Source: a bacterium
Lineage (GTDB): Bacteria; Bacillota_I; Bacilli_A; RF39; UBA660
DNA: 64,000 bases
Direction of reading: 5' to 3'
NCBI GenBank assembly: GCA_029100545.1
Contig: JAQXPH010000033.1
Coordinates: 9,672-73,671 of the forward strand
Shown: piece after piece, positions 1 through 64,000 of the stretch
Layout: the number at the start of each line of letters is the position of its first letter
Numbering within the stretch: position 1 is the stretch's first letter
The notes under the pieces: generated by a model
Told to the model about the DNA's origin: nothing
Database searches by the model: none
Seen by the model: the letters and a program-made list of their open reading frames with translations, nothing else
Translations under genes and position numbers: made by a program

Positions 1-72
1 TTAGTTGAAAAATATAATAAATTAATTGATGAAGAAATAAAAAATAAAGAAAGCGAATTAATGCAAATATAA
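1..72 (+). CDS. 3' end of an unidentified upstream gene (partial)
   Basis: Open frame from position 1 (LVEKYNKLIDEEIKNKESELMQI) ending in TAA at 70-72. No family recognised. Confidence 0.3.
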   Translation, partial: LVEKYNKLIDEEIKNKESELMQI

Positions 73-73
73 T

Positions 74-598
74 ATGAATAAATTATCTAAAATTTTTTTA
101 GGAATTATAATTGCATTAATAGTTTTATTATTCATTGTTTTATTTATATTTTTTAATAAAGAAGAGCAAACTTATGATATAACTTTCATGAAAGAAGTAT
201 CGGTAAGTGAAGCACTTGATTTATTTGAAAGTGATAATTATCATGTCATATTTGTAGGAAGAGAAAAGTGCTCTGTATGTGAACAAATGCTTCCAGCACT
301 TAAAAAAGCTCAAATTGAGTATAATTTTGTATCACTTTATATTGATATTACCAAAGTAGATCGATCATCTTCAAAGTGGCAAGAATTTATAAATAAACTT
401 ACAATGAAATCAACTCAAACTTTAGGTGAAACTGATGAAGGAGAAAAAGTTACAGAATCTTATGGATATTTTTTAGATGAATATGGTTTTACTCCTACAT
501 TTATTGTTTCAAAAAGTGGTAAACAAGTAGCGGGTTTTATTGGTTATATATCTGAAGAAGAATTATTTAGTTTTATAAAATCAAAAGGTATAGATTAA
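74..598 (+). CDS. membrane-anchored thioredoxin-like protein (CxxC)
   Basis: N-terminal TM helix, then FVGREKCSVCEQMLPALKKA. This is a CxxC (CSVC) in a thioredoxin-fold context, resembling bacteriocin-transport-accessory-type thioredoxins. Confidence 0.6.
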   Translation: MNKLSKIFLGIIIALIVLLFIVLFIFFNKEEQTYDITFMKEVSVSEALDLFESDNYHVIFVGREKCSVCEQMLPALKKAQIEYNFVSLYIDITKVDRSSSKWQEFINKLTMKSTQTLGETDEGEKVTESYGYFLDEYGFTPTFIVSKSGKQVAGFIGYISEEELFSFIKSKGID

Positions 599-610
599 TT
601 TCTATACCTT

Positions 611-1123
611 TTAGTTTGCTTCTTCAATAAAAAATTTGCTTTTATGGGGTTCATCACTTAATAAATTTGGATATCCTTGTTGTCTTAATGCTTCATATAC
701 CATTATTGCAACTGTATTTGATAAATTAAGTGCTCTAACATTTGATGTCATAGGTATTCTAATACAGTTATCTATATGTGGTTTTAATAATTTAGGGGGT
801 ATTCCCGTTGATTCTTTACCAAATATAAAATATATATTTTCTTCTTTATTTGAATAATCAAATTTATCTTGAGATTTATGACCATATCTTGTTAAATAAT
901 AATATGTTCCCTTATTCTTACTATAAAAATCTTCAATATTATCATATATATAGTATTTACATTTATCTATATAATTAACACCACTTCTTTTGATATGGGC
1001 ATCATCAAGTATAAAACCAAATGGTTTAATTAAATGTAAAGTAGAATTTGTTGCAACACAAGTTCTCATAACATTACCAGTATTTTGTGGTATTTCTGGT
1101 TCAAATAATACAATATTTATCAT
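611..1123 (-). CDS. trmL: tRNA (cytidine/uridine-2'-O)-methyltransferase TrmL (SpoU/TrmH family)
   Basis: IVLFEPEIPQNTGNVMRTC N-terminus and C-terminal IRIPM...RALNLSNTVAIMVYEALRQ knot motif. 170 aa is typical of TrmL/CspR. Confidence 0.85.
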   Translation of the reverse strand: MINIVLFEPEIPQNTGNVMRTCVATNSTLHLIKPFGFILDDAHIKRSGVNYIDKCKYYIYDNIEDFYSKNKGTYYYLTRYGHKSQDKFDYSNKEENIYFIFGKESTGIPPKLLKPHIDNCIRIPMTSNVRALNLSNTVAIMVYEALRQQGYPNLLSDEPHKSKFFIEEAN

Positions 1124-1125
1124 AA

Positions 1126-1662
1126 TTAATTTTCATCATATCCATTTTCAATTAATGTATTTTTTAATTCATTATAAACTTTTGAAGTATTTTCATAATT
1201 TATTACATTAACAAGTTCATTATTTTTAAAATATAATATTGCTGGAACATTATTAATTAATTTAGTATTAAATGTATTATTAATTTTATCATAAAGATCA
1301 TCATCATTTTTAATACTAGTTATATTAACATAATAAAGTTCATCTTTTAAATTATAATTATCAATTAATTCTTTTAATTTTTTTTCTAATTTATATACTT
1401 CTTCATTACCAGTATAACTTATTAAAATAAAATACTCGTTAGGTGATTCTTTTAATACTTGGACAACTTCATTTAAATCTTTAATTTCAAGACTTACTGT
1501 ATTTGAATTTAATAAATAACTATTATAATATTTTTCTAAATTTTTAACTTTATACCAAGAATAGGCATACCAAATAAGTAATATTAAAATAATTATTGAA
1601 AGAGCTATATATATTGTCTTTTTTAAAGAATAAATATTTTTTTTACTTTTCTTTTTTGCCAT
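1126..1662 (-). CDS. membrane-anchored thioredoxin-fold-like protein lacking CxxC
   Basis: N-terminal TM. The body aligns by eye with the 74-598 product (ILISYTGNEEV... VPAILYFKNNELV) but has no cysteines at the active-site position. Confidence 0.45.
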   Translation of the reverse strand: MAKKKSKKNIYSLKKTIYIALSIIILILLIWYAYSWYKVKNLEKYYNSYLLNSNTVSLEIKDLNEVVQVLKESPNEYFILISYTGNEEVYKLEKKLKELIDNYNLKDELYYVNITSIKNDDDLYDKINNTFNTKLINNVPAILYFKNNELVNVINYENTSKVYNELKNTLIENGYDEN

Positions 1663-1709
1663 TTTATCACCATCCTTATTTTAGCAAAAATAATTTTTTT
1701 TGTAAATTT

Positions 1710-3968
1710 TTAATTATCTTCTTTTTCTAATTTTACTAAAACTTCACGTGGTTTAGAACCATTTTGTGGTCCAACGATTCCACGAGCTTCTAAAAGGTCT
1801 ATCATACGTGCAGCTCTATTATAACCAAATCTAAATCTTCTTTGGATTAATGATGCACTTATTTTACCAGTTTCAATAGCAAACTCAACAACTTCATTAT
1901 ACATTGGATCATCATCACCAGCATCTGAATTAGCACTTCCTGCAGACGAAGAGTGGTTATCTTCATTTGTAAATGTTTCATCATATTTTGCATTGCTTTG
2001 TGTTTTACAATATTCAATTAATTTATTTATTTCATTATCAGAAATGTAGCATCCTTGAATTCGGGTTGTATGACTTTCTCCCATAGGAAGATAAAGCATA
2101 TCACCTTTACCAAGAAGGCTTTCAGCACCTGAAGAGTCCAAAATGGTTCTTGAGTCAATAGCAGATGAAACAGAGAAAGCGATTCTTGAAGGAATATTAT
2201 TTTTAATTACACCAGTAATAATATCAGTTGATGGTCTTTGTGTTGCAACAATTAAATGAATACCAGCGGCTCTTGCCATTTGAGTAATTCTCATAATAGA
2301 GTCTTGTACTTCTTTGGAAGCAACAAGCATAAGGTCTGCAAGTTCATCTATTATTACGACAATATATGGCATTTTAGATATTCTATTTTCAGTTTTTTTC
2401 TTATTTTCTTTATCAACCCATTCATTATATCCAGCAATATTTTTAAATTCTTTTTCGGCAAATAAATCATATCTTTTTTCCATTTCTGCAACTACTTTTT
2501 GAAGTACTACGGAAGCTTTTTTAGGATCAGATACAACAGGGCATAATAAATGAGGTATACCATTGTAATTTGAAAGTTCAACTTTTTTAGGATCCACTAA
2601 AACAAGTTTAACTTCGTTTGGTTTATAACGCATAAGAATAGAACAAATTATTGTATTAATACATACTGATTTACCCGAACCAGTAGAACCAGCAACTAAA
2701 AGGTGAGGCATTTTTGAAAGGTCCGCTAAGATAGAGGTTCCCATAATATCTTTTCCAAGAGCAACCAATATTTTATTTGCTCCATTATTTTGCCATGTTG
2801 CCTCTAATACTTCTCTAAAACCTACTGGAGATATTTCTTTATTAGGTATTTCAATACCAATAGTATTTTTCCCAGGAATAGGGGCTTGAATACGTACTTC
2901 TTTTGCTGCCATAGCAAGGGCAATTTCTTTATTAATACTAACAATTCGACTTACTTTTGTGCCACTTGGAACAGTTATTTCATATTCAGTAACTGCCGGT
3001 CCAATATGAATTTGAACAACTTTTCCTTTAATTTCAAAATCATTTAAGACTCTTTCAAGTTTTTCTTGATTTAATTTAACAAAAGCTTCTTCACCATTTT
3101 TTTTATTTTTAACACTTGGGGTTAATAAATCAAATTTTGGAAGTCGATAAATATCTGGGTTACTTTCAGATTCATCGCTTTTAATGTTATCTTCATTAAA
3201 TGAATCTTTAATAATACTTTCTTGTACATTTTTATTTTTTAAATCATCAATACTTGTTATAACAATTTTATTATCTTCTTTTTCTTTAATTTCTTTTTCT
3301 TTGTTACCATCTTTTACGCTTACAAGTTCATCGCCTTCAATAACATATTCTTTTTTGTTAGAAACATTATCTTTTTCTTTTCTTTTAAATAAAGGTTTAA
3401 ATTTACTTAGAATATCTGCAAAAGTTATATTAAATATTAATATAAATGTAAATAATCCTAAAATAGCAAGAACAATTTTTGTACCAGTTTGGCCAAAACA
3501 TATATTTAGTAGCCCAGCAAACAATGCTCCAATAAAACCACCACCTATTACAATTGAAGTTGTTCCACTTGAAAATAAGGAATCACTTACATTTATAGTA
3601 TCTATTCTATTCATATAATTATTATAAGTTGTTTTCATTAAATCAGAAAAATTAGGATTAATTTTAAGTATTTTAAAATGACCAAGAACCAAAATAACCA
3701 TAAATAAAATATATATTCCAATAAGTCTTTGAGAAAAAAAGTTAGGTAGCTTTCTTTTAAATAACATAGAAAAACCTAATATTAAAATAGCAAATAATAG
3801 TATAAACCAAAATTCACCTGCTAAAAACATCATAAATTGTTTTATAAATGAGCCAATATAACCAAAACCCATACCAATTATACCTATTAAAATTAATACT
3901 AAACCAGTAAGTTCTACGCTATATTTTGGACTTTTTTGACTATCTTTACTTCTTTTTCTTTTTGCCAT
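1710..3968 (-). CDS. ftsK: DNA translocase FtsK/SpoIIIE
   Basis: N-terminal multi-TM region, Walker A GSTGSGKS, VIIDELADLM, ATQRPS, and a C-terminal winged-helix gamma domain (LIQRRFRFGYNRAARMIDLLE). Confidence 0.95.
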   Translation of the reverse strand: MAKRKRSKDSQKSPKYSVELTGLVLILIGIIGMGFGYIGSFIKQFMMFLAGEFWFILLFAILILGFSMLFKRKLPNFFSQRLIGIYILFMVILVLGHFKILKINPNFSDLMKTTYNNYMNRIDTINVSDSLFSSGTTSIVIGGGFIGALFAGLLNICFGQTGTKIVLAILGLFTFILIFNITFADILSKFKPLFKRKEKDNVSNKKEYVIEGDELVSVKDGNKEKEIKEKEDNKIVITSIDDLKNKNVQESIIKDSFNEDNIKSDESESNPDIYRLPKFDLLTPSVKNKKNGEEAFVKLNQEKLERVLNDFEIKGKVVQIHIGPAVTEYEITVPSGTKVSRIVSINKEIALAMAAKEVRIQAPIPGKNTIGIEIPNKEISPVGFREVLEATWQNNGANKILVALGKDIMGTSILADLSKMPHLLVAGSTGSGKSVCINTIICSILMRYKPNEVKLVLVDPKKVELSNYNGIPHLLCPVVSDPKKASVVLQKVVAEMEKRYDLFAEKEFKNIAGYNEWVDKENKKKTENRISKMPYIVVIIDELADLMLVASKEVQDSIMRITQMARAAGIHLIVATQRPSTDIITGVIKNNIPSRIAFSVSSAIDSRTILDSSGAESLLGKGDMLYLPMGESHTTRIQGCYISDNEINKLIEYCKTQSNAKYDETFTNEDNHSSSAGSANSDAGDDDPMYNEVVEFAIETGKISASLIQRRFRFGYNRAARMIDLLEARGIVGPQNGSKPREVLVKLEKEDN

Positions 3969-4079
3969 CTTTATTCACCATTATAATTATATCTAATTTA
4001 TATTTTTTTTACAAGAAACTTAAATGTAAATAATAGACAAAAAGTAAAAAAATCTTTATAATACAAATTGGTGAGAAAA

Positions 4080-5102
4080 ATGGATATTAATTATTTTAAT
4101 TATGATTTACCTGAAAATTTAATTGCTCAAACACCAATAGAAAATCGAAGTGAATCAAAACTTTTAGTTATGGATAGAAAAACAGGTGAACTTGAAGATA
4201 AAACATTTAAAGATATATTATCTTATTTTAATAAAGGTGATGTTCTTGTTTTAAATGATACAAAAGTACTACCTGCAAGAATATTTGGTAAAAAAGAAGA
4301 AACTGGGGCACATATTGAACTTCTTTTATTAAAAGAAATAGAATCTGATACATGGGAGTGTCTTTCAAGACCATTTAAAAGACTTAAAGTAGGAACTAAA
4401 ATTACTTTTTCTAATGATTTAAGTGCTACTGTTTTAGAAAAAAAAGAAGAAGGTTTAGTAAATGTAAAATTTTCATATAATGGAATTTTTATTGAACAAA
4501 TTGAAAAAATCGGTTTAATGCCACTTCCTCCATATATTCATAAAAGTTTGAAAGATCAAAGTAGATATCAAACAGTATATGCAAAATATCTTGGTAGTGC
4601 TGCTGCTCCTACAGCGGGTCTTCATTTTACAAATGAACTAATAAAAAGTTTAAAAGAAAAAGGAGTAGAAATAGAATATGTTACTTTACATGTTGGTCTT
4701 GGAACATTTAGACCGGTAAGTGAAAATGATATTACTAAGCATCATATGCATAGTGAAAGATATATTATGACTAAAGAAGTTGCAGATAGATTAAATAAAG
4801 CAAAAGAAGAAAAAAGAAAAATATATGCAGTTGGAACAACTTCAACAAGAACTTTAGAGTCTATTATGAATAAATATCATAAATTTACTGAGTGTAATGA
4901 AACAACAGATATTTATATTTATCCTGGTTATAAATTTTTAGCAATTGATGGACTTATTACTAATTTTCATTTACCAAAAAGTACACTTTTAATGCTTGTT
5001 AGTGCTTTTAGTACAAGAGAAAATATTTTAAATGCATATAAGCATGCAATAGAAAATAATTATCGTTTCTTTTCTTTTGGCGATGCAATGTTTATTAAAT
5101 AA
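4080..5102 (+). CDS. queA: S-adenosylmethionine:tRNA ribosyltransferase-isomerase QueA
   Basis: [43 protein letters not shown] and [10 protein letters not shown] motifs. The track ORF starts at TTG 4068; ATG 4080 with GGTGAG upstream is preferred. Confidence 0.93.
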
Positions 5103-5117
5103 TGATATAATTTTTAA

Positions 5118-6556
<1,439 letters not shown>

Positions 6557-6558
<2 letters not shown>

Positions 6559-6586
6559 AAAAAGCCAGCTGGCTTTTTATTTTTTG
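6557..6586. terminator. bidirectional rho-independent terminator
   Basis: A-run, palindrome GCCAGCTGGC, then T-run, between convergent genes. Confidence 0.7.
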
Positions 6587-7074
6587 AAATAAATTGTAAG
6601 TAAGGCAATAATTATACCTAGTATAATAGTTATAATAATTATAAATAATGATTTAGTAAATCCATTTTCATCATCAATAGTAAGTTTAATTCCTTTAATG
6701 CCCATTGGAGTAAGAGTTCTTGCAACACCTTTATTTTGACTATATGAATTATCTTCAAGAGAAATATAAAATTTTTCTAATTTTTCTTTAATAAGGTCTA
6801 CTGCAGGATGAGGTTTACCATCGTTAAGTGTTAAATTATATGGATTATCAATTTCATTTATTGGACCTTGTAAGATATTAAATATTTTAGTAACAACATC
6901 ATTTTTTTGTGTTAAATTAACATATTTTTTATATGCTTCAAAATAAACATCTAAATAACTATTAATAGCATCTTTTAAATTATCATTAATTTCATTTAAA
7001 TATAAACAACGATATATTACATTAGCTTCTTTAGTTAGATTTTCAAAATATGCATCATCATAAGTATTATTCAT
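6577..7074 (-). CDS. hypothetical C-terminally (tail-) anchored membrane protein
   Basis: 165-aa ORF with a single C-terminal TM (LFIIIITIILGIIIALLTIYF). No family recognised. Confidence 0.5.
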   Translation of the reverse strand: MNNTYDDAYFENLTKEANVIYRCLYLNEINDNLKDAINSYLDVYFEAYKKYVNLTQKNDVVTKIFNILQGPINEIDNPYNLTLNDGKPHPAVDLIKEKLEKFYISLEDNSYSQNKGVARTLTPMGIKGIKLTIDDENGFTKSLFIIIITIILGIIIALLTIYFKK

Positions 7075-7170
7075 ATCATACTCCTACTATAAAAAGTGTA
7101 TCAAATTTTTTTATAAAATACAATTGCTTTTTACATAATAAATATTGTATTATATTAACGAAGGAAAATT

Positions 7171-8463
7171 ATGAAAAATAAATTAAATAAAGATTTTATT
7201 ATAAATTTATCAAAAAGAAAAAATGAACCTAGTTGGATGCTAAATTTTAGGCTTAAGGCATATGAAAAATTTTTAGAACTTGATAATCCAAATTTTGGTC
7301 CTAAAATTGATATTGATTTTGATAAAATAACTTATTATAAAGGTAGTTTTAATCCACCAAGTTGTTCATGGGAAAAAATTGATAAAAATGTAAAAAATAC
7401 ATTTGATTCTTTAGGTGTTATTGATGCTGAAAAAAAATATTTAAAAGGGGTATCTAATCAATATGAAAGTGAAGTTATTTATCATAATATGGAAAATAGT
7501 GATGGAATAATATTTTTATCTACTGATGAAGCATTAAAAAAATATCCTGAAATATTTGAAAAATATTTTAATAATTTAGTTAAATATGATGAAAATAAAT
7601 ATACAGCATTAAATAGTGCATTATGGAGTGGAGGAAGTTTTATATATATTCCACCATATACAAATGTTGATAGACCATTACAAAGTTATTTTAGAATTGA
7701 TACAAAAAATTTAGGTCAATTTGAAAGAACTATAATTATAGTTGATCATGATTCATCACTTCATTATATTGAAGGATGTACCGCTAAAAATTATAGTACA
7801 ACATCACTTCATGCAGGAGTTGTTGAAATATATGTTGGTAAAAATAGTAAATGTAAATATTCTACAATTCAAAATTGGAGTAAAGATGTTTATAATTTAG
7901 TTACTAAAAGGGCTATAGTTGAAGAATATGGATTTATGCAATGGGTTGATGGAAATATTGGTAGTGGAATTACTATGAAATATCCTTCATGTATTTTAAA
8001 AGGAGATAATGCTTCGGCAAGTTCAATAAGTATTGCATATGCTAAAAATAATCAATATCTTGATGCTGGTGCTAAGATGATTCATTTAGGTAAAAATACT
8101 AAAAGCACAATTATAAGTAAATCAATTGCTTCTTTAAAAGGACGTTCAGATTATCGAGGAACTGTCAAAATTGCTAAAGAAGCAGTAGGCTCATTTGCTA
8201 CAGTTAAATGTGATAATATAATTTTAGATGAAAAATCTTCTTCGAATACATATCCTAAAAATATTGTTTTAAATAATTCAAGTACTTTAGAACATGAAGC
8301 AACAATCTCTAAAATTAATGAAGAAAAATTATTTTATTTAAAAAGTTTAGGAATAAGTGAAGATAATGCTAAAGACTTATATGTTTTAGGATTTATGTCA
8401 GATTTTAAAAAAAGTTTACCAATGGAATATGCTGTTGAACTTAATAGATTAATTAAAGAATAA
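7171..8463 (+). CDS. sufB: Fe-S cluster assembly protein SufB
   Basis: EPSWMLNFRLKAYEKF, GGSFIYIPP, GQFERTIIIVD..SLHYIEGCTA and C-terminal beta-helix repeats. No sufC/D/S/U is adjacent. Confidence 0.8.
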   Translation: MKNKLNKDFIINLSKRKNEPSWMLNFRLKAYEKFLELDNPNFGPKIDIDFDKITYYKGSFNPPSCSWEKIDKNVKNTFDSLGVIDAEKKYLKGVSNQYESEVIYHNMENSDGIIFLSTDEALKKYPEIFEKYFNNLVKYDENKYTALNSALWSGGSFIYIPPYTNVDRPLQSYFRIDTKNLGQFERTIIIVDHDSSLHYIEGCTAKNYSTTSLHAGVVEIYVGKNSKCKYSTIQNWSKDVYNLVTKRAIVEEYGFMQWVDGNIGSGITMKYPSCILKGDNASASSISIAYAKNNQYLDAGAKMIHLGKNTKSTIISKSIASLKGRSDYRGTVKIAKEAVGSFATVKCDNIILDEKSSSNTYPKNIVLNNSSTLEHEATISKINEEKLFYLKSLGISEDNAKDLYVLGFMSDFKKSLPMEYAVELNRLIKE

Positions 8464-8488
8464 TATCTTTTTAAAAGATATTTTTTTT
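8463..8488 (+). terminator. rho-independent terminator after sufB
   Basis: ATATCTT / AAGATAT stem followed by T8. Confidence 0.5.
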
Positions 8489-8489
8489 G

Positions 8490-8507
8490 TGTAAAAAAAT
8501 GTAAAAT
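8490..8507 (+). repeat. 18-nt exact repeat copy 1 (TGTAAAAAAATGTAAAAT)
   Basis: Identical 18-mer at 9070-9087. Both copies lie immediately after a terminator and upstream of the next gene. Confidence 0.8.
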
Positions 8508-8677
8508 AATAAAATATATTAAAATTAAATAATTATATGTTTTTTATAAAAATAAATATTTTAAAACTAAATTTTACTTAAATCAAAATTAAATTTTAAA
8601 TATAACTAATTTTAAATAAGACAATTTTGCTTATATTTTTTTATTTTGATAGTCTTTGTTTTGAAAGGAGGATAAAA

Positions 8678-9046
8678 ATGAATAATGTTGTTTTAGTAGG
8701 AAGACTTACTGATAATCCAGATGTTATAAATACTGAAAATGGTAAACAAATTACAAAAATAACCGTAGCAGTTAATCGTAATTATAAAAATGTTGATGGT
8801 ATTTATGAAACTGATTTCATAAGATGTGTATTATGGAATGGCATTGCTGGAGCAACTTGTGAATATTGTAAAGTTGGTGATGTTATTGGTATTAAGGGAA
8901 GACTTCAAACAAGTTCTTATGAAAATGAAGAAAATAAAAAAATTTATGTAACTGAAGTAGTAGCGGAAAAAGTTACATTTTTATCATCAAATAAAAATAA
9001 AGAAGAAAAAAAAGAAGATGAAAAACCTAAAAAAGCTAAAAAGTAA
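8678..9046 (+). CDS. ssb: single-stranded DNA-binding protein (SsbB-like, no acidic C-terminal tip)
   Basis: MNNVVLVGRLTDNPD... OB-fold signature. SD AGGAGG precedes ATG 8678. The C-terminus is lysine-rich (KPKKAKK) instead of DDDLPF. Confidence 0.85.
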   Translation: MNNVVLVGRLTDNPDVINTENGKQITKITVAVNRNYKNVDGIYETDFIRCVLWNGIAGATCEYCKVGDVIGIKGRLQTSSYENEENKKIYVTEVVAEKVTFLSSNKNKEEKKEDEKPKKAKK

Positions 9047-9068
9047 TAGATTAAGTTTATTACTTTTT
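9042..9068 (+). terminator. rho-independent terminator after ssb
   Basis: AGTAATA / TATTACT stem followed by a T-run. Confidence 0.45.
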
Positions 9069-9069
9069 A

Positions 9070-9087
9070 TGTAAAAAAATGTAAAAT
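9070..9087 (+). repeat. 18-nt exact repeat copy 2 (TGTAAAAAAATGTAAAAT)
   Basis: Identical to 8490-8507. Confidence 0.8.
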
Positions 9088-9109
9088 TTTAATTAAATTA
9101 TTTAAAATG

Positions 9110-9126
9110 GTTTACCTATGGTAAAC
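9110..9126. promoter_or_regulatory. inverted repeat GTTTACC-TAT-GGTAAAC, candidate operator of the downstream XRE regulator
   Basis: Perfect 7-bp arms abutting a TTGACA hexamer (9126-9131), about 60 nt upstream of the HTH gene. Confidence 0.35.
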
Positions 9127-9183
9127 TTGACACAAAAGTTTATTTTCTTAGTCTATACTAATAATAAAATAAAGGAAAAAGTT

Positions 9184-9528
9184 ATGATTAAAGGAAAGAG
9201 ACTTAAAAAAGCAAGAGAAAAATGTAACTTAACTGAGGCTGATCTTGGTAGACTTGTTGGTGTATCTAAAACAGCGATAAGTTTGTATGAAGCTGAAAAG
9301 CGTAATCCTAAAATTGATACTTTATTAGAAATAATGTATACACTCGGTGTAAGTTGTGATTATTTACTCGGGGCTGATGTTTTTGTTAAATATCATGATG
9401 GAACTATTCATTATGAAGCATTTTCAAAAGAAGAAGTTGAATTTATAAATGAACTAAGAAAAAATAAAGAACTTTATGTTGAAATAATTAATAATCCAAC
9501 TGAAACTATTGAAAAATTAAAAAGTTAA
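9184..9528 (+). CDS. XRE-family helix-turn-helix transcriptional regulator
   Basis: KRLKKAREKCNLTEADLGRLVGVSKTAISLYEAEKRNP is a classic Cro/C1 HTH. The SD AAGGAAAAAG precedes ATG 9184. Confidence 0.8.
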   Translation: MIKGKRLKKAREKCNLTEADLGRLVGVSKTAISLYEAEKRNPKIDTLLEIMYTLGVSCDYLLGADVFVKYHDGTIHYEAFSKEEVEFINELRKNKELYVEIINNPTETIEKLKS

Positions 9529-9569
9529 AATAAACTAGGTAATAAATCTAGTTTTTTTCATATATTTTA

Positions 9570-10340
9570 ATGATGAAAAATTTTGTTAGTTATATTTTTG
9601 TACTATTTTTAATTATATCAAGCTTTTATTATGCAGATAAAATATCTTCTTTTATTATTAATAAAAGTGATTTAATGACTCAAATTAATAGTAAAAAATC
9701 TTTATATGAAAAATCTTATATTGATGCAATCAAATATGATGAATATATTATACCAGGTTTAAATGGACAAGTAGTAAATACTTTAGAAAGTTTTTATAAT
9801 ATGAAAAAATATCATACTTTTTTAAAAGATAAATTAGTATATAATGAAGTAAGCCCTAGTATATCAATTGAACAAAATAAAAATTTAATTATTAATAAAG
9901 CAAATCCATTAAAAAATTCTATATCTATTTTAGTAGAAAATAATAATGAAGTATTAGAATATTCTAAAAATTTAGATATAACTAAATTAATAAATTTATC
10001 TACTTTTTCATCAAAAATAAAAAATGATCAAATTAATATAGATATTGAAAATTATGAAAAAGTAAATGATTTACTTGATAAAAATAATATGAATAAAAAA
10101 ATATGTTTAATCTTTAAAAATAATGATAATTATTGTAAAAATAAAGATTATTATATAGTAAAACCAACATATATTATTTCTAATAGTAATATTTATATAA
10201 AAGATAAAGTCCAAAGTGGAGATATTATATATATTTCTGATGAATTATCACTTGATAATTACAAAATACTTCTTATAAGTTTAAATTATCATGATTTAAA
10301 AGTAATTTCATTAAGTAAAATTATTTCCGAAAAATTATAG
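9570..10340 (+). CDS. hypothetical exported/membrane-anchored protein
   Basis: N-terminal signal/anchor. The body is not recognised; it has only a faint resemblance to degenerate polysaccharide-deacetylase-like sporulation proteins. Confidence 0.45.
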   Translation: MMKNFVSYIFVLFLIISSFYYADKISSFIINKSDLMTQINSKKSLYEKSYIDAIKYDEYIIPGLNGQVVNTLESFYNMKKYHTFLKDKLVYNEVSPSISIEQNKNLIINKANPLKNSISILVENNNEVLEYSKNLDITKLINLSTFSSKIKNDQINIDIENYEKVNDLLDKNNMNKKICLIFKNNDNYCKNKDYYIVKPTYIISNSNIYIKDKVQSGDIIYISDELSLDNYKILLISLNYHDLKVISLSKIISEKL

Positions 10341-10420
10341 ATTTTTTAAGCCTATTGCATATTTATCATATTTTTGCTAAAATATTCTTACCAAGAAGAC
10401 TTTTAGAAAAGAGTGATATT

Positions 10421-12055
10421 ATGTGTAAAATTAAAATTTTTGGTTTGGGTGGTTTAAACGAAAATGGTAAAAACTGCTATGTTGTTGAAGTAAACAATGA
10501 TATTTTTGTATTTGATTGTGGTCTTAAATATGCTACAGGAAATTTACTTGGAATTGATTATATTATTCCGGATTTTTCTTATTTAGAAAAAAATGTTAAA
10601 AGAATTAAAGGAGTATTTATTACTCATGGTCATCAAGAAAATATGGGAAGTGTTGCAGATTTAGTAGAACATATTCCAAATATTAAAATTTATGCTACTA
10701 AATTTACTAAGTATACTTTAATTGAAGATGGTGTTCCTGAAAAAAATATTATAGAAATTAAAGTTCATAAAAAAATTACTTTTGGAGAAAATTCAATATT
10801 TCCAATTGCAATTTCTCATAGCGTTCCTGATGCAGTTATGTATGTACTTTATACAAAAGATGGTAGTATTTGTTATACTGGTGATTTTACAATTGACCCA
10901 AGTATGATGGGTAGTTATGAAATGGATTTAGGAAAAATTGCTTATGTTGGAAAACAAGGTGTTTTATGCTTATTAAGTGAATCTATTTTTTCTGAAAATC
11001 CAGGACATACTTCTCCAAAACATAAATTGATTGATTTTTTTAAAGATGTAATTAAACATAATGAAAAAAGAATAATATTTAGTGTATTACCAGATCATTT
11101 ATATACAATTGAAGAAATATTTAATGCATGTGCAAATACACATCGTAAAATTGTTGTAATGGGTAAAAAATTACAAAATATTATTACTTATTCAATAGAA
11201 AATAATTATTTAAATGTAGAGGATGGTATTATTGGAGATTTATCTAATTTAAAAGATGAAAATGTAATTATTTTAATTAGTGATGATAGAGCAAATCCAT
11301 ATGCAAATATTAATAAAATATTTACAGGTTATGATAAATTTGTTAATTTACTTCCTACTGATACAATAGTTTTTGCACAACCTAAATATGATAGTAGTGA
11401 AAAATTATTTGTTAAAATGGAAAATGAACTTGCTAAATTTGGTTGTAATGTAATAGATATTCCAAAGAAATATTCAATTTTACAACATGCTTCAAAAGAA
11501 GATTTAATGCTTATGATAAAACTTGTAAATCCAATGTATTATATGCCAGTAAAAGGCGATTATAGATATATGGTAGGTAATGCTAATGTGGCAAGTTCAT
11601 TAGGTATACCTGCTGAAAATATTATTCTTAAACAAAATGGTGATGTAGTAAATATTACTGATAAAAAAATCGAAGATAAATTTGAACATATTAATGTTGA
11701 TGATATATTTATTGATGGTAAAAGTTCTGATGATATAGGTGATCTTGTAATAAAAGATAGAGAAGTTTTAGCAGAAAATGGTATTGTTTTAATAAGTGCA
11801 ACTGTATCTAAAAAAGATAAAGTTTTGTTAGTAGGTCCAGAAATAGTTACAAGAGGTTTTATTTATGTAAAAGATTCTAAAGAAATGATTGAAGAAATTA
11901 AAAAAATATGTGAAAAAGTTATTAATGATAATATAACTCCTAAATATGTTGATTATAATTTAATAAGACAACAAATTAGAGAAGATTTGGGAAGATATTT
12001 ATATGAAGAAACTGAATGTAAGCCTATGATAATTGCTGTAGTTCAAGAAGTATAA
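10421..12055 (+). CDS. rnj: ribonuclease J (RNase J2-like, variant metal motif)
   Basis: KIFGLGGLNENGKNCYVVE, metallo-beta-lactamase/beta-CASP layout and conserved C-terminal domain. Motif II reads HGHQEN instead of HxHxDH. Confidence 0.88.
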   Translation: MCKIKIFGLGGLNENGKNCYVVEVNNDIFVFDCGLKYATGNLLGIDYIIPDFSYLEKNVKRIKGVFITHGHQENMGSVADLVEHIPNIKIYATKFTKYTLIEDGVPEKNIIEIKVHKKITFGENSIFPIAISHSVPDAVMYVLYTKDGSICYTGDFTIDPSMMGSYEMDLGKIAYVGKQGVLCLLSESIFSENPGHTSPKHKLIDFFKDVIKHNEKRIIFSVLPDHLYTIEEIFNACANTHRKIVVMGKKLQNIITYSIENNYLNVEDGIIGDLSNLKDENVIILISDDRANPYANINKIFTGYDKFVNLLPTDTIVFAQPKYDSSEKLFVKMENELAKFGCNVIDIPKKYSILQHASKEDLMLMIKLVNPMYYMPVKGDYRYMVGNANVASSLGIPAENIILKQNGDVVNITDKKIEDKFEHINVDDIFIDGKSSDDIGDLVIKDREVLAENGIVLISATVSKKDKVLLVGPEIVTRGFIYVKDSKEMIEEIKKICEKVINDNITPKYVDYNLIRQQIREDLGRYLYEETECKPMIIAVVQEV

Positions 12056-12095
12056 ATAAATTAAAAACACTTATAATAAATATAGGTGTTTTTCT

Positions 12096-12476
12096 ATGAA
12101 TGAAAATATTAAAAAAATATATTTATGTATTGAAAATATTATTTATTATCTAAAAAATATGATATTTAAAGTAAATGATAATAATTTAAAAAATATCTTA
12201 AAAAAACAGTTAATTGAAGTTCAAAAAATTAAATATTTATGTTTAAAAAAAAATAAAATATTAAAAGAAAATAATATAATTACATGTATAAAAAAAGATA
12301 TTTATATTGATTTTATATTACATAATACAAATGATAAAAAAATTATAAATAAATTAATAAAATTATATAATGATAGTTTAATTCAATTTAATAATAAAAA
12401 CAAAAATAATATAATAATAAATAATTATATAGATTTTTTAAATAAATGTATAAATGATTTAGAAAAAATAAAATAG
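12096..12476 (+). CDS. hypothetical helical protein (extremely AT-rich ORF)
   Basis: 126-aa K/N/I-rich ORF filling the gap between rnj and the fibre cluster. No motif recognised. Confidence 0.3.
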   Translation: MNENIKKIYLCIENIIYYLKNMIFKVNDNNLKNILKKQLIEVQKIKYLCLKKNKILKENNIITCIKKDIYIDFILHNTNDKKIINKLIKLYNDSLIQFNNKNKNNIIINNYIDFLNKCINDLEKIK

Positions 12477-12480
12477 ATTA

Positions 12481-12509
12481 TTGTTAAGTATTTTTTTTTG
12501 TGGTATTAT
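12481..12509 (+). promoter_or_regulatory. predicted sigma-A-type promoter of P1 with a T9 tract in the spacer
   Basis: TTGTTA-17 nt-TATTAT with TG at the extended -10 position. The spacer contains T9 (12491-12499). Confidence 0.45.
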
Positions 12510-12527
12510 TTATAATAGGTGAAGGGT

Positions 12528-13616
12528 ATGAGAAAAGAAAATACTAGTCCATTGATTGTTACCATACTTGCTGTCATTTCTTTGGCATGTATTTCTGTAG
12601 GTGTATCATATTCTTATTTATCAAAAATATCTTCATCAAATGTAACAGCAAATATACAAACTGGTAATTTAAATGCTACTTTATCATATGTTCAAATTAC
12701 TGATGGTGCATTAGTTCCACTTTCAGATAGTGATGGAGTAAATCAAACTACTTATGCTAAAGTATCTATTTCCAAAAATAATCAATATACTGTTTTTTAT
12801 ACAATTAATATTTCATATTCTGTTGATTCTTTATCTTCTTATGGAATAACTACAGATGATTTATTACCATTAGAATATGTAAGGGTGGCACTTTTTGACT
12901 CAATAGATTCAAATATTCCTTTAGTGGGTCCTATTGCAATAACTGAACTTCCTTTACAAAGTGTTGATACAATAAATCATTATAAGGATATATATACTCT
13001 TGCATTTGGTAATTTTATCGCAGGCTCTGATACAAAAGATTATTATATAAAGGCTTGGCTTGATCCTATTACACCAGAAATTAATGAAGGAAGACCTATT
13101 TTGCTTGATGTAAATATTACCCAAAATCCTTTAGTGAGCACTTCAATTTATAATTTATCTGGGAATGTAACTGTTGATGGAACAGCGGTAACGGGAGCAG
13201 TAGTATCACTTCAAAATGGATTAGTTAATTCAACTACTTCAAGTGGAGCATTTAATTTAACAAATGTGCCAATTGGTACTTATAATTTATCAGTAAATTA
13301 CAATAATAATAAATATGAAACAACAGTAAATATTTCATCAGGAAGTAGTGAAAGTGTGTCTGCAAGAAGTAGTGCAACATGTGAAGCAGGTTCATATTTA
13401 CAAAATTGTGCATTTACATATTTTACAACTGTAGACAAAATTGTAAAGATGAATTCTATAACTTCTGGAAGTAATACACAATTAGCAAGTTCTTATAATT
13501 TACCAACTTCTTATTTAATAACTGGAAAAGAATCAATTTCAGTTTTAGATATAAGTGGTATTAAAATTGATGTTAGTACTGCTTCAAATAGTGTTTCTTT
13601 AGTAATTTTAAAATAA
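12528..13616 (+). CDS. secreted protein P1: TasA/CalY-type (SipW-type) signal peptide, N-terminal domain and CarboxypepD_reg-like beta-sandwich
   Basis: The leader ends ...ISVGVSYSYLSKISSSNVTANIQTGNLNATL, compared with GGGTFAYFSD...AGTLDL of CalY/TasA. The C-terminal LSGNVTVDGTAVTGAVVSLQNG...GAFNLTNVPIGTYNLSV matches the carboxypeptidase-regulatory-like fold pattern. Confidence 0.6.
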   Translation: MRKENTSPLIVTILAVISLACISVGVSYSYLSKISSSNVTANIQTGNLNATLSYVQITDGALVPLSDSDGVNQTTYAKVSISKNNQYTVFYTINISYSVDSLSSYGITTDDLLPLEYVRVALFDSIDSNIPLVGPIAITELPLQSVDTINHYKDIYTLAFGNFIAGSDTKDYYIKAWLDPITPEINEGRPILLDVNITQNPLVSTSIYNLSGNVTVDGTAVTGAVVSLQNGLVNSTTSSGAFNLTNVPIGTYNLSVNYNNNKYETTVNISSGSSESVSARSSATCEAGSYLQNCAFTYFTTVDKIVKMNSITSGSNTQLASSYNLPTSYLITGKESISVLDISGIKIDVSTASNSVSLVILK

Positions 13617-13640
13617 AAATAAAAAATTACTTAAAAGTAC

Positions 13641-13676
13641 TTGATTTATGATTATAATTTGTGATAAATTTATAAT
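13641..13676 (+). promoter_or_regulatory. predicted promoter of P2 (paralogous to 14493-14527)
   Basis: TTGATT-17 nt-ATAAAT with TGn upstream, and a TATAAT 7 nt further on. The whole block CTTGATT...ATAATAGAAAGGAGA is duplicated before P3. Confidence 0.5.
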
Positions 13677-13700
13677 AGAAAGGAGATAGGAAAGAAAGAT

Positions 13701-14390
13701 ATGGAAAAGAAAAATACTTTATTGTTAACTGTTATAGCAGTAGCTACATTATTAGTAGCAGTAGTAGGTGCGACATTCGCATACTTCGGTTCATTTACAA
13801 CTACTGTTGATAACAAAGCAGCAGTAAACGTTGCAACTGAGGCTGCTAAATCATCAACATTTTCTACATCATCTGCATCACTTAAATTAAATGTAGCTGG
13901 ATCAGAAATGCTTAAAGGTACTGGCTCTGCAACTCAAGTTGGTTCATATACTGGAGATAATGCTAATTTAATAGTATCATTAGAAGCAAATGACCAAACA
14001 ACTACAACTACTTGTACATATGATGTTTATTTTGTTTATGATGAAGGATCAGCAGTATATGGTAATGATCCAACTCCAGTAACAGCTGGAACTGATAATA
14101 AAGAATTTACTTACACATTAAAATCTGATGCTGCTGGTTTAGTAGTTGATCCTACATATATAGCTGAAACTGAAAAAGATTTCTCAGTATTTAAAACTGC
14201 TACAACTGCAGTTAAAGTAGCTTCAGGAACAATTGCTGCAAGTAATACTACTACAACTCAAACACTTACTGCAAAAGTTATGTTCTATAATTTCCCAACA
14301 ATCGATCAAACTGCACTATCTGATAAGACTTATGGCGGTAAATTCTATGTTGAACAATCTACTGTAGTTTGTGGTACAACAGCTGTATAG
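13701..14390 (+). CDS. secreted fibre-subunit candidate P2 (TasA/CalY-type signal peptide, novel body)
   Basis: MEKKNTLLLTVIAVATLLVAVVGATFAYFGSF. The mature part is T/S/A/V-rich with two Cys (C105, C224) and motifs CTYDV and FYNFPTIDQTAL..GKFYV. It has a strong SD, its own terminator and C-ending codons. Confidence 0.7.
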   Translation: MEKKNTLLLTVIAVATLLVAVVGATFAYFGSFTTTVDNKAAVNVATEAAKSSTFSTSSASLKLNVAGSEMLKGTGSATQVGSYTGDNANLIVSLEANDQTTTTTCTYDVYFVYDEGSAVYGNDPTPVTAGTDNKEFTYTLKSDAAGLVVDPTYIAETEKDFSVFKTATTAVKVASGTIAASNTTTTQTLTAKVMFYNFPTIDQTALSDKTYGGKFYVEQSTVVCGTTAV

Positions 14391-14422
14391 TAAAACAGTT
14401 AAACAATTTTAAATATAAAACT

Positions 14423-14446
14423 CGGCCTATTATAGGTCGTTTTTTT
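14423..14446 (+). terminator. rho-independent terminator after P2
   Basis: CGGCCTA / TAGGTCG stem (one G-U pair) followed by T7. Confidence 0.6.
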
Positions 14447-14492
14447 GATATTATTTTTTATGTATAAAAAGAGTAAAGTTTTATTTTTTTTC

Positions 14493-14527
14493 TTGATTAA
14501 TAATTATATTTGATGTTAAATTATAAT
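14493..14527 (+). promoter_or_regulatory. predicted promoter of P3
   Basis: TTGATT-17 nt-TTAAAT, then TATAAT. Paralogous to the P2 promoter. Confidence 0.5.
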
Positions 14528-14543
14528 AGAAGGAGAAATTAAT

Positions 14544-15245
14544 ATGGAAAAGAAAAATAGTTTATTTTTAACAATTGTGGCTGTTGCAGTTTTACTAGCT
14601 GCAGTAGTGGGAGCAACATTTGCATACTTTGGTTCATTTACAACTACAGTAACTAATCGAGCTGCGGTAAATGTTACAACAGCTGAGGCAAAATCATCTT
14701 CATTTATATCAACAGCAGCTGCACTTTCATTAAGTGTATCAAGTTCAGAAATGCTAAAAGGTACAGGTAGTGCAACTTCAGTTGGAACTTATGCAGGAGG
14801 AAATTCAAACGCTACTTTAACAGCAAGTTTAACTGCAACTGATTCAACAACAACCACAACATGTACATATGATGTAATGTTTGCTTATGATAGTACTTCT
14901 GCAATTTATGGTAGTGCAACAACTCCAGTAACATCTGGAACAAATAACCAAGAATTTGTTTATACAATAACTTCATCTGCTCCAACATCTTTAGTTATTC
15001 AAAATTCATATAAAAATGCAAATAGTGATTTTTCAACATTTAAGACAGCTACTAATGAAACAAATGCTATTAAAGTTGCAAGTGGTACAATTTCTGCAAA
15101 AAATACTACTACAACTCAAACACTATCAGTAAATGTTAAATTTTATAATTTCCCAACAATTGATCAAACTGCCCTTGCAAGTAAAACATTTTCTGGAAAA
15201 TTTTATGTAAATTCAACATCTGTAGTTTGTAATACAACTGCTTAA
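14544..15245 (+). CDS. secreted fibre-subunit candidate P3 (tandem paralogue of P2)
   Basis: The first ~35 aa are almost identical to P2 (VVGATFAYFGSFTTTV). Same CTYDV and FYNFPTIDQTAL..GKFYV motifs, with Cys107 and Cys229. Confidence 0.7.
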   Translation: MEKKNSLFLTIVAVAVLLAAVVGATFAYFGSFTTTVTNRAAVNVTTAEAKSSSFISTAAALSLSVSSSEMLKGTGSATSVGTYAGGNSNATLTASLTATDSTTTTTCTYDVMFAYDSTSAIYGSATTPVTSGTNNQEFVYTITSSAPTSLVIQNSYKNANSDFSTFKTATNETNAIKVASGTISAKNTTTTQTLSVNVKFYNFPTIDQTALASKTFSGKFYVNSTSVVCNTTA

Positions 15246-15253
15246 TAAGTAAA

Positions 15254-15283
15254 AAAATAACTTTTAATTAGTTATTTTTTTTA
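15254..15283 (+). terminator. rho-independent terminator after P3
   Basis: ATAACT / AGTTAT stem followed by T8. Confidence 0.5.
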
Positions 15284-15342
15284 TTACATGAAATATTGAA
15301 AAAAATGTTTAAATTTGATAACATTAATATAGGGTAAAAAAT

Positions 15343-15978
15343 ATGAATGATAGAAAAAAAAGAAATATTATTTATTTAATTGTATTTATATTCATATTTG
15401 TAATGATAATAACAGTTAGTACTTATTGTTATTTTATTACAAAAGATTTTTATTATGGTAATTTTAATGTTGAAGTAAATACTAAAGGTGTTGATACATT
15501 GCAAATGAAAAATTTAGTAGATGCTAATTTAAATGTAAATGATCGTAATTTTATTAAAGATGTAGGTCATTCTATAAGTGGAACAAGTTCAATTGATGTA
15601 GTACTTGATACCACTAAAAAAGAAACTAAATATTGTTATAATGTATATTTAAGTTTGCCAGATAATGAAATATTTTCTTATAGTAATTATCCTAAGCCTG
15701 AACTTAGTTTATCAGTTTATGAAACTAATAATAATGAAAAAAATATATTAATAGATAATATTGATATAACTAAAAGTACTGGTAAAATAGAGGTTCCTTC
15801 AAGTTTAAATAATGAAAATATTATTCATAATATATCTACAACTAAAAATAAAACAAATACTATAACTTATGAAGCAGTTATAACATTTAATTATTTTCCT
15901 AATATAGATCAAAGTATTAATGGTAATTTAAGTTATAAAGCAACTTTAGTAGTCGATAATGTATATGAATGTAAGTAG
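15343..15978 (+). CDS. divergent family member P4 (minor-subunit candidate)
   Basis: The leader ends ITVSTYCYFITK. It shares KYCYNVY, FNYFPNIDQS and a C-terminal Cys (VYEC) with P2/P3, but is N/K/I-rich with ordinary codon usage. Confidence 0.6.
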   Translation: MNDRKKRNIIYLIVFIFIFVMIITVSTYCYFITKDFYYGNFNVEVNTKGVDTLQMKNLVDANLNVNDRNFIKDVGHSISGTSSIDVVLDTTKKETKYCYNVYLSLPDNEIFSYSNYPKPELSLSVYETNNNEKNILIDNIDITKSTGKIEVPSSLNNENIIHNISTTKNKTNTITYEAVITFNYFPNIDQSINGNLSYKATLVVDNVYECK

Positions 15979-16001
15979 CATATAAAAATATGCTATTTTT
16001 T
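15976..16001 (+). terminator. rho-independent terminator after P4
   Basis: TAGCATAT-AAAA-ATATGCTA followed by T6. Confidence 0.6.
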
Positions 16002-16054
16002 AAATCGTAGACAATTTATTATAAATTTAGTAAAATATATTTGGTGGTATTAGT

Positions 16055-16771
16055 ATGAAAGCGTTATTACTTACAATTATAACAGGATTATTTTTCTTAT
16101 TAGGAATATTTTTAAATAAAATATGTAAATCTAATAAAAATATTAATATATTATCAATTTCTTTATCATTTATAATTTTAATAAATTTAATTATATTTGA
16201 TATAATTCCTGAAATAAAAGAAAGTATAACTTTTTATACATTTTTATTTATTATTCTTGGTTTAGTATTATTAAAACTTATGGATTTTTTTGTACCTCAT
16301 CATCATCATGAACATAAAGAAAAAAACGATAATATAAAAGAACATAATAATCATCTTAATCATATTGGATTTATTACTATTATGGCACTATTACTTCATA
16401 ATGTAATTGAAAATATGGCATTATTTAATTTAACTATTTCAAATTTTAAAGCTGGTTTTCTTATGTGTTTAGGTATTGGATTACATAATATACCATTAGG
16501 ATTTCAAATAGGTAGTAATTTAAAAAATAAAGGAAAGTTTAATATATTTATTTTAACTATATCAGGTTTTATTGGAGGAATAATTAGTTTATTATTTAAA
16601 GATATTCCTGAAAGTATAACAATATATTTATTAAGTTTTACTTTAGGTATGCTTATTTATTTAACTATATTTGAATTATTAAAAGAAGTAATGCAAAATA
16701 TTAAAAATAAATACACATATTTTGGATTTATAATTGGTATTATCTTAATAATTATTTTAAGATTTATATAG
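16055..16771 (+). CDS. ZIP-family divalent metal (zinc) transporter
   Basis: Polytopic membrane protein with a His-rich loop (PHHHHEHKEK..HNNHLNH) and a GIGLHNIPLG motif. Confidence 0.8.
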   Translation: MKALLLTIITGLFFLLGIFLNKICKSNKNINILSISLSFIILINLIIFDIIPEIKESITFYTFLFIILGLVLLKLMDFFVPHHHHEHKEKNDNIKEHNNHLNHIGFITIMALLLHNVIENMALFNLTISNFKAGFLMCLGIGLHNIPLGFQIGSNLKNKGKFNIFILTISGFIGGIISLLFKDIPESITIYLLSFTLGMLIYLTIFELLKEVMQNIKNKYTYFGFIIGIILIIILRFI

Positions 16772-16780
16772 GAGTTTTAA

Positions 16781-17692
16781 ATGAAAAAAGTATTAGTAAT
16801 TGGTTCAGGTGGCACAATAGGACTTTGTTTACTTAAATTTTTACTTGCGGAAGGTAAATATGAAATAACTGCTGTTGATTTAAAAAATAATAAAAGTAGT
16901 AAAAAACTAAAAAAATATCGTAATAGAATTAATGTTATATATTCAGATTGTTTAGATCGAAGTCTAATTGATAATTTAATTAAAGACCATGATTATGTAT
17001 ATAATTTAGCTACATGTCTTCCTCCACTTGCGGAATATAAAAAAGGATTATGTGATATTATTGAAACAAATGTTACAGAAAATATTATTAAAGCAATTAA
17101 TTATTATAATCCTAATTGTCATCTTATATATGGTTCTTCAACAAGCGTATATGGTAGTGATAATATAAATAATGAAATAAATATTGATAAATTAGATTAT
17201 TTTAATAGTGCTAAAGTAAAAACTGAAAAACTTATTATGAAAAAATGTAAAAATTATACTATAGTACGTGTTCCTTTAGTATTAAGTGATTTAAGAACTG
17301 ATCCATTTTTATATAATATTAAAAAGGGTTCATATATTGAATGCATTACTAAAGAAGATGCAGCATATGCTTTTTGTAAGATTATAGATAAAGATAAAAT
17401 AGTTAATAGAAAAATTCTTGATATTGGCTTAATTAGAGTAAATATTAATGATTTAATAAATAACATACTTAAATATCATGGAATAAGTTTTAAATATATA
17501 TTATCGACTATATTTGAAGAAAAAAATTATTATAGTCCTGTACTATCTAATAGTGAAAAAAGTAATGAAATATTAAAATATAAAAATGATTCTATTGAGA
17601 GTTATTATATGCGTCTTAAAAGAAGAAGTAGGAAAAGAAAAATAAATATTTTAATTGGAAGAATAATATTAAAAATAAAAAGGGTGAAATAA
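16781..17692 (+). CDS. NAD-dependent epimerase/dehydratase-family protein
   Basis: N-terminal Rossmann motif KVLVIGSGGTIG, SDR-extended size. Confidence 0.6.
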   Translation: MKKVLVIGSGGTIGLCLLKFLLAEGKYEITAVDLKNNKSSKKLKKYRNRINVIYSDCLDRSLIDNLIKDHDYVYNLATCLPPLAEYKKGLCDIIETNVTENIIKAINYYNPNCHLIYGSSTSVYGSDNINNEINIDKLDYFNSAKVKTEKLIMKKCKNYTIVRVPLVLSDLRTDPFLYNIKKGSYIECITKEDAAYAFCKIIDKDKIVNRKILDIGLIRVNINDLINNILKYHGISFKYILSTIFEEKNYYSPVLSNSEKSNEILKYKNDSIESYYMRLKRRSRKRKINILIGRIILKIKRVK

Positions 17693-17693
17693 T

Positions 17694-18737
17694 ATGGTAG
17701 GACTTTCTTTAGCAGGTGGAGGTGTAAAAGGTAGTTATCAAATTGGTGCTTATATGGCATTTAAAAAGTGTCATATTAAATTTGATGGTATTACTGGTAC
17801 CTCTATTGGATCATTTAATGCTGCAATGTTAACTTCTGGTATGGAAAAGGAATTATTAGATTTTTGGGTAAATGCAGATATTGGTCAAATACTTGGTTTT
17901 GATAAAAAATATGTAGAATTAGTAAATAGTGAAAAATTTGATATAAATATATTTAAAACTACATTTGATAATTTTACTAAAATTATTAAAAATAAAGGCA
18001 TAGGTATTGAGGGATTAAAAGATACTTTAAATAAATTAAATCTTGAGGATAGTATTCGTAAAAGTAAAATTGATTTTGGGCTTATTACATATCGTTTAAA
18101 TGATTTAAAACCATTAGAACTATTTAAAGAAGATATGAGGAAAGGTAGTATTAATAATTATATAATATCAAGTTGTTATTTACCTATATTTAAAATGGAA
18201 AAACTCGAGGACAATAGTTTCTATTTTGATGGAGGAATTTACGATAATTGTGCAGTTAATATGCTTCTTAAAAAAGGGTATGATAAAGTATATTGTGTGG
18301 AACTTAAAGGAATAGGTATTAAAAGAAAATTTATTGATAAATCCAAAGTAATAGAAATTACTCCTTCAAGAAGATTAAGTGCAACAATTACAGTTAATAA
18401 AAAAGAAATTATTAATAATATTAAAATAGGATATTATGATACACTTAAAGTATTAAAAAATTATGATGGAAGAAGATTTATTTTTAAGAAATTACCAAAT
18501 TTTTATTATAATTTTGTTCTTAAAAAAGTAAGTGATAATGATATAAAAAAATATAAATTAATATTTAATGCGAGTAATAATAAAGAGCTTGTTATTAAAA
18601 TGATTGAATATGCAATGCAAAAAGATGATGTTACTTATTTTAATATTTATAATATAAATAAAATGATTAAAAAATATAAAAAAAGTAATAATAAATATGG
18701 TGCTTATAAAATAATAAAGCAATTTAAGTGTTTTTAA
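17694..18737 (+). CDS. patatin-like phospholipase
   Basis: GGGVKGSYQIG oxyanion motif, GTSIGS (GxSxG) and DGG near residue 180. Confidence 0.8.
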   Translation: MVGLSLAGGGVKGSYQIGAYMAFKKCHIKFDGITGTSIGSFNAAMLTSGMEKELLDFWVNADIGQILGFDKKYVELVNSEKFDINIFKTTFDNFTKIIKNKGIGIEGLKDTLNKLNLEDSIRKSKIDFGLITYRLNDLKPLELFKEDMRKGSINNYIISSCYLPIFKMEKLEDNSFYFDGGIYDNCAVNMLLKKGYDKVYCVELKGIGIKRKFIDKSKVIEITPSRRLSATITVNKKEIINNIKIGYYDTLKVLKNYDGRRFIFKKLPNFYYNFVLKKVSDNDIKKYKLIFNASNNKELVIKMIEYAMQKDDVTYFNIYNINKMIKKYKKSNNKYGAYKIIKQFKCF

Positions 18738-18803
18738 AAAAGAATTTATTGCTAAAATAAAAAATATGTGCTATATTTATTATAGTTGAAAGGAAGATGG
18801 AAA

Positions 18804-19280
18804 ATGAGATTAACATATGAAGAAGTTCAAAGAAAAAATGAAAGAATTGATGAACTTAAAAAAAGATTAGAAAGAATTAGAGAAGAACGTACAACTTTTT
18901 CTGGTGGAGCTGGAAATGATGAACCATATTATGCATTAATTTCTCAACTTGAAGGTGCTATTAATAATGAAATTTTACAAATTAATCAAGAATTATTAAC
19001 TGCTGAAATAGTTGAACCTGAATTAATTGATGAAAGTTTAGTAAATGAAGGAGATACAGTTTCTATTTCAGTAACATATCCTGATGGAACTGTTATTCCT
19101 AGTGAAGTAACTATTTCAAGTGATATACGTGAATTAAATCCAAATATGGTAAGTAAAAATTCACCAATTGGTCAAGCAATTTATGGAAAACCAGTTGGAA
19201 CATCTTGTGAATGTAAAACACCAATGGGATCTGCTAAAATTGAAATTATTAGTAAAGTAAATAATGAATTAAAAAGATAG
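18804..19280 (+). CDS. GreA/GreB-family C-terminal-domain protein with coiled-coil N-terminus
   Basis: N-terminal charged coiled coil. The C-terminal VSKNSPIGQAIYGKPVGTSCECKTPMGSAKIEII matches the Gre C-terminal domain pattern (SPIG.AL.GK.VGD). Confidence 0.55.
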   Translation: MRLTYEEVQRKNERIDELKKRLERIREERTTFSGGAGNDEPYYALISQLEGAINNEILQINQELLTAEIVEPELIDESLVNEGDTVSISVTYPDGTVIPSEVTISSDIRELNPNMVSKNSPIGQAIYGKPVGTSCECKTPMGSAKIEIISKVNNELKR

Positions 19281-19324
19281 TCAAATTGATTGTCTTTTTT
19301 TATTTAATAATTTATAATATTCGT

Positions 19325-20602
19325 ATGGAAGTTATTATGAATGATGATTTTTTACCTGCAGATAAATATAAAGTTATAAATAAAACTATATTAAGTGAAA
19401 ACGATAAAAAAAACTTAATATCTTTTTATATGCCAATAATTGGATGTACTGCTGTATCATTATATTTAACTTTATGGCAAGATTTAAATTATAAAGAAGA
19501 AAATAGCGAGATTTTTATTCATCGTCATTTAATGACTCTTTTAAAAGAAAGTAAAGAAGTAATATATCAAGCAAGACAATCTTTAGAAGCAGTAGGACTT
19601 TTAAAAACATATGTTAAATATGAAAATGTAAAAACTTTTATTTATGAAATTTATTCACCTTTATTACCAAATGAGTTTTTTAATCATCCAATATTAAATA
19701 TAGTTTTATATAATAATATTGGTAGTGAAGAATATGATAATTTAATAAAAATATATCAAAAGAAAAAATATGATTATTCGCAATATACTGATATTACAAA
19801 AAAAATGGATGAAGTATATAAAACGGAAAATTTTAATATTAAAAATGATATAAAAGATAGAAACATTAATGGAATTATATTAAATAGTAAAATTAATTAT
19901 GATCAAATTAGTGCATCAATTCCTAAAAATGTTATGTCAGATAAAGCATTAAATAAAAAAAATAAAGAATTAATTGATAATTTATCTTTTGTTTATAATT
20001 TTGATACTTTAAAAATGATTGAACTTATAAGGGGTAGTTTAAATGAATTTGGTATGATTGATAAAAGTGCATTAAGACTAAATGCTCGAAAAAGTTATAA
20101 TTTATCTTCAAACAGTTTACCTACATTAGTTTATCGTACACAGCCTGAATATTTAAAAAAGGCGAGTGGAGATAATTCATTACATGCCCAAATAATTACT
20201 ATGTTTGAAAGTATTAGTCCCTATGACTTTTTAAAATATAAAAATAAAGGTGCTATTCCTACAAATAAAGATTTAAAATTAGTAGAAGGCTTACTTCTAG
20301 ATCTTGAACTACCTCCTGCTGTTGTAAATGTACTTCTTGATTATTGTTTAAGAAAAAATAATAATAAACTTACTACAGCTTATGTTGAAACTATTGCTGG
20401 TCAATGGAAAAGAGCAGATCTTAAAACAGCTGAAGAAGCTATGAAGTTTGCTGAAAAAGAACATAAAAAATTAAATAAAAAAATAACGGTTGAAAGTAAA
20501 AAGATAACTGAACCAGCATGGTTTAATAAAAATATTGAATCTACTGATGTTTCAGATCAAGAACAAAAAGAACTTGAAGAATTATTAAAGGAGTTTAAAT
20601 AA
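19325..20602 (+). CDS. dnaB: replication initiation/membrane attachment protein (Bacillus DnaB/DnaD-like helicase loader)
   Basis: Position immediately upstream of dnaI with ATGA overlap, plus a C-terminal DnaB_2-type repeat (PPAVVNVLLDYCL...YVETIAGQWKR). Confidence 0.7.
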   Translation: MEVIMNDDFLPADKYKVINKTILSENDKKNLISFYMPIIGCTAVSLYLTLWQDLNYKEENSEIFIHRHLMTLLKESKEVIYQARQSLEAVGLLKTYVKYENVKTFIYEIYSPLLPNEFFNHPILNIVLYNNIGSEEYDNLIKIYQKKKYDYSQYTDITKKMDEVYKTENFNIKNDIKDRNINGIILNSKINYDQISASIPKNVMSDKALNKKNKELIDNLSFVYNFDTLKMIELIRGSLNEFGMIDKSALRLNARKSYNLSSNSLPTLVYRTQPEYLKKASGDNSLHAQIITMFESISPYDFLKYKNKGAIPTNKDLKLVEGLLLDLELPPAVVNVLLDYCLRKNNNKLTTAYVETIAGQWKRADLKTAEEAMKFAEKEHKKLNKKITVESKKITEPAWFNKNIESTDVSDQEQKELEELLKEFK

Positions 20603-21480
20603 TGGAAAAAATAAAAAATAATTATAAAAATTCTTCTTTGGAAGAAAATTATATTAAAGAAAAATTAAATCCAAAATTTATATCTTTAGTAAAAAAATTT
20701 GATGTAAGTAAAGATGAAATAAAAAATAATTTATCATCATTTTTAGATACTTTAGAAGAACTTGATAATTGTAAAAATTGTAATAATTTAAGTGAATGTA
20801 AAAATAAAATAAAAGGTTATGTATATTATCCAGATAAAAAAGAAAGTAAGATTATTTTTGGTTATGCAAAATGTAAAAAACTTAAAGAATATGAAAAATT
20901 ATTAAATGAAAAAAGTGGAAAAAATGATCTTTTAAATGCTAGAATGAAAGATATTGATGTAAGTGATAAAAATAGAGTAGAACTTATTAAGTATTTAAAA
21001 AAATTTTATGATAATTATTCAATTAGTAATTATCAAAAGGGTATATATTTACATGGAAGTTTTGGAAGTGGAAAAACATTTTTGTTAGCAGCTTTATTAA
21101 ATGAACTTAAAGAAAAGAAAAAAGCTAAATTTGAAATAGTTTATTATCCAACTTTACTTAGAAATCTTAAAGAAGATTTAAGTATTGTGGATAGTAAAAT
21201 AAATTATTATTCTAATATTGAAATATTATTACTTGATGATATAGGAGCTGAAAATGTTACAAACTGGGGTAGAGATGAAATATTAGGTACTATACTTCAA
21301 TATAGAATGGATAATCATTTAACGACATTTTTTACTAGTAACTTAGATATAAATGAACTAGAAAAACATTTATCAATTACTAAAGATAATATGGATATGG
21401 TTAAAGCAAGAAGAATAATTGAAAGAATTAAACAATTGACTATTGATATTGAATTAGTTAGTAAAAATAGGAGGAATTAA
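20602..21480 (+). CDS. dnaI: primosomal helicase loader DnaI
   Basis: N-terminal Cys cluster (CKNCNNLSEC), AAA+ Walker A GSFGSGKT and Walker B LLLDDIGAE. Confidence 0.85.
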   Translation: MEKIKNNYKNSSLEENYIKEKLNPKFISLVKKFDVSKDEIKNNLSSFLDTLEELDNCKNCNNLSECKNKIKGYVYYPDKKESKIIFGYAKCKKLKEYEKLLNEKSGKNDLLNARMKDIDVSDKNRVELIKYLKKFYDNYSISNYQKGIYLHGSFGSGKTFLLAALLNELKEKKKAKFEIVYYPTLLRNLKEDLSIVDSKINYYSNIEILLLDDIGAENVTNWGRDEILGTILQYRMDNHLTTFFTSNLDINELEKHLSITKDNMDMVKARRIIERIKQLTIDIELVSKNRRN

Positions 21481-21878
21481 TGAAAATATATTTTTGTGGT
21501 TCAATGACAGGTAGTAGAGAAAAACAAGAAAATTATGAACAAATAATTGGTTATTTAAAAAGTTTTGGAACTATTTTAAATGAATTTGTAGCTGATAAAG
21601 TTGTTAAAGATTATGAACCAAGTGTAGTATTTAAAAGGGATTATTCTAATATGAATAGTGCTGATATATGCATTGCAGATATTTCAATTCCTTCAACTGG
21701 AGTTGGTTTTGAGTTAGGCATAATGTATAGTTTAAATGTTAAAACGTTAGTTTTATATGATGAAAATATGAAATTGCCTTCATCACTACCTAGGGGTGCT
21801 GATAAATTTGTGGTAAAATCTTATAAAACTATCGAAGAAGAAAAAGAAATTATTAAAAATTTTATTGAAAACTTGTAA
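21480..21878 (+). CDS. nucleoside 2-deoxyribosyltransferase / DNPH1-like N-hydrolase
   Basis: MKIYFCGSMTGSRE... and ADISIPSTGVGFELG match the Rcl/DNPH1-type pattern. Confidence 0.6.
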   Translation: MKIYFCGSMTGSREKQENYEQIIGYLKSFGTILNEFVADKVVKDYEPSVVFKRDYSNMNSADICIADISIPSTGVGFELGIMYSLNVKTLVLYDENMKLPSSLPRGADKFVVKSYKTIEEEKEIIKNFIENL

Positions 21879-21891
21879 GCAAGTTTTTTTT
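21868..21891 (+). terminator. rho-independent terminator
   Basis: AAAACTTG-TAAG-CAAGTTTT followed by a T-run. The loop contains the stop codon. Confidence 0.6.
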
Positions 21892-21905
21892 AAAATAACG
21901 ATATG

Positions 21906-21919
21906 CAAACAATTGTTCT
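21906..21919. promoter_or_regulatory. candidate LexA (Cheo-type) box upstream of recA
   Basis: CAAAC-AATT-GTTCT, one mismatch from GAAC-N4-GTTC, abutting the -35 hexamer. Confidence 0.5.
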
Positions 21920-21947
21920 TGACATTACAAATATAATGTTTTATAAT
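21919..21947 (+). promoter_or_regulatory. recA promoter
   Basis: Consensus TTGACA-17 nt-TATAAT. Confidence 0.7.
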
Positions 21948-22029
21948 AAAATTGCTTTGATAAAATATATTTACAATTAAGTTTTAATAAGATAAAATTA
22001 AATTGTCAGAGTTTTAGTAAGGAGAATAA

Positions 22030-23079
22030 ATGAAAATTATTAAAGATGAAAAGAATAAAGATAAGGTACTAGAACAGGTATTAGCTGATATTGAAAAACA
22101 ATTTGGTAAAGGCGCAATAATGCGATTAGGTGATGAAGAACATATTGAAATAGATACTACATCATCTGGCTCACTTTCCCTTGATATTGCATTAGGTGTT
22201 GGAGGTTTTCCAGTTGGCAGAATAATTGAAATATTTGGTCCAGAAAGTAGTGGTAAAACAACTATTGCACTTCAGGCTATTGCAGAAGTACAAAAAAAAG
22301 GTGGTAGAGCGGCATTTATTGATGCAGAACATGCTTTGGATCCAGTTTATGCTAAAAATTTAGGTGTTAATATTAATAATTTGTTATTAAGTCAGCCTGA
22401 TACTGGTGAACAAGCCTTAGAAATTTGTGATGCCTTAGTTAAAAGTGAAGCAGTAGATTTAATCGTAATAGATTCAGTTGCAGCACTTGTACCTCAAGCA
22501 GAAATTGATGGTGAAATGGGTGATTCACATGTTGGACTTCAAGCAAGACTTATGAGTCAAGCGTTAAGAAAATTATCTGGTAATATGAATAAATCTAAAA
22601 CAACATGTATTTTTATTAATCAATTAAGAGAAAAAGTTGGTGTTTTATTTGGTAATCCTGAAACTACACCTGGTGGTAGAGCACTTAAGTTTTATTCAAG
22701 TGTAAGACTTGATATTAGAAAAGGCGAACAAATAAAATCAGGAGATACTGTTATTGGAAATAAAGTAAATATAAAAGTTGTTAAAAATAAAGTTTCTCCA
22801 CCATTTAGAACTGCCAGCGTTGATATTATGTATGGCGAAGGAATTTCAAGAGAAGGAGAAATCATTGATTTAGCAAGTGACATTAATATAATCGAAAAAA
22901 GTGGTGCTTGGTATTCATATAATGGTGAAAAAATTGGTCAAGGAAAAGAAAATGTTAAAGCATATTTAAAAAATAATCCAAGTTTAACTAATGAGCTTGA
23001 AAATAAAATAAGAGAACATTTTGGTTTTAAAGTAAATAATTTAAATAAAGAAGATAAAAAAGTTAAAGATAGCGAATAA
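22030..23079 (+). CDS. recA: recombinase RecA
   Basis: [30 protein letters not shown] and [22 protein letters not shown]. Confidence 0.98.
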
Positions 23080-23087
23080 AATTTTTC

Positions 23088-23116
23088 TTGACAAGCATAT
23101 AAATTAATAGTAAACT
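23088..23116 (+). promoter_or_regulatory. promoter of the infC-rpmI-rplT operon
   Basis: TTGACA-17 nt-TAAACT. Confidence 0.6.
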
Positions 23117-23236
23117 ATTGTTAGTTAAAGAAGGAAAGAGATTTATATCCACCTGATCGACTAAAGTTGATAGGTAAAAAGGCCAAAAATATTTTAAGTG
23201 CTTTTAAGGTGGATAGAATATATCCACCTTTTTAAT
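23117..23236 (+). promoter_or_regulatory. ribosomal protein L20 leader (transcription attenuator)
   Basis: ~130-nt leader before infC. Terminator AAGGTGGATA-GAATA-TATCCACCTT plus T-run at 23206-23236. A second TATCCACCT copy at 23145-23153 can pair alternatively with AGGTGGATA. Confidence 0.6.
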
Positions 23237-23254
23237 TATAGGAGGCGAAGTTAT

Positions 23255-23776
23255 ATAGCAAAGGTTGAAGAATTACCAATAAATAATCAGATTAAGGCTG
23301 AACAAGTTATGGTAATAGGTCCAAATGGGGAAAAATTAGGCATTAAAAAATTAGAAGATGCCCTAACACTTGCAAATTATGCAGGATTAGATTTGGTTTT
23401 AATGAATCAAGGTAATGGTGTAGCTGTTACTAAAATAATGGATTATAATAAATTCCGTTATGAAAAACAAAAGAAATTAAAAGATGCTCAGAAAAAACAA
23501 AGAGAAACAAGTAAAGAAGTTAAAGAATATCGTTTATCAGTTACAATCGATGTAGGAGACTTTGAAACAAGAAGAAGAAATGCTGAAAATTATTTAAAAA
23601 AAGGACATAAAATAAAAGCTTTTATTCGTTTTAAAGGAAGACAAATGTCACATCCTGAACTTGGTATTGATGTTTTAAATAAATTTGCAGATGCTCTTTC
23701 AGATGTTTCTACTGTTGAAACAAAACCTCAATTGGATGGTAGACAAGCTTATATGATGTTAGCTCCAAAAAAATAG
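23255..23776 (+). CDS. infC: translation initiation factor IF-3 (non-canonical ATA start inferred)
   Basis: INNQIKAEQVMVIGPNGEKLGI... through the C-terminal domain. AGGAGG at 23240-23245 lies 9 nt before ATA 23255. The long track ORF start (23198) lies inside the leader terminator. Confidence 0.85.
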   Translation: MAKVEELPINNQIKAEQVMVIGPNGEKLGIKKLEDALTLANYAGLDLVLMNQGNGVAVTKIMDYNKFRYEKQKKLKDAQKKQRETSKEVKEYRLSVTIDVGDFETRRRNAENYLKKGHKIKAFIRFKGRQMSHPELGIDVLNKFADALSDVSTVETKPQLDGRQAYMMLAPKK

Positions 23777-23792
23777 GAAAGGAAGTATTGTT

Positions 23793-23987
23793 ATGGGAAA
23801 ATGTAAACAAAAAACACATAAGGCAAGTAGTAAAGTACTAAATAAAAAGAAAAATGGAACAATTACTTATAAGAAAGGTAATTCAAATCACAAAACTGGA
23901 AAGGATAGTGCTAAATCAGTTCGTCAAAGAAGAACTAAAGGTGTTTTAGCTAAAGGTATTGAAAAGAACCTTTCAAAAGTTATATAA
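23793..23987 (+). CDS. rpmI: 50S ribosomal protein L35
   Basis: 64-aa basic protein between infC and rplT. Confidence 0.9.
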   Translation: MGKCKQKTHKASSKVLNKKKNGTITYKKGNSNHKTGKDSAKSVRQRRTKGVLAKGIEKNLSKVI

Positions 23988-24001
23988 GGGTGGTGTAAAA
24001 A

Positions 24002-24523
24002 ATGGCAAGAGTTAAAGGCGGAAATGTTTCTAAAAATAGAAGAAGAAAAGTATTAAAACAAGCTAAAGGTTATTTTGGAAGTAAGCATAGATTATATAAA
24101 ACAGCGCAAGAACAATTATTTCATAGTGGTGCATATGCTTATAGAGATCGTAAACAAAATAAAAGAAACTTTAGAAAACTTTGGATTACAAGAATAAATG
24201 CTGCTTGTAGAGAAAATAATATAAGTTATTCAAAATTTATTAATGGTTTATCAAAAGCTGGTATTGAAATTAATCGTAAAATGCTTTCAGAGTTAGCAAT
24301 TAATGATCCAAAAAGTTTTGCTGAACTTGTTAACACTGCTAAAGATTCTTTAGAAGGAAAAATAGTTAAAACTTCAAAAACTGTTGAAACTAAAAAAGAA
24401 GAAAAAACAGATGTTAATTTAGATTCACTTTCATTAGCTGAACTAAGAGATATGGCTAAAGAAAAAGAAATTAAAGGTTATAGTACTTTAAAAAAAGCAG
24501 AATTAATTGAAAAATTAAAATAG
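24002..24523 (+). CDS. rplT: 50S ribosomal protein L20 with a C-terminal HeH (Rho_N/SAP-like) extension
   Basis: [33 protein letters not shown]...[12 protein letters not shown] is canonical L20 (~117 aa). An extra ~56 aa ends [31 protein letters not shown]. Confidence 0.92.
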
Positions 24524-24546
24524 TTCAAAAACGAACTATTTTTTTA
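24520..24546. terminator. bidirectional terminator
   Basis: ATAGTTC-AAAAAC-GAACTAT flanked by A- and T-runs, between convergent genes. Confidence 0.6.
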
Positions 24547-25903
24547 TGATTTTTTTATATGTTATTTCATTTTTTAACTCAAAATAATTTTCTAAAAATT
24601 TATATTTAATAGCAAGAGTCATAACCACATTCATTATATCTTGTGATTTAGGAGTATAATCAAAATTAACTATATTTTCTTGATAATATCTTGTTTTATT
24701 TATAGTATAAATTTTATTTTTTAAATGAACTGGTATTTGATAAATTCGATTATTTAATCTATTTGCTGCCATAAATGCATATACTTTATTTAAATTATCT
24801 ACACATAATGAAGTTCCCGCAAATCCAGGTGAAAGAAATGTTTTACCTGATAAATATGGTTGAACTTTTATAAAACTTGGATTTATTTGTTTAGAATAAT
24901 TTAATAATCCAAAATAATAAGAATCTTCATTTCCTACTAAAGGGGTTGTTAATAAAGAAATACTTTCACTATTTAAAATATTATTATTAGCAAGATTACT
25001 AGCAAAATTAAACATATCATTTACATTAGAAAAATATCCCGCATGACCTGGAAAAATACCATTTTTTTGGCCAAGAATATTTGCTTTGGGATCATGTACT
25101 AAACCAAGTGGTGTATTATTATGAATTATTTTACCATCATTTAATACTATCATTGAATTATTTTCGTCTGCTACATTATTTAAATCATTTGGATTTAAAG
25201 TTGTACTAAACATTTGATTTTTTTTAAATATTTCTTCATTTAAAAAATCACTAAATTTCATATTTGTTACATTTTCAACAACATATTTAAGCACTAGACA
25301 TCCCATATCAGTATACAAAAATGTTTGGTCTGCATTTTCATCAAACTCAATATTAAATAAAATATTTTGTGCTTCTTCAATATTTTTTGCTTTATCAAGT
25401 CTTTCTTTTGTTTTTAATGGTTTTCTAAAAGACAATAAATCTAGTATAGTAAAATCATTTAAATTTTTAAATCTTGGTTCATATTTATTAATTTTATCAT
25501 CTAAATTAATTAAATTATTTTCACATAATTTAAGTATTGTAACAGCAGTAAATGTTTTGGAAGTAGATGCTAAATCAAAAAGAGTATCTTCATTACTTGC
25601 ATTAATAATTATAGTATCATTTATATATTTAGTCCCATATTTTAAAATCATTGATGGAGCCATCTGCATTTCATTTATAAATTCATTTAAATAATCTATA
25701 ATTTTGCTTTCATTAAATAATTTTTCTTTATAAAAAATAATATCTTCATTTGGATATTTTTGTAATAAAAAAATAACATCATATAAAAATTTATAATAAT
25801 CATTTTTAGAATAAAAATTTTTAAATGCTGAAATATTTGTATTATTTTGATTATTATATAAAAAATCAATAAAATTTGTTACTTTGATATCTAAATTATT
25901 CAT
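24536..25903 (-). CDS. serine hydrolase of the beta-lactamase/transpeptidase-like superfamily
   Basis: SxxK motif in LASTSKTFTAVTILKL. Size and layout resemble class C beta-lactamase-related esterases. Confidence 0.75.
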   Translation of the reverse strand: MNNLDIKVTNFIDFLYNNQNNTNISAFKNFYSKNDYYKFLYDVIFLLQKYPNEDIIFYKEKLFNESKIIDYLNEFINEMQMAPSMILKYGTKYINDTIIINASNEDTLFDLASTSKTFTAVTILKLCENNLINLDDKINKYEPRFKNLNDFTILDLLSFRKPLKTKERLDKAKNIEEAQNILFNIEFDENADQTFLYTDMGCLVLKYVVENVTNMKFSDFLNEEIFKKNQMFSTTLNPNDLNNVADENNSMIVLNDGKIIHNNTPLGLVHDPKANILGQKNGIFPGHAGYFSNVNDMFNFASNLANNNILNSESISLLTTPLVGNEDSYYFGLLNYSKQINPSFIKVQPYLSGKTFLSPGFAGTSLCVDNLNKVYAFMAANRLNNRIYQIPVHLKNKIYTINKTRYYQENIVNFDYTPKSQDIMNVVMTLAIKYKFLENYFELKNEITYKKIIKK

Positions 25904-25953
25904 AAAAACCTTTCTTAATATTATAATATATTTTTTGCTTAAGTCAATTATGC

Positions 25954-25982
25954 TTGTAAAGAATTAAAAACTTAGGTATAAT
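25954..25982 (+). promoter_or_regulatory. promoter upstream of ftsA
   Basis: TTGTAA-17 nt-TATAAT. Confidence 0.5.
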
Positions 25983-26008
25983 AAGACTAGAAAAAATAGG
26001 TGGGATAA

Positions 26009-27253
26009 ATGAGAAAAATAATTGCAAGTTTAGATATAGGTTCTAGTTTAGTAAAGCTTGTTGTTGGAGAAATCCAAAAAAACAAAGTTAATATTTTAGC
26101 ATGTGTACAAAGCCCATCTCAAGGAATTAAAAAAGGTTATATAGTTAATCAAGAAAGTGCATTATTTTGCTTAAAAGAAGTTTTTGAACAAGCTGAAAAA
26201 ATTGTTGGATTACCAATAAAAAAAGTACTACTCAATGTACCAAGTGATAATTTAGAATGTTTTGTATCAAATGGAAGTGTAACTATAACGAATGAAGATA
26301 AAATTATTACTAACGAAGATGTTATTAAAGCAATGCAAAAAAGTGTTTACAAGAAAGTAAGTGAAAATAAAGAATTAGTATCGATTTTACCTACTAAATT
26401 TATTTTAAATGATGAGGAAACAATAACAAATCCAATTAAAGCTATTGCTAATAAATTAACTGTAAGTGTTGTTGCTGTAGTTATTCCAAAAAATAATTTT
26501 GAAAATATTATTAAATGTTTAGAAAAAATAAATGTATCAGTATTTGATATATGTGTTTCTCCACTTGCAGATTTTTATGAATTTAAAACTCCTGATATGT
26601 TAAAAAAAGTTGGAGCAGTTGTAAATATTGGCTATAGTAATTTAACTGTTTCTATTATAAATAAAGGTATTTTAACATCATCAGAAATAATTGATATTGC
26701 TTCATCTTCAATAGAAAAAGATATTCAATATATTTTTAAAGCAAGTAAAACAGATGCATTGTATTTAAAGGAAAATTTAGCTGTTGCGGATATTCATATG
26801 GCAAGGCCTAATGAAAATATTACAATTAAAGATATTAATGGTGATGATCGTACAATTAGTGAATATGATGTTAGTGCTGTTACTATATCAAGATTAAAAG
26901 AACTTTCAGGTCTTATAAAAAAGCAAATTAACCTCTTAACAAAAAAAGAAATTAGTTATATAATAATTACAGGGGGAATAACAATGTTACCTTATTTTGA
27001 TCATTTTATTGATGATAATTTTAAAGATTTAGCATCATATCATCAAGTTAAAGAAATAGGGGCTAGACATAATAAATATTCAACATGTGTTGGAATGATT
27101 AAATATTATAATAGTAGATTAAAACTTAGAAATGCTGAATATTCTATTTTTAATTTAGATGAACAAGAAGAACTCGGGGGTATAGGTAAAAGAGTTAATA
27201 TATCCGATAATTCACTTCTTGGTAAAATATATGGATATTTTTTTGATAATTAA
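26009..27253 (+). CDS. ftsA: cell division protein FtsA
   Basis: Actin-like ATPase start IASLDIGSSLVKLVVGE, with ftsZ immediately downstream. Confidence 0.9.
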   Translation: MRKIIASLDIGSSLVKLVVGEIQKNKVNILACVQSPSQGIKKGYIVNQESALFCLKEVFEQAEKIVGLPIKKVLLNVPSDNLECFVSNGSVTITNEDKIITNEDVIKAMQKSVYKKVSENKELVSILPTKFILNDEETITNPIKAIANKLTVSVVAVVIPKNNFENIIKCLEKINVSVFDICVSPLADFYEFKTPDMLKKVGAVVNIGYSNLTVSIINKGILTSSEIIDIASSSIEKDIQYIFKASKTDALYLKENLAVADIHMARPNENITIKDINGDDRTISEYDVSAVTISRLKELSGLIKKQINLLTKKEISYIIITGGITMLPYFDHFIDDNFKDLASYHQVKEIGARHNKYSTCVGMIKYYNSRLKLRNAEYSIFNLDEQEELGGIGKRVNISDNSLLGKIYGYFFDN

Positions 27254-27264
27254 GGAGGATTTAG

Positions 27265-28320
27265 ATGTCAAATTTAGTAATGGATCAAGTTGCAAAGATA
27301 AAAGTGGTTGGTGTCGGTGGTGGCGGTTGTAATGCCGTTAATCGAATGATAGAAGAAGGAGTACAAAGTGTTGAATTTTATGTAGTTAATACTGATTTAC
27401 AAGTATTAAATGCTTCACTTTGCCCTAATAAAATTCAAATTGGAAAAAATATTACTGGTGGAAGAGGTGCTGGAGCTAACCCTGAAGTAGGTCGTGCTGC
27501 TGCTCTTGAAAGCAAAAGTGAATTAGAAGAAGCTTTAACAGGTGCTGATATGGTTTTTGTTGCATGTGGTATGGGAGGAGGAACTGGTACTGGTGCCGCT
27601 CCAATTATCGCTGAAATTTCACAAGAACTTGGAGCTTTAACTGTAGGTATTGTTACAAAACCTTTTAAATTTGAAGGCAAAAGAAGAATGGAAAATGCTT
27701 TGTTAGGCCTAGAAGATTTAAAAAAACATGTTGATACATTAATTGTTATTCCAAATGATCGTTTAAGAGATATAATTGATAAAACAACTTCATTTGATAT
27801 GGCATTTAAAGAAGTTGATAATGTTCTTCATCGTGGTGTACAATCAATTTCAGATTTAATAGCTGTAACAGGAGTAATAAACTTAGACTTTGCAGATGTT
27901 AAAACTGTAATGGAAAAAAGCGGTACTGCAATTATTGGTATTGGTTGTGCAGCTGGAGAAAATAGAGCTATTGAAGCCGCTAAACAAGCTGTATCAAATT
28001 CACTTCTTGAAGAAACTATTGATGGAGCTAAAAATGCTATTGTAAATGTAACAGGTGGAAATAACTTAACTTTATTTGAAATTGAAGATGCAGTTGAAAC
28101 TGTTAGAGAAGCCGCTAATAATGATGTAAATATTATCTTTGGTGCAATTAAAAATGAAAATCTTCAAGATGAAGTTATTGTTACTGTAATTGCAACAGGT
28201 TTTGATGAAGAAATAAGTAATGAAACATTATTTGATGGAGCTGAATTACCTAAAAGAAAAACTCCAGAACTATTAGATAATGATTATGAAATACCTCCAT
28301 TTTTAAGAAATCAAGATTAA
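27265..28320 (+). CDS. ftsZ: cell division GTPase FtsZ
   Basis: [26 protein letters not shown] and NLDFADV. Confidence 0.98.
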
Positions 28321-28404
28321 TATAAAAAAATAATAAAATTTTATTAAAACATAAATTTGACAATTTTTTTAATATAATTATTTTAAAATAAATTAGGTGA
28401 TAAT

Positions 28405-29196
28405 ATGATAATATATTTAGACCTAATTTTTTTTATAAATTTTGCTTATGATTTTTTATTGCTATTAACTGTTGCTATGACTTTAAAAAGAAAAGTAAAA
28501 TTTATTAGAATTATTATTGCTTCATTAATTGGAGCAATTAGTATATTTTTACTTTTTTTAAATATAAATGAAACATTAGTTTTTATGTTAAAAATATTAG
28601 TTAGCATTATTATGTGTTTAATATCATATAAATATATAAGTATTAAATATACTTTATATAATATTGGTTATTTATATATGTTGTCTATCATTTTAGCGGG
28701 CTTTTTATATTTACTTAATAATGAATTATCATATTATCATGTGGGAATTGTTTTTGTAAATAAAGATATATCCATTAATTATATTGTTTTATTAATAATT
28801 TCTCCAATAATATTATTTTTATTTTATAAAAGTAATAAAAAATTAAAAAATACATATAGTGATTATTATAAAATAAAAATAGTTTTTGATAATATTGAAA
28901 TTAATTGTGTTAGTTTTTATGATAATGGTAATAATTTAATTGATCCAATAACTAAAAAAGCAGTTATTATAATAAACAGTAATTTACTTAAAAGAATATA
29001 TAATATACGTGATCCAGTATATGTACCATTTAAAACAATTGATGGAACTTCTTTATTAAAATGTTATAAACCTAGTTATATTATTATTAATAATCATAAA
29101 GTTTATAATTATTTAATAGGTGAAGCAAAAATTAAATTAAAAGATGGAATAGATTGCATTTTAAATAAAAAATTAATGGAGGATAATTATGTTTAA
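28405..29196 (+). CDS. spoIIGA: sigma-E processing peptidase SpoIIGA
   Basis: Five N-terminal TM helices. The C-terminal FYDNGNNLIDPITKKAVIII corresponds to the D-S/N-G aspartyl protease motif of SpoIIGA. Overlaps sigE. Confidence 0.85.
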   Translation: MIIYLDLIFFINFAYDFLLLLTVAMTLKRKVKFIRIIIASLIGAISIFLLFLNINETLVFMLKILVSIIMCLISYKYISIKYTLYNIGYLYMLSIILAGFLYLLNNELSYYHVGIVFVNKDISINYIVLLIISPIILFLFYKSNKKLKNTYSDYYKIKIVFDNIEINCVSFYDNGNNLIDPITKKAVIIINSNLLKRIYNIRDPVYVPFKTIDGTSLLKCYKPSYIIINNHKVYNYLIGEAKIKLKDGIDCILNKKLMEDNYV

Positions 29197-29869
29197 AAAA
29201 TTATTACAAATGTTAAAAATTAAATATGATGAGGTTTTTTTTGTGGGAGCAACTGATAAGCTTCCACCACCACTTTCTAAAGAAGAAGAATTATCATATA
29301 TAATAAAAGCACAACAAGGTGATGAAAAAGCTAAAGATAAATTAATTGAACATAATTTAAGACTTGTTGTTTTTTTAGCAAAAAAATATGAAAGTACAGG
29401 TTATGATATAGAAGATTTAGTTTCAATTGGATCAATTGGTCTTATAAAAGGAATAAATACTTATAAGATTGATAAAAATATTAAACTAGCTACTTATGCT
29501 TCAAGATGTATATCTAATGAAATACTAATGTATATTAGAAAAAATAAAAAAAGCAAGCAAGAAGTTTCTTTAGAGGATACTTTAAATTATGATGCAGAAG
29601 GAAATGAATTAAAACTTTCAGATGTTTTAGGAACTGGGGAAGATATTGTAGATAAAGAATTTGAACATAAAATTAATAAAGAATTTTTAAATAAAGAAAT
29701 TAATAATTTATCTAAAAGAGATAAAGAAATTATGATATTAAGATATGGACTTAATAATACAAGAGAATATACACAAAAAGAAGTAGCAAATATGCTTGGT
29801 ATATCGCAAAGTTATATCTCAAGAATTGAAAAAAAAGTAATAAATAATATTTCGTCGGTTATAAGCTAA
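29189..29869 (+). CDS. sigE: sporulation sigma factor SigE (pro-sigma)
   Basis: Pro-sequence plus KLPPPLSKEEE, HNLRLVVFLAKKY, IKLATYASRCISNEILMYIRKN. Position after spoIIGA. Confidence 0.9.
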   Translation: MFKKLLQMLKIKYDEVFFVGATDKLPPPLSKEEELSYIIKAQQGDEKAKDKLIEHNLRLVVFLAKKYESTGYDIEDLVSIGSIGLIKGINTYKIDKNIKLATYASRCISNEILMYIRKNKKSKQEVSLEDTLNYDAEGNELKLSDVLGTGEDIVDKEFEHKINKEFLNKEINNLSKRDKEIMILRYGLNNTREYTQKEVANMLGISQSYISRIEKKVINNISSVIS

Positions 29870-29930
29870 GCCTTATAACTTTTTTATTGAATTTTAAGTA
29901 AACATATCTTATACTTATTATAGGGTAGAT

Positions 29931-30233
29931 ATGAATAAGAAAGGGCAAGCATTAATTGAATTTATTATAATACTTCCAATATTTATTATGATAATGTTGG
30001 CTGTTTTTGATTATGTTAGAATATATAGTGAAAAAAGTAATTTAGAAAGTGTTATGGAAGATGTTGTATTATCTAATGAATTAAAAGATGATAATATAAC
30101 TCTCTTAAAAGAATTAGATGATGAAAAGACTAAATATACATTAAATAAAAGTATTGATATTTATAGTCCTGTAATAAGTGTAATTTTAGGCAATAAATAT
30201 GTTGTATCAGTAAGTAGGACTATTTATGAATAA
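29931..30233 (+). CDS. TadE-like pseudopilin 1
   Basis: MNKKGQALIEFIIILPIFIMIMLAVFDYV is a TadE N-terminal domain with the G/xxxxEF prepilin-like site. Confidence 0.7.
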   Translation: MNKKGQALIEFIIILPIFIMIMLAVFDYVRIYSEKSNLESVMEDVVLSNELKDDNITLLKELDDEKTKYTLNKSIDIYSPVISVILGNKYVVSVSRTIYE

Positions 30234-30579
30234 AAAAGGTCAATCATTAGTTATCTTTATTATTATTTTACCTATTATATTACTTTTATTTGGACTATTA
30301 ATTGAAAGAGTATATTTAACTTATCAAAAGCAAAAATTATATTCTGTTACTAAAACTATTATAGCATTTTCTATTGAAAGAAATGATAAAAATGATATAA
30401 TTAATTTATATAAAGATAATAATATAGTTCTAGAAAATATTGAAATTGAAGATGATAATGGTTTAAAAATAATTGCCAGTGAAAAAGTACCAAGTTTAAT
30501 AAAAAAAGAGGATTATATTATTGAAGTAAATATTAAAGGGGTAAAAAAAGAAGATAAAATAATTTATCAAAGAGGCTAG
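30226..30579 (+). CDS. TadE-like pseudopilin 2
   Basis: MNKKGQSLVIFIIILPIILLLFGLLIERV. Same architecture, with Glu+5 replaced by Ile. 8-nt overlap with the previous gene. Confidence 0.6.
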   Translation: MNKKGQSLVIFIIILPIILLLFGLLIERVYLTYQKQKLYSVTKTIIAFSIERNDKNDIINLYKDNNIVLENIEIEDDNGLKIIASEKVPSLIKKEDYIIEVNIKGVKKEDKIIYQRG

Positions 30580-30580
30580 T

Positions 30581-31342
30581 ATGGGAAGAAAAAAAGGTCA
30601 AAGTATATGTATTTTTTCTACGAAAGGTGGAACTGGTTGTAGTATAACTGCACTTAATCTAGCAGGAATTTTTTCACTTGCAAATAAAAAAGTATTATTA
30701 ATTGATTATGATTTATCTTTTGGCTCTATAGCTTTAATGCTAAATAAAAATTTTGATAAAACTATATATAATTTTGTGGATGATTATGCTAATAATCGTT
30801 TTAAGAGTTTATCTGATTATGTAACACAATATAATGATAATATTTATTTTTTACCTAGTACAAAAGATCCTAGACAAAGTGCTAAAATAAATTTTAATTA
30901 TATTGAATTAATTATTGAAAAAGCTATTTTTGAATATGACTATGTTATTATTGATACAAATCATGATTTATCTGAAAAAAATGTTTTTTTACTTGACTAT
31001 GTTGATAGAATTCTTCTTATAATGGAAAATAATCTTGCTAATATAAAAAATATGAGAAGTCTTCTTAAAATATTTGATGATGCAAATATTAAAAATTTTA
31101 AAATACTTTTGAATGAGTCAATAAGTTTATATAAAAATTATTTTAGTTTATATGATATTAAAAAAATGATAGATGCTAATATAGATTATTATATTGATAA
31201 TAGTTTCTTTATAAAAAATATTGATAATTATATTTATGATGGAAGTATTTTAACTTTGGATAAAAGATTTATTAAAACTTATCCTAAAATAAATAAAGTA
31301 TTTAATTTAATATTAAAAGATATGGAGGAAGAAAATGAGTAA
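30581..31342 (+). CDS. TadZ/CpaE-like ParA/MinD-family ATPase
   Basis: Deviant Walker A ICIFSTKGGTGCS, plus LIDYD. Confidence 0.7.
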   Translation: MGRKKGQSICIFSTKGGTGCSITALNLAGIFSLANKKVLLIDYDLSFGSIALMLNKNFDKTIYNFVDDYANNRFKSLSDYVTQYNDNIYFLPSTKDPRQSAKINFNYIELIIEKAIFEYDYVIIDTNHDLSEKNVFLLDYVDRILLIMENNLANIKNMRSLLKIFDDANIKNFKILLNESISLYKNYFSLYDIKKMIDANIDYYIDNSFFIKNIDNYIYDGSILTLDKRFIKTYPKINKVFNLILKDMEEENE

Positions 31343-32654
31343 TTTAAAAGAACTATTTGATTATAAAAATCCTCCTAAAGATAATAATATTATTAATGAT
31401 TATGATATCTTTAAAGACAAGAATTTACTTGATAATTTACGTACTAAAATTGTTGAAAATATAATTGATAATAATATTACAAATGATGACAATTTAGATG
31501 ATTTTTTAAATAATGAGATTAATAAAACTATTGAAGGATATGATTTAACAAATTTAGAAAGAAGTCATTTATATAATTTAATTGAAAATGAAATAAATGG
31601 TTATGGTCCTTTAACAGAATTATTAAAAGATGAAAATATTACGGAAATAATGGTTAATTCTCCAAGTGAAATATATATTGAAATAGATGGTAATTTAATT
31701 AAAGATGAAAGTATTTCTTTTATTAATGATGCACATATTGTAAGAACTATTCAAAAATTAATTGAACCATTAGGTAGAACTATTGATTCATCTAGTCCAA
31801 TGGTTGATTCAAGACTTAAAGATGGTTCAAGAATAAATGCAGTTATACCTCCTTTATCTACTAAAGGTCCAGTAATTACAATAAGAAAATTTAAAACATC
31901 AATTTCTAATATAGATGAACTTATTCGTTTAGGTTCTCTTACTCCAAATATGGCCTCTTTTCTTGAGGCAGCTGTAAAATCTAAAATGAACATTTTAGTT
32001 TGTGGTGGAACTGGTTCTGGTAAAACAACACTTTTAAATATTTTAAGTAGTTTTATTCCAGAAGAAGAAAGAATAATAACGATTGAAGATGCTGCAGAAT
32101 TAAAACTATCTCAGCCACATGTAATATCACTTGAAACAAGAACTACAAATTATGAAAGTAGTGGCGAAGTAACTATTCGTGATTTAGTTAGAAATTCACT
32201 TCGTATGAGACCTGATAGAATAATCGTTGGTGAAGTAAGAGGTGGGGAAGCTTTTGATATGCTTCAAGCAATGAATACTGGCCATGAAGGAAGTTTAACT
32301 ACACTTCATGCTAATAGTAATATAGATGCTTTACATCGTCTTGAAACAATGGTTTTAATGGCAAATATTGATATTCCAGTAAGAGCAGTAAGAGAATATA
32401 TATTTAATGCCATTGATCTTGTAATTAATATTGAACGTTTATCTGATGGAAAAAGAAAGATAAGAGCAATTTCTGAAGTAATAGACTTTAAAGATGATGA
32501 AATAGTTCTTAATGATATATTTAAATTTAATCAAATTGGTATTACTTCTTCTAAAGAAGTTGATGGACAGTTTATTGAAATCAAAAAAATGCCAAAATGT
32601 ATAAAGAAAATAGAAAGTTATGGATTTAAAGATATAGAAAAAATATTTAAATAG
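31335..32654 (+). CDS. Tad secretion ATPase CpaF/TadA
   Basis: GYGPLTELLKDENITEIMVN, Walker A GGTGSGKTT, RPDRIIVGEVRGGEAFDMLQAMNTGHEGSLTTLHAN. Confidence 0.9.
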   Translation: MSNLKELFDYKNPPKDNNIINDYDIFKDKNLLDNLRTKIVENIIDNNITNDDNLDDFLNNEINKTIEGYDLTNLERSHLYNLIENEINGYGPLTELLKDENITEIMVNSPSEIYIEIDGNLIKDESISFINDAHIVRTIQKLIEPLGRTIDSSSPMVDSRLKDGSRINAVIPPLSTKGPVITIRKFKTSISNIDELIRLGSLTPNMASFLEAAVKSKMNILVCGGTGSGKTTLLNILSSFIPEEERIITIEDAAELKLSQPHVISLETRTTNYESSGEVTIRDLVRNSLRMRPDRIIVGEVRGGEAFDMLQAMNTGHEGSLTTLHANSNIDALHRLETMVLMANIDIPVRAVREYIFNAIDLVINIERLSDGKRKIRAISEVIDFKDDEIVLNDIFKFNQIGITSSKEVDGQFIEIKKMPKCIKKIESYGFKDIEKIFK

Positions 32655-32662
32655 GAGTTAAT

Positions 32663-33673
32663 ATGAATAGCGCAGTAATATCAAAACTAATTATTGAAAT
32701 TATTATTTGCATAATTTTTGTTATTTGTGCTTTTCTTTTTGTGCGTATATTTTATCAAGTAAAAAATATTAAAAGAATTGAAAATTTTTCTATTTCAAAA
32801 AATAATATTAATGAAAATAGTATTTATGATAAACTTTATAAATTTTTTGTAAAATTGTTAAAAAAAATATCTAAATATACTAAAAAATCATATTTTTTAA
32901 GTAATTATGCTAAAAAACTTGATAAGTATTTGATTTACAATAAAAATAAAAATATTACTTCTAATGATTTTATTTCACTAAAAATTGTGTATATGTTATT
33001 TGTTCTTATTTTATATTTTATTACTTGTATAATTAGAATTGTAAATATTAATTTATTTGTTTCCTTACTTATTTGTATTTTATCATTTTTTATAATAGAT
33101 ATAATTATATATATTGTATATAAAAATAAACGTAATACTATTGAATCAGGTCTTTTACAAGCGGTAGTAATTATGAATAGTGCTTTTAAAAGTGGAAAAA
33201 ATATTTATCAAGCAATAAATATTGTAAGAACATCTTTATCAAGTCCGATTAAAGAAGAATTTGATATAATTGCTAAAGACTTAAATTATGGTCTTGATTT
33301 AACTACTGTTTTTTCAAGATTTTATGACCGGGTAAAGGTTGATGAAATTAAATATATTACATCATCTCTTTCTTTATTAAATAAAACTGGTGGTAATATT
33401 GTCTCTGTGTTTAATATGATTGAAAAACATTTTTATGATAAACTAAAAATTAAAAATGAACTATCTTCCTTAACAAGTTCAAGTAAAATGTTATATAGAA
33501 TTTTAACATTAGTTCCATTTATTTTTGTAATAGTTATTGTTACTTTAAATCCTACATATTTTAATCCATTAATTACAACTAAAATTGGATTAGTTTTAGA
33601 CATAATAATGCTTTTAATGTATGTAATATATATTATTATTATTAAAAAGGTATTAAAGGTGGAAAAAATATGA
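32663..33673 (+). CDS. TadB-like platform protein (T2SS-F domain)
   Basis: Polytopic protein with a central cytoplasmic helical domain (LLQAVVIMNSAFKSGKNIYQAINIV...EFDIIAKDLNYGL). Follows the ATPase. Confidence 0.65.
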   Translation: MNSAVISKLIIEIIICIIFVICAFLFVRIFYQVKNIKRIENFSISKNNINENSIYDKLYKFFVKLLKKISKYTKKSYFLSNYAKKLDKYLIYNKNKNITSNDFISLKIVYMLFVLILYFITCIIRIVNINLFVSLLICILSFFIIDIIIYIVYKNKRNTIESGLLQAVVIMNSAFKSGKNIYQAINIVRTSLSSPIKEEFDIIAKDLNYGLDLTTVFSRFYDRVKVDEIKYITSSLSLLNKTGGNIVSVFNMIEKHFYDKLKIKNELSSLTSSSKMLYRILTLVPFIFVIVIVTLNPTYFNPLITTKIGLVLDIIMLLMYVIYIIIIKKVLKVEKI

Positions 33674-34371
33674 AAGTAAATAAATTTTTTAAAAGTATTT
33701 ATCCAAATATAACAATAAAAAATCTTGAAAATAAATTTTTATATTTATCTTATGATAAAAAAAATAATATTAATTTATTTTTAGGATTAAGGCTTTCTTT
33801 AAGTATTTTAGTGTTTATATTAAGTTTATTTATATTTAAAAATGGTTATTTTATTGCTCCAATACTTACTATTGCAATTTATATATTATTTGAATATCTT
33901 TTTTTAGATTTAAAAATAAGAAAAAGAGCTAAAATAATAGAAAGTGATTCAATATTTTTCTTTGAAGTATTAAGTCTTACTATTCAAAGTGAAAGAAATT
34001 TAAAACTATGTATTGAAACAACTTGTAATGCTATAGATAGTTCAATTAGCGATGAATTTAAAATATGTTTAAAAGAAGTAAAACTTGGAAAAACACTTAC
34101 TGAAGGATTAGTTGATTTAATGCAAAGAATTCCTTCGAAAAGTGTATGTAATGTTATTTTAAATATTATTGAAGCTAATGAATTTGGAAATAGTATTGAA
34201 GGAGCTCTAATTAATCAAGTAAATTATTTAACAGATAAAAGAATTTTGGATATTAAATCAAATATTAATAAAATGCCAATGAAAATATCTATTATATCAG
34301 TTTTATTATTTTTGCCTCTTATGTTAATATTAATTATTGGCCCAATTATTATTAATTATATTTTAGGATAA
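33670..34371 (+). CDS. TadC-like platform protein (T2SS-F domain)
   Basis: Same architecture (FFEVLSLTIQSERNLKLCIE...EVKLGKTLTEGL). ATGA overlap with the tadB-like gene. Confidence 0.65.
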   Translation: MKVNKFFKSIYPNITIKNLENKFLYLSYDKKNNINLFLGLRLSLSILVFILSLFIFKNGYFIAPILTIAIYILFEYLFLDLKIRKRAKIIESDSIFFFEVLSLTIQSERNLKLCIETTCNAIDSSISDEFKICLKEVKLGKTLTEGLVDLMQRIPSKSVCNVILNIIEANEFGNSIEGALINQVNYLTDKRILDIKSNINKMPMKISIISVLLFLPLMLILIIGPIIINYILG

Positions 34372-34378
34372 AAAAAAT

Positions 34379-34402
34379 AAAAGCGAATTTGCTTTTATTT
34401 TT
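34379..34402. terminator. weak bidirectional terminator between tadC-like and rpmB
   Basis: AAAAGC-GAATTT-GCTTTT flanked by A- and T-runs. Confidence 0.4.
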
Positions 34403-34562
34403 GTTTGTTAATTGTTCTTGCTTCTCTTGCAGAAATAATAACTTTTTCTCCATTAATTGTTTTCTTTTGAAGATTAGGTTTTTGAACTCTTTTAGTGGCA
34501 TTTAATGCATGAGATCTATTATTTCCTGATAAAGGTTTTTTATTAGTTATTTTAGTAGCCAT
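34395..34562 (-). CDS. rpmB: 50S ribosomal protein L28
   Basis: [38 protein letters not shown] precedes this ATG, and the longer track ORF start is upstream of the SD. Confidence 0.9.
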
Positions 34563-34727
34563 AATTTGCCTCCTTTTTTCATTACTTTTAAACTTTACCA
34601 TAAATATAGGTAAAAGTCAATTTAAATATTTTTTTCATAAATACTTATATTTATTATTTTTTAAAATTTAATATGTTTATAGATTAATAAAATAAAATGT
34701 TATATAATTATTTTATGGAGGTAAAAT

Positions 34728-35279
34728 ATGTATCGTTATATAATTGGTATGGTAAAAGAACAAGAGGCTAATTATATTATATTAGAATGTAATAATATTG
34801 GGTATTTAATATATGTAGCAAATCCTTATTTATATGAAATAGATAAAGAATATAAAATTTATTTATATAATCAAATTAGAGAGGATGAAAATTCTTTATA
34901 TGGTTTTAAAAATAAAGAAGAATTAGATTTATTTTTAAAATTGATTAATGTTAAAGGTTTAGGTCCAAAAATGGCAAATGGTTTTTTTGCAACTGGAAGT
35001 GTTAATGGCATAATTGATGCAATTAATCGGGAAAATATTTTATATTTAACTAAATTTCCTAAAATTGGTGAAAAAATAGCAAAACAAATAATATTAGATT
35101 TAAAAGGTAAAGTTAATGCTCAAGTTAGTGATGAAGATAATAAATCCGAAGAACTTTATGAAGTATTAGAAAGTCTTGGCTATAAAACTTCAGAAATTAA
35201 TAAAGTAATTAAAAATATTAATCAAGATCAAAGTGTTGAGATGCAAGTTAAAGAAGCTCTTAAACTATTATTGAGGTGA
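34728..35279 (+). CDS. ruvA: Holliday junction branch migration complex subunit RuvA
   Basis: MYRYIIGMV..., the LINVKGLGPKMA HhH motif and C-terminal domain III. Ends in TGA. Confidence 0.9.
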   Translation: MYRYIIGMVKEQEANYIILECNNIGYLIYVANPYLYEIDKEYKIYLYNQIREDENSLYGFKNKEELDLFLKLINVKGLGPKMANGFFATGSVNGIIDAINRENILYLTKFPKIGEKIAKQIILDLKGKVNAQVSDEDNKSEELYEVLESLGYKTSEINKVIKNINQDQSVEMQVKEALKLLLR

Positions 35280-35281
35280 AA

Positions 35282-35794
35282 ATGAAAATAGGAATAGATT
35301 TTGATAATACAATTGTAAATACTTCAGAAGTGTCTAAGATGTTTCTAAATGATTATAAACCGGGAAATAATTTAAAAAGTTATCATGAACTTAGTGATGA
35401 AGAAGAATTTTCTTTTTTTGAAAAGTATTATGAAGATATTACTAATAATTTAATAATATTTGATAATGTTAAAGAAACATTTAATTTTTTAAAAGAAAAT
35501 AATATTAAAATTGTATTAATTACCGCTCGTGGTGGAAACTATCCAGAAATTATTGATATTACAAAAAACTTTTTAATAAAAAATGATTTATTATTTGATG
35601 AAATGATTTTTGGTGCTTATCCCAAAGGTAAAGAAGCTAAAGAAAATAATTTAGATTTAGTAATTGATGATACAAAAGAAGTAATTGAAAATGTAAAAGA
35701 ATATGGTATAAAAGGTTTATTATATGGTAGTGATGTAAAAAACTGGCAAGAGGTAGAGGATTATATTAGAAAGGAGGTTTTATGCCAAGAATAG
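35282..35794 (+). CDS. HAD-superfamily phosphatase (5'(3')-nucleotidase-like) inserted between ruvA and ruvB
   Basis: Motif [11 protein letters not shown], motif II LITAR and a late DD motif (LVIDD). Confidence 0.55.
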
Positions 35795-36783
35795 TTGATG
35801 CAAATGATCAAAATGAAGAAGTATTTGAACAAAATATAAGACCACAGAAACTTGATGAATATGTAGGTCAAACTGAAATTAAAGAAAACATGCGTGTATT
35901 TATTACGGCAGCGAAAATGCGTGGTGAAGTGTTAGATCATACATTATTATATGGTCCTCCAGGACTTGGAAAAACCACACTTGCTCATATTATTGCTAAT
36001 GAGATGGGAACTAATATTAGAACTACCTCTGGTCCTGCGATGGAAAAACCTGGTGATCTTGCCGCTGTTTTATCATCATTAGAACCTGGAGATGTTCTTT
36101 TTATTGATGAAATACATCGTCTTCCATCTTTTATTGAAGAAATTTTATATCCAGCAATGGAAGATTTTGAACTTGATTTAGTAATTGGTAGTGAGGGAAA
36201 AAGTAAAAGTATAAAAATTGATTTACCACCTTTTACTTTAGTAGGTGCTACAACAAGAGCAGGAGATTTAACTTCTCCTTTAAGAGATAGATTTGGAATT
36301 GTTAATAAACTTGAATATTATTCTTATGAAGAACTTGCTGGCATTATAAAAAGGACTTCAAAAGTACTTAATATGGAAATTTCTGATGATGCAGCTTTAG
36401 AACTTGCTAAAAGAAGTCGAAAAACACCAAGAATTGCTAATCGTTTATTTAAAAGAGTTAGTGATTTTGCACTTGTACTTGGTAATGGTAAAATAACTTT
36501 AGATATAACAAAAGATGCTTTAAAAAGATTAAAAGTTGATGAATATGGCTTAGATAGTATTGATATTGAATATTTAAAAAGTTTAATTGAAAAATTTAAT
36601 GGTGGACCAGTAGGGGTTGAAACAATTGCAACATCTATTGGAGAAGAAGTAAGTACTATCGAAGATGTAGTTGAACCATTTTTACTTCAAGAAGGATTTA
36701 TTAAAAGAACAAAAAGTGGTAGAGTAGCTACAGATAAAAGTTATGAACATTTAAAAATAAGTCATAACAAAGCATTATTTTAG
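35782..36783 (+). CDS. ruvB: Holliday junction DNA helicase RuvB
   Basis: [39 protein letters not shown]. Confidence 0.97.
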
Positions 36784-36794
36784 AAAGGTAAATT

Positions 36795-37604
36795 ATGATA
36801 GAAAAAATAATTAGTATTATTATTATACTTATATTAGCATATATATTAAATTTGATTTTAGAAAAATTAATTAATAAATTAATTGATAAAAAAAATAATA
36901 AAAATTTAAAAACAACTTTAATTTTTTTTAAAAAAGTAAAATCAGTAATTATTTTCTCTCTAGGAGTAACACTTTGTTTATCAAAATTTGAAATGTTTAA
37001 ATCACTTTCTGTTACATTATTAAGTGCAGTAGGTATTTTAACAACTATTTTAGGACTTGCCGCTAAAGAAAGTTTAGGTAATTTATTTGGAAGTATAAGC
37101 ATTTTATTTTCCCATCCTTTTGAAGTAGGAGATAGAGTTAAAATAATTGAAAAAGATATATCTGGTACTGTTTTAGAGGTATCAATGAGACATACTATTA
37201 TACTTGGTTATAATAATCAAAGATATATAATTCCAAATAGTATTTTAAATACACTTACAATTGAAAATAGTGATTATACTGAATCAGAAACTTGTCTTTT
37301 CGCTGATTACGGTATTTCTTATGAAAGTGATATTGATAAAGCAATTGCTATTATAAAAAAGGAACTTAATAAGTTTGAAAAACCTAATATAAAAAATATT
37401 GAATATCCTAAAGTAAGAGTATATAAATGGGAAAGTTCTTCGATAATATTAAGAGCATGGGTATGGGGAAAAGATATTTTTCAAAGTTATGATAATTTAT
37501 ATAAATTAAATTATAATCTAAAAAAAGAGTTTGATAAAAATAATATTGAGATTCCTTATAATCATCTTAATGTTATTATGGAAGATGATAAAGATAAAAA
37601 ATAA
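36795..37604 (+). CDS. mscS: small-conductance mechanosensitive channel (MscS family)
   Basis: TM helices, then LGLAAKESLGNLFGSISILFSHPFEVGDRVKI. Confidence 0.8.
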   Translation: MIEKIISIIIILILAYILNLILEKLINKLIDKKNNKNLKTTLIFFKKVKSVIIFSLGVTLCLSKFEMFKSLSVTLLSAVGILTTILGLAAKESLGNLFGSISILFSHPFEVGDRVKIIEKDISGTVLEVSMRHTIILGYNNQRYIIPNSILNTLTIENSDYTESETCLFADYGISYESDIDKAIAIIKKELNKFEKPNIKNIEYPKVRVYKWESSSIILRAWVWGKDIFQSYDNLYKLNYNLKKEFDKNNIEIPYNHLNVIMEDDKDKK

Positions 37605-37624
37605 ATAATAAAATGAAAAAAAAT

Positions 37625-37668
37625 AAAACTACCAAGATAATTTATACATTTTTTGGTAGTTTTTTATT
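37625..37668 (+). terminator. rho-independent terminator after mscS
   Basis: AAAACTACCAA ... TTGGTAGTTTT followed by a T-run. The loop is large. Confidence 0.5.
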
Positions 37669-37951
37669 ATTTTAATTTTTTTCTATCTGGAGTTTTCAAA
37701 ACATTTTCGTTCGGGATAATTTATTACTCGCACCATCCGGGAGCGAGAAACATTTTCTTATTAAAGCACTCTTTTAAATGCAATAATAATGTACTTTATT
37801 TTATGAAGAAAGTCATTAGTTTGTCATAAAACCTAAAAAATTTCATTTGCATTGTTGTTAATAAATTTTTAAACATAATTAGTTAAAAAAATTACACATA
37901 CTAATATATCTATAAAAGCATCTAATAAGATAAAAATACAAAATAATATAA

Positions 37952-37980
37952 TTGACACTTATTAGTTTTTATTATATTAT
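37952..37980 (+). promoter_or_regulatory. predicted promoter of the 37990 gene
   Basis: TTGACA-17 nt-TATTAT. It leaves almost no leader before GTG 37990, so the true start codon is uncertain. Confidence 0.45.
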
Positions 37981-37989
37981 TTTTATAGG

Positions 37990-38292
37990 GTGAATAGTGT
38001 GAATAAAGCATATAAATTTACATATATATTTTTACTTTGTATGGTTATAATATTACTTGCTATTTTGTTAATATGGTTTACAAAAACATATAAAGTAAGT
38101 TTTGATACAGATGGTGCACAGAATTATGAAATTGTATTAGTTAGACCTGCGAAAAAGGTTGAATTACCACCAGATCCAGTAAAAGAAGGATATATTTTCG
38201 AAGGTTGGTATTTAAATGATAATTATTTTGATGTAGATACCTTAATATTCGAAGATATTACATTAAAAGCTAAATGGAAAAAAGTTACATAA
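37990..38292 (+). CDS. membrane-anchored protein with one Listeria-Bacteroides (InlB B-repeat/Flg_new) domain
   Basis: YKVSFDTDGAQ...PPDPVKEGYIFEGWYLNDNYFDVDTLIFEDITLKAKW matches the repeat signature. Confidence 0.6.
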   Translation: MNSVNKAYKFTYIFLLCMVIILLAILLIWFTKTYKVSFDTDGAQNYEIVLVRPAKKVELPPDPVKEGYIFEGWYLNDNYFDVDTLIFEDITLKAKWKKVT

Positions 38293-38328
38293 AAAATATC
38301 ATTAGTTAAGTTCTAATGATATTTTTTT
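38291..38328. terminator. bidirectional terminator
   Basis: A6-ATATCATTAG-TTAAGTT-CTAATGATAT-T7. Confidence 0.6.
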
Positions 38329-38336
38329 AATTAATT
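38309..38336 (+). repeat. 28-nt direct repeat, left copy (AGTTCTAATGATATTTTTTTAATTAATT)
   Basis: 27/28 identical to 39035-39062, which is the 3' coding end of the phosphohexomutase gene. Together the copies bracket the Fic pseudogene. Confidence 0.85.
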
Positions 38337-38999
38337 TAATTTGATACCATCTATGCAAGTATCATAAATCCATTGTTTTAATTCTTGCATATTTCCACTT
38401 TCATAATATCTAATAAGTTTTTCATAAAATGTTTCTTGATTTTCTTGTGCTATTGTTATAATTCCACATCCATTATCTATCATAATTTTATTAGCAAATA
38501 ACATTGCAACTCTTTTGTTGCCATCAATAAATATTTGTCTTCTCATTAATGATAGCATTATTTCAATCGCAATTTCAGTTTTAGTTTTATTTTCTTGATT
38601 TAATAAAGCTTCTAATTCTTCTTTTATTTGACTTTCAATAGGAAATTGAGGTTTCCAACTTGTCCCACCAATATTAACTGGAGTTGTTCTTATTTTTCCT
38701 AATTCTTGGTCTAATACTAATTTATCCGCAACTAATTTATGAATATGACATAATGTATTATAATCATAATCAATATCATTATTTTCTAATATGAACTCCT
38801 AAGCATATTTTAAATTATTAATAGCTATGATTTTGTCAACAGTAAGCCCATTAACAATACCACCATCATAGATTACTTGTGTTTCAGAATATGTAACTTC
38901 AATACCCTCTAAATTAGCGCTTTTCCATATATAATCAACAATATTTCTTTTAGCAATAAATATATTTTGTTCTCTTGTTAAATTAAATTTATTTTCCAT
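38331..38999 (-). pseudogene. Fic/Doc-family protein interrupted by one in-frame TAG, with a degenerate active-site motif
   Basis: My translation is continuous in one frame: 66 aa, TAG (38799-38801), then ~156 aa. N-terminal inhibitory-helix-like SANLEG. The Fic motif reads QIFIDGNKR, with Gln in place of the catalytic His. Confidence 0.7.
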
Positions 39000-39030
39000 A
39001 TTTTTTTCCTTTCTTTATATTTAAATGATA

Positions 39031-40386
39031 CTATAGTTCTAATGATATTTTTTTTATTAATTCTAAATATTTTTCTTTTTCTTTTTCTAAATCATTAATA
39101 TTTTTTCTTTCAAATCTAACAGTTAAAACAGGCCCAGTATTACTTTGTCTAATTAAAGTAAAACCATCTTCATAATCAATTCTAATTCCATCTATAGCAT
39201 TATATTTAATATTTTTATTATCAAGATATTCTTTTAATTTATCAATAATTAAACTTTTATTTTCTTCTTTAACTTCTATTTTAATTTCAGGTGTATGATA
39301 ATATTTAGGTATTTTTTCTACCATTTGTGAAAAAGTTTCATTACTTTTTGAAAGCATTTCAATTATTCTAAGTCCATTATATATTCCATCATCTGTTCCA
39401 ATCCATTTATCTAAAAACCATAAATGACCAGAAAATTCTCCTCCAAAGTCTAGTTTTTCTTCATTTATTTTAAGATTCATATAAGAATTTCCAGTTCGAT
39501 AGACTTCACAAGGTATATTTAATTTTTCCATTTCATCAATAACTGCTTTAGAACATTTTACATCCATAATAGCATGTCTATTTTTTAAATTTGGATTTAA
39601 ATATTTATAAATAGTAATCATTACATTATCAATTGGAATAAAATTACCTTTATTATCAATTACTCCAACTCTGTCTGCATCTCCATCAATACCAATTCCT
39701 ATATCATAACCACCATTTAATACTTCTTTTTTTAGCATTTCCATATTTTCCTCAACTGAAGGATCTGGATGATGATTAGGAAAATTGCCATCACTTTCAC
39801 CATTAATTATTTTATATTCAATATCAAACTCTTGTAAAATTTTATCTAAAATAATAGCTCCAGTTCCATTACCTGGATCAAATACAGCTTTTATTTTTTT
39901 ATTACCTAAATTGATACTTTCTTTAATTTTATTTATATAGCTATTAAAATTATCGTTATATTTTTTATATGTACCTTTTTCATTAGTAAAATTACCTTTT
40001 AAAGTAAAATCTTTAAAATCAAATATTTCTTTACCACAAGCATTGCCTTTATAACTAAAAGATATTTTAAAACCATTATATTCTTTTGGATTATGAGAGG
40101 CAGTAATCATAATACCATTTTTAATATTCAATAATTTTTTATAATAATAATATATTGGCGTAGTACATAATCCTAAATCTATAATATTTGCACCAGAACT
40201 AAGAAGACCCTCAATTAAATTTTTATTTACTTCTTCGGAAGAAAGTCTATTATCATGACCTATAATTACTTTTTTATCATCTATATAACTTGCAAAACTT
40301 TTTCCTATTATGTAAGCATCTTCATTATTTAAATCATCTGGATAAATTGCTCTAATATCATATTCTCTAAAAATAAATTTTTTCAT
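39031..40386 (-). CDS. phosphoglucomutase/phosphomannomutase (alpha-D-phosphohexomutase)
   Basis: Active-site GIMITASHNPKEYNGFK, metal loop GIGIDGDADRVGVID and sugar loop GGEFSGH. Confidence 0.9.
   Translation of the reverse strand: MKKFIFREYDIRAIYPDDLNNEDAYIIGKSFASYIDDKKVIIGHDNRLSSEEVNKNLIEGLLSSGANIIDLGLCTTPIYYYYKKLLNIKNGIMITASHNPKEYNGFKISFSYKGNACGKEIFDFKDFTLKGNFTNEKGTYKKYNDNFNSYINKIKESINLGNKKIKAVFDPGNGTGAIILDKILQEFDIEYKIINGESDGNFPNHHPDPSVEENMEMLKKEVLNGGYDIGIGIDGDADRVGVIDNKGNFIPIDNVMITIYKYLNPNLKNRHAIMDVKCSKAVIDEMEKLNIPCEVYRTGNSYMNLKINEEKLDFGGEFSGHLWFLDKWIGTDDGIYNGLRIIEMLSKSNETFSQMVEKIPKYYHTPEIKIEVKEENKSLIIDKLKEYLDNKNIKYNAIDGIRIDYEDGFTLIRQSNTGPVLTVRFERKNINDLEKEKEKYLELIKKISLEL
39035..39062 (+). 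repeat. 28-nt direct repeat, right copy
   Basis: AGTTCTAATGATATTTTTTTTATTAATT. On the minus strand it encodes the last residues (ELIKKISLE) of the phosphohexomutase. Confidence 0.85.
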
Positions 40387-40546
40387 ATCATCACCATAAA
40401 TATTATAACAAATTTAATAAATATTTTAAATAAATATTTACATTTAATAACATCTTTGATATATTTAAGTTGCTCGTAAAAAAGAAAAATATTTTTCATA
40501 TTTTTATGAGTTTTTTAATGGTAAAAATCACATTAGAAAGGATAAC

Positions 40547-41716
40547 TTGAAAAAATATAAAATAGTAATAATTATAATAGTGATTTTTATAACTATAGAA
40601 GTAAAAGCAATTAGTCTTAGTAATAAAAATGGTTCATTATTTAGAAATTTATGTTCAAATGATGGAAAAATATATGAAATTAAATTTATTAATTTACAAG
40701 AAAGAGAAAGTTATTTTTTACTTCCTTTAGAAAAATTTAACATTGATTTAAAAACTTATGAATATTCTTCACTTGAAAAAACTAATTTTCCTTTAGATTT
40801 AAAAGATTATTATTTATCATTTATTGAATTTAAAAATAAATATAATTTAAATTTTTATGTTTATCATGGTTTAACTCAAAGACTTATTTGGAATTATTTA
40901 TATCCTGATAAAAACTTTAGATTTTGTGATGATAATAAAAAATATTATGATTTTTATGAAAATGAATATAATGAAGTTAAAGAAAAAATAGAAAATGTTA
41001 TTAATGGTCCAGAATTTTTTAAAAATATAAACTATCAATTACCTAATAAAGAATATATATATGAATTTAAATATTTAGATAATTATTATGTATATGATAA
41101 TGGTGGACTTGATGTAAAACTAATAAATAATAAACTTTATATAAAAGGAGAAAAAGGAAGTTATAAAATATTATTTAAGAAAAATAAAGTAGTTTATAAT
41201 GATATTTTATTTAATTATTTAGTTACGGATGGACAAAATTATGTCTTTAGTGCTAATAATTATAATGATGTAACTTATGAAATGAATATAATAATAGATA
41301 ATTATAATTTAACTATTATGGTTACTGATAATGAAGAAAGTTTAAATAAATGTATAACTTTAACAAGTGAAAGTGAAAGTAATGTATTTTGTGCAAATGA
41401 AAATAATTTAATTAATATTAGTCTTTTAAAAGGAAAATATATAATTACTTATAATGAAGATGATTTATATAAAGAAAAAAGTATTACAATAAATCTTGAT
41501 AAAGATAATTTAATTAAATTAAACTTAGAAAGAAAAAATGCTATAGAAAAAGATAATCTTATAAAAGATGATATTAAGTTAGATAATAATATTAATGAGG
41601 AATATACAGATAATATTATATTTGAAAATACATTATCTATTAATAATATAATTTATATTATTATATTTTTAATTATAATTTCTACTGGAGTTATTTTTGT
41701 TAGAAAGAAAAAATAA
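40547..41716 (+). CDS. surface protein with signal peptide and sortase-type C-terminal anchor (non-LPXTG)
   Basis: Signal peptide ...TIEVKA/IS. The C-terminus is FENTLSINN plus an 18-aa hydrophobic stretch plus RKKK. Its 3' end overlaps the sortase-like gene. Confidence 0.55.
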   Translation: MKKYKIVIIIIVIFITIEVKAISLSNKNGSLFRNLCSNDGKIYEIKFINLQERESYFLLPLEKFNIDLKTYEYSSLEKTNFPLDLKDYYLSFIEFKNKYNLNFYVYHGLTQRLIWNYLYPDKNFRFCDDNKKYYDFYENEYNEVKEKIENVINGPEFFKNINYQLPNKEYIYEFKYLDNYYVYDNGGLDVKLINNKLYIKGEKGSYKILFKKNKVVYNDILFNYLVTDGQNYVFSANNYNDVTYEMNIIIDNYNLTIMVTDNEESLNKCITLTSESESNVFCANENNLINISLLKGKYIITYNEDDLYKEKSITINLDKDNLIKLNLERKNAIEKDNLIKDDIKLDNNINEEYTDNIIFENTLSINNIIYIIIFLIIISTGVIFVRKKK

Positions 41717-42194
41717 AATAGGTTATTTAATTATAATAATAATTATATTGTTATGCTTTAATAAAACAAAATATTTAAAAAATGATACTAATATTTTTAT
41801 ATTTGATAATTATAATAATACTTTTGATATTTATTTAAAAATACCTAAAATAAATTTTAAAAAAACATTTAATGATAAATCTTCTTTAAAAGATAATATT
41901 ATGTTATCACCTTATTCTAAAATAAAGAATAATAAAAGTACAATTATTATATTAGGTCATTCAGGATATGCAAAAAATGCTTTTTTTAATGATTTAATTA
42001 ATTTATCTATTAATGATGAGATATTTATTAAATATTTTGGAGTTACTTATAAATATATTATATTTGATATTGAATATATAACTAAAAAAAGTAGTTATAT
42101 AATAACTTATGAACAAAATTATTTATATTTAGTAACATGTGATTTATTTAATTTAAATAAACAAATTGTAATTAAAGCAAAATGTATAAAATAA
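41697..42194 (+). CDS. miniature sortase-like transpeptidase
   Basis: N-terminal TM, IIILGHSG (catalytic His context) and LYLVTCD (TLxTC Cys motif). I could not see the usual C-terminal catalytic Arg. Confidence 0.55.
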   Translation: MLERKNKIGYLIIIIIILLCFNKTKYLKNDTNIFIFDNYNNTFDIYLKIPKINFKKTFNDKSSLKDNIMLSPYSKIKNNKSTIIILGHSGYAKNAFFNDLINLSINDEIFIKYFGVTYKYIIFDIEYITKKSSYIITYEQNYLYLVTCDLFNLNKQIVIKAKCIK

Positions 42195-42231
42195 TTACTT
42201 TTTTATCAATATAATTTTGAAAGGATATGAT

Positions 42232-43008
42232 ATGAGTAATTATAAAGTTGATATAACTGGAATTAATACAAGTACTTTAAAATGTTTAACTCATGAAGAA
42301 AATATTAAATTATTTAAACTATATCAAAATGGAGATTTAAAAGCAAAAGATGATTTAGTAAATGGTAATTTAAAATTAGTTTTATCTGTATTAAAAGGAT
42401 TTAATAAAAAAGGTATTAATCAAGATGATTTATTTCAAGTAGGAGTTATTGGTTTAATAAAAGCTATTGATAATTTTGATTTATCTTATAATTTAAAATT
42501 ATCTACTTATGCTGTACCTTTGATAGTTGGAGAAATAAAAAAATATTTAAGAGATAATACCCAAATGAGAATAGCAAGAAGTATAAAAGATGATGCTTAT
42601 AAAATACTTAGGTTTAAAGAAGAATATATAAATAAATATGGAAAAGAACCATTAAATAGTGAAATATCAAAGGCATTAAATATAAGTGAAATTGATATAA
42701 GTTTTGCTTTAAATGCTTTAAAAGAACCAATGAGTATATTTTCTCCAATATATTCTGATGGGGGAGATACAATTTATTTAGAAGATCAAATCGCAGATAC
42801 TAAAGAAAAAAGTTTTGATAAAGATATGATGATATCATTATATAAAGCTTTAAAAAAAATTAAAGAAAGAGAAAAATCTATTTTAATGGAAAGATATGTT
42901 GTTGGTAAAACTCAAACTGAAATAGCAAATGATTTAAATATATCACAAGCACAAGTATCTAGAATAGAAAAAAATGCTCTTATAAAAGTTAGGAGACTTA
43001 TTAAATGA
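42232..43008 (+). CDS. sigG: sporulation sigma factor, SigG-like (SigF/G group)
   Basis: GLIKAIDNFDLSYNLKLSTYAVPLIVGEIKKYLRDNTQMRIARSIKDDAYKIL closely follows the SigG region 2 signature. No spoIIAA/AB upstream. Confidence 0.8.
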   Translation: MSNYKVDITGINTSTLKCLTHEENIKLFKLYQNGDLKAKDDLVNGNLKLVLSVLKGFNKKGINQDDLFQVGVIGLIKAIDNFDLSYNLKLSTYAVPLIVGEIKKYLRDNTQMRIARSIKDDAYKILRFKEEYINKYGKEPLNSEISKALNISEIDISFALNALKEPMSIFSPIYSDGGDTIYLEDQIADTKEKSFDKDMMISLYKALKKIKEREKSILMERYVVGKTQTEIANDLNISQAQVSRIEKNALIKVRRLIK

Positions 43009-43523
43009 TAGCATTATGTTTACAAATATATTTTGCAAGAATACTTGATGTAACATTAAGTACAATTAGAACATTTTATACATTAAAAGGAAAAACTATT
43101 TTTTCTTCAATATTATCTTTTTTTGAAGTATTAATTTGGTTTTTGGTGGCAAGGCAAGCTTTAAATGTAGATTTAGATTCTTTATGGATACCAATTAGTT
43201 ATTCACTTGGTTATGCTACAGGAATATTAATTGGCTCTTTTATATCAAATAATTTTATAAAAGGTATTGAAAATGTAACTATTATTACTAAAAAGAAAAA
43301 TGATATTTTAATTAATACTTTAAGAAATAATGGTTTTGGTATATCTATAATTGATTTAAAAAATGATTTTGATAATGTAAAAAAACAAATGCTTATTATT
43401 GAAGTAGATAAAAGGTATTTAAAAAAACTAATAAAAATTGTAAAATCAATTGATAAAGAAGCATTTATTTCAATTAGTGAAACTAAACAAATTGAAAATG
43501 GTGTATTAAAAATTAATAAATAA
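43005..43523 (+). CDS. UPF0316/DUF2179-family membrane protein
   Basis: ILDVTLSTIRT... N-terminal TM triplet plus a C-terminal alpha/beta domain (YebE-like). Confidence 0.65.
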   Translation: MIALCLQIYFARILDVTLSTIRTFYTLKGKTIFSSILSFFEVLIWFLVARQALNVDLDSLWIPISYSLGYATGILIGSFISNNFIKGIENVTIITKKKNDILINTLRNNGFGISIIDLKNDFDNVKKQMLIIEVDKRYLKKLIKIVKSIDKEAFISISETKQIENGVLKINK

Positions 43524-43581
43524 TATTGGAAAATAAAAAAAATTATGCTATTATATTTGTGGTATGGTAGGAAAATAAGTT

Positions 43582-45813
43582 ATGGAAAATAAAAAAAATA
43601 AATTAGATAAAAAAAGTATTTCAATTATTATAATAGTAGCAATTTTTCTAGTTATTATAATGGCAATAACTTTTGCTTATTTTGGTAATTTTTTTGTAAA
43701 TCTTGGTAATATGTTAAATGTTAATTTATCTGCTGGAGAATTATCAAATGCTTATTTAAATGCAACAAATACATCATTTTCTATTGATATTGATCCTGAA
43801 AATATGAGTGAAGATAATGCAGGTAATTTTGTTATAACTAATGAGTCTAGTTTAAATGTATTTTTAGATGCAGGTACAACTAGTTTTGGAGTTAAATGTA
43901 CTTATGATATTATGTTTGAATATGATAGTACTTCAAGTATTTATGGTAAAGAGCCAACTCCAGTAAGTGATGGAGCAACAAAAGAATTTACTTTACAAGC
44001 AAGTGGACCAACTACTTTTTCTAATTTTTTTAAAGAAGAAACAAATTTTGCTTATGATAGTAATTGGAGTTCTAATCCATATAGAAGAACTATTGCAAGT
44101 AATGTAGAAATTATAAATACAAGTTCAAATAATCCTATAGTTCAAACATGGATTTTTACAAATAAATTTTATAATTTAGATTTAGATCAAACAGCTCTTG
44201 CTAATAAAAAATTTAAAGGTAGATTTTATGTAGATAATACTCATTGTGAAACTACCCAAATTGCTAATGATAGTGAAACTTTATATGCATTAGTACAAAA
44301 TAAATATAATGAAGGAAATACTTTTGTAAAACTTTATGATGGAGAAGGATCTGATTCCTATGCTAATCCAGTATACTATTATAATGGCGCAGTACAAGAT
44401 AATAATGTTTATTTTGCGGACCTATGCTGGAAAATGGTTAGAACTACCGATACTGGAGGAGTTAAATTAATTTATAATGGAACGCCAAAAACAATTACCA
44501 AACCAATACCTATAGAAGAATCACAGTATCTAAATGTATCGAATGATGCAAACTACCCATATACATTTGATAGTACTAATAAAACATGGACAAGTACTAA
44601 TAAAACTAATAGTGCCACCGGTACAATAACATTTACTGTAGCAGAAGCAGGTGATTATTTTCTATCATATACCGTTTCTTCAGAGGCAAATTGGGATAAA
44701 GCAATATTTTATAAAGATGGTACAACGCTTGGTACTTACAGTGGTGAAGCAAGTGGAAGCATTACTCTAGATGGTCTTACAACCTCAAATGTAATAAAAG
44801 TAGAGTATACAAAAGATTCATCGGGAGCAATTGGTAGTGATAATGTAGTCTTTAGTTTGGATAAACCCTCTGGTAATTCATATTTAACATGTAATAATAC
44901 TGGAACTGATTCTCAAATAGGAACAAGTTCATTTAATGGTAGTTATGATTCTCTAGCATATGTAGGTTATATGTATAATACAGAGTATACTTCTTCATCT
45001 AAAACAAGATCACAATTATCTAATATAGTATTTGGTAATTCATTTACATATTCAGGTGGCACGTATACACTTGCTGATACAATGACAGTAGCAACTTGGT
45101 CAAGTGGTTATAATACAATAAATAATAATCATTATACGTGTTTTACTACGGGTACTACTTGTCCGTCTTTATATTATGTACATTATGCTGATTCTTCAAA
45201 TGCATATTATATAACGCTTACGGGTGGTAAATCAGTAAGCGATGCTTTAAATGAAATGTTATATGTAGGTGATGTAAATAAAACTAATTCAATAATAAAA
45301 ACATATATAGAAACATGGTATGAAAATAATATGACAGCATATACATCATCTCTAGAAGATACAACTTATTGTAATGACCGAAGTATAATAAATTTAAATG
45401 GCTGGAATCCAAATGGAGGAAGTACAACTGGTTATTTACAATTTAAAAATTATAATGATAATTATAGTTTAGTATGTGGTAGTGTTACAGATCAATTTAG
45501 AGTAGGAAATACAAAAGCACCACTTAAATATCCAGTAGGTTTACTTACAGCCCCAGAAGTATTGCTAGCTTATAAAGATGCAAATTATAGCACATATTAT
45601 TTAAATACAGAACAGATTTATTGGCTTGGGTCCCCTAGCTACTTCATCAACAAAAACAGCAATGCTTACGTGCGTCTCGTCAGTAGTTCGGGCAACCTGA
45701 GTAACAACTACGTGAACGATTCTATCGGGGTCCGCCCGTCCGTTTCCTTAAAACCTGGCACCGAATATATTTCAGGAAATGGGTCATATACTTCACCATT
45801 TTTGATAGAATAG
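43582..45813 (+). CDS. large family member P5: TasA/CalY-type leader, P2/P3-like module and ~520-aa adhesin-like extension ending in a lectin-like domain
   Basis: The leader ends IIMAITFAYFGNF. It shares VKCTYDIMFEYDSTSSIYGKEPTPVS and FYNLDLDQTALANKKFKGRFYVDNTHC with P2/P3. The extension contains YYYNGAVQDNNVYFADLCWKMVRT and ends YWLGSPS...SIGVRPSVSLKPG..GNGSYTSPFLIE. Confidence 0.7.
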   Translation: MENKKNKLDKKSISIIIIVAIFLVIIMAITFAYFGNFFVNLGNMLNVNLSAGELSNAYLNATNTSFSIDIDPENMSEDNAGNFVITNESSLNVFLDAGTTSFGVKCTYDIMFEYDSTSSIYGKEPTPVSDGATKEFTLQASGPTTFSNFFKEETNFAYDSNWSSNPYRRTIASNVEIINTSSNNPIVQTWIFTNKFYNLDLDQTALANKKFKGRFYVDNTHCETTQIANDSETLYALVQNKYNEGNTFVKLYDGEGSDSYANPVYYYNGAVQDNNVYFADLCWKMVRTTDTGGVKLIYNGTPKTITKPIPIEESQYLNVSNDANYPYTFDSTNKTWTSTNKTNSATGTITFTVAEAGDYFLSYTVSSEANWDKAIFYKDGTTLGTYSGEASGSITLDGLTTSNVIKVEYTKDSSGAIGSDNVVFSLDKPSGNSYLTCNNTGTDSQIGTSSFNGSYDSLAYVGYMYNTEYTSSSKTRSQLSNIVFGNSFTYSGGTYTLADTMTVATWSSGYNTINNNHYTCFTTGTTCPSLYYVHYADSSNAYYITLTGGKSVSDALNEMLYVGDVNKTNSIIKTYIETWYENNMTAYTSSLEDTTYCNDRSIINLNGWNPNGGSTTGYLQFKNYNDNYSLVCGSVTDQFRVGNTKAPLKYPVGLLTAPEVLLAYKDANYSTYYLNTEQIYWLGSPSYFINKNSNAYVRLVSSSGNLSNNYVNDSIGVRPSVSLKPGTEYISGNGSYTSPFLIE

Positions 45814-45856
45814 GGAATGAAGAAAAGTAGGTGCCACCACCTTTACACTAGAAAGT

Positions 45857-45880
45857 CCTCGCGAAAACCCTTTCGCGAGG
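45857..45880. other. GC-rich perfect hairpin (10-bp stem, 4-nt loop) downstream of P5
   Basis: CCTCGCGAAA-ACCC-TTTCGCGAGG. No T-run follows on either strand, so it is not a typical terminator for this genome. Confidence 0.8.
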
Positions 45881-46073
45881 CGCCGAAGTAAAAAAATTAA
45901 CGCTAAGATAAATAAGAGGGATAAAATCACCGTAAAAAAAGTGAAAAAAATCAACAAAAAAAAGTGTGAATAACATCAATGCAAAAAAAGATAGACATAT
46001 CTTTTTTTTAGTGTTAAAATAAATATGACATTTTAAGTGGGCTTGCAATCCCACTTTTATTATTAAATAGGAA

Positions 46074-46328
46074 GTGATATATTTGGAATTTGGTAAATTA
46101 ACTGAAAAAATTAATATTGCAATTAAAAAAATGGATATATTTGTAGATAATATATCATATAAAAAGAAAGGTAAATATAATTTTTTAGAAATAACTTTAG
46201 ATAAAGTTGGTGGTATTGATTTAGATGAAATAGTTGATGCAACAAAGATAATTAATCCAATTGTGGATAAATATTGTGATATTGAAGATAGTTATATTTT
46301 AGATATATCAAGTAAGGAAAGAGGATAG
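46074..46328 (+). CDS. rimP: ribosome maturation factor RimP, N-terminal domain only (short form)
   Basis: Position before nusA. LEITLDKVGGIDLDEIVDATKIINPIVD...YILDISS matches the RimP N-domain. At 84 aa it lacks the C-terminal Sm-like domain. Confidence 0.55.
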   Translation: MIYLEFGKLTEKINIAIKKMDIFVDNISYKKKGKYNFLEITLDKVGGIDLDEIVDATKIINPIVDKYCDIEDSYILDISSKERG

Positions 46329-46331
46329 AAA

Positions 46332-47444
46332 ATGAATAGTAATGAATTAATTAAAGCTGTTAAGCTTGTTACAAAAGAAAAAAATATAAGTGAAGATGTA
46401 ATTTATGATGGACTTACTTTAGCACTTACTACTGCTTATAAGAAAAATTTTGATTCTAAAACTAATGTAATTGTTAGAATTAATCGTGAAACTGGAGATA
46501 TTAAAGTTTATTCTTATTTAGTAGTTGTTCCTGAAATTGATGAAGGTAGTGAAAGTGTTGATGAAGAAGGAAATACTATAAATATTCCTCCTGAAATTAA
46601 TATTGATGCTCAAATTCTTTTAGAAGATGCTATTAAAATTGATCCAAATGCAAAAGTTGGCGAAACAATTGAAGTTGAGGTAACTCCTAAAGATTTTGGA
46701 AGAGTAGCTGCGGGTACTGCTAAACAAGTATTAACTCAAAAAATTAGAGAAGCTGAAAAAGAAAGTATCATTAATGAATTTAATGATAAAGAAGGCGAAG
46801 TAATGGTTGGAATGGTTGCTCTTGAAGACCAAAAAAACTATTATATTGATTTAGGTAGAACTAGAGGAATGCTTCCTAAAAGTGAAATTATTCCAGGTGA
46901 AAAAATTACTATGGGTTCTAATATTAAAGTATATTTAACTAAAGTTACTTTAGGAGCAAAGGGACCAGTTATTATGCTATCAAGAAAACATTATGGTTTT
47001 GTTAAAAGATTATTTGAACAAGAAATACCTGAAATTATTAATGGAACAATTGAAATATATGCTGTTGTTCGTGAGCCTGGTATTAGATGTAAAGTAGCAG
47101 TATATTCAAATAATCCTAAAATAGATGCAATTGGATCATGCATTGGTGAAAAAGGATGTAGAATTGCTGGTGTTTTAAAAGAACTTGGTGATGAAAGAAT
47201 TGATTTAGTTTTATATAATGATGACCCAGCTGAATTTATTAAAAATGCTATGGTTCCTGCTAAAGATGCTATTGTAAATATTCTTGATGAAAAAGAAAAG
47301 AAAGCTTTAGTAATTGTAAGTGATGATAATTTATCTTTAGCTATTGGTAAAAAGGGAAGTAATATTAAACTTGCATCTCGTCTTACTCATTATTATCTTG
47401 AAATTAAAACTTTAAGCCAAGTAAATGAGGAAGGAAATAAATAA
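46332..47444 (+). CDS. nusA: transcription termination/antitermination factor NusA
   Basis: S1 and KH domains (FGRVAAGTAKQVLTQKIREAE, GSCIGEKGCRI, AIGKKGSNIKLASRLT). Confidence 0.96.
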   Translation: MNSNELIKAVKLVTKEKNISEDVIYDGLTLALTTAYKKNFDSKTNVIVRINRETGDIKVYSYLVVVPEIDEGSESVDEEGNTINIPPEINIDAQILLEDAIKIDPNAKVGETIEVEVTPKDFGRVAAGTAKQVLTQKIREAEKESIINEFNDKEGEVMVGMVALEDQKNYYIDLGRTRGMLPKSEIIPGEKITMGSNIKVYLTKVTLGAKGPVIMLSRKHYGFVKRLFEQEIPEIINGTIEIYAVVREPGIRCKVAVYSNNPKIDAIGSCIGEKGCRIAGVLKELGDERIDLVLYNDDPAEFIKNAMVPAKDAIVNILDEKEKKALVIVSDDNLSLAIGKKGSNIKLASRLTHYYLEIKTLSQVNEEGNK

Positions 47445-47704
47445 TGAAAAAAATACCTTTAAGAACATGCGTTGTAACGAAAGAAAAATGTGAAAAACGT
47501 GATTTATTAAGGGTTGTAAGAACCCCTGAAAAAGAAGTTATATATGATGAAAGTGGTAAAGCAAATGGAAAAGGGGCATATTTAAAAAAAGATATTGATG
47601 TAATAAATAAAGCTAAAAAAAGTAAAATATTAGATAGAGTTTTAGAAGTATGCGTACCAGATGAAATATATGAAACTTTAGTTAGGAAGGTAAATAATGA
47701 ATAA
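47444..47704 (+). CDS. ylxR: YlxR-family RNA-binding protein (DUF448)
   Basis: IPLRTCVVTKEKCEKRDLLRVV...GKGAYL. Confidence 0.85.
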   Translation: MKKIPLRTCVVTKEKCEKRDLLRVVRTPEKEVIYDESGKANGKGAYLKKDIDVINKAKKSKILDRVLEVCVPDEIYETLVRKVNNE

Positions 47705-48221
47705 TAATAGACCTAATAAAGAAGAATATTATATGGCAATTGCTCATTTAGCCTCTCTTAGAAGTACATGTTTATCTCGAAAAGTTGGAGCAATAATTGT
47801 TAAAGATGATAATCCTATTTCATTTGGTTTTAATGGTCCTGCTAGAGGGGTTACGCATTGCGAAGATTTAGGCGGATGCCGAAGAAGGGCTATGAGTGAT
47901 TATGCATCAGGTAAATATTTAGAATTATGTCCAGCTTCTCATGCCGAACAAAATGCAATTGCTTTTGCCGCAAGACATGGTATATCAATTGTAGGTGCCA
48001 CTGTTTATGTAAATACTTTTCCATGTAAAGATTGTATGAATTCAATTATTAATAGTGGTATTACAAAAATTGTTTATGATGCAAATTATGATGCTTCCTT
48101 ATCAAAAGAAATTGTTAATAATACAAATATTGAAGTTGTTAAATATGAAGGAAGATCTTTACAAGAAATATTAATTGAAATGGGATATATTAATATAGAA
48201 GAAAAAACAAAATCTAGATAA
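47697..48221 (+). CDS. comEB: dCMP deaminase (ComEB-type cytidine/deoxycytidylate deaminase)
   Basis: Zinc motifs SHAEQNAI and PCKDCMNSI. Occupies the slot normally held by ylxQ. Confidence 0.85.
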   Translation: MNNNRPNKEEYYMAIAHLASLRSTCLSRKVGAIIVKDDNPISFGFNGPARGVTHCEDLGGCRRRAMSDYASGKYLELCPASHAEQNAIAFAARHGISIVGATVYVNTFPCKDCMNSIINSGITKIVYDANYDASLSKEIVNNTNIEVVKYEGRSLQEILIEMGYINIEEKTKSR

Positions 48222-48240
48222 AAGAAAGGATGGGATATCT

Positions 48241-50346
48241 ATGAATATTAAAGATTATGCAAAGGATGTAAATTTATCAGTAGCGGAAGTATTAAGAAAA
48301 TGTAGTGAACTTGGTATAAAAGCAGATGCAAATGCTATTTTATCTGATGATGATATTATTATGCTTGATAATACTATTAATTTAATTAGTACAAATAAAG
48401 AAACTACCTATGAAGAAGAAGATCAAATCGATGATGTTATTGAAAAAGTTTTACAAAGTGAAAATATTGATAAAACTGATTCTCTTGTTGCTACTGCTAA
48501 ACAAAAATTAAAGAAAAAAGATAGTAATAATAATGAATTTAAAAATTTAAAAAAGCAAATGTATAAAAATAAAACAAAATTAATGAGTAATAGTAAAGAA
48601 GATAACATTGTTTTATATGAAAATAATATGACAGTTGCTGATTTTGCTAATGTTTTAGGAGTATCTTCAAACGATATAATTAAAAAATTAATGAGTTTAG
48701 GATTAATGCTATCAATTAATGCACCAATTGATTTTGAAAATGCTGAAATTGTTGCTCTTGATTATAATAAAACACTTAAAAGAAAAGAAAGTCAAGATAT
48801 CTCAGATTTTGATAATTACGAAGTAATAGATAATGAAGAAGATTTAGTTTCAAGACCTGCTATTGTAACAATAATGGGACATGTTGATCATGGTAAAACA
48901 ACACTTCTTGATTATATTAGATCTTCAAATATAGCCTCTAGTGAAGCTGGAGGAATTACACAAGCAATAGGTGCTTATCAAATTACCAAAGATAATAATA
49001 AAATTACATTTATAGACACTCCAGGTCATGCTGCTTTTACTCAAATGCGTGCAAGAGGTGCAAGTGTAACTGATATTGTAATTATTATTGTGGCAGCTGA
49101 TGATGGTGTTATGCCTCAAACAAAGGAAGCAATCGATCATGCTAAAAGTGCAGGTGTACCAATCATTGTTGCTGTTAATAAAATTGATAAACCAGATTCA
49201 AATATTGAAAGAGTTTATACACAAATGGCTGAGGAAGGTATTACTCCAGAAAGTTGGGGTGGAGATTATCCATTTATAAATATTTCTGCTAAAACTGGCG
49301 AAGGAGTTGATAAACTTCTAGATACAATACTTGCTATTGCAGAAGTTAAAGAACTTAAAGCAAATCCATCAAGATATGCTTTAGGTGCTGTTATTGAAGA
49401 AAAACTAGATAAAAATGTTGGTGGTATAGCCTCATTTTTAATCCTTAATGGAACACTTCGTTTAGGAGACCCTGTTGTTGTTGGTACAACATATGGAAAA
49501 GTAAGAACAATGAAAAACGATAGGGGAGAAAATATTGTTGAAGCTGGCCCATCTACCCCTGTAGAAATAACAGGACTTAATGATACACCTAGAGCCGGAG
49601 ATAAATTTATGGCATTTGAAACAATTGAAGAAGCAAAAAGTGTTTCTATCAAAAGAAAAAATGCTGAAGATGCTAAAAAAGGTGAAAAGAAATCACTTTC
49701 TCTTGATGAATTATTTGATAGCATAAATAAAGGTCAAAAAGAAATAGCTGTAGTTTTAAAAGCTGATGTTAGAGGTTCAGAAGAAGCAGTAAAAAATTCA
49801 TTAGAAAAAATTAAAGTAGAGGATGTTAGAGTAAAAATTATAAGAAGTGGTATAGGACCTATTTCTGAAAGTGATATAGTTCTTGCTAGTGCTTCTAAAG
49901 CAATTGTTATTGGATTTAATGTTGTTCCATCTTCTGATGCAAAAGATATGGCAAAAGAATATGGAATTGATATAAGACTTTATACAATTATTTATAAATT
50001 AGTCGAGGACATTGAAGCAGCTTTAACTGGAATGCTTGATCCTAAATTTGAAGAAAAGAAAATTGGTGCTTGTGAAGTAAGACAAATTTTCAAATTTTCT
50101 AAAGTTGGTAATATAGCAGGAGTATACGTTACTGAAGGCTTAGTAAAAAATAATGCAAATGTTCGAGTTATTCGTGATTCAACTGTTTTAGTCGACACTA
50201 AAATATCTTCAATTCAAAGAGGCAAAGATCAAGTAAAAGAAGTTAAAAAAGGCTTTGAATGTGGTATAACTTTAGAAAAATATGATGACTTTAAACCAAA
50301 AGATATCTTTGAAGTTTATGTAATGGAGGAAATAAAACGTGCCTAG
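48241..50346 (+). CDS. infB: translation initiation factor IF-2
   Basis: RPAIVTIMGHVDHGKTTLLD, DTPGHAAF and NKID G-domain motifs, plus a conserved C-terminus. Confidence 0.98.
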   Translation: MNIKDYAKDVNLSVAEVLRKCSELGIKADANAILSDDDIIMLDNTINLISTNKETTYEEEDQIDDVIEKVLQSENIDKTDSLVATAKQKLKKKDSNNNEFKNLKKQMYKNKTKLMSNSKEDNIVLYENNMTVADFANVLGVSSNDIIKKLMSLGLMLSINAPIDFENAEIVALDYNKTLKRKESQDISDFDNYEVIDNEEDLVSRPAIVTIMGHVDHGKTTLLDYIRSSNIASSEAGGITQAIGAYQITKDNNKITFIDTPGHAAFTQMRARGASVTDIVIIIVAADDGVMPQTKEAIDHAKSAGVPIIVAVNKIDKPDSNIERVYTQMAEEGITPESWGGDYPFINISAKTGEGVDKLLDTILAIAEVKELKANPSRYALGAVIEEKLDKNVGGIASFLILNGTLRLGDPVVVGTTYGKVRTMKNDRGENIVEAGPSTPVEITGLNDTPRAGDKFMAFETIEEAKSVSIKRKNAEDAKKGEKKSLSLDELFDSINKGQKEIAVVLKADVRGSEEAVKNSLEKIKVEDVRVKIIRSGIGPISESDIVLASASKAIVIGFNVVPSSDAKDMAKEYGIDIRLYTIIYKLVEDIEAALTGMLDPKFEEKKIGACEVRQIFKFSKVGNIAGVYVTEGLVKNNANVRVIRDSTVLVDTKISSIQRGKDQVKEVKKGFECGITLEKYDDFKPKDIFEVYVMEEIKRA

Positions 50347-50701
50347 TCTAAATGTAAAAAGAATAGAAAGTGATATTGAAAAATATATTCCACTTATTAT
50401 TCAAAGAGAATGTCATGATGAATTAATTAAAACTATTACTATAACAAGTTGTAAACTTTCTAAAGATTTTAGTTATTGTAAAGTTTATTTTACTTCTCTT
50501 TCACCTTTAAGTAAAAAAGAAATTGAAAAAGAAGTAAATGAAGCAAGTTCATTTATAAGAGGTAAACTTGCTGGTTTAATTGATGCAAGAAGTATACCTT
50601 TTTTAGAGTTTACCTATGATGAAAGTATTGAATATGGTAATAAAATAGAAAATATTATTAAAAAAATACATGAAAAAGATAATAAAGATAGTTTAGATTA
50701 A
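50339..50701 (+). CDS. rbfA: ribosome-binding factor RbfA
   Basis: Position after infB, 120 aa, KH-like ITITSCKLSKDFSYCKVYF. GTG start. Confidence 0.85.
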   Translation: MPSLNVKRIESDIEKYIPLIIQRECHDELIKTITITSCKLSKDFSYCKVYFTSLSPLSKKEIEKEVNEASSFIRGKLAGLIDARSIPFLEFTYDESIEYGNKIENIIKKIHEKDNKDSLD

Positions 50702-50734
50702 ATTATCTTTTTCCTTGTTTAAGAAAGGTAATTT

Positions 50735-51574
50735 ATGGATGGAATAATTTTAATAAATAAAGAAATTTATAAAACAAGTAGAGATGAAATAAATACTTTA
50801 TGTCATATATTTAATACAAAAAAAATTGGCCATACCGGTACTTTAGATCCAATTGCTACTGGTGTTTTAGTGGTTTGTATTAATAAATATACAAAACTTG
50901 TAAATATTTTAATGAGTTTAGAAAAAGAATATATTGCTAAAATAAAATTAGGTATAAAAACTGATACTTTAGATATTACAGGTAATATATTAGAACAAAG
51001 AAAATGTAATGTTACTAAAAAAGATATTGAAAAAGTTTTAAAAAGTTTTATTGGTATTTATAAACAAACTATTCCTCTTTATTCTGCGAAAAAAATTAAT
51101 GGTAAAAAACTATATGAATATGCAAGAAATAATGAAAATGTAAAATTACCTACTAATGAAGTAGAAATATATGATTTAAAATTAATATCTTTTGAAAATG
51201 ATGAAATAACTATAAAATGTAATGTTTCAAAAGGAACTTATATTCGTAGTTTAATTCAAAGTATTTGTGATAGTTTAAATGTAATTGGAACTATGTCAAA
51301 TCTTATAAGAACTAAACAAGGTAAATTTGATATAAATGATTCTTACACTATTGAAGAAGTTAAAAATGGTAATTTTAAATTATTAAAAGCGAAAGATATT
51401 TTAAATTATAAAATATATAATCTTAATGATTTAGAATATAAAAAAGTAAAAAATGGTAATCATATATTTATAGATAGTAATGAAGAAAATTTAATTTTAA
51501 CATATAATGATAATGAACTTGCTATATATAAAAAAAGTAAAGATATGTACATTCCGAGTATAATGTTAATTTAG
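50735..51574 (+). CDS. truB: tRNA pseudouridine(55) synthase TruB
   Basis: KIGHTGTLDPIATGVLVVCI and the YSAKKINGKKLYEYAR motif. Confidence 0.92.
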   Translation: MDGIILINKEIYKTSRDEINTLCHIFNTKKIGHTGTLDPIATGVLVVCINKYTKLVNILMSLEKEYIAKIKLGIKTDTLDITGNILEQRKCNVTKKDIEKVLKSFIGIYKQTIPLYSAKKINGKKLYEYARNNENVKLPTNEVEIYDLKLISFENDEITIKCNVSKGTYIRSLIQSICDSLNVIGTMSNLIRTKQGKFDINDSYTIEEVKNGNFKLLKAKDILNYKIYNLNDLEYKKVKNGNHIFIDSNEENLILTYNDNELAIYKKSKDMYIPSIMLI

Positions 51575-51633
51575 TTTACTTGCATTTTAAATATTAACAT
51601 GCTAAAATTAAAGAGAATAAAGAGGTGTTTACT

Positions 51634-52737
51634 ATGAAAGAATTTATTGTAAATTTATATGCAAATAAGTATTTTCCTATATATTTAGGTATTATAATTA
51701 TAGTATTACTTATTGCATTTTTTATTGTATTCTTTTTAGGAAAAAAAGATCAAAAAAAGATTGAAGAAACTCAAAGGCTTAATAAAGAAGATTTGCAAAA
51801 AGGTAATGTTAAAAATGTAAGTAGCGAATCAAATAATAGTGTGGTAGTTCAAAGTAATATTGTAAATGATTCTAAAAATAATAATGTTGAAGTTAAAAAT
51901 GATAATATTCCTGTAACAAATAATACTACAAATGAAAATATAAATGCTGAAAAAACTCCAATTGTAAATAGTGCAACACAAATAACAAATAATGTACCTA
52001 ATAAGCAAATTGTTGAAGTAGATAATACACCAAAAGTAAGTACTCCTACTCAAAGTAGTATTAATAATACTTTACAAAATCAAACACCAAGTAGTAATGA
52101 AGTAAAAACTAGTTCACAAAGTTTAAATGAAAATATTATATCAATAACACCTGTTCAAAATAAACAAGTTAATAATCCTACAAATAATAGTATAAATAAT
52201 AATTTAATATCTAATATAAATGAGGTAAAAACAGTTAATCAAAAAGATATCGTAATGCCTGAAGCAGAAAAAACACCAATTAATTTTAATAGTGAAATAA
52301 AAAAAGAAACTCAACAAAATAATGATGATGATTCATATAAAGCCTCAAGTAGTAAATTAGATAATTCTAGTCAAAACGCTTTGAATCGTTTTCAAAATAT
52401 TGCTTCTTCAATTGATAAAGAATTAACTGAACTTGAAAACAAACAAAAAACATTTAATCAAAAAAATACTATTATTGAAAATAATAATTTAAATATTAGT
52501 AATGAACCTATTAAGGAAGAACCTAAAGTAGTAGAAGAAAAAAAAGAAAGTAATACAACTGTAGTAAATAATGTTTATAGTTCAGTTTATGTACCTAATA
52601 AAAATGTTGTTGAAAATAAAGATGTTCAAATTGATAATAATATAGATTATGATGAAACAATGAGTATTGAACTTCCTAAATTAAAAGAAGAACCAATTTT
52701 AAAAGATGAAGAAAAAGATGAGTTTAAATTTATTTAA
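51634..52737 (+). CDS. membrane-anchored low-complexity (N/Q/T/S-rich) protein
   Basis: One N-terminal TM, then a long biased-composition region. The SD AAGAGGTG precedes ATG 51634. Confidence 0.5.
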   Translation: MKEFIVNLYANKYFPIYLGIIIIVLLIAFFIVFFLGKKDQKKIEETQRLNKEDLQKGNVKNVSSESNNSVVVQSNIVNDSKNNNVEVKNDNIPVTNNTTNENINAEKTPIVNSATQITNNVPNKQIVEVDNTPKVSTPTQSSINNTLQNQTPSSNEVKTSSQSLNENIISITPVQNKQVNNPTNNSINNNLISNINEVKTVNQKDIVMPEAEKTPINFNSEIKKETQQNNDDDSYKASSSKLDNSSQNALNRFQNIASSIDKELTELENKQKTFNQKNTIIENNNLNISNEPIKEEPKVVEEKKESNTTVVNNVYSSVYVPNKNVVENKDVQIDNNIDYDETMSIELPKLKEEPILKDEEKDEFKFI

Positions 52738-52797
52738 AAAACTTATCTTTTTTATTTTACATTTAAAAATTATATTTATGTAAAGTGTCATTGCCAA
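52727..52797 (+). repeat. ~70-nt direct repeat, copy A
   Basis: AATTTATTTAAAAAACTTATC(T6)ATTTTACATTTAAAAATTATATTTATGTAAAGTGTCATTGCCAA. Copy B at 53969-54038 differs by two substitutions and T6/T5. Confidence 0.9.
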
Positions 52798-52915
52798 TAG
52801 GTGCTGATTATATTTATTTTGGTAAAGAAAAAATAGTAGGAAAACAAATTGCACATTAAGAAAAAAAGTAAAAATTAATGTGATATAATTAATAAGATAT
52901 GAGGAGAAGTGTATA

Positions 52916-53173
52916 TTGTATATACCTGGATTAACCGGAAATTTCTTTGAATCAAAATTTCCAAGAAAAATAGGGGAAGAAAGTATTAAAAGAGGCTATG
53001 ATTTCTTGTTTAGTCATAATCAAGGTTCCTTTCAAATAATTGACTTCCCATTTTTAAGAGAGAATGGAAAGTTGAAATCAAAAACTAAGGGTGCTACTTA
53101 TGAAAAGTTTGAGGATTGTGTTTTTGATATAGATAGATTCTGGGGTACTGCTAAATATGATTTCGCTGAATGA
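52916..53173 (+). pseudogene. fragment of an alpha/beta-hydrolase-like gene
   Basis: 85-aa ORF with a TTG start (YIPGLTGNFFES...). It looks like an internal piece of a larger hydrolase and lacks both ends. Weak call. Confidence 0.3.
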
Positions 53174-53214
53174 TTTAAAATAAAAAAATTTTTTTTATGA
53201 AATAGGAGGAGAGA

Positions 53215-53934
53215 ATGAAAAGACCAATTATTATCGCTGGACCTTGTGCAGTTGAGTCAGAAGAACAAATAATTAGAATAGCAATTGAACTAAAAAAAAT
53301 AGGTATTGATTATTTAAGAGGTGGTGCTTTTAAACCGAGAACTAATCCAAATAGTTTTCAAGGTTTAGGAGATTTGGGAATAAAATACTTATTGGAAGCT
53401 AAAAAGATCACAGGACTACCTATTGTTACTGAATTAATGACCATTGAACAAGTTAGAAAATATGCTGATGAAATTGATATTATTCAAATAGGTAGTAGAA
53501 ATATGTACAATTACGAACTTTTAAAGGAACTAGGTAAGTATTCAAAACCAATTCTTTTAAAACGTGGAATTAGTGCAACTTATAATGAATGGATTAATGC
53601 TGCTAAATATATTAATAATGGAAAAAATGTTATATTATGTGAAAGAGGAATTCGAAGTTTTGATTTGTCTACTAGAAATGTATTAGATATACAAGCGATT
53701 CCTTACATAAAGAAAAATACTAATTTTGATATTTTCATTGATCCAAGCCATGCTGCTGGAAACGATTACATGATAGAACCAATGTCATTGGCATCTGTTA
53801 TTGCTGGATGTGATGGACTTATAATTGAAGTGCATGATAAACCAGAAGAGGCATTATGTGATAAAGAACAGGCAATAACAATTAATACTTTAAAATCTAT
53901 AATGAAAAAAATAAATAAATTATTGGGTGATTAG
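53215..53934 (+). CDS. 3-deoxy-7-phosphoheptulonate (DAHP) synthase, type I-beta, catalytic core only
   Basis: [43 protein letters not shown] and IDPSH motifs. KDO8P synthase is the alternative in the same fold family. Confidence 0.8.
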
Positions 53935-53968
53935 TTTATGCCAAAAAAAGATAAGAAAAAAATGCTAG

Positions 53969-54038
53969 AATTTATTTAAAAAACTTATCTTTTTATTTTA
54001 CATTTAAAAATTATATTTATGTAAAGTATCGTTGCCAA
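53969..54038 (+). repeat. ~70-nt direct repeat, copy B (contains the parE -35 element)
   Basis: See copy A. Ends at TTGCCA. Confidence 0.9.
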
Positions 54039-54060
54039 AAATAATTTTTTTCATTATAAT
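54032..54060 (+). promoter_or_regulatory. promoter of parE-parC
   Basis: TTGCCA-17 nt-TATAAT, 16 nt upstream of the SD AAGGTGG. Confidence 0.6.
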
Positions 54061-54076
54061 AATTTAAGGTGGTAGT

Positions 54077-55981
54077 ATGGCAAAATATGATGAATCATCA
54101 ATTAAAATACTTGAAGGCTTAGATGCAGTAAGAAAAAGACCAGGTATGTATATTGGTTCTACTGATAAAAGAGGTCTTCATCATTTAGTATGGGAAATTG
54201 TTGATAATGCAATGGATGAAGTTATAAATGGTTTTGGTAATTATATAAAAATAATAATTAATAAAGATAATTCAATTACAGTTGCAGATAATGGTCGTGG
54301 TGTTCCTATTGGAATGCATGCTTCAGGAAAAAGTACACCTGAAGTAATTTATACAATACTTCATGCCGGTGGTAAATTTACTGAAGATGGCTATAAAGTT
54401 TCTGGTGGACTACATGGTGTTGGTGCATCTGTTGTTAATGCATTAAGCAAGGAAATGACTGTTGTAATATATCGTGATGGAAAAATTAGTGAAATAGATT
54501 TTGAAAATGGTGGTAAAGTAAAAAATCCTTTAAGAACTATTGGAGAAAGTAAAAAAACTGGAACAATAGTTAAATTTAAACCAGATGATGAAATATTTAA
54601 AAATTTAAATTTTTCATATACAACAATTTGTGAAAGAATGCAAGAAAGTGCTTTTTTACTTCCTGGTCTTACTATTGAAGTAATTGATGAAGCAGATAAA
54701 AAAGAAGTTAAGTATCATTATGATAATGGTTTAACTAGTTTTGTTGAATATATTAATGAAGATAAAACTCCACTTCATAAAGTAATAAGCTATAATGGAA
54801 CAAAAAATGATATTGAAGTTAGTGTTGCACTTCAATATACAGATACTTATCAAGAAAATATTTTGTCATTTGTAAATAATGTAAAAACAATTGATGGTGG
54901 TTCTCATGAAGTTGGTTTTAAAACGGGAATTACTAAAGCATTTAATGATTATGCAAAAAATAATAATCTTTTTAAAGGTAAGGATTATTCATTAGATGGA
55001 GCTGATGTACGAGAAGGACTTACTGCGGTAATTAGTCTTAAAATACCTGAAGAACATCTTCAGTTTGAAGGGCAAACTAAAGGTAAACTTGGTACACCAG
55101 AAGCAAGAAGTATTACAGAAAGTATTACATACGACTCTCTTAAATTTTATTTGGAAGAAAATAAAGAAGTGGCATTAAATATAGTTGATAAAGCAATGAA
55201 AAGTAAAACAGCAAGAGAAGCTGCCCGAAAAGCAAGAGAAGAAGCAAGAAATGGTAAAAATAAAAGTAAAATAGAAAAAAATTTATCAGGTAAACTTGCT
55301 CCAGCCCAAAGTAAAAATTCTAAGATTAATGAACTTTTCTTAGTTGAGGGTAATTCAGCAGGTGGTAGTGCTAAAGGTGGTAGAGATCGTAAATTCCAAG
55401 CTATTTTACCATTAAGAGGAAAAGTTATTAATGCCGATAAAGCAGCAAGTGAAGAACTATTTAAAAATGAAGAGATTAATACATTGATATATACAATAGG
55501 AGCTGGTGTGGGTCAAAGTTTTGATGTTAGTGAATCAAACTATGATAAAGTTATAATCATGACTGATGCCGATGTAGATGGAGCACATATTCAAATACTA
55601 CTTTTAACATTTTTCTATCGTTATATGAGACCTCTTATTGAAACAGGACACTTATATATTGCCTTACCTCCATTATATAAACTTGATTATGGTAAAAAAA
55701 TATTTTATGCTTACACTGATGATGAACTTAATGAAATAAAAAGAAATAACTGTGGAAAATATTCCATTCAAAGATATAAAGGACTTGGTGAAATGAATCC
55801 AGAACAACTTTGGGAAACTACAATGAATCCTGAAACAAGAATGCTTATTAGAGTAAATATTAATGATGCTGCTTTAGCAGAAAAAAGAGTTAGCGTTTTA
55901 ATGGGGGATAAAGTTGAACCTAGAAAAGAATGGATTAATGAAAATGTAGTATTTACTATGGAAGATGATTATAGGGGATAA
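54077..55981 (+). CDS. parE: type IIA topoisomerase ATPase subunit (topoisomerase IV ParE inferred)
   Basis: LEGLDAVRKRPGMYIGST, GGLHGVGASVVNALS, EGNSAGGSAK and PLRGKVINA. Called parE because the partner lacks a GyrA box. Confidence 0.8.
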   Translation: MAKYDESSIKILEGLDAVRKRPGMYIGSTDKRGLHHLVWEIVDNAMDEVINGFGNYIKIIINKDNSITVADNGRGVPIGMHASGKSTPEVIYTILHAGGKFTEDGYKVSGGLHGVGASVVNALSKEMTVVIYRDGKISEIDFENGGKVKNPLRTIGESKKTGTIVKFKPDDEIFKNLNFSYTTICERMQESAFLLPGLTIEVIDEADKKEVKYHYDNGLTSFVEYINEDKTPLHKVISYNGTKNDIEVSVALQYTDTYQENILSFVNNVKTIDGGSHEVGFKTGITKAFNDYAKNNNLFKGKDYSLDGADVREGLTAVISLKIPEEHLQFEGQTKGKLGTPEARSITESITYDSLKFYLEENKEVALNIVDKAMKSKTAREAARKAREEARNGKNKSKIEKNLSGKLAPAQSKNSKINELFLVEGNSAGGSAKGGRDRKFQAILPLRGKVINADKAASEELFKNEEINTLIYTIGAGVGQSFDVSESNYDKVIIMTDADVDGAHIQILLLTFFYRYMRPLIETGHLYIALPPLYKLDYGKKIFYAYTDDELNEIKRNNCGKYSIQRYKGLGEMNPEQLWETTMNPETRMLIRVNINDAALAEKRVSVLMGDKVEPRKEWINENVVFTMEDDYRG

Positions 55982-55984
55982 TTT

Positions 55985-58468
55985 ATGGAAAATGATATTT
56001 TAAAAAGAATACAAGATTATGCACTTGAAGAAATAATGGGTGATCGCTTTGGTAAATATGCTAAAGAAATTATTTTAGATAGGGCAATACCTGATGTAAG
56101 AGATGGTTTAAAACCAGTTCAAAGAAGAATACTTTATGCAATGTATAAAGCTGGTAATACTTGGGATAAAGGGTATATAAAATGTGCCGCAACTGTTGGT
56201 GATGTTTTAGGAAAATTTCATCCACATGGTGATTCATCCGTTTATGATGCTATGGTTAGAATGAGTCAATGGTGGAAACAAAATCATGTATTAGTTGATA
56301 TTCATGGAAATAATGGTTCAATTGATGGGGATCCAGCAGCGGCTTATCGTTATACTGAAGCAAAACTTGCTAAAATAAGTAGTGAATTATTAAAAGATTT
56401 AGATAAAGAAACTGTATCGTGGGCACCTAATTTTGATGATCGTTTTTTAGAACCAACAGTACTTCCTGCAAAATTTCCTAATCTTTTAGTAAATGGAGCA
56501 AATGGTATTTCGGCAGGATATGCCACGAATATTCCTCCCCATAATTTAGGAGAAATAATTGATGCAACAATTAAAAGAATTGAAAGTCCTAACTGCAGGC
56601 TAGAATCAATTTTAGAAATTGTTAAAGGTCCAGATTTTCCAACTGGTGGTATAGTGGAAGGAAAAGATGGAATAATAAATGCTTTTAAAACTGGTAAAGG
56701 TAAAGTTATTGTTCGTTCTAAAACAAGATTTAATAAAGAAAAAGGTAAAGAACAAATTATTATTGATGAAATTCCTTTTGAAGTAAATAAAGCTATGCTA
56801 GTTGCTAAAATTGATAGTTTAAGAATTGATAAAAAAATCGAAGGTATTAGTGAAGTAAGAGATGAAACAGATAGAGATGGTCAAAGAATAGTAATTGATT
56901 TAAAAACTGGTGCTAATAAAGAACTTATTTTAAATTATTTATTCAAAAATACAGATCTTCAAATATCATATAATTATAATATGGTAGCAATAGTAAATAG
57001 AACTCCTAAAACATTAGGAATACTTGAAATAATTGATGCATATGTTGAATTTTATAAAGAAGTTATAACTAAAAGAACTACATTTGAACTAAATACTTAT
57101 AATAAAGAATTTAATATAGTATCAGGTCTTATGAAAGCAATATCTATTTTAGATGATGTAATTAAGGTTATAAGACAAAGTAAAAATAAATCTGATGCTA
57201 AAGAAAATTTAGTTAGTACTTTTGATTTTAATACTGAACAAGCTGAAGCAATTGTAACTTTACAACTTTATCGATTAACTAATACTGATATTGTCGTATT
57301 AAAAGAAAGAGCAGAACAGTTAAAAGAATTAATTAATAATTGTAATGAAATATTAAATGATGAAAATAAATTAAAAAATGTCATGAAAAGTGAATTAAAA
57401 AATGTTAAAAAAGAATATAGTACACCTAGAAAAACAGTTATTAAAGATGAAATAACTGAAATTAAATTTGATTTAAAAGAAATGATACCATCAGAAAATG
57501 TAGTAATAGTTATTACAAATGATGGATATGTAAAAAAAGTTCCAATTAAATCATATAAAGCTGCTACTGATGAAACAACTTTAAAACCTGGAGATTATGT
57601 TAAAAATATTTTTGAGGTTAATACTAGAAATCATTTATTATTATTTACAACACTAGGTAATTATTTATTTATACCTGCTTATCAAATTAATGAATGTAAA
57701 TGGAAAGATTTAGGTAAACATATAAATAATATTGTAATGCTTTCTGAAAATGAAAAAATAATTGATTCATTTATATATGATAAGGATAGTTATTTAGTTT
57801 TAACAACAAAACAAGGTATGATTAAAAAAGTAATTATGTCTGATTATGAAGTATCAAGATGTAGTAAACCAATGACAGCAATTAAACTTAAAAATAATGA
57901 TGAATTAGTTAGCGTAAAACTAGATAAGAATAATACTTTAATAGTAACAAATAATAATTATTATTTAATGTTTTCTTCAGATGAAATTCCAGTTGTTGGT
58001 GCAAAAGCATCAGGAGTAAAAGCCATTAATTTATCAAATGATTATGTAGTATCTTCAAACCAAGTTGATGAAACAAAAGAATATTTAAATATATTTACTA
58101 ATTTTAATACCGCTAAAAGGGTTAAAATTAATGAATTAAATAAATTTACTAGAAATAAAAAAGGTAGTCAAATAATCAAGAAAAATAAAACTAAAGATTA
58201 TAAAACTATTTCGGCATATATTACTGATTCAAAATCAATAAATGTTGTAAAAACTGATTCAGATGTAATTGAAATAAAAAATAGTGATATAAAACTTATG
58301 GATACTAATAGTTTTGGAAGTAACTATACTAATTTAAAAGTATTAAATGTATCAGAAAAATATGAAATCATTAAAGGTAAAGAAGATAAAATAGAAGAAC
58401 CAGAAAAAAAAGAAGAAAAACAAGAACAAATTTCTTTTGATAGTTTTGTTGATAGTTTTAAAATTTAA
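55985..58468 (+). CDS. parC: type IIA topoisomerase subunit A (topoisomerase IV ParC inferred)
   Basis: MGDRFGKYAKEIILDRAIPDVRDGLKPVQRRILYAM, HPHGDSSVYDAMVRMSQ and active-site AAYRYTEAKL. No QxRGGxG GyrA-box in the first C-terminal blade. Confidence 0.8.
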   Translation: MENDILKRIQDYALEEIMGDRFGKYAKEIILDRAIPDVRDGLKPVQRRILYAMYKAGNTWDKGYIKCAATVGDVLGKFHPHGDSSVYDAMVRMSQWWKQNHVLVDIHGNNGSIDGDPAAAYRYTEAKLAKISSELLKDLDKETVSWAPNFDDRFLEPTVLPAKFPNLLVNGANGISAGYATNIPPHNLGEIIDATIKRIESPNCRLESILEIVKGPDFPTGGIVEGKDGIINAFKTGKGKVIVRSKTRFNKEKGKEQIIIDEIPFEVNKAMLVAKIDSLRIDKKIEGISEVRDETDRDGQRIVIDLKTGANKELILNYLFKNTDLQISYNYNMVAIVNRTPKTLGILEIIDAYVEFYKEVITKRTTFELNTYNKEFNIVSGLMKAISILDDVIKVIRQSKNKSDAKENLVSTFDFNTEQAEAIVTLQLYRLTNTDIVVLKERAEQLKELINNCNEILNDENKLKNVMKSELKNVKKEYSTPRKTVIKDEITEIKFDLKEMIPSENVVIVITNDGYVKKVPIKSYKAATDETTLKPGDYVKNIFEVNTRNHLLLFTTLGNYLFIPAYQINECKWKDLGKHINNIVMLSENEKIIDSFIYDKDSYLVLTTKQGMIKKVIMSDYEVSRCSKPMTAIKLKNNDELVSVKLDKNNTLIVTNNNYYLMFSSDEIPVVGAKASGVKAINLSNDYVVSSNQVDETKEYLNIFTNFNTAKRVKINELNKFTRNKKGSQIIKKNKTKDYKTISAYITDSKSINVVKTDSDVIEIKNSDIKLMDTNSFGSNYTNLKVLNVSEKYEIIKGKEDKIEEPEKKEEKQEQISFDSFVDSFKI

Positions 58469-58517
58469 AAAAGTTCATTTATGGACTTTTTTTTCATATT
58501 ATTAAGTAGGTGACTAT

Positions 58518-58868
58518 ATGAGTAAAAAAGATGAGTTTAAAGAATTTGCTAAAAATAATCCTAATCTTGCTTCATTTGTTGAAAATGGTCAAATGACATG
58601 GCAAAAATTTTATGAACTTTATGATATATATGATAGGGATGCAACTGTATGGAATAAATATACTAAAACAAGTTCTGAATCAACTGGTAGTAGTATTGGC
58701 AAAATAAATGATTTAATTAAAAATGTTAATATGGACACAATAAAAGAACATATTTCAACTGCTCAAAAAGCATTAGATTTTGTACAAGAACTTACGAGTA
58801 AAACAAGTACAAGTACTCCAAAAACTGGGGTTAGTCCTAGACCACTTAATAAATTTTTCGAGGATTAA
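58518..58868 (+). CDS. YlbD-like putative spore coat protein
   Basis: NPNLASFVENGQMTWQKFYELYDIYDRDATVWNKY resembles the YlbD pattern. Followed by a YlbE-like gene as in Bacillus. Confidence 0.4.
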   Translation: MSKKDEFKEFAKNNPNLASFVENGQMTWQKFYELYDIYDRDATVWNKYTKTSSESTGSSIGKINDLIKNVNMDTIKEHISTAQKALDFVQELTSKTSTSTPKTGVSPRPLNKFFED

Positions 58869-59089
58869 TGAATAAAGAATTATTAATTAAATTTAAAGAA
58901 AATGAGAAGTTATTTGATCATTTTAAAGAACATTCATACTATATAAAATATTTAAATAGAACACCTGATTATTTTAATGAATTTTCTAGAAAGATGAAAG
59001 AAATATATAAAGAAAGAACAACTGATAAAATAAGTAGTGCAATTGATGGTGTAGAAATGATATCTTCCATAATTGACACAATTAAGTAA
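58868..59089 (+). CDS. YlbE-like protein
   Basis: HSYYIKYLNRTPDYFNEFSRKMKEIYKERTTDKI resembles the YlbE family. ATGA overlap with the previous gene. Confidence 0.45.
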   Translation: MNKELLIKFKENEKLFDHFKEHSYYIKYLNRTPDYFNEFSRKMKEIYKERTTDKISSAIDGVEMISSIIDTIK

Positions 59090-59147
59090 ATTTTTATTGT
59101 AAAATTTAAAACTTTGTGATATCCTTAAAATAGAAAGGATAGGAAAT

Positions 59148-59648
59148 ATGAGAAATAATAAAAAAGGTTTTACACTTATCGAACTTTTAGCAGTTATCGT
59201 TATTCTAGCAGTAGTTATGCTTATTGCAGTAAGTGCTGTTGGACCATTAATGGCAAAATCTAGGAAAGGAGCTTTAGAAAACGAAGGTATAGCGCTTTCA
59301 AATGCTGCGAAAACAGCTTTCCAAGCTGAACAATTAAATGCCAACTCAGCTATTAAAGCTACAAGTACAGTATGTTTTGATCTAGAGTATTTATATAGTC
59401 AAAAGTACTATGAAAAAGGCTCTGCACAAGATTATACTGGTTCAGTATTAGTAACATATGCTGGTGGAGATTATACTTATAAAATTTGGATTTCTAATAA
59501 AACATATGCTATTTCAGGAAAAGCACCAAATGCTATTAATTTAGACACTGATGTTACTGATGCTACAAGCGCATCAAATAATTGTGGTGGAACTCTTGCA
59601 ACTGGTAATGTCTATTGTACTGGTTCAGCTTGTACAGTTCAACCATAA
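59148..59648 (+). CDS. type IV pilin (prepilin-type N-terminal cleavage/methylation domain)
   Basis: MRNNKKG/FTLIELLAVIVILAVVMLIAV is a canonical class III signal with Glu+5. Cys-rich C-terminus (NNCGG..VYCTGSAC). Strong SD and terminator. Confidence 0.85.
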   Translation: MRNNKKGFTLIELLAVIVILAVVMLIAVSAVGPLMAKSRKGALENEGIALSNAAKTAFQAEQLNANSAIKATSTVCFDLEYLYSQKYYEKGSAQDYTGSVLVTYAGGDYTYKIWISNKTYAISGKAPNAINLDTDVTDATSASNNCGGTLATGNVYCTGSACTVQP

Positions 59649-59663
59649 ATAGTTTTGCTTTAC

Positions 59664-59693
59664 AACTCAAATCAAATGATTTGAGTTTTTTTT
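59664..59693 (+). terminator. rho-independent terminator after the pilin gene
   Basis: 10-bp stem AACTCAAATC / GATTTGAGTT, 4-nt loop, then T8. Confidence 0.7.
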
Positions 59694-59727
59694 ATTATTT
59701 TGATATACTTTATTTAGTGAGGTAGTA

Positions 59728-60612
59728 ATGATAATAGGTTCACATGTAAATTTTAATAATGGTTTATTAGGATGCGTAAAACAAGCAATAAGTTATGGTG
59801 CTAATACATTTATGTTTTATACTGGAGCGCCACAAAATACAATTAGAAAAGAATTAGATTTAAATAATGCTAATCTTGCTATGAAGCTAATGGAAAAAGA
59901 AAATATTGATATAAATAATATTATATGTCATGCACCTTATATAGTAAATCTTGCAAATAAAGAGATACTTAGTAAGTGGGAATTTAGTATTAATTTTTTA
60001 AAAAATGAAATAAATAGATGTGAACAATTAGGCATAAAATATATGGTTGTTCATCCTGGAAGTTGTCTTAAAAATGATCGAAATGAATGCCTTAAAAATA
60101 TAAGTGATGCTTTAAATTATATTATTAATTATGATACTAAAGTAACTATTTTAATTGAAACTATGGCTGGTAAAGGAACTGAATGTGGTATTAATACTTT
60201 AGAAATTAAAACTATACTTGATAATATAATTTTTAAAGATAAAATAGGAGTATGTATCGATACTTGTCATTTAAATGATTCTGGTATAGATTTAAAATAT
60301 TTTGATGATTACTTAAATGAATTTGATAAATTAATTGGAATTAACAAAATTAAATGTATTCATGTAAATGATAGTAAAAATGTTTTAGGAAGTAAAAAAG
60401 ATCGCCATGAAAATATTGGTTTTGGTACAATAGGTTTTGATAATTTAATAAATATAATATATCATGACAAATTAAAAAATGTTCCTAAAATATTAGAAAC
60501 ACCTTATATAGATGAATATCCACCTTATAAATTTGAAATAAAAGAAATATATGAAAAAAAATATAATCCATCTTTAAAAGAAGATGTTATATCATATTAT
60601 AAAAATCTTTGA
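59728..60612 (+). CDS. nfo: endonuclease IV
   Basis: IGSHV start, HAPYIVNLA, MVVHPGS, CIDTCH and the IHVNDSK..GSKKDRHENIG metal ligands. Confidence 0.9.
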   Translation: MIIGSHVNFNNGLLGCVKQAISYGANTFMFYTGAPQNTIRKELDLNNANLAMKLMEKENIDINNIICHAPYIVNLANKEILSKWEFSINFLKNEINRCEQLGIKYMVVHPGSCLKNDRNECLKNISDALNYIINYDTKVTILIETMAGKGTECGINTLEIKTILDNIIFKDKIGVCIDTCHLNDSGIDLKYFDDYLNEFDKLIGINKIKCIHVNDSKNVLGSKKDRHENIGFGTIGFDNLINIIYHDKLKNVPKILETPYIDEYPPYKFEIKEIYEKKYNPSLKEDVISYYKNL

Positions 60613-60857
60613 TATTTAGAAAAGTATTCAATATATACTTTTTTTATTTTCTCAAAATTATTTCCTTGATAATGATTTTTATATCTATCTATTTTAAATA
60701 AATTAGGATTTTTTAACATATCTTTATAATTTTTTTTAATAAAAGTATAGGTAAAATTAAGTTCACTTTCATTTAAAAAAACATTTTTACTTTTAGCAAA
60801 TTTATCTACATCATCTTTAGTAATATTTTGCATATATTTATCAATCATATTATACAT
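60597..60857 (-). CDS. hypothetical small protein
   Basis: 86-aa ORF convergent with nfo, with a 16-nt overlap. No confident family. Confidence 0.4.
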   Translation of the reverse strand: MYNMIDKYMQNITKDDVDKFAKSKNVFLNESELNFTYTFIKKNYKDMLKNPNLFKIDRYKNHYQGNNFEKIKKVYIEYFSKYQRFL

Positions 60858-60911
60858 ATTATCACCCTAATATATTGTATGAAATAATAATTATTTTGAA
60901 TACTAATAATA

Positions 60912-62663
60912 ATGAAAAAATTAAAAATTGTTATTTTATTAATCTTTATTTTTATAAGTATTTATTTTATTATAAATTATAATAAATATCATGAGTATTA
61001 TTTAAATAGACTTAAATATAAAACTAGTAAAATAGTAAGTCTTAAAAGTGCTCCAAGAGGAAATATATATGATAAAAATGGTATACTACTCGTAGGTAAT
61101 AAACTTACTAAAAATCTTGTTTTAACAAGTAAAAACGAAGATGAAATAAAAAATATTTTAAAACAAATTAATAAATTATTTCCAAATATAAGTATAAAAA
61201 CTTTGAATAATATAGTTAATAAAGGATATATTTATGAAGATAAAATTCTTATTGAAGATTTAACTGATGAAATGGTTCAAAAAGTTTTAAATAGTAATAT
61301 TAATGGTATAACAATTAATGAAGGATATAAAAGATATTATCCTTATAAAGATACTTTAAAAAATATTTTTGGTTCTGTTAATAAAATAACTAAAGAGAAT
61401 AAAGATTATTATTTAAAAAAAGGTTATGATTTAAATGATGAAGTAGGTGTATCAGGATTAGAATTAGAATATGAAGAATATTTAAAAGGAGTAAAAGCTA
61501 AATATAAAGTTAATGCAGATAATTCTCTTACTTTAATTAGTAATGAAAAAAAAGGAAATGATTTATATTTATCTATTGATATTTCTTTAGTAAATAAAAT
61601 AAATGAAATTATTGATGATGAACTTATTAAAGCAAAAAAAATGCCAAATACTGATTATTTAAATGATACCTATGTAATAATATCAAATCCAAATACAGGC
61701 CAAATAATAGCATTTAATGGACAAAGATATATAAATGATGAAACTTTTACTGATATTAGTTTAAATAATATTTTATCATCATTTACTTTAGGATCTGTTG
61801 TTAAAGGTGCAACTATATCTATTGGATATAAATATAATTTAATTGATCAAAATAAAAAAATTTTAGATAGTTGTGTAAAACTTAAAAATATTCAAGAAAA
61901 ATGTTCTTTTCAAAGACTTGGTTATTTAAATGATATTAAAGCATTAGAAATGAGTTCAAATTATTATCAATTTATAATTGCAATTAAACTTACTGGAAAA
62001 GAGTATGTAAAAAATATGCAGTTAGATGTTACAAATAAAGAATTTGATATATATCGTAATATGCTTTGCTCATATGGTTTAGGTTGTAAAAGTGGAATTG
62101 ATCTTCCAAACGAAAAATTAGGTTTAATTGGTGATAAAATAAGTGGAGATTTACTTTTAAATTTAGCTATTGGACAATATGATACTTATACTCCAATAGA
62201 ACTTATTACTTATATAAATACTTTAGCAAGTAAAGGGGAAAAAAGAAAACCTAGTTTAGTTTCTTTTATTAAAGATAATGATAGGGTAATTTATCAAAAT
62301 AATTTTGAGGTTATAAATAATGTTGATATAGATAAAAAATATTATGATAGAATTTTCGAAGGATTTTATAATGTTATGAATAAAGGTACTGGTAAAGGTT
62401 TTATGAACTATAATTTACATCCTGCGGGAAAAACAGGTACAAGTGAATCATTTTTAGATACTAATAATGATGGAAAAATTGATACTAAAACAATAACTCT
62501 TACTATGGCTGGATTTTTTCCTTATGAAAATCCAAAGTATTCAATTATGGTAATATGTCCTCATGCTTCTTATAATAATAGTTCAAATGAATATATTTAT
62601 TCAATAAGTAGTAAAATAAGTCGAAAAATAACTAATTTATTTTATGAAAATAATGAATATTAA
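60912..62663 (+). CDS. class B penicillin-binding protein (PBP2/SpoVD-like transpeptidase)
   Basis: N-terminal anchor and dimerisation domain, SxxK (GSVVKG), SxN (MSSNYY) and KTGT (AGKTGTSE). Confidence 0.85.
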   Translation: MKKLKIVILLIFIFISIYFIINYNKYHEYYLNRLKYKTSKIVSLKSAPRGNIYDKNGILLVGNKLTKNLVLTSKNEDEIKNILKQINKLFPNISIKTLNNIVNKGYIYEDKILIEDLTDEMVQKVLNSNINGITINEGYKRYYPYKDTLKNIFGSVNKITKENKDYYLKKGYDLNDEVGVSGLELEYEEYLKGVKAKYKVNADNSLTLISNEKKGNDLYLSIDISLVNKINEIIDDELIKAKKMPNTDYLNDTYVIISNPNTGQIIAFNGQRYINDETFTDISLNNILSSFTLGSVVKGATISIGYKYNLIDQNKKILDSCVKLKNIQEKCSFQRLGYLNDIKALEMSSNYYQFIIAIKLTGKEYVKNMQLDVTNKEFDIYRNMLCSYGLGCKSGIDLPNEKLGLIGDKISGDLLLNLAIGQYDTYTPIELITYINTLASKGEKRKPSLVSFIKDNDRVIYQNNFEVINNVDIDKKYYDRIFEGFYNVMNKGTGKGFMNYNLHPAGKTGTSESFLDTNNDGKIDTKTITLTMAGFFPYENPKYSIMVICPHASYNNSSNEYIYSISSKISRKITNLFYENNEY

Positions 62664-62976
62664 TAATATAAATATATTTTTTATATAAAAAAGCATACAA
62701 GAAAACATACAGCATAACATACAAGTATTTTTTAGATTTAAATAAATCGATTGTCTTTTAAAAAAAGGTATAATTATAAGTGATTGGTACTTAGGAAACT
62801 TTTGAAGCCCTAAGTCAAAATAATAGTTGTCCTAATAAAGAAATTTCAGTTTTTATACTATAAAATAATTTTATATATATTAATTGTTTTTAGATGTACC
62901 ACAATAATTTATTTATAGATTATATTTATTTAAATTAAAAAAAATATACTTTTCTTAAACTATCTACTTAAAAACC

Positions 62977-63006
62977 TTGAAAAATGACTAGTTATATTGG
63001 TATAAT
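62977..63006 (+). promoter_or_regulatory. promoter of rpmG-efp
   Basis: TTGAAA-18 nt-TATAAT, about 30 nt before the SD AAAGGAGGG. Confidence 0.55.
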
Positions 63007-63037
63007 AATATAGTCTTGAGAAAAAGGAGGGATAATA

Positions 63038-63202
63038 ATGGCTAAAAATGAAAATAGAAAAGAAGTAACTATTAAATGTACTAATTGTGGAAAAGAATTA
63101 CGTCCAGTTAGTAAAAACAAAAAAAATAATCCTGATAGATTAGAACTTAAAAGATATTGTTCAGCTTGTCATAAACATGTTGTAGCAAAAGAAAAGAAAT
63201 AA
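63038..63202 (+). CDS. rpmG: 50S ribosomal protein L33 (not in the ORF track, <60 aa)
   Basis: MAKNENRKEVTIKCTNCGKELRPVSKNKKNNPDRLELKRYCSACHKHVVAKEKK: the CxxC...CxxC zinc ribbon and NNPDRLELKRYC signature. Strong SD. Confidence 0.9.
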   Translation: MAKNENRKEVTIKCTNCGKELRPVSKNKKNNPDRLELKRYCSACHKHVVAKEKK

Positions 63203-63215
63203 GGAGTGAAAAAAT

Positions 63216-63776
63216 ATGAATATTAATATTAATGATATTAAAAATGGTATGACTATTATTATGGATGGTAATTTATGTACTATTCAAGAGTTTCAACATG
63301 TTAAGCCAGGTAAAGGCCCTGCTTTTGTTAGAATTAAACTTAAAAATTTAAGAACAGGATCTACTACTGAAGATACTTATAATACTAATATTAAAATCCA
63401 AAAAGCTCATATAGATAAAAATGAAGTTCAATATTTATATAGTAGTGGTGATACTTATACATTTATGAATAATGAAACTTATGAGCAAATTGAAGTTCCA
63501 GCAAAAGTTTTAGCAGATAATATTAAATTTATTAAAGAAGGTCTTACAATTAATTTAGATATTTATGAAGGTGAAATTATTGGAATTACATTACCTGAAA
63601 AAGTTGAATATGAAGTTATTGAAACTGAACCAGCAGTTAAAGGTAATACAACAAATAATGCTAATAAAGATGCTAAAATTGAAACAGGTTATGTAGTAAA
63701 AGTACCTTTATTTATAAATCAAGGCGAAAAAATTATAGTATCTACTAAAGATGGAAAATATTCAGGAAGAGCTTAA
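63216..63776 (+). CDS. efp: elongation factor P
   Basis: INDIKNGMTI...QHVKPGKGPAFVRIKLKNLRTG. Confidence 0.97.
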   Translation: MNININDIKNGMTIIMDGNLCTIQEFQHVKPGKGPAFVRIKLKNLRTGSTTEDTYNTNIKIQKAHIDKNEVQYLYSSGDTYTFMNNETYEQIEVPAKVLADNIKFIKEGLTINLDIYEGEIIGITLPEKVEYEVIETEPAVKGNTTNNANKDAKIETGYVVKVPLFINQGEKIIVSTKDGKYSGRA

Positions 63777-63795
63777 GGCTCTTTTTTAAAATAAA

Positions 63796-64000
63796 ATGAA
63801 AATAGGTGTTTTTGATTCTGGTATTGGAGGCCTTACTGTTTTAAAAAGTTTAATATCAAAATATAAAGCTAATTATATTTATTTTGGTGATACATTAAAT
63901 ATTCCCTATGGTGAAAAAAGTAAAGAAGAACTTTTAAAATTAACTGAAAAGATTATAAGATTTTTTGAAAAAGAAAAAGTTGATTTAATTATTGTTGCTT
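63796..64000 (+). CDS. murI: glutamate racemase MurI (5' part; runs off the window)
   Basis: MKIGVFDSGIGGLTVLK...YIYFGDTLNIPYGEKS. Confidence 0.85.
   Translation, partial: MKIGVFDSGIGGLTVLKSLISKYKANYIYFGDTLNIPYGEKSKEELLKLTEKIIRFFEKEKVDLIIVA

Follow-up and report, generated by a model that had tools for sequence, protein, structure and literature searches.

We consider it fairly probable that P1–P4, encoded in tandem, and P5, encoded elsewhere on the same stretch of DNA, are components of a TasA-like system for an extracellular fibre or matrix in a low-GC gut member of the Bacilli. All five proteins would be exported by Sec, and an archaeal-type (SipW-like) signal peptidase I would cut each of them within the motif T-[FY]-[ASC]/[YF]-[FL] (the slash marks the cut here and below), i.e. 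between a small residue and an aromatic pair, which is A27/Y28 in P2. One beta-sandwich of ~195 residues, from a distant branch of the camelysin/TasA (Peptidase_M73) superfamily, would be common to the major subunits P2 and P3, the minor subunit P4 and the P5 N-domain. By analogy with TasA, BsaA and AbpA, on which this step is modelled, the N-terminal segment exposed by cleavage (YFGSF... in P2) may insert as a donor strand into the sandwich of a neighbouring subunit to give a linear polymer. Of the individual paralogues, P4 would initiate or cap the chain and P5 would display its 516-residue extension on the fibre, while P1 would anchor the fibre to the peptidoglycan or nucleate it there, in a TapA-like role.

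Gene cluster and common layout

The window, i.e. the whole 64 kb stretch of DNA that was analysed, stems from an uncultured, very AT-rich gut bacterium. Since it contains PBP and sortase genes, its host has a cell wall. The earlier note had described four consecutive plus-strand genes with one common leader layout, and their open reading frames and leader strings read as quoted, as do the box IQTGNLNATL of P1 and the landmarks KYCYNVY, FNYFPNIDQS and VYEC of P4 (Table 1). A fifth family member, P5 (43582-45813), lies ~30 kb from P1–P4, and within the window the leader motif occurs in this context only in P1–P5.

Table 1. Coordinates of the P1–P5 genes and of the terminator-like elements in the window
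Feature	Position	Strand	Description
P1	12528-13616	+	ORF; alternative in-frame GTG start at 12519
P2	13701-14390	+	ORF, 229 aa, major-type subunit
P3	14544-15245	+	ORF, 233 aa, second major-type subunit; own SD sequence and AT-rich region upstream
P4	15343-15978	+	ORF, 211 aa, minor-type paralogue
P5, N-terminal part	43582-44259	+	leader (..AITFA/YFGNF) and P2-type domain, C106/C222
P5, C-terminal extension	44260-45813	+	~516 aa; weak DUF6273 match at end
Terminator-like hairpin and T-run after P2	14423-14446	+	folding -9.0 kcal/mol, z -3.3
A/U-only terminator-like hairpin after P3	15251-15281	+	folding -9.5 kcal/mol, z -3.8
Hairpin and U-run after P4	15975-16002	+	folding

By sequence, P2–P4 and the P5 N-domain are paralogues, and the common layout of these genes is homology, not chance. 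P3 is 67% identical to P2, the P4 subfamily aligns with the P2 family over 198 columns (hhalign 97.5%, E 7e-12), and the P5 N-domain matches P2 over its whole length (BLASTP, 32% identity, E 2e-18). The two cysteines reported for P2 (C105/C224) and P3 (C107/C229) were placed correctly; P4 has C98/C210 plus C29 in its leader. All of 46 P2 homologues and 9 P4 homologues retain both body cysteines, and C105 and C224 of P2 may form a disulfide. The proposed set of two major-type, one minor and one accessory protein, the last with a beta-sandwich domain, is supported.

The body domain starts at residue ~28–35 in all 150 representatives listed of 208 matches, and about a third of these listed representatives have C-terminal extensions of 200–600 aa, which in one family member include BspA-type leucine-rich repeats. 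The P5 extension, which reaches 19.6 bits against Pfam DUF6273 and thereby stays below the cut-off, is a candidate displayed or adhesive module. In ~20 genomes the cluster occupies the same chromosomal position (RNase J ... ZIP, epimerase, patatin), and in L001, L002, L003, L006, L012, L017, L018 and L028 a P4-type gene closes the row of family genes that leads up to the ZIP gene.

Of the expression signals ascribed to P2 and P3, the SD sequence (AGGAG) before both genes and the hairpin/U-run terminators after both are present, the latter also after P4, but the promoter-like blocks are not enriched, as such hexamers are no commoner than in shuffled sequences (42 versus 38 ± 7). A preference for C-ending codons applies to TTC in P2 only (6/11), but not to P3 (TTC 1/13, TAC 1/9).

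P1 as a candidate wall anchor

P1 consists of the leader, the TGNLNATL box, a ~175-aa N-domain of its own family, a CarboxypepD_reg-like beta-sandwich (~210–280), a LysM-like beta-alpha-alpha-beta domain (~280–330) and C-terminal strands. While P1 itself scores 27 bits against Pfam CarboxypepD_reg, which is below the cut-off, its family profile (A2) finds NOMO/CarboxypepD_reg (1e-13) and LysM domains (1.6e-6 to 1.6e-4) among PDB sequences. In its body P1 is unrelated to the other four proteins; its N-domain reaches hhalign values of 0.1–0.2% against P2 or T-type bodies. AbpA (7ueg) is a weak Foldseek match of the AF2 model of P1 (pLDDT 76.6), with probability 0.77 at rank 28. Of 81 loci, 29 have P1 beside the major genes. 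Because of its CarboxypepD_reg-like and LysM-like domains, P1 is a candidate wall anchor, and given the LysM-like domain in the P1 family the earlier claim that the window contains no anchoring protein is doubtful.

The mature N-terminus and possible polymerisation

The AF2 model of P2 (pLDDT 84) comprises a beta-sandwich at residues 43–228 (pLDDT above 90), while residues 21–38 are unstructured and residues 41–50 are of low confidence (pLDDT 54). Conservation is 0.61–0.64 in mature residues 28–56 compared to ~0.45 in other variable parts of the body, so that the N-terminal extension (28–~42) is conserved yet unstructured in the monomer model. In TasA, a jelly-roll protein, residues 28–38 right behind the cleavage site form the donor strand, and F29 and I32 are buried (PMC9674648); P2 has F29 and F32. 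This conserved but, in the model, disordered mature N-terminus hints at a donor strand in P2. It also speaks against a rather unlikely alternative, namely that SipW-type export occurs without polymerisation and that these are soluble or wall-associated camelysin-type surface proteins, or a variable coat or antigen set, whose many paralogues serve antigenic or phage-receptor variation. Loci with as many as six strongly diverged copies in tandem would fit such proteins, as would the arrays in relatives, where copies alternate in orientation, some lack a start codon and long inverted repeats occur (L076; L085). The weak Foldseek matches of the P2 model are likewise jelly-rolls of the trimeric TNF-like type rather than fibre subunits, and fibre assembly of P2/P3 is proposed by analogy. 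However, major, minor and fused-extension paralogues together with a LysM accessory resemble the parts list of a pilus-type system, and the structurally examined superfamily members TasA (PMC9674648), AbpA (PMC9245690) and BsaA (modelling and mutants; PMC11580942) all polymerise by an N-terminal donor strand.

Leader and signal peptidase

The leader of P2, MEKKNTLLLTVIAVATLLVAVVGATFA, is invariant, with predicted cleavage between A27 and Y28. P1 carries a leader of the SipW class (..SVGVSYS/YLSK) with a motif conserved across 29 loci, and P4 combines an ordinary h-region with the cleavage motif STYC/YF and a very conserved mature N-terminus (DFYYGNFNVEV.SKGVDTL). With its small residues at -3 and -1, the family motif matches T-W-A/A-F of TasA, the mature chain of which begins at A28 in structure 8AUR; SipW accepts an aromatic residue at P2' (PMC10269814). 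TIGR04088 (cut-off 19 bits) matches 65 of 128 family members, one of them at 19.7 bits and the best with an E-value of 8.4e-5, while P2 and P3 of the window obtain no score on this model. Motif and model matches thus assign the leader to the SipW-dependent class, as the earlier note had it.

The TasA-type export route that had been suggested is backed by relatives, in which the leader genes are genetically linked to an archaeal-type signal peptidase. Eight of 80 leader-found loci contain an operon of the order major – (minor) – Asp-repeat protein – peptidase – (P1-like). Its peptidase reaches 96.9 bits on TIGR02228 (cut-off 51.85 bits) and 88.7 bits on a SipW model, and has invariant Ser, His and Asp residues. 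In the reverse search from the peptidase, leader proteins were located directly upstream in 3/3 look-ups and in about half of 80 metagenome loci, and on contig L113 the peptidase and a two-Cys P-type protein lie 9 kb apart. As the earlier note had observed, the 64 kb window lacks a signal peptidase I; none was found in the adjoining 8 kb and 6 kb of contig either, nor within 10 kb in any of 29 loci with the P1-P2-P4 arrangement.

A simple signal peptide that is cleaved and discarded leaves one property unexplained: the whole 27-residue leader is near-invariant in major-type proteins only, with n- and h-regions invariant across genera in proteins whose bodies are 20–40% identical. TNF-family jelly-roll proteins are type II membrane proteins. 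Together with the TNF-type fold matches, a body domain that always follows the helix directly among the matches listed (150 of 208) and frequent C-terminal cargo, this would suit type II membrane proteins with an uncleaved leader, with the invariant helix as membrane anchor and the beta-sandwich as a membrane-proximal stalk, bare in P2/P3 and carrying a cargo domain in P5. We regard this as improbable, since the motif, with small residues at -3/-1, matches the proven TasA site, relatives encode a dedicated signal peptidase within their operons, and minor paralogues retain the cleavage motif alone while their helices vary freely. Furthermore, the leaders of TasA and CalY are likewise well conserved between Bacillus species.

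The body domain as a divergent camelysin/TasA branch

As the earlier note had expected, bodies of the P2–P5 type are unrecognised in direct searches of Pfam, NCBIfam, PDB sequences and Foldseek. P2 and P3 obtain no score on PF12389 or TasA models, neither the P2 profile nor the profile of a related group, A9, finds TasA among PDB sequences, the top 50 Foldseek matches of the P2 model include no TasA, AbpA or CalY-type chain, and in a direct alignment of P2 with TasA the leader alone aligns. The weak structural matches that the P2 model does obtain are jelly-rolls, the fold that TasA also has (PMC9674648). Some relatives with the same invariant leader have camelysin/TasA-like bodies. The minor protein of a related operon (L056:1239-1763) passes PF12389 (Peptidase_M73; cut-off 22.5 bits) at 37.9 bits, and once the leaders are removed the group to which it belongs, A9, can be aligned with the P2 family over 146 columns (hhalign 97.2%, E 9e-11; stricter A9 set, 93.2%, E 2.9e-7), as compared to 0.1–0.6% for reversed sequences and 0.1–1.6% for the P1 N-domain; this link is based on small alignments (Neff 2.7–3.4) and passes through one intermediate group. 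Several proteins score on the HMMs of both groups, which have the C-terminal motif F-x-[ND]-..-DQ-..-K-x-F-x-G-x-[FL]-x-V in common. Transitively and at superfamily level, these profile comparisons place the P2-type bodies in a branch of camelysin/TasA that is very divergent and has so far not been annotated. With this connection to Peptidase_M73, the earlier proposal of a new subunit fold or family is not supported.

A subunit fold unrelated to TasA that had merely adopted a TasA-type leader is accordingly very doubtful. The negative direct sequence and structure searches would agree with it, and since the leader is found on several body types (106 P-type, 34 T-type, 68 unassigned), leader swapping onto unrelated bodies is conceivable. 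However, the leader-free alignments with clean controls (93–97%), the DQ...K.F.G motif and the proteins that score on both HMMs oppose it, and AbpA, too, was invisible to structure search against TasA and linked to it by HHpred only (PMC9245690). That P1–P5 are type IV pilin-like or sortase-assembled pilins, as a hydrophobic N-terminal helix and the GFTLIE prepilin gene (59148-59648) and small sortase gene (41697-42194) of the window might suggest, has next to no probability, since it is contradicted by sequence: the G/FTLxE motif is absent and the conserved motif follows the hydrophobic stretch instead of preceding it, an LPXTG-type C-terminus is missing (P2 ends ..VVCGTTAV), and the true prepilin of the window scores on TIGR02532 whereas P1–P5 do not.

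Comparison with known fibre systems

The TasA-like system that we favour resembles tapA-sipW-tasA of B. subtilis in its signal peptide class with T-aromatic-A/x-F at the cleavage site, in the dedicated archaeal-type signal peptidase of the operon (here in relatives), in a jelly-roll/beta-sandwich major subunit that carries an N-terminal extension right behind the cleavage site, and in a secreted accessory protein with the same leader class, TapA, thought to be an anchor or nucleator, for which P1 would be the counterpart. It differs in that P2–P4 have no TasA/Peptidase_M73 score and no detectable direct similarity beyond the leader, in its two invariant cysteines, in several paralogous subunits instead of one, in the lack of an adjacent sipW in this lineage, and in P1, which is not TapA-like in sequence and has CarboxypepD_reg-like and LysM-like domains.

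CalY/camelysin and TasA of B. cereus (PF12389) represent the family to which the link is made, through the PF12389-passing minor protein of the related operon and the C-terminal F.[ND]..DQ..K.F.G region of the P2 family; the proteins of the window fall below PF12389 detection, and their membership holds at superfamily level only, via transitive profile-profile comparison. The sipW-bsaA-bsaB-bsaC system of C. perfringens likewise combines SipW, more than one TasA-like paralogue and a large extra secreted protein, the remote TasA homology of BsaA is visible to profile methods only, and its donor-strand model, too, was built from predictions (PMC11580942). In contrast, an intermolecular isopeptide bond (N-E-K triad) locks BsaA, the P2 family has the conserved Cys pair, and relatives have an Asp-rich repeat protein as the large partner in place of a VWA protein. 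The archaeal bundling pili AbpA/AbpB of Pyrobaculum calidifontis are comparable in having a TasA-superfamily jelly-roll pilin whose relation to TasA is missed by structure search and was established by profile-profile comparison, genes that lack an adjacent dedicated signal peptidase, and a multi-domain accessory protein proposed as initiator or adhesin (PMC9245690); unlike the present system, theirs is archaeal, with the leader AMA/TL, a single pilin and no Cys pair. Since the bodies appear to be very divergent members of the TasA/camelysin family of biofilm fibres, P1–P5 would represent an unusual variant of a known system rather than a new kind of fibre.

Five secreted proteins with SipW-class leaders

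Five of the proteins encoded in the window (G+C content about 22–26%) are secreted, bear SipW-class leaders and are paralogous or co-located. The accessory protein P1, the major-type subunits P2 and P3 and the minor-type paralogue P4 are encoded by consecutive ORFs on one strand, whose coordinates agree exactly with those claimed in the earlier note, and a six-frame motif scan of the window yielded P5, a fifth gene with the same leader. The quoted leader strings, the box IQTGNLNATL of P1 and the landmarks of P4 were all found in the sequence, and the cysteine positions proved correct (105 and 224 in P2, 107 and 229 in P3, 98 and 210 in P4). P4 is a true paralogue of the P2 family (hhalign 97.5%, E 7e-12, 198 columns), and residues 1–227 of P5 share 32% identity with the whole of P2 (E 2e-18).

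P2 and P3 had also been credited with expression signals of their own. AGGAG ribosome-binding sites are present upstream of both genes and hairpins with U-runs resembling terminators follow P2, P3 and P4 (none follows P1), but the counts of promoter-like hexamers in a promoter scan were no higher than in shuffled sequences. The proposed preference for C-ending codons was borne out for TTC in P2 only (6 of 11) and not for P3.

Features of the window, with the residues spanning the predicted cleavage site
Feature	Position (nt)	Strand	Length	Cleavage motif (variants in relatives)	Description
P1	12528-13616	+		VSYSYL (TAYAYL, FSYAVF)	ORF, accessory protein
P2	13701-14390	+		GATFAYF	ORF, major-type
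P3	14544-15245	+		GATFAYF	ORF, major-type
P4	15343-15978	+		STYCYF (STYAYF)	ORF, minor-type
P5	43582-45813		743 aa	AITFAYF	ORF, fifth family gene
Leader of P2	13701-13790		27 residues		full major-type leader
Redox protein	74-598				thioredoxin/glutaredoxin-like
Genes before P5	40547-43523				four genes just upstream of P5
Sigma factor	42217-43008				sigma-70 family, among the four genes before P5
YlbD homologue	58518-58868				coat-protein homologue
Prepilin	59148-59648				GFTLIE prepilin (TIGR02532)

The four genes that precede P5 encode a 389-aa protein with a signal peptide, a C-terminal hydrophobic stretch and an RKKK tail that carries no LPXTG motif, a very small sortase of 165 aa (Pfam Sortase 3e-13, class C/D-like), the sigma-70 family factor and a DUF5698/DUF2179 membrane protein. 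The YlbD coat-protein homologue fits the predicted retention of sporulation genes in related uncultured orders (PMC10868615).

The leader is nearly invariant in major-type proteins

The layout of the TIGR04088 class can be read in all five proteins: a K/R-rich n-region, an h-region and a motif like G-x-T-[FWY]-A-x-F across the cleavage site. In TasA, cleavage follows T-W-A, and the subunit in the TasA structure 8AUR begins at A28 with F at the second position; P2 presents T-F-A followed by Y-F at the same distance from its start. A search with the SipW-cognate signal model, the check called for in the earlier note, gave a divided answer. The TIGR04088 HMM (cut-off 19 bits) found no match for P1–P4 at E <= 1, and none for P2 at E <= 10, but it matched 65 of 128 family members (best E 8.4e-5), at least one of them above the cut-off (L021:10001-10702, a protein of a related locus, 19.7 versus 19 bits) and others scoring 10–16 bits.

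In major-type proteins the first 27–29 residues, M[ED][KR][KR]NT.LLTVIAVATLLVAVVGATFAYF, are nearly invariant, whereas the bodies that follow are only 20–40% identical. The full 27-residue leader is invariant across genera in major-type proteins only; minor paralogues in the same operons (loci L012, L017, L018, L021 and L024) retain just the T[FY]A[YF]F motif. Since these minors keep the cleavage motif alone, recognition by the peptidase is not the reason for the invariant leader of the majors. In the model proposed for BsaA, SipW cleaves only once a new subunit is joined (PMC11580942). Such delayed cleavage, together with the cassette arrays of relatives described below, offers ideas that go part of the way towards explaining the invariance of the leader. 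A literature search returned no papers on RF39 with SipW, nor on the leader peptide strings.

The two-cysteine body is remotely related to camelysin and TasA

Direct searches did not place the bodies. P2–P4 matched nothing in Pfam or NCBIfam and P1 only a sub-threshold CarboxypepD_reg; the TasA/Peptidase_M73 profiles proposed as a test (PF12389 and the TasA model NF046066) matched none of P1–P5, and a P2-family profile gave no match at E <= 10 among all PDB sequences. AlphaFold2 modelled P2 from 46 homologues with a mean pLDDT of 84, as a helix (residues 4–26), an unstructured stretch (21–38) and an all-beta sandwich (43–228, pLDDT > 90). Foldseek searches with this model returned weak jelly-rolls only (TNF family, Pgp3, luteovirus readthrough domain, E ~1e-3), TasA and AbpA not being among the best 50 matches; against the PDB and BFVD, weak jelly-roll or uncharacterised matches had TM-scores of ~0.2, and the viral models were unhelpful. 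For AbpA, too, structure search had missed the relationship, and the protein was tied to TasA by HHpred alone (PMC9245690).

The connection runs through relatives that carry the leader on a different body. Among 230 leader-bearing bodies, 106 are of the P2-like type (83 with exactly two cysteines), 34 are T-type, i.e. camelysin/TasA-like, 22 are P1-type and 68 are unassigned, and the invariant leader occurs on P2-like and T-type bodies alike. The T-type group consists of minor genes following the major in peptidase operons and of some majors with the invariant leader (locus L070); it has the N.[LIM]PG box of the Peptidase_M73 family and a C-terminal DQN..NK.F.G motif. In a Pfam scan, 4 of 128 relatives matched PF12389, and L056:1239-1763 passes its gathering score (37.9 versus 22.5 bits, E 2.1e-9).

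With leaders removed, the T-type and P2-family profiles align in hhalign at 97.2% (E 9e-11, 146 columns, global) or 96.6% (164 columns, local); omission of the L070 majors and of 20 further residues left 93.2% (E 2.9e-7) for the last 75 columns, at the C-terminal end. Reversed sequences reached 0.1–0.6%, and the P1 N-domain, which is similar in composition but unrelated, 0.1–1.6%. The homology link is transitive and rests on small alignments: B. subtilis TasA aligns with the T-type profile at 28% (E 6e-4) through the leader and the NLKPGD region, its direct comparison with P2 yields nothing beyond the leader, and the T-type profile did not match TasA among PDB sequences. The alignment pairs FYNFPTIDQTALSDKTYGGKFYV of P2 with TYKDT..DQNHN.NK.F.G.L.V, and the hallmark that had been described for the family is thus the P2 version of the C-terminal camelysin/TasA motif. 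At the level of profiles, then, the P2-family body is remotely homologous to camelysin/TasA. The claim of a new subunit fold or family is not supported, in view of these alignments (93–97%) with clean controls and of the PF12389 member within the T-type group.

A multiplied and diversified gene family in gut bacteria

The sequence database holds 1234 relatives of P2 at E <= 1e-3, all without a name and none with a Pfam domain; the protein identical to P2 bears the locus tag PUD07_04915. In species-representative genomes, relatives are encoded on 396 stretches, 80 of which were covered by our locus analyses. These 80 loci belong to gut MAGs labelled 'Mycoplasma sp. CAG:472', 'uncultured Bacilli' or 'uncultured Tenericutes', and the few labelled Muribaculaceae are taken to be mislabelled bins. 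For the RF39, RFN20 and ML615J-28 lineages, a peptidoglycan wall is mostly predicted to be retained (PMC10868615), and genes for a PBP and a sortase are present in the window.

A locus contains as many as six paralogues in tandem, 194–337 aa in length. In about 20 genomes the gene order at the cluster is RNase J, a small gene, P1, the paralogues, a ZIP transporter, an epimerase and a patatin, and this fixed chromosomal place argues that the cluster is vertically inherited and not an island. A leader-free profile built from P2, P3, P4 and the N-domain of P5 found only 208 proteins among 1.84 billion representatives. In all 150 matches listed of the 208, the domain starts at residue ~28–35, and about one third of these 150 carry C-terminal extensions that bring the protein to 430–830 aa. 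The extensions match nothing in Pfam except a weak DUF6273, and one contains BspA-type leucine-rich repeats, which suggests that the P2-type domain is a common carrier for adhesin-like modules. In the P5 relatives P0387 and P0262–P0306, the extensions share a terminal motif, ..VRP[VS][IL][SY]LK...G.G[ST]...P[YF].., which is where the weak DUF6273 similarity lies.

A further arrangement was seen at L076:1-9700 and also at L034, L058 and L085. At L076, six family genes alternate in orientation, and inverted repeats of 77–197 nt, 89–100% complementary, span the leader-coding sequence together with DNA upstream of it; two copies have an ATG start, and in the others that codon reads AAG, although their 5' regions are the same in all other respects. 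The arrangement resembles an expression site with silent cassettes, whose bodies are possibly shuffled by inversion. No recombinase gene was obvious at L076. Locus L085 contains leaderless body fragments on both strands.

GFTLIE pilin genes also recur near the family. One to four of them lie just downstream of the family and ZIP genes at L030, L044, L047, L065 and L080, and three of these five loci have a further copy upstream. The co-location probably reflects conserved synteny of the region with the ZIP, AP-endonuclease, PBP and EF-P genes and not an operon; it deserves mention since, in C. perfringens, type IV pilus proteins are needed for BsaC and for BsaA oligomers to be secreted (PMC11580942).

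Relatives link the family to a SipW-type signal peptidase

In agreement with the earlier note, neither a motif scan nor tblastn detected a SipW-like peptidase in the window, and none was present in contig extensions taken from further assemblies of this strain (L081 and L083, reaching 8 kb upstream and 6 kb downstream). In relatives, the family is genetically linked to such an enzyme. Clustering of all ORFs revealed a signal peptidase at 8 of the 80 loci. The gene order there is constant: the major, optionally a minor, the large Asp-repeat protein, the peptidase and optionally a P1-like protein. The enzyme belongs to the archaeal-type signal peptidases I (TIGR02228, 96.9 bits versus a cut-off of 51.85; Bacillus SipW model, 88.7 bits) with invariant SGSMEP, THR and GDxN motifs. 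Approached from the peptidase side, all three peptidase homologues examined have an invariant-leader protein and an Asp-repeat protein just upstream, and among 80 metagenome loci found by the peptidase profile, leader proteins lie directly upstream in about half, many of the contigs being too short to tell. On contig L113, the genes for the Asp-repeat protein and the peptidase lie 9 kb from one for a C-terminally extended, two-cysteine P2-like protein. Searching with a peptidase profile yielded 2427 homologues, none tied by name to this MAG.

The Asp-repeat proteins between major and peptidase (L048:10754-12958, L059:9330-11654, L113:7989-9962 and others) measure 440–960 aa and combine a ..G[AS]TY[ST]YY.. 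leader with long, calcium-binding-like DxNGDGxPD repeats and a C-terminal domain that closes with a camelysin-like motif (..EWKETGTNQNVDSGKQFKAIFRV). An equivalent is absent from the window.

P1 is a candidate wall-binding protein

The P1 family, represented at 29 loci, combines a SipW-class leader with a TasA-like N.I.TG.L box. Its N-domain of ~175 residues is unrelated to P2 or T-type bodies, and only the leader aligns when the P1 and P2 families are compared. Against the PDB, the P1-family profile matched CarboxypepD_reg/NOMO-type sandwiches (1e-13), and its positions 279–343 matched LysM domains (4uz2 1.6e-6, LytE 4e-6, Ecp6 1.6e-4). The P1 sequence alone has no Pfam LysM match at E <= 1; the AlphaFold2 model (pLDDT 76.6) places two helices between strands in the LysM-like stretch. 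Foldseek matches of this model (BcpA pilin 4.3e-5, AbpA at rank 28, FimA) were weak and not decisive. The LysM-like and CarboxypepD_reg-like matches make P1 a candidate wall-binding anchor or initiator. It would occupy the same functional slot as TapA of B. subtilis, of which it is not a homologue.

A proposed TasA-like fibre and competing explanations

We lean towards a TasA-like reading of the system as a whole, from cleavage and donor strand to fibre and paralogue roles. P2 would be cleaved between A27 and Y28, which would expose an N-terminal strand beginning YFGSF; this strand could insert into the next subunit and so build a P2/P3 fibre, with P4 as putative initiator or cap, P5 as a subunit bearing a displayed domain and P1 as wall tether. 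By position, the strand matches the TasA donor strand, residues 28–38 with F29 and I32 (PMC9674648). It is well conserved (0.61–0.64, versus ~0.45 in other variable body parts), yet the monomer model of P2 leaves most of it without structure or with low confidence. The invariance of the two cysteines by itself suggests a C105–C224 disulfide. The thioredoxin/glutaredoxin-like protein, whose gene precedes the cluster by 12 kb and which has a weak PedC-like match in the precomputed Pfam data, might act on the conserved pair as an oxidoreductase.

Variable surface proteins that are exported without polymerising would be a clearly less probable account. We consider it improbable that the leader stays uncleaved as a membrane anchor: the cleavage motif sits where TasA is cut. 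A little less credible again is an unrelated new family, the reading of the earlier note, for which the empty Pfam, PDB and TasA searches speak and which the leader-free T-type alignments oppose. Type IV or sortase-assembled pilins can be set aside, as P1–P5 lack both the GFTLxE motif, present in the real prepilin of the window (33 bits on TIGR02532), and a C-terminal LPXTG-type sorting signal.

The TasA-like reading allows a bolder extension, which we regard as speculative: P2-type proteins may form the chief surface fibre, antigenically variable, of an entire clade of uncultured gut Bacilli with reduced genomes, and their leader may be more than a signal peptide. The leader could then act as a membrane-held assembly primer, cut by the SipW-type peptidase only once the incoming subunit has joined, or as a conserved recombination or expression site for silent cassettes lacking a start codon, as at L076.

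The system is a SipW-dependent variant of the TasA superfamily with an unannotated two-cysteine subunit branch and several paralogous subunits, further set apart by frequent fusions of subunits to extensions, a LysM-type accessory protein and, in this lineage, no adjacent peptidase. Its genes are annotated as hypothetical proteins only and are covered by no Pfam or NCBIfam model; for annotation, the link makes about 200 sequence clusters nameable. Across widespread uncultured gut bacteria these genes keep a fixed chromosomal position and have multiplied and diversified. If their products form TasA-like fibres, these are probably the main adhesive or matrix structure of the organisms and a target for host antibodies and phages, and the TasA/AbpA donor-strand family would gain a new cysteine-bearing branch with subunit–adhesin fusions.

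Follow-up and report, generated by a model that had tools for sequence, protein, structure and literature searches.

A putative modular surface protein of an uncultured gut Bacilli lineage joins a P2/P3-type carrier to a lectin-like head with a DGR-type variable loop

Analysis of a 64-kb stretch of DNA (hereafter, the window) identified an open reading frame, P5, that is likely to encode an exported modular surface protein, in which a carrier homologous to the stand-alone proteins P2 and P3 bears a lectin-like head diversified by a DGR. Such a protein probably lets this uncultured gut bacterium keep changing its binding specificity. The homology of the N-terminal module, the modularity of the head and, in the loop of P5, hypervariability, a codon-position bias and an island of high GC3 were observed directly. 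The genes concerned and the conserved module of P5 are as follows.

43582-45813, + strand: P5, from the ORF listing; ATG start, 743 aa, coordinates including the stop codon
12519-13616, + strand: P1, 365 aa, with only the N-terminal tag in common with P2-P5
13701-14390, + strand: P2, stand-alone family member, 229 aa
14423-14439: terminator-like hairpin after P2
14544-15245, + strand: P3, stand-alone family member, 233 aa (AF2 model pTM 0.74)
15343-15978, + strand: P4, divergent family member, 211 aa (hmmsearch E=4.9e-10)
43753-44256, + strand: P2/P3-family beta-sandwich of P5, aa 58-225 (pLDDT 83-93), with the conserved Cys pair C106/C222

The preliminary description had presented P5 as a fusion of a P2/P3-family module, its landmarks lying in the first ~225 residues, with an extension of ~520 residues after the second Cys, encoded ~28 kb from P1-P4. 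These points were borne out: P5 lies 27.6 kb from P4, runs 521 aa beyond C222 and carries TFAYF (aa 30-34), C106/C222 and FYNLDLDQTALANKKF. The N-terminal similarity is statistically supported both pairwise (BLASTP E=1e-19 against P3 and 2e-18 against P2; 32% identity over aa 1-227) and by a family profile built from 123 sequences (local hmmsearch, E=2e-59), and an exhaustive family search recovered P5 at 2.3e-52. All features of the P2/P3 family are found in P5, namely the leader, FAYF, the CxYD strand, FYN(F/L)xxxDQxAL and the terminal Cys; the invariant columns of the family are C, E, N, Q and C. The grouping of P1-P5 into one family held for P2, P3, P5 and the divergent P4, whose C-terminal FNYFPNIDQS motif was matched by hhalign, but not for the body of P1, which has no detectable relationship to P2-P5. 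P1 contains a CarboxypepD_reg-like domain (aa 213-281) and weakly resembles the type-B carrier module of head-bearing paralogues (BLASTP against P0007, E=0.003, aa 24-210).

The N-module family comprises 1,968 representatives at 50% identity, with the module N-terminal in every case. Most are stand-alone proteins of ~220 aa; many others are fused to lectin-like heads, and the module carries many other heads besides the P5 type. The AF2 model of P3 shows the same beta-sandwich fold as aa 58-225 of P5. No Pfam or NCBIfam model matches the family. Foldseek searches of PDB and BFVD with the confident P3 model gave no significant match (none at E<=1e-3), so that kinship of the N-module to TasA, type IV pilins or sortase pilins is not demonstrable; the P2/P3 family is uncharacterised. 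The best Foldseek match reached E=7.5e-3, TM was no higher than 0.39 in the top 50, and TasA, AbpA, type IV pilins and sortase pilins were all absent from these 50. Neither in the window nor beside homologues in other genomes does a peptidase or an assembly or processing gene lie next to P2/P3.

How the module reaches and holds the cell surface depends on the reading of its N-terminus, which consists of two segments.

43582-43677, + strand: leader, aa 1-32, read from the sequence; basic n-region, ~16-20 hydrophobic residues and the T30-F-A-Y-F34 motif
43678-43752, + strand: N-terminal extension, aa 33-57, with the phi-N-phi strand motif N46-V-N-L49; a low-confidence linker in the monomer model

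In the AF2 model of P5, aa 10-35 form a helix (pLDDT about 75-78) and aa 34-54 have a pLDDT below 50. The motif [ST]-F-A-[YF]-[FL] is common to P1-P4, residues 1-32 are at least 90% invariant across 123 P2/P3 homologues, and the Asn of the phi-N-phi motif is nearly invariant across module types. We count the leader motif as shared by all carrier types, yet type-C N-termini lack FAYF. The sequence predicts a signal-peptidase site at A32|Y33, where T-F-A|Y-F would place aromatics at P2 and P2', as does the TasA site T-W-A|A-F (PMC10269814). This likeness favours a possible but doubtful explanation, that P2/P3 polymerise into a fibre (e.g. by donor-strand exchange after SipW/TasA-type cleavage at TFA|YF) and that P5 co-polymerises through its N-module as a tip or base adhesin. 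Also consistent with a fibre are the marginal match of the P2 leader to the BsaA SipW-dependent family signal region (TIGR04090; E=0.038) and the phi-N-phi segment, which follows the motif in all of P1-P5, is disordered in monomer models and in P5 (N46-V-N-L49) might conceivably act as a donor or interaction strand. Stand-alone forms are abundant and head-bearing forms rarer, both occurring in at least two carrier types, and P5 would have no other wall- or membrane-retention domain if the leader were cleaved. The weak Foldseek matches include chaperone-usher pilin domains (2wmp_B and 4y2l; prob 0.5-0.6), and published analogies are provided by Bacteroides tip adhesins (bioRxiv 10.1101/2024.11.15.621889) and by AbpB/TapA. 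Against the fibre, Pfam yields no Peptidase_M73/TasA, the structural top 50 contain neither TasA nor AbpA, the window holds no sipW-type (S26) motif, no sipW gene lies beside homologues, and P2/P3 homologues in other genomes lack an adjoining peptidase or assembly gene; the same data could equally reflect a 2-D array or simple display as monomers. The earlier proposal of a tip adhesin is accordingly retained for the fusion, the insert described below and the lectin-like motif, but not for a fibre built by P2/P3, given the lack of a family or structural match and of an adjacent assembly gene.

A second, rather unlikely alternative is that the hydrophobic segment is an uncleaved signal-anchor and that P1-P5 are monomeric type II membrane proteins, with the sandwich as a stalk and no polymer. 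Residues 10-35 do form one transmembrane-length helix followed by a flexible linker in the AF2 model, the same head occurs on the type-C N-termini, which have the look of plain anchors, many small proteins of the window have N-terminal anchors, and the search for a dedicated peptidase or assembly gene was negative, as described above. However, the n/h/c layout, the helix-breaking Gly/Ala and T-x-A (-3, -1) correspond to a canonical cleavable signal of Gram-positive length, and the element most conserved across carrier types, [ST]FA[YF][FL], sits where the hydrophobic stretch ends on its C-terminal side, which suits a processing site rather than a generic anchor. A passive anchor, moreover, needs no such constraint as that seen on residues 1-32.

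It is very improbable that the family consists of archaeal/Tad-like type IV pilins handled via the Tad-type machinery at 29931-34371, with P5 as a modular pilin (pilin plus lectin module). The best PDB profile matches are indeed archaeal pilins (8fjs, 6w8x and 6nav; E=0.13-1.8, aa 6-98), but these E-values (E>=0.13) are non-significant and stem from the hydrophobic helix. The invariant hydrophobic segment at the N-terminus is typical of pilins, the Tad locus of the window has no Flp pilin gene of its own, and the DGR targets of a related cassette, L020, which form a separate family, combine a head of this kind with an N-terminus of prepilin type. P5 itself, however, lacks a class III signal (neither G/A at -1 behind the basic leader nor Glu at +5 is present), the N_methyl and pilin models of Pfam are negative, and the helix lies unpacked, 20-30 low-confidence residues from the sandwich, in the models of both P5 and P3. 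Type IV pilins are missing from the P3 Foldseek top 50, the window is devoid of an A24 peptidase motif, and conservation across carrier types lies where the hydrophobic stretch ends and not where it begins. A class III signal regex matched only the true pilin at 59148-59648 and TadE at 29931 in the window. The favoured reading is that of an exported carrier with a diversified head, in which the N-module would keep the head at the cell through association with stand-alone P2/P3, which are abundant.

The remainder of P5 contains the following features.

44263-45810, + strand: C-terminal head module, aa 228-743, about 63% identical across carriers
44485-44892, + strand: inserted all-beta (jelly-roll/CBM-like) domain, aa 302-437 (AF2 pLDDT about 90-96)
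45622-45738, + strand: lectin-type scaffold W681-L-G-S-P ... G716-V-R-P719, flanking the variable loop; partial DUF6273 match
45637-45729, + strand: DGR-type variable region (VR), aa 686-716, between YWLGSP and GVRP
45727-45741, + strand: GC-rich IMH-like block GGGGTCCGCCCGTCC at the 3' end of the VR, from the sequence

The head (local HMM E=2.6e-272) is present as a sole copy in the window, but it has more than 2,500 relatives, covering about 69-73% of the query, and occurs behind N-modules of at least three types (A, B and C), with multiple paralogues in a single genome; the idea of P5 as a unique fifth family member was thus abandoned. The jelly-roll/CBM-like insert proposed earlier was recovered as a confident all-beta domain at aa 302-437, which has no Pfam match and is missing in ~600-aa paralogues (e.g. 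P0038 and P0046). The terminal YWLGSP...GVRP motif of lectin type is likewise present, whereas the match of aa 673-724 to DUF6273 (PF19789), a C-type-lectin-like DGR target (PMC10743442), stays below threshold (E=9e-4; 19.6 bits against a cut-off of 23.5) and covers only profile positions 126-171 of 172, that is, the last third. DUF6273 was found at E<0.01 in just 4 of 57 relatives; an L020 DGR target with the same scaffold scored above threshold (26.8 bits). Residues 560-743 were modelled poorly (AF2 pLDDT 30-50) and Foldseek on the full model was uninformative. The last ~180 residues have no PDB sequence relative, and their lectin fold is confirmed by neither the model nor Pfam. A ligand-binding head is nevertheless very plausible, because the extension holds both the inserted beta-sandwich and a terminal C-type-lectin-like (DUF6273-type) motif. 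The ~135-aa beta-sandwich insert and other subdomains seem to interrupt the lectin-type domain and add to its size.

The most informative feature, the DGR-type variable region in the head, was absent from the preliminary description. Entropy in the VR is 2.0-2.6 bits, compared with 0.3-1.0 elsewhere, and its GC3 is 0.70, compared with 0.03-0.20 elsewhere in the gene (background about 0.1); the GC-richest 90-nt stretch of the whole window contains it. Relative to the L001 orthologue (83% identical), 19 of 23 differences in the VR fall at codon positions 1-2, against 123 of 263 in the rest of the gene (Fisher p=9e-4), and the nonsynonymous to synonymous ratio is 14:1 in the VR and 108:104 elsewhere (Fisher p=1e-3). 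The residues at variable positions are 94% NNC-encodable, and fixed scaffold codons alternate with variable codons, as in orthologue TR/VR pairs (TR, template repeat).

No TR, reverse transcriptase (RT) or Avd occurs within the 64-kb window, nor does an RT or Avd lie in the 10-kb flanks of the orthologues and paralogues examined. An RT-like ORF (YxDD, ORF >200 aa) or Avd was likewise not detected in L001-L011 and L028. In L005, a non-coding TR lies at ~12340-12455, 160 nt downstream of the syntenic P5 orthologue, with 34 adenines per 108 nt and about 16 AAC/AAT codons. This TR is bona fide and its mismatches are adenine-specific: they affect 21 of 34 adenines but 6 of 74 other bases for the VR of P0010 (p=9e-9), 16 of 34 against 5 of 74 for P0018 (p=3e-6) and 9 of 34 against 2 of 74 for P0017 (p=4e-4). 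P0010 and P0018 are located on the same contig, 185 kb apart, and one TR fits both; remote DGR targets are known (PMC5758913). The L005 VR and TR both end in GCGGGGGGCG(T/C)GCGTCCG, with a one-base difference like that of an IMH/IMH* pair. The L005 TR may be defective, since it falls one codon short of its matching VRs and lacks an RT in its vicinity. In cassettes with the same scaffold, L020 and L024, bAvd-like ORFs (E=5e-5 and 6e-4) and a MutS_I ORF (1.7e-8) adjoin the TRs, and one such cassette, on a 24% GC contig, has identical scaffold codons.

The VR of P5 compared with two heterologous TRs was not adenine-specific (p=0.28 and 0.03), and its cognate TR is not in the window. This misfit, together with the missing TR and RT in the window, the several paralogues per genome that could swap segments, and the imperfect look of the L005 TR (one codon short), would suit an explanation by ordinary diversifying selection with paralogue recombination, or by the fossil of a lost DGR. 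We consider this improbable: a GC3 island of 0.70 is unexpected from point mutation plus selection and should decay unless rewritten, the NNC-encodable residue spectrum points the same way, fixed and variable codons interleave exactly as in the proven orthologue TR/VR pairs, and cassettes of bAvd, MutS-like ORF and TR exist for the same scaffold, including the one on the 24% GC contig. Under the DGR reading, P5 presumably has its own TR and RT in its genome, outside the window.

The locus itself is conserved, with two further sites beside the gene.

43526-43554, + strand: promoter-like site TTGGAA-17-TATTAT with TG, in the 58-nt gap before P5; weak, from a consensus scan only
45857-45880, + strand: GC-rich hairpin CCTCGCGAAA-ACCC-TTTCGCGAGG, 44 nt past the P5 stop, without a T-tail on the + strand

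Orthologues with 59-88% identity occupy the same position, sigG-UPF0316-P5-rimP-nusA. The host belongs to an uncultured low-GC, spore-forming lineage of gut Bacilli, with a genome of 23% GC. The upstream neighbours named earlier, a surface protein, a sortase (Pfam 3e-13), SigG and UPF0316, were all found, but the link to the sortase/surface-protein pair did not survive, as the pair is not conserved at the syntenic loci of relatives and the sortase is absent there. P5 ends in ...GSYTSPFLIE and has no C-terminal sorting signal (LPXTG-like motif, hydrophobic stretch and basic tail), and the same is true of P2, which ends in ...VVCGTTAV; a sortase-assembled pilin or LPXTG surface protein was rejected for want of this signal and of the sortase at syntenic loci. 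The hairpin at 45857-45880 is kept in L005 with compensatory stem changes and absent in L001, L009 and L028, and because of this distribution it may be either a terminator or a DGR target hairpin.

In the mechanism that we propose, the N-terminal 227 residues would serve as the carrier, composed of the leader, [ST]-F-A-[YF]-[FL], a short conserved strand and a disulfide-braced beta-sandwich, and the C-terminal 516 residues would form the ligand-binding head, a DUF6273/C-type-lectin-type scaffold with an inserted beta-sandwich whose exposed loop at aa 686-716 is the putative DGR variable region. Copying of an AAC-rich template repeat by a reverse transcriptase would introduce errors at its adenines, and the resulting cDNA would replace the codons of the P5 loop. 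The scaffold W-L-x-S-P, F, A, V, G and G-V-R-P would be kept while about 20 positions are randomised, so that binding specificity would change.

It is believed that gut microbes use DGR-diversified adhesins to adjust how they attach to hosts, mucus or other microbes; most work on such adhesins has concerned phage tail fibres and, of late, the type V pili of Bacteroides. The present locus points to the same strategy in an uncultured but abundant Bacilli lineage of low GC, on a different chassis: a large uncharacterised carrier family whose members are abundant as stand-alone proteins and also supply the N-terminus of many proteins with lectin-type heads. The layout is unusual for a DGR, with targets at a housekeeping locus and a template repeat without an adjacent reverse transcriptase. 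The family with its invariant leader and clear motif, the defined variable loop and the TR in a related genome offer testable handles.

Among known systems, the modular type IV pilins PilB and PilC of Streptococcus sanguinis reportedly combine a small N-terminal assembly module with a large adhesive or lectin module. P5 differs from them in having no class III signal peptide, Glu5 or N_methyl motif, and in a helix that is unpacked from the globular domain in the model. TasA/TapA of Bacillus and AbpA/AbpB of archaeal bundling pili share with the P5 family beta-sandwich subunits of about 200 aa and aromatics at P2/P2' of the cleavage site (a predicted one in P5) followed by a conserved strand segment; AbpB is a minor subunit with extra distal domains and a proposed adhesin (PMC9245690). 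The P2/P3 family, however, shows no similarity to TasA or AbpA in sequence (PF12389, NCBIfam) or by Foldseek, no sipW is found in the window or beside homologues, and the conserved Cys pair is not a TasA feature. DUF6273 (PF19789) DGR targets of gut phages and prophages, namely tentaclins (PMC10743442) and those of Faecalibacterium prophages (PMC11792537), resemble the P5 type in the W-x-x-S-P...variable...[GA]-V-R-P scaffold, AAC-rich TRs and the role of a variable binding domain, whereas P5 matches only the last third of the model, below the Pfam threshold, and is chromosomal, with no phage context. The Treponema denticola TvpA family has several chromosomal targets far from the RT that share one template (survey PMC5758913), and the fit of P0010 and P0018, 185 kb apart, to a single TR is comparable; unlike TvpA, the P5-type targets are not lipoproteins, and the L005 TR adjoins a target, away from RT/Avd, a layout of which we found no description.

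The closest comparison is with the tip adhesins BfrT, BthT and BunT of Bacteroides type V pili, which couple a stalk-subunit-like N-terminal domain to a C-type-lectin head with a DGR VR (bioRxiv 10.1101/2024.11.15.621889). These and P5 have in common a carrier homologous to stand-alone subunits, a diversified head and a gut habitat, and Avd and MutS-like (Msl) genes are likewise found in the P5-related cassettes. The Bacteroides carrier, however, is a lipoprotein pilin with C-terminal donor strands, whereas that of P5 belongs to a Gram-positive family unrelated to it, marked by a leader at the N-terminus and by FAYF. P5 has no surrounding anchor or stalk operon, it stands at the conserved housekeeping locus sigG-UPF0316-P5-rimP-nusA, remote from any RT, and a polymer of its P2/P3 carrier family is putative. 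In a broader interpretation, which we advance tentatively and regard as unlikely, the P2/P3 family would be an undescribed surface polymer of uncultured gut Bacilli that shows interchangeable DGR-diversified heads like that of P5, its templates possibly lying beside remote targets and being served in trans by a distant RT; on the Gram-positive side, such a polymer would correspond to the type V pili of Bacteroides.

The P1-P4 cluster of related genes lies 27.6 kb upstream of P5, the ORF under study, and the five genes are placed in the window as follows.

12519-13616: P1
13701-14390: P2 (leader, residues 1-32, at 13701-13796)
14544-15245: P3 (leader, residues 1-32, at 14544-14639)
15343-15978: P4
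43582-45813, + strand: P5, 743 aa

The preliminary description had read P5 as a fusion of a fibre-subunit module and an adhesin-like extension, a candidate tip subunit; the observation behind it was confirmed and this reading was supported in part. Over residues 1-227, P5 gave an end-to-end BLASTP alignment to P3 (E=1e-19) and to P2 (E=2e-18) at 32% identity, and the quoted landmarks, the second cysteine (C222) and the 521 residues beyond it were all found. A family profile made from 123 sequences recovered P5 (2e-59) and P4 (4.9e-10) and did not recover P1, whose common ground with P2-P5 is the N-terminal tag only. This tag, which P1-P5 share with other carrier types, consists of a basic start, ~20 hydrophobic residues, the pattern [ST]-[FY]-[ASC]-[FY]-[FLY], 10-14 further residues and a phi-N-phi strand. 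P1 also contains a CarboxypepD_reg-like beta-sandwich below threshold (aa 213-281, E=5e-6), the module ahead of it weakly resembles the type-B carriers described below, and a conserved helical ORF of ~120 aa (12096-12476) is found upstream of P1 in the window and in relatives. The host is a spore-forming Firmicute (spoIIGA, sigE, sigG) of ~23% GC, and MAGs of uncultured "Bacilli bacterium" from the gut are the closest relatives of the window.

The family of the N-terminal module (the carrier) has no model in Pfam or NCBIfam. A word-indexed search returned 162 relatives, and an exhaustive profile search returned 1,968 representatives at 50% identity (E<=1e-3). The module invariably occupies the extreme N-terminus. 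Stand-alone proteins of ~220 aa make up most of the family, and many other members extend by 100-900 aa on the C-terminal side. The invariant residues are two Cys, one Glu, one Asn and one Gln. The leader, residues 1-32 (MEKKNTLLLTVIAVATLLVAVVGATFAYFGSF), shows at least 90% invariance across 123 homologues, whose bodies share only ~40% identity. Synonymous differences between the P2 and P3 leaders ruled out gene conversion as the source of this invariance and indicate that selection acts on the peptide.

AlphaFold2 predicted a confident beta-sandwich for aa 52-232 of P3 (pTM 0.74) and for aa 58-225 of P5 (pLDDT 83-93), in both models preceded by a helix and a low-confidence segment. Because a Foldseek search with the confident P3 model gave no match at E<=1e-3 in PDB or BFVD, TasA-like and pilin-like folds were rejected for the module; TasA, AbpA and type IV pilins were missing from the top 50, and resemblances to chaperone-usher pilins were weak. 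When the family profile was compared with PDB sequences, archaeal type IV pilins came out on top at E>=0.13, and this identity was rejected as the matches were driven by the hydrophobic helix. The P2/P3 family showed no class III signal, Glu5, N_methyl match or LPXTG-type C-terminus.

A type IV or Tad pilin is an unlikely reading of the carrier. Other genes in the window are the following.

6235-6558: small N-terminally anchored ORF with a Cys pair and a pilin-like look
29931-34371: Tad-type locus (two TadE-like, TadZ/CpaE-like, TadA/CpaF ATPase, TadB, TadC)
37990-38292: small N-terminally anchored ORF with a Listeria-Bacteroides-repeat-like C-terminus
40547-41716: 389-aa surface protein rich in N, K and I
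41697-42194: sortase (Pfam 3e-13)
59148-59648: classical type IV pilin (MRNNKKGFTLIELLAVIVIL...); C-terminus rich in Cys, no relation to the P family

The Tad-type locus directly follows spoIIGA-sigE, ~8 kb ahead of sigG; neither a Flp-type pilin gene nor a prepilin peptidase was found in or near it or elsewhere in the window, and no connection to the P2/P3 family was found. The surface protein ends in a hydrophobic stretch and RKKK, with no clear LPXTG motif. It and the sortase were rejected as partners of P5 and placed outside its system, because the pair is missing at two syntenic loci from other genomes (L005 and L009).

At T-F-A|Y-F, where the leader ends, aromatic residues occupy P2 and P2', a resemblance to TasA, a SipW substrate whose signal site has aromatic residues at the same two positions (PMC10269814). 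In NCBIfam and Pfam scans of N-terminal peptides alone, matches were marginal, both to the signal part of the SipW-dependent BsaA family (E=0.038) and, for a type-B leader, to a Mycoplasma pilin-like ICE protein (1e-3). Neither S26 (sipW) nor A24 (prepilin peptidase) motifs were found within the 64-kb window, and no processing or assembly genes flank P2/P3 homologues in other genomes, which instead adjoin RNase J, together with a P1-like gene. An uncleaved membrane anchor in place of a fibre is about as probable as the tip adhesin of the preliminary description.

The C-terminal part of P5 (the head) is widespread. More than 2,500 proteins matched P5, mostly across the C-terminal ~70% at ~63% identity. 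The head is borne by three carrier types, namely A (P2/P3-like), B, with a weak resemblance to P1 (E=0.003 by BLASTP over aa 24-210), and C (a small Cys-containing domain), with several paralogues per genome. Type A carriers in turn bear many different heads, the majority of which also end in W-x-x-S-P ... G-V-R-P. In P5, a confident beta-sandwich is inserted at aa 302-437 and is missing from paralogues of ~600 aa, and the last ~180 residues were poorly modelled. The sole Pfam signal in the head was a sub-threshold match to DUF6273 at aa 673-724. This domain has been described as a C-type-lectin-like target of phage diversity-generating retroelements (DGRs) (PMC10743442), and also at the N-terminus of an IgA protease from the gut (PMC12402451). 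Foldseek comparison of the full-length P5 model with PDB yielded stretched multi-domain alignments to cupins, CBMs and Cry toxins at TM ~0.1, which were discarded, and the whole P5 alignment used as a sequence profile had no match in PDB. P5 is shown to be a modular protein, with a P2/P3-family N-terminal carrier and a widespread lectin-type head. In the head, excluding its variable region, GC3 is 0.10-0.20, compared with ~0.03 for the N-module, a contrast that hints at different histories of the two parts, for example through module shuffling or paralogue recombination.

The variable region (VR) occupies aa 686-716, between YWLGSP and GVRP. Nowhere else in the head is variability nearly as high: entropy is 2.0-2.6 bits here against 0.3-1.0 across the rest. 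Among orthologues with 83-88% overall identity, most VR positions differ while the scaffold is fixed. The VR residues are 94% NNC-encodable, its 3' end is GGGGTCCGCCCGTCC, and it lies in the GC-richest 90-nt stretch of the 64 kb. Compared with the orthologue at L001, a locus from another genome, 19/23 VR differences fall at codon positions 1-2, against 123/263 in the rest of the gene (p about 1e-3), and nonsynonymous to synonymous changes number 14:1 against 108:104 (p about 1e-3). In its sequence, the terminal loop of P5 has all the hallmarks of a DGR-type variable region. GC3 reaches 0.70 in codons 691-720, compared with 0.03-0.20 elsewhere, and this island argues that the loop was recently rewritten in this genome from a template lying outside the window; no template repeat (TR) was found in the 64 kb, and remote targets have been documented for cellular DGRs (PMC5758913). 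Against two heterologous TRs, the window VR showed no adenine specificity (p=0.28 and 0.03). Downstream of the gene, a GC-rich 10-bp hairpin with an ACCC loop is present in the window (45857-45880) and L005 (12223-12246), with compensatory stem changes; it occurs at 2/5 loci (missing in L001, L009 and L028) and lacks a T-tail on the coding strand. A short 3' UTR motif (AAGTAGGTGCCA) ahead of the hairpin position is conserved in the window, L001 and L005.

A search for TR, reverse transcriptase (RT) and Avd in the window and 17 loci near family members had a single find, the TR of L005, a 440-kb Hadza gut contig. Its P5 orthologue (P0010, 59% identical) occupies the same slot as P5, sigG-UPF0316-P5-rimP-nusA. 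The TR (~12340-12455) is non-coding, repeats the scaffold codons and has AAC at nearly all variable codons. It is an orphan: it lies between the P5 orthologue and rimP, and neither an RT nor an Avd gene occurs within 10 kb.

Mismatches of three VRs to the L005 TR
P0010 VR (L005, same locus): 21/34 adenines, 6/74 other bases, Fisher p=9e-9
P0018 VR (same contig, 185 kb away): 16/34 adenines, 5/74 other bases, Fisher p=3e-6
P0017 VR (another genome): 9/34 adenines, 2/74 other bases, Fisher p=4e-4

The VR and TR ends at L005 show a one-base, IMH/IMH*-like difference, and the TR is one codon shorter than its matching VRs. The DGR link is proven for the P5 orthologue of this related genome.

Further cassettes with the same scaffold were found by a metagenome scan for the TR signature. 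On L024, a contig of 24% GC, a non-coding TR and a bAvd-like ORF (E=4.7e-5) lie in this order at 394-1140; the TR has exactly the scaffold codons of the window (TGG CTT GGG TCC CCT) and is related to the window VR, though non-cognate (p=0.03). On L020, a separate cassette (1000-3176) starts with a target whose DUF6273 match exceeds the threshold; after it come a MutS-domain-I (MutS_I) ORF, a bAvd-like ORF and a TR that contains 16 AAC codons. This cassette is also present in L014, L017, L022 and L023. The N-terminus of the L020 target is of prepilin type (KGITLIALVITIIVLLILAG; N_methyl E=0.003) and its VR of DUF6273 type; the target is split into two overlapping ORFs, possibly by a frameshift. 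None of the loci retrieved had an RT. The TR contigs from the metagenome scan were too short to include one.

P5 is probably a lectin-type surface protein that a DGR diversifies, built on a Gram-positive carrier family not described before; the carrier would hold the head at the cell surface and the head would bind a variable ligand. Most of the interest lies in the carrier family, which is large and uncharacterised, and in the unusual layout of the DGR. The tip-adhesin idea, with its putative fibre, fits in layout the precedent from Bacteroides, where an N-terminal domain homologous to stalk pilins is joined to a C-terminal lectin head diversified by a DGR (bioRxiv 10.1101/2024.11.15.621889).

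Follow-up and report, generated by a model that had tools for sequence, protein, structure and literature searches.

Diversity-generating retroelements (DGRs) have been described in several forms that bear on the locus analysed here. In the type represented by Bordetella phage BPP-1, the target site carries a hairpin with a GC-rich stem of 7-10 bp and a 4-nt loop, conserved in its structure and not in its stem sequence; on the sense strand the loop reads 5'-GRNA, and the hairpin lies 4-34 bp past the variable region (VR) (PMC3240598). In the Treponema denticola type, or Lineage 4, one template repeat (TR) is associated with several dispersed paralogous targets, an HRDC accessory gene and an FGE-sulfatase target domain; three related DGR reverse transcriptases (RTs) with a C-terminal MutS_I motif were reported in the same paper (Wu et al. 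2018, PMC5758913). DGR targets with a DUF6273 domain occur in gut phages, namely in tentaclins and in Faecalibacterium prophages (PMC10743442, PMC11792537).

By comparison with related loci, we identify positions 45622-45748 of the 64-kb stretch of DNA under analysis (the window) as the VR of a DGR-target family in uncultured low-GC gut Bacilli. The window holds the target side of such an element, that is, the VR, a GC-rich tract and a hairpin (hairpin 1) in and past the gene P5, while the donor side, which comprises a second hairpin (hairpin 2), a TR, avd and an RT, is missing. Because relatives carry VR cassettes while the window holds neither TR nor RT, P5 appears to be a DGR target without a TR. 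The original prediction of a remote or orphan DGR target is thus upheld, since the cassettes of relatives share the VR scaffold and their changes are adenine-specific. We consider it probable that P5 is one of several dispersed targets, whose TR-avd-RT core either acts in trans from another place in the genome or was lost only recently.

As in BPP-1, a gene of the receptor-binding type carries at its 3' end a VR that closes in a GC-rich tract, the family has an AAC-rich TR with adenine-specific changes as well as an Avd-like ORF and an RT, and a downstream hairpin combines a 4-nt loop of conserved sequence with a freely varying stem (PMC3240598). Unlike BPP-1, the family has the gene order target-TR-avd-RT on a single strand, an RT of ~490 aa with a C-terminal MutS_I-like extension, and multiple chromosomal targets, of which the one in the window lacks the donor half. 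With the Treponema denticola type the family shares the arrangement of one TR and several dispersed paralogous targets, some of which are found on other contigs or >100 kb away (L021 and L027 relative to the TR of L010; L003 relative to the TR of L002, 185 kb apart on one contig), and its elements are likewise not phage-associated. It differs from that type in that the accessory gene is avd and not an HRDC gene, the target domain is DUF6273-like and not FGE-sulfatase, and in some genomes the 10 kb around a target with an adjacent TR contain no RT. The likeness to the DGR RTs with a MutS_I motif is one of domain make-up, RVT_1 followed by a weak C-terminal MutS_I match, whereas the family described here is large, with 1291 RT homologues at E<=1e-20.

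Composition and variability of the 3' end of P5

The target gene P5 (43582..45813, plus strand; from the ORF list and its translation) encodes a protein of 743 aa with a membrane anchor at the N-terminus and a conserved C-terminal module of ~510 aa that ends in the variable region. The protein is 100% identical to PUD07_05110, an NCBI protein from a metagenome-assembled genome (MAG); it has >2500 homologues, and there are at least four paralogs in the same MAG. The P5 family represents a multigene set of hypervariable surface proteins in the source organism, which probably mediate its encounters with host, phage or adjacent cells.

The VR extends from the Trp681 codon, whose first base is 45622, to ...CCGTTTCC (45622..45748, plus strand; 127 nt, 52% GC), and encodes aa 681-722. 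Compared with the lineage's other VRs, whose lengths differ, it carries an insert of 6 nt (AACAAA), and it is followed by a non-variable C-terminal tail, SLKPGTEYISGNGSYTSPFLIE, and the stop codon (45749..45813, plus strand), nearly invariant among homologues. The break in codon dialect that had been noticed at Trp681 is real: GC3 is 0.71 in the 42 codons of 45622-45747 versus 0.09 in the remainder of P5, so that the shift is a synonymous-level one. The island had been estimated at about half G+C against less than one third elsewhere, and indeed 45622-45765 has 51.4% GC versus 24.0% for the whole window. In 144-nt windows across the 64 kb, GC averages 24.0% (sd 6.4%), and the maximum falls at 45620 (z ~4.3). 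Also as predicted, the codons include dense runs of AAC, AAT, AGC and AGT, and the elevated GC continues beyond the stop codon, to ~45900. The remaining GC peaks of the window were considered as hidden DGR parts and rejected, since they coincide with ordinary genes, namely those for FtsZ, RuvB, FtsK and dCMP deaminase.

The VR boundaries in P5 match the limits of TR/VR homology in relatives, and 45622 is the exact point at which that homology begins. In comparison with a strain of the same species (L001), identity is 98-100% in the flanks and 72-73% in the VR. No other part of the protein is as poorly conserved as the VR; it is hypervariable in all homologues, and variability among them is confined to it, which supports the DGR-target reading. 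Within the species group, each of the 19 proteins has a unique VR that stays in frame, abounds in S, G, Y, V and N and is situated between the conserved YWLGSP and GARPSVSLKPGT. In six VRs of the lineage, the variable columns are enriched at adenines of heterologous TRs (L010 and L083; odds ratio 5.3-6.5, p ~1e-5 to 9e-5), yet 29-30 of the 78 non-adenine columns vary too. The VR of L001 has no match among the sampled paralogs and is thus not explained by plain exchange between known copies. The middle of P5 is a mosaic relative to L001, and an identical protein, the short paralog P0040, is found at two different loci, with no DGR core beside it.

At the 3' end of the VR, in the position of an IMH element, direct reading confirms the GC-rich tract GGGGTCCGCCCGTCCG (45727..45742, plus strand), in which 15 of 16 bases are G or C; in its composition and placement it corresponds to the GC-rich IMH of a BPP-1-type target site. 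Homologous tracts close both TR and VR in relatives, for example GGCGTGCGTCCGGCA in L030 and GGGGCCCGGCCTGCA in L084.

The lectin-like, or C-type-lectin, fold that had been proposed for the end of P5 was not confirmed. Residues 673-724 match DUF6273 in Pfam at 19.6 bits, under the cut-off of 23.5, although one homologue (P0043) does carry the domain (PF19789). P5 stands apart from the DUF6273 DGR targets of gut phages both in scoring below the Pfam threshold and in being a cellular, membrane-anchored protein of 743 aa. An AF2 model (pLDDT 70.6, moderate) gave no Foldseek match at E<=0.001 in PDB or BFVD, the top BFVD match being a DUF6273 phage protein at E 0.2; a profile search gave no match in PDB either.

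Hairpin 1

The perfect hairpin described in the original prediction, CCTCGCGAAA-ACCC-TTTCGCGAGG (45857..45880, plus strand), was found as stated. It has a 10-bp stem with 6 GC pairs, a 4-nt loop and a conserved apex, GAAA-ACCC-TTTC, and it begins 43 nt past the stop codon. When the 87-nt stretch around it is folded as DNA, the energy is -15.7 kcal/mol versus -6.4 +/- 1.9 in shuffles (z -4.8; 0 of 200 shuffles as good). Across seven distinct copies, compensatory changes are seen in 7 of 11 pairs, and paired cells make up 96% of the alignment versus 27-46% in slid controls. A covariance model detects 13 strong copies, all of them on the gene strand and just past the stop codons of target genes; four more stems of this type occur in L041 and L084-L086. 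The loop reads AACC or ACCT in two relatives, and the hairpin is damaged in L006 and L018.

The loop is conserved while the stems covary freely, which points to specific recognition, and we infer that hairpin 1 is a target-side recognition element. Its proposed assignment to the BPP-1 type holds for the architecture of stem and 4-nt loop, conserved and covarying, and fails for the loop consensus and the spacing, as the loop is ACCC and not GRNA and the distance past the VR end is ~108 nt and not 4-34 nt. A tentative and rather unlikely extension is that hairpin 1 defines a distinct class of target-side recognition elements, serving a split, multi-locus DGR in the small genomes of low-GC gut Bacilli. 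If so, a single TR-avd-RT(MutS_I) core, or a TR lying apart from its RT, the arrangement of L002 and L010, would rewrite dispersed, recombining surface-protein genes including P5. It is doubtful that hairpin 1 is necessary, because it is missing from many remote targets whose changes are cleanly of the adenine type.

Cassettes in relatives

Complete cassettes were found in six relatives (L030, L040, L082 and L084-L086), in the order target/VR, hairpin 1, hairpin 2, AAC-rich TR, avd-like ORF and RT. Their RTs, of ~490 aa, match RVT_1 above threshold, with the weak MutS_I match located in the C-terminal extension; the best match among solved structures is a 328-aa chain, 8ub7_A (E 3e-21), which we take to be the BPP-1 bRT. 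The small ORFs give sub-threshold matches to bAvd and DivGenRetAVD.

The differences between TR and VR are adenine-specific. In L030, 17 are at A and none at the 72 non-A positions; between the TR of L010 and the VR of L021, which sits on a different contig of that genome, 20 are at A and none at the 76 non-A positions. The corresponding counts are 17 at A and 4 at non-A in L009, and 19 and 4 in L027.

The locus itself can be followed among relatives, in which the orthologous order is sigma factor, DUF5698, target, rimP and nusA. Upstream of rimP, L002 and L010 have a full AAC-rich TR after the hairpin, directly behind the gene orthologous to P5, at a place where the window has none; this arrangement, too, argues that P5 is a DGR target. 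Beside this TR, L002 and L010 have no avd or RT, and in L056 the TR is truncated. The relatives thus display a series of decay and dispersal, from full cassette (L030) to TR only (L002, L010), truncated TR (L056) and bare target (the window), showing that loss of the core does occur in the family.

In the mechanism that we propose, the AAC-rich TR would be transcribed and then reverse-transcribed, with miscopying of adenines, by a DGR-type RT with an Avd-like partner. In the gene for a surface-anchored protein, the cDNA would then take the place of the homologous VR, located at the 3' end, and so rewrite the ligand-binding end of the protein. Family TRs have 45-54% GC, with ~33% A and 12-22% T; repeated overwriting of the VR from such a GC-rich TR, plus A-to-N changes that add G and C, would decouple the VR from the AT-biased codon usage of its host. 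A selective reason for the GC richness of the TR may be supposed.

The missing donor side and alternative explanations

The absence of an RT and of a second VR copy from the 64 kb, noted at the outset, stood up to more sensitive searches. A repeat search and a scan allowing any VR base opposite A found no second copy in the window; tblastn with three family RTs found no RT there, and an HMM of 60 family RTs, run against all stop-to-stop frames of the window, reached a best E of 0.16. Past the window ends, reached through identical flanking proteins, 6-8 kb on each side contain housekeeping genes only and no TR, avd or RT. Nine further target loci of the lineage, inspected to a distance of 10 kb, lack these as well. 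No PUD07-named protein is listed among the best 120 RT homologues, and no TR patterns were found in IMG/VR viral contigs.

A search of JGI metagenomes with a lineage-specific TR pattern returned one contig, L083, with hairpin 2, a TR, avd and the start of an RT, and no target upstream. Its TR is related but non-cognate: the 5' half is exactly the TR inferred for the P5 lineage, and the match to the lineage is confined to that half. A GAG codon in this TR explains the GGG and GTG found in lineage VRs. The Avd of L083, used as a probe, matched only itself, and among the best 120 RT matches listed the closest to the L083 fragment has <=58% identity.

Two explanations of the GC island make no appeal to a retroelement. 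Its sharp boundaries and a GC content twice that of the genome might reflect a patch acquired by recombination from a higher-GC donor, as the original prediction allowed. However, 40 VRs share the GC-rich scaffold in loci of 23-33% GC, and because mean GC is 48% for family VRs and 27% for the loci that contain them, the island is intrinsic to the TR/VR module. Its boundaries are moreover the limits of TR/VR homology, and the protein sequence on either side is unbroken family sequence, so that a donor patch is hardly credible. In AT-rich genomes, GC islands are often RNA genes, and an overlapping structured RNA or ordinary protein constraint could be invoked, with hairpin 1, which is very stable, as a plain terminator. 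This too is very improbable. The stretch is the part of the protein under least conservation, the structured-RNA explanation was rejected as Rfam and tRNA searches gave no matches, and the pattern of loop conservation and stem covariation in hairpin 1 speaks for recognition rather than termination. A terminator scan flags hairpin 1 weakly, on the minus strand only and with a poor tail; on the gene strand it is followed by GCGCCGAAGTAAAAAAA, without the T-run of an intrinsic terminator, whereas relatives lacking hairpin 1 use canonical T-run terminators.

A closer contest is with the view that P5 is an orphaned former target, whose TR-avd-RT core has been lost and whose VR is a relic, strain differences being the product of past mutagenesis and of recombination or gene conversion among targets. 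The empty surroundings of some ten lineage loci, the decay series, the damaged hairpins of L006 and L018, the evident recombination between targets (P0040 and the mosaic of P5) and the numerous variable non-adenine columns all agree with it. Against it, a GC3 of 0.71 has been kept in a 24%-GC genome, which argues for ongoing or recent rewriting, and so have many intact AAC codons; the species-group VRs are all distinct and in frame; that of L001 is unmatched by sampled paralogs; and a standalone TR-avd-RT core exists in L083, the stretches searched being only a fraction of the genome. We therefore rate orphanhood as possible, and place it behind the reading of P5 as one of several dispersed targets of a distant or recently lost core; current DGR activity in the source genome is what we would infer.

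More generally, a sharp 3'-end rise in synonymous-site GC in an AT-rich genome can reveal a DGR target whose retroelement is distant or unassembled, and which RT-first annotation pipelines would overlook. The DGR family to which P5 belongs is large and little described (>1000 RT homologues and >2500 target homologues); its modules keep a fixed order, its conserved hairpin is new, and its RT carries a MutS_I-like extension.

Where relatives hold hairpin 2 and the TR, the window has an A-rich spacer (45885..45990, plus strand; AT skew up to 0.47), delimited by composition and by alignment with L002; L001 has it in partly deleted form and L006 lacks it. The spacer was considered as a decayed TR and rejected, as shuffled sequences align locally to three TRs just as well (p 0.05-0.3). 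Beyond it, a scan detects a promoter-like site, TAGACA-17-TAAAAT, and behind it a hairpin that resembles a terminator and has a T-run (45992..46056, plus strand). This segment lies directly upstream of rimP (46074), is conserved in L001, L002, L006 and L090, and belongs to the rimP-nusA-infB operon and not to the DGR module; rimP and nusA were assigned by Pfam.

Composition and variability of the P5 3′ end

The window's target gene, P5 (43582..45813, forward strand), encodes a 743-aa protein with a membrane anchor at the N-terminus. Its composition changes abruptly at the Trp681 codon (45622), where the variable region (VR; 45622..45748) begins. The GC content of 45622-45765 is 51.4%, compared with 24.0% for the window; among 144-nt windows across the whole 64 kb (mean 24.0%, sd 6.4%), the highest value is at 45620. 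This shift is at synonymous sites, as GC3 is 0.71 in the 42 codons of 45622-45747 and 0.09 in the remaining gene. Elsewhere in the window GC peaks are ordinary (FtsZ, RuvB, FtsK and a deaminase), and no Rfam families or tRNAs were found. A GC-only tract (45727-45742, forward strand, read from the sequence) and a perfect hairpin with a 4-nt ACCC loop (45857-45880, forward strand; hereafter hairpin 1) are both present, as the original prediction stated.

P5 is identical to the NCBI MAG protein PUD07_05110, whose MAG encodes at least four P5 paralogs (PUD07_04125, 04230, 05550 and 05765). The more than 2500 homologs of P5 are all conserved except between YWLGSP and G(A/V)RPSVSLKPGT, where the sequence is scrambled among homologs, with an abundance of S, G, Y, V and N. 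Between the window and the same-species strain L001, identity is 98-100% for the flanking genes and much the greater part of P5, but only 72-73% over 45633-45752. The middle of P5 (44445-45041) is also only 77-87% identical to L001, the rest of the gene being mostly above 90%, which suggests a mosaic from recombination among paralogs. Two tandem paralogous ORFs (13701-14390 and 14544-15245; 229 and 233 aa, 71-73% DNA identity), neither with a Pfam match, resemble the N-terminal part of P5 (43896-43978 and 44185-44235).

The C-terminal DUF6273 match of P5 is below threshold. An AF2 model of residues 520-743 (pLDDT 70.6) has no significant neighbor in PDB or BFVD, the top BFVD match being a DUF6273 phage protein (E 0.2, non-significant). 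DUF6273 domains of phage targets of diversity-generating retroelements (DGRs) are reported to be C-type-lectin-like (PMC10743442).

Complete cassettes in relatives

Scanning a single genome per species yielded 77 loci encoding relatives, all recorded as uncultured gut Bacilli and similar. Complete cassettes were found at six loci (L030, L040, L082 and, via reverse transcriptase (RT) homologs, L084, L085 and L086). Their order is fixed: target gene with VR, stop codon, hairpin 1, a second hairpin (hairpin 2), an AAC-rich template repeat (TR), an Avd-like ORF of ~120 aa, and an RT of ~490 aa. The small ORFs have bAvd and DivGenRetAVD matches, both sub-threshold. The RTs match RVT_1, with a weak MutS_I match at the C-terminus (PF01624, E 1e-6 to 6e-4; L030:3934-5412, L040:5762-7234, L082:12039-13508, L084:6001-7518), and their closest solved structure is the 328-aa chain 8ub7_A (E 3e-21). 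This large family with a MutS_I-like extension, with 1291 homologs at E<=1e-20, is of some interest; three RTs of MutS_I type were known in a 2018 survey (PMC5758913).

The TR-to-VR differences in relatives are adenine-specific. In L030, 17 differences fall at A and 0/72 at non-A; between the L010 TR and the VR of L021, another contig of the same genome, the figures are 20 and 0/76. L009 and L027 have 17 and 19 differences at A, respectively, each with 4 at non-A. This DGR family is therefore functional, and its targets include remote ones. A motif is conserved between TR and avd (GTTATGGTAAAATT ... GTGAAACAGGT ... TCTATGGA; L030:3440-3540, L040:5270-5340, L084:5500-5560, L085:5480-5540, L086:5490-5545), as is hairpin 2 (GGATTAAAC...GTTTAATTTAGGATTA) 5′ of every TR; each may be a structural component of the DGR RNA.

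The original prediction offered two explanations for the GC island: a remote or orphan DGR target, or a patch from a higher-GC donor. The family TRs have 45-54% GC, ~33% A and only 12-22% T, and the VRs average 48% GC in loci averaging 27%. High GC content thus comes with the TR/VR module itself, and the donor patch is unsupported. The cassettes of relatives, their adenine-specific changes and the TRs at the orthologous locus instead support the first explanation, a remote or orphan DGR target.

The rimP locus and the search for a core

P5 is preceded by genes for a sortase, a sigma factor and a DUF5698/DUF2179 protein, and followed by rimP, nusA, ylxR, a deaminase gene and infB. In the relatives L002 and L010 the same target gene has the sigma factor/DUF5698 genes on one side and rimP on the other. 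Hairpin 1, hairpin 2 and then a full TR (L002:12340-12452; L010:11697-11810) come after it; the next gene is rimP, with no avd or RT after the TR. L056 has an internally truncated TR (~11840-11910) 3′ of both hairpins, and in the window, L001, L006 and L090 hairpin 1 is the sole remnant. The short paralog P0040, a 602-aa target protein, occurs in identical form and together with its hairpin at two loci in pig gut metagenomes: the rimP locus in one sample (L090:2223-4031) and a Metallophos/MscL locus in two further samples (L091:76-1884). Loci apparently exchange target cassettes.

That the 64 kb hold neither an RT nor a second VR copy was borne out. A repeat search found no second copy, a scan allowing any VR base opposite A found no TR-like copy on either strand, tblastn with three family RTs returned nothing, and an HMM of 60 family RTs gave a best E of 0.16 over all stop-to-stop frames. 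In place of the relatives' TR is a strongly A-rich intergenic stretch (45885-45990; AT skew up to 0.47), absent in L006 and part-deleted in L001, whose similarity is not significant for any TR. Nor was a TR or RT found in the 6-8 kb past either window end, within 10 kb of nine other lineage loci, or for this lineage in IMG/VR.

The separation of TRs from RTs is of some interest. The L021 VR departs from the L010 TR only at adenines, though that TR has no adjacent avd or RT. On L083 (JGI contig Ga0065708_1056214; 395-1388), hairpin 2 is followed by TR, avd and the beginning of the RT, and 5′ of it lies a terminator-like hairpin but no target gene, showing that a core can be located away from its targets. 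The 5′ half of the L083 TR (TGGCTTGGGTCCCCTAACAACTTCAACAACAACAATGCTAACGAGCGTAAC) is exactly that implied by six window-lineage VRs (window, L001, L004, L006, L007 and L018), and its GAG codon accounts for their GGG and GTG; because the 3′ half differs, this TR is related but not cognate. When these VRs were compared with related, non-cognate TRs, variable columns were enriched at TR adenines (odds ratio 5.3-6.5, p ~1e-5 to 9e-5); 29-30/78 non-adenine columns are variable too, and lengths are unequal, the window VR having an extra AACAAA.

Activity is favored by VR divergence between strains, reading frames intact in 19/19 VRs, the many AAC codons retained, and a GC3 of 0.71 in a genome driving synonymous sites to A and T. 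Core loss is favored by the decay series from full cassette through TR without avd/RT (L002, L010) and truncated TR (L056) to hairpin 1 only, and by damage to hairpin 1 in L006 and L018. On balance we consider it more probable than not that the core of the window genome is located elsewhere, or was lost only recently.

A conserved hairpin of non-canonical type

The fold of the hairpin 1 region is much more stable than those of shuffled sequences (z -4.8). Its seven distinct copies align without gaps, with compensatory changes in 7/11 pairs, 96% of cells paired (27-46% with slid partners) and a conserved GAAA-ACCC-TTTC apex. A covariance model found 13 strong copies in 1.46 Mb, 13/13 on the gene strand just 3′ of a target stop codon; four further stems occur in L041 and L084-L086. 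Hairpin 1 accompanies TR-less targets (the second one in L040, and those in L041 and the window lineage) and is not present 5′ of the target-less TR of L083; thus, hairpin 1 is part of the target half and hairpin 2 of the TR half.

The proposed likeness to the BPP-1 target hairpin (PMC3240598) held in part. The two hairpins share a conserved 4-nt loop on a stem of comparable length and free sequence, but hairpin 1 has ACCC in place of the GRNA loop and lies ~108 nt, not 4-34 nt, from the VR. We infer that this conserved, non-canonical hairpin, itself of some interest, is a putative recognition element; it is missing from several remote targets whose changes are cleanly of the adenine type. Hairpin 1 was rejected as a canonical terminator; relatives without it have T-run terminators. 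Just 5′ of rimP (45992-46056), a promoter-like site (TAGACA-17-TAAAAT) immediately precedes a terminator-like hairpin that carries a T-run. L001, L002, L006 and L090 keep this arrangement, which may serve the rimP-nusA-infB operon as a leader or attenuator.
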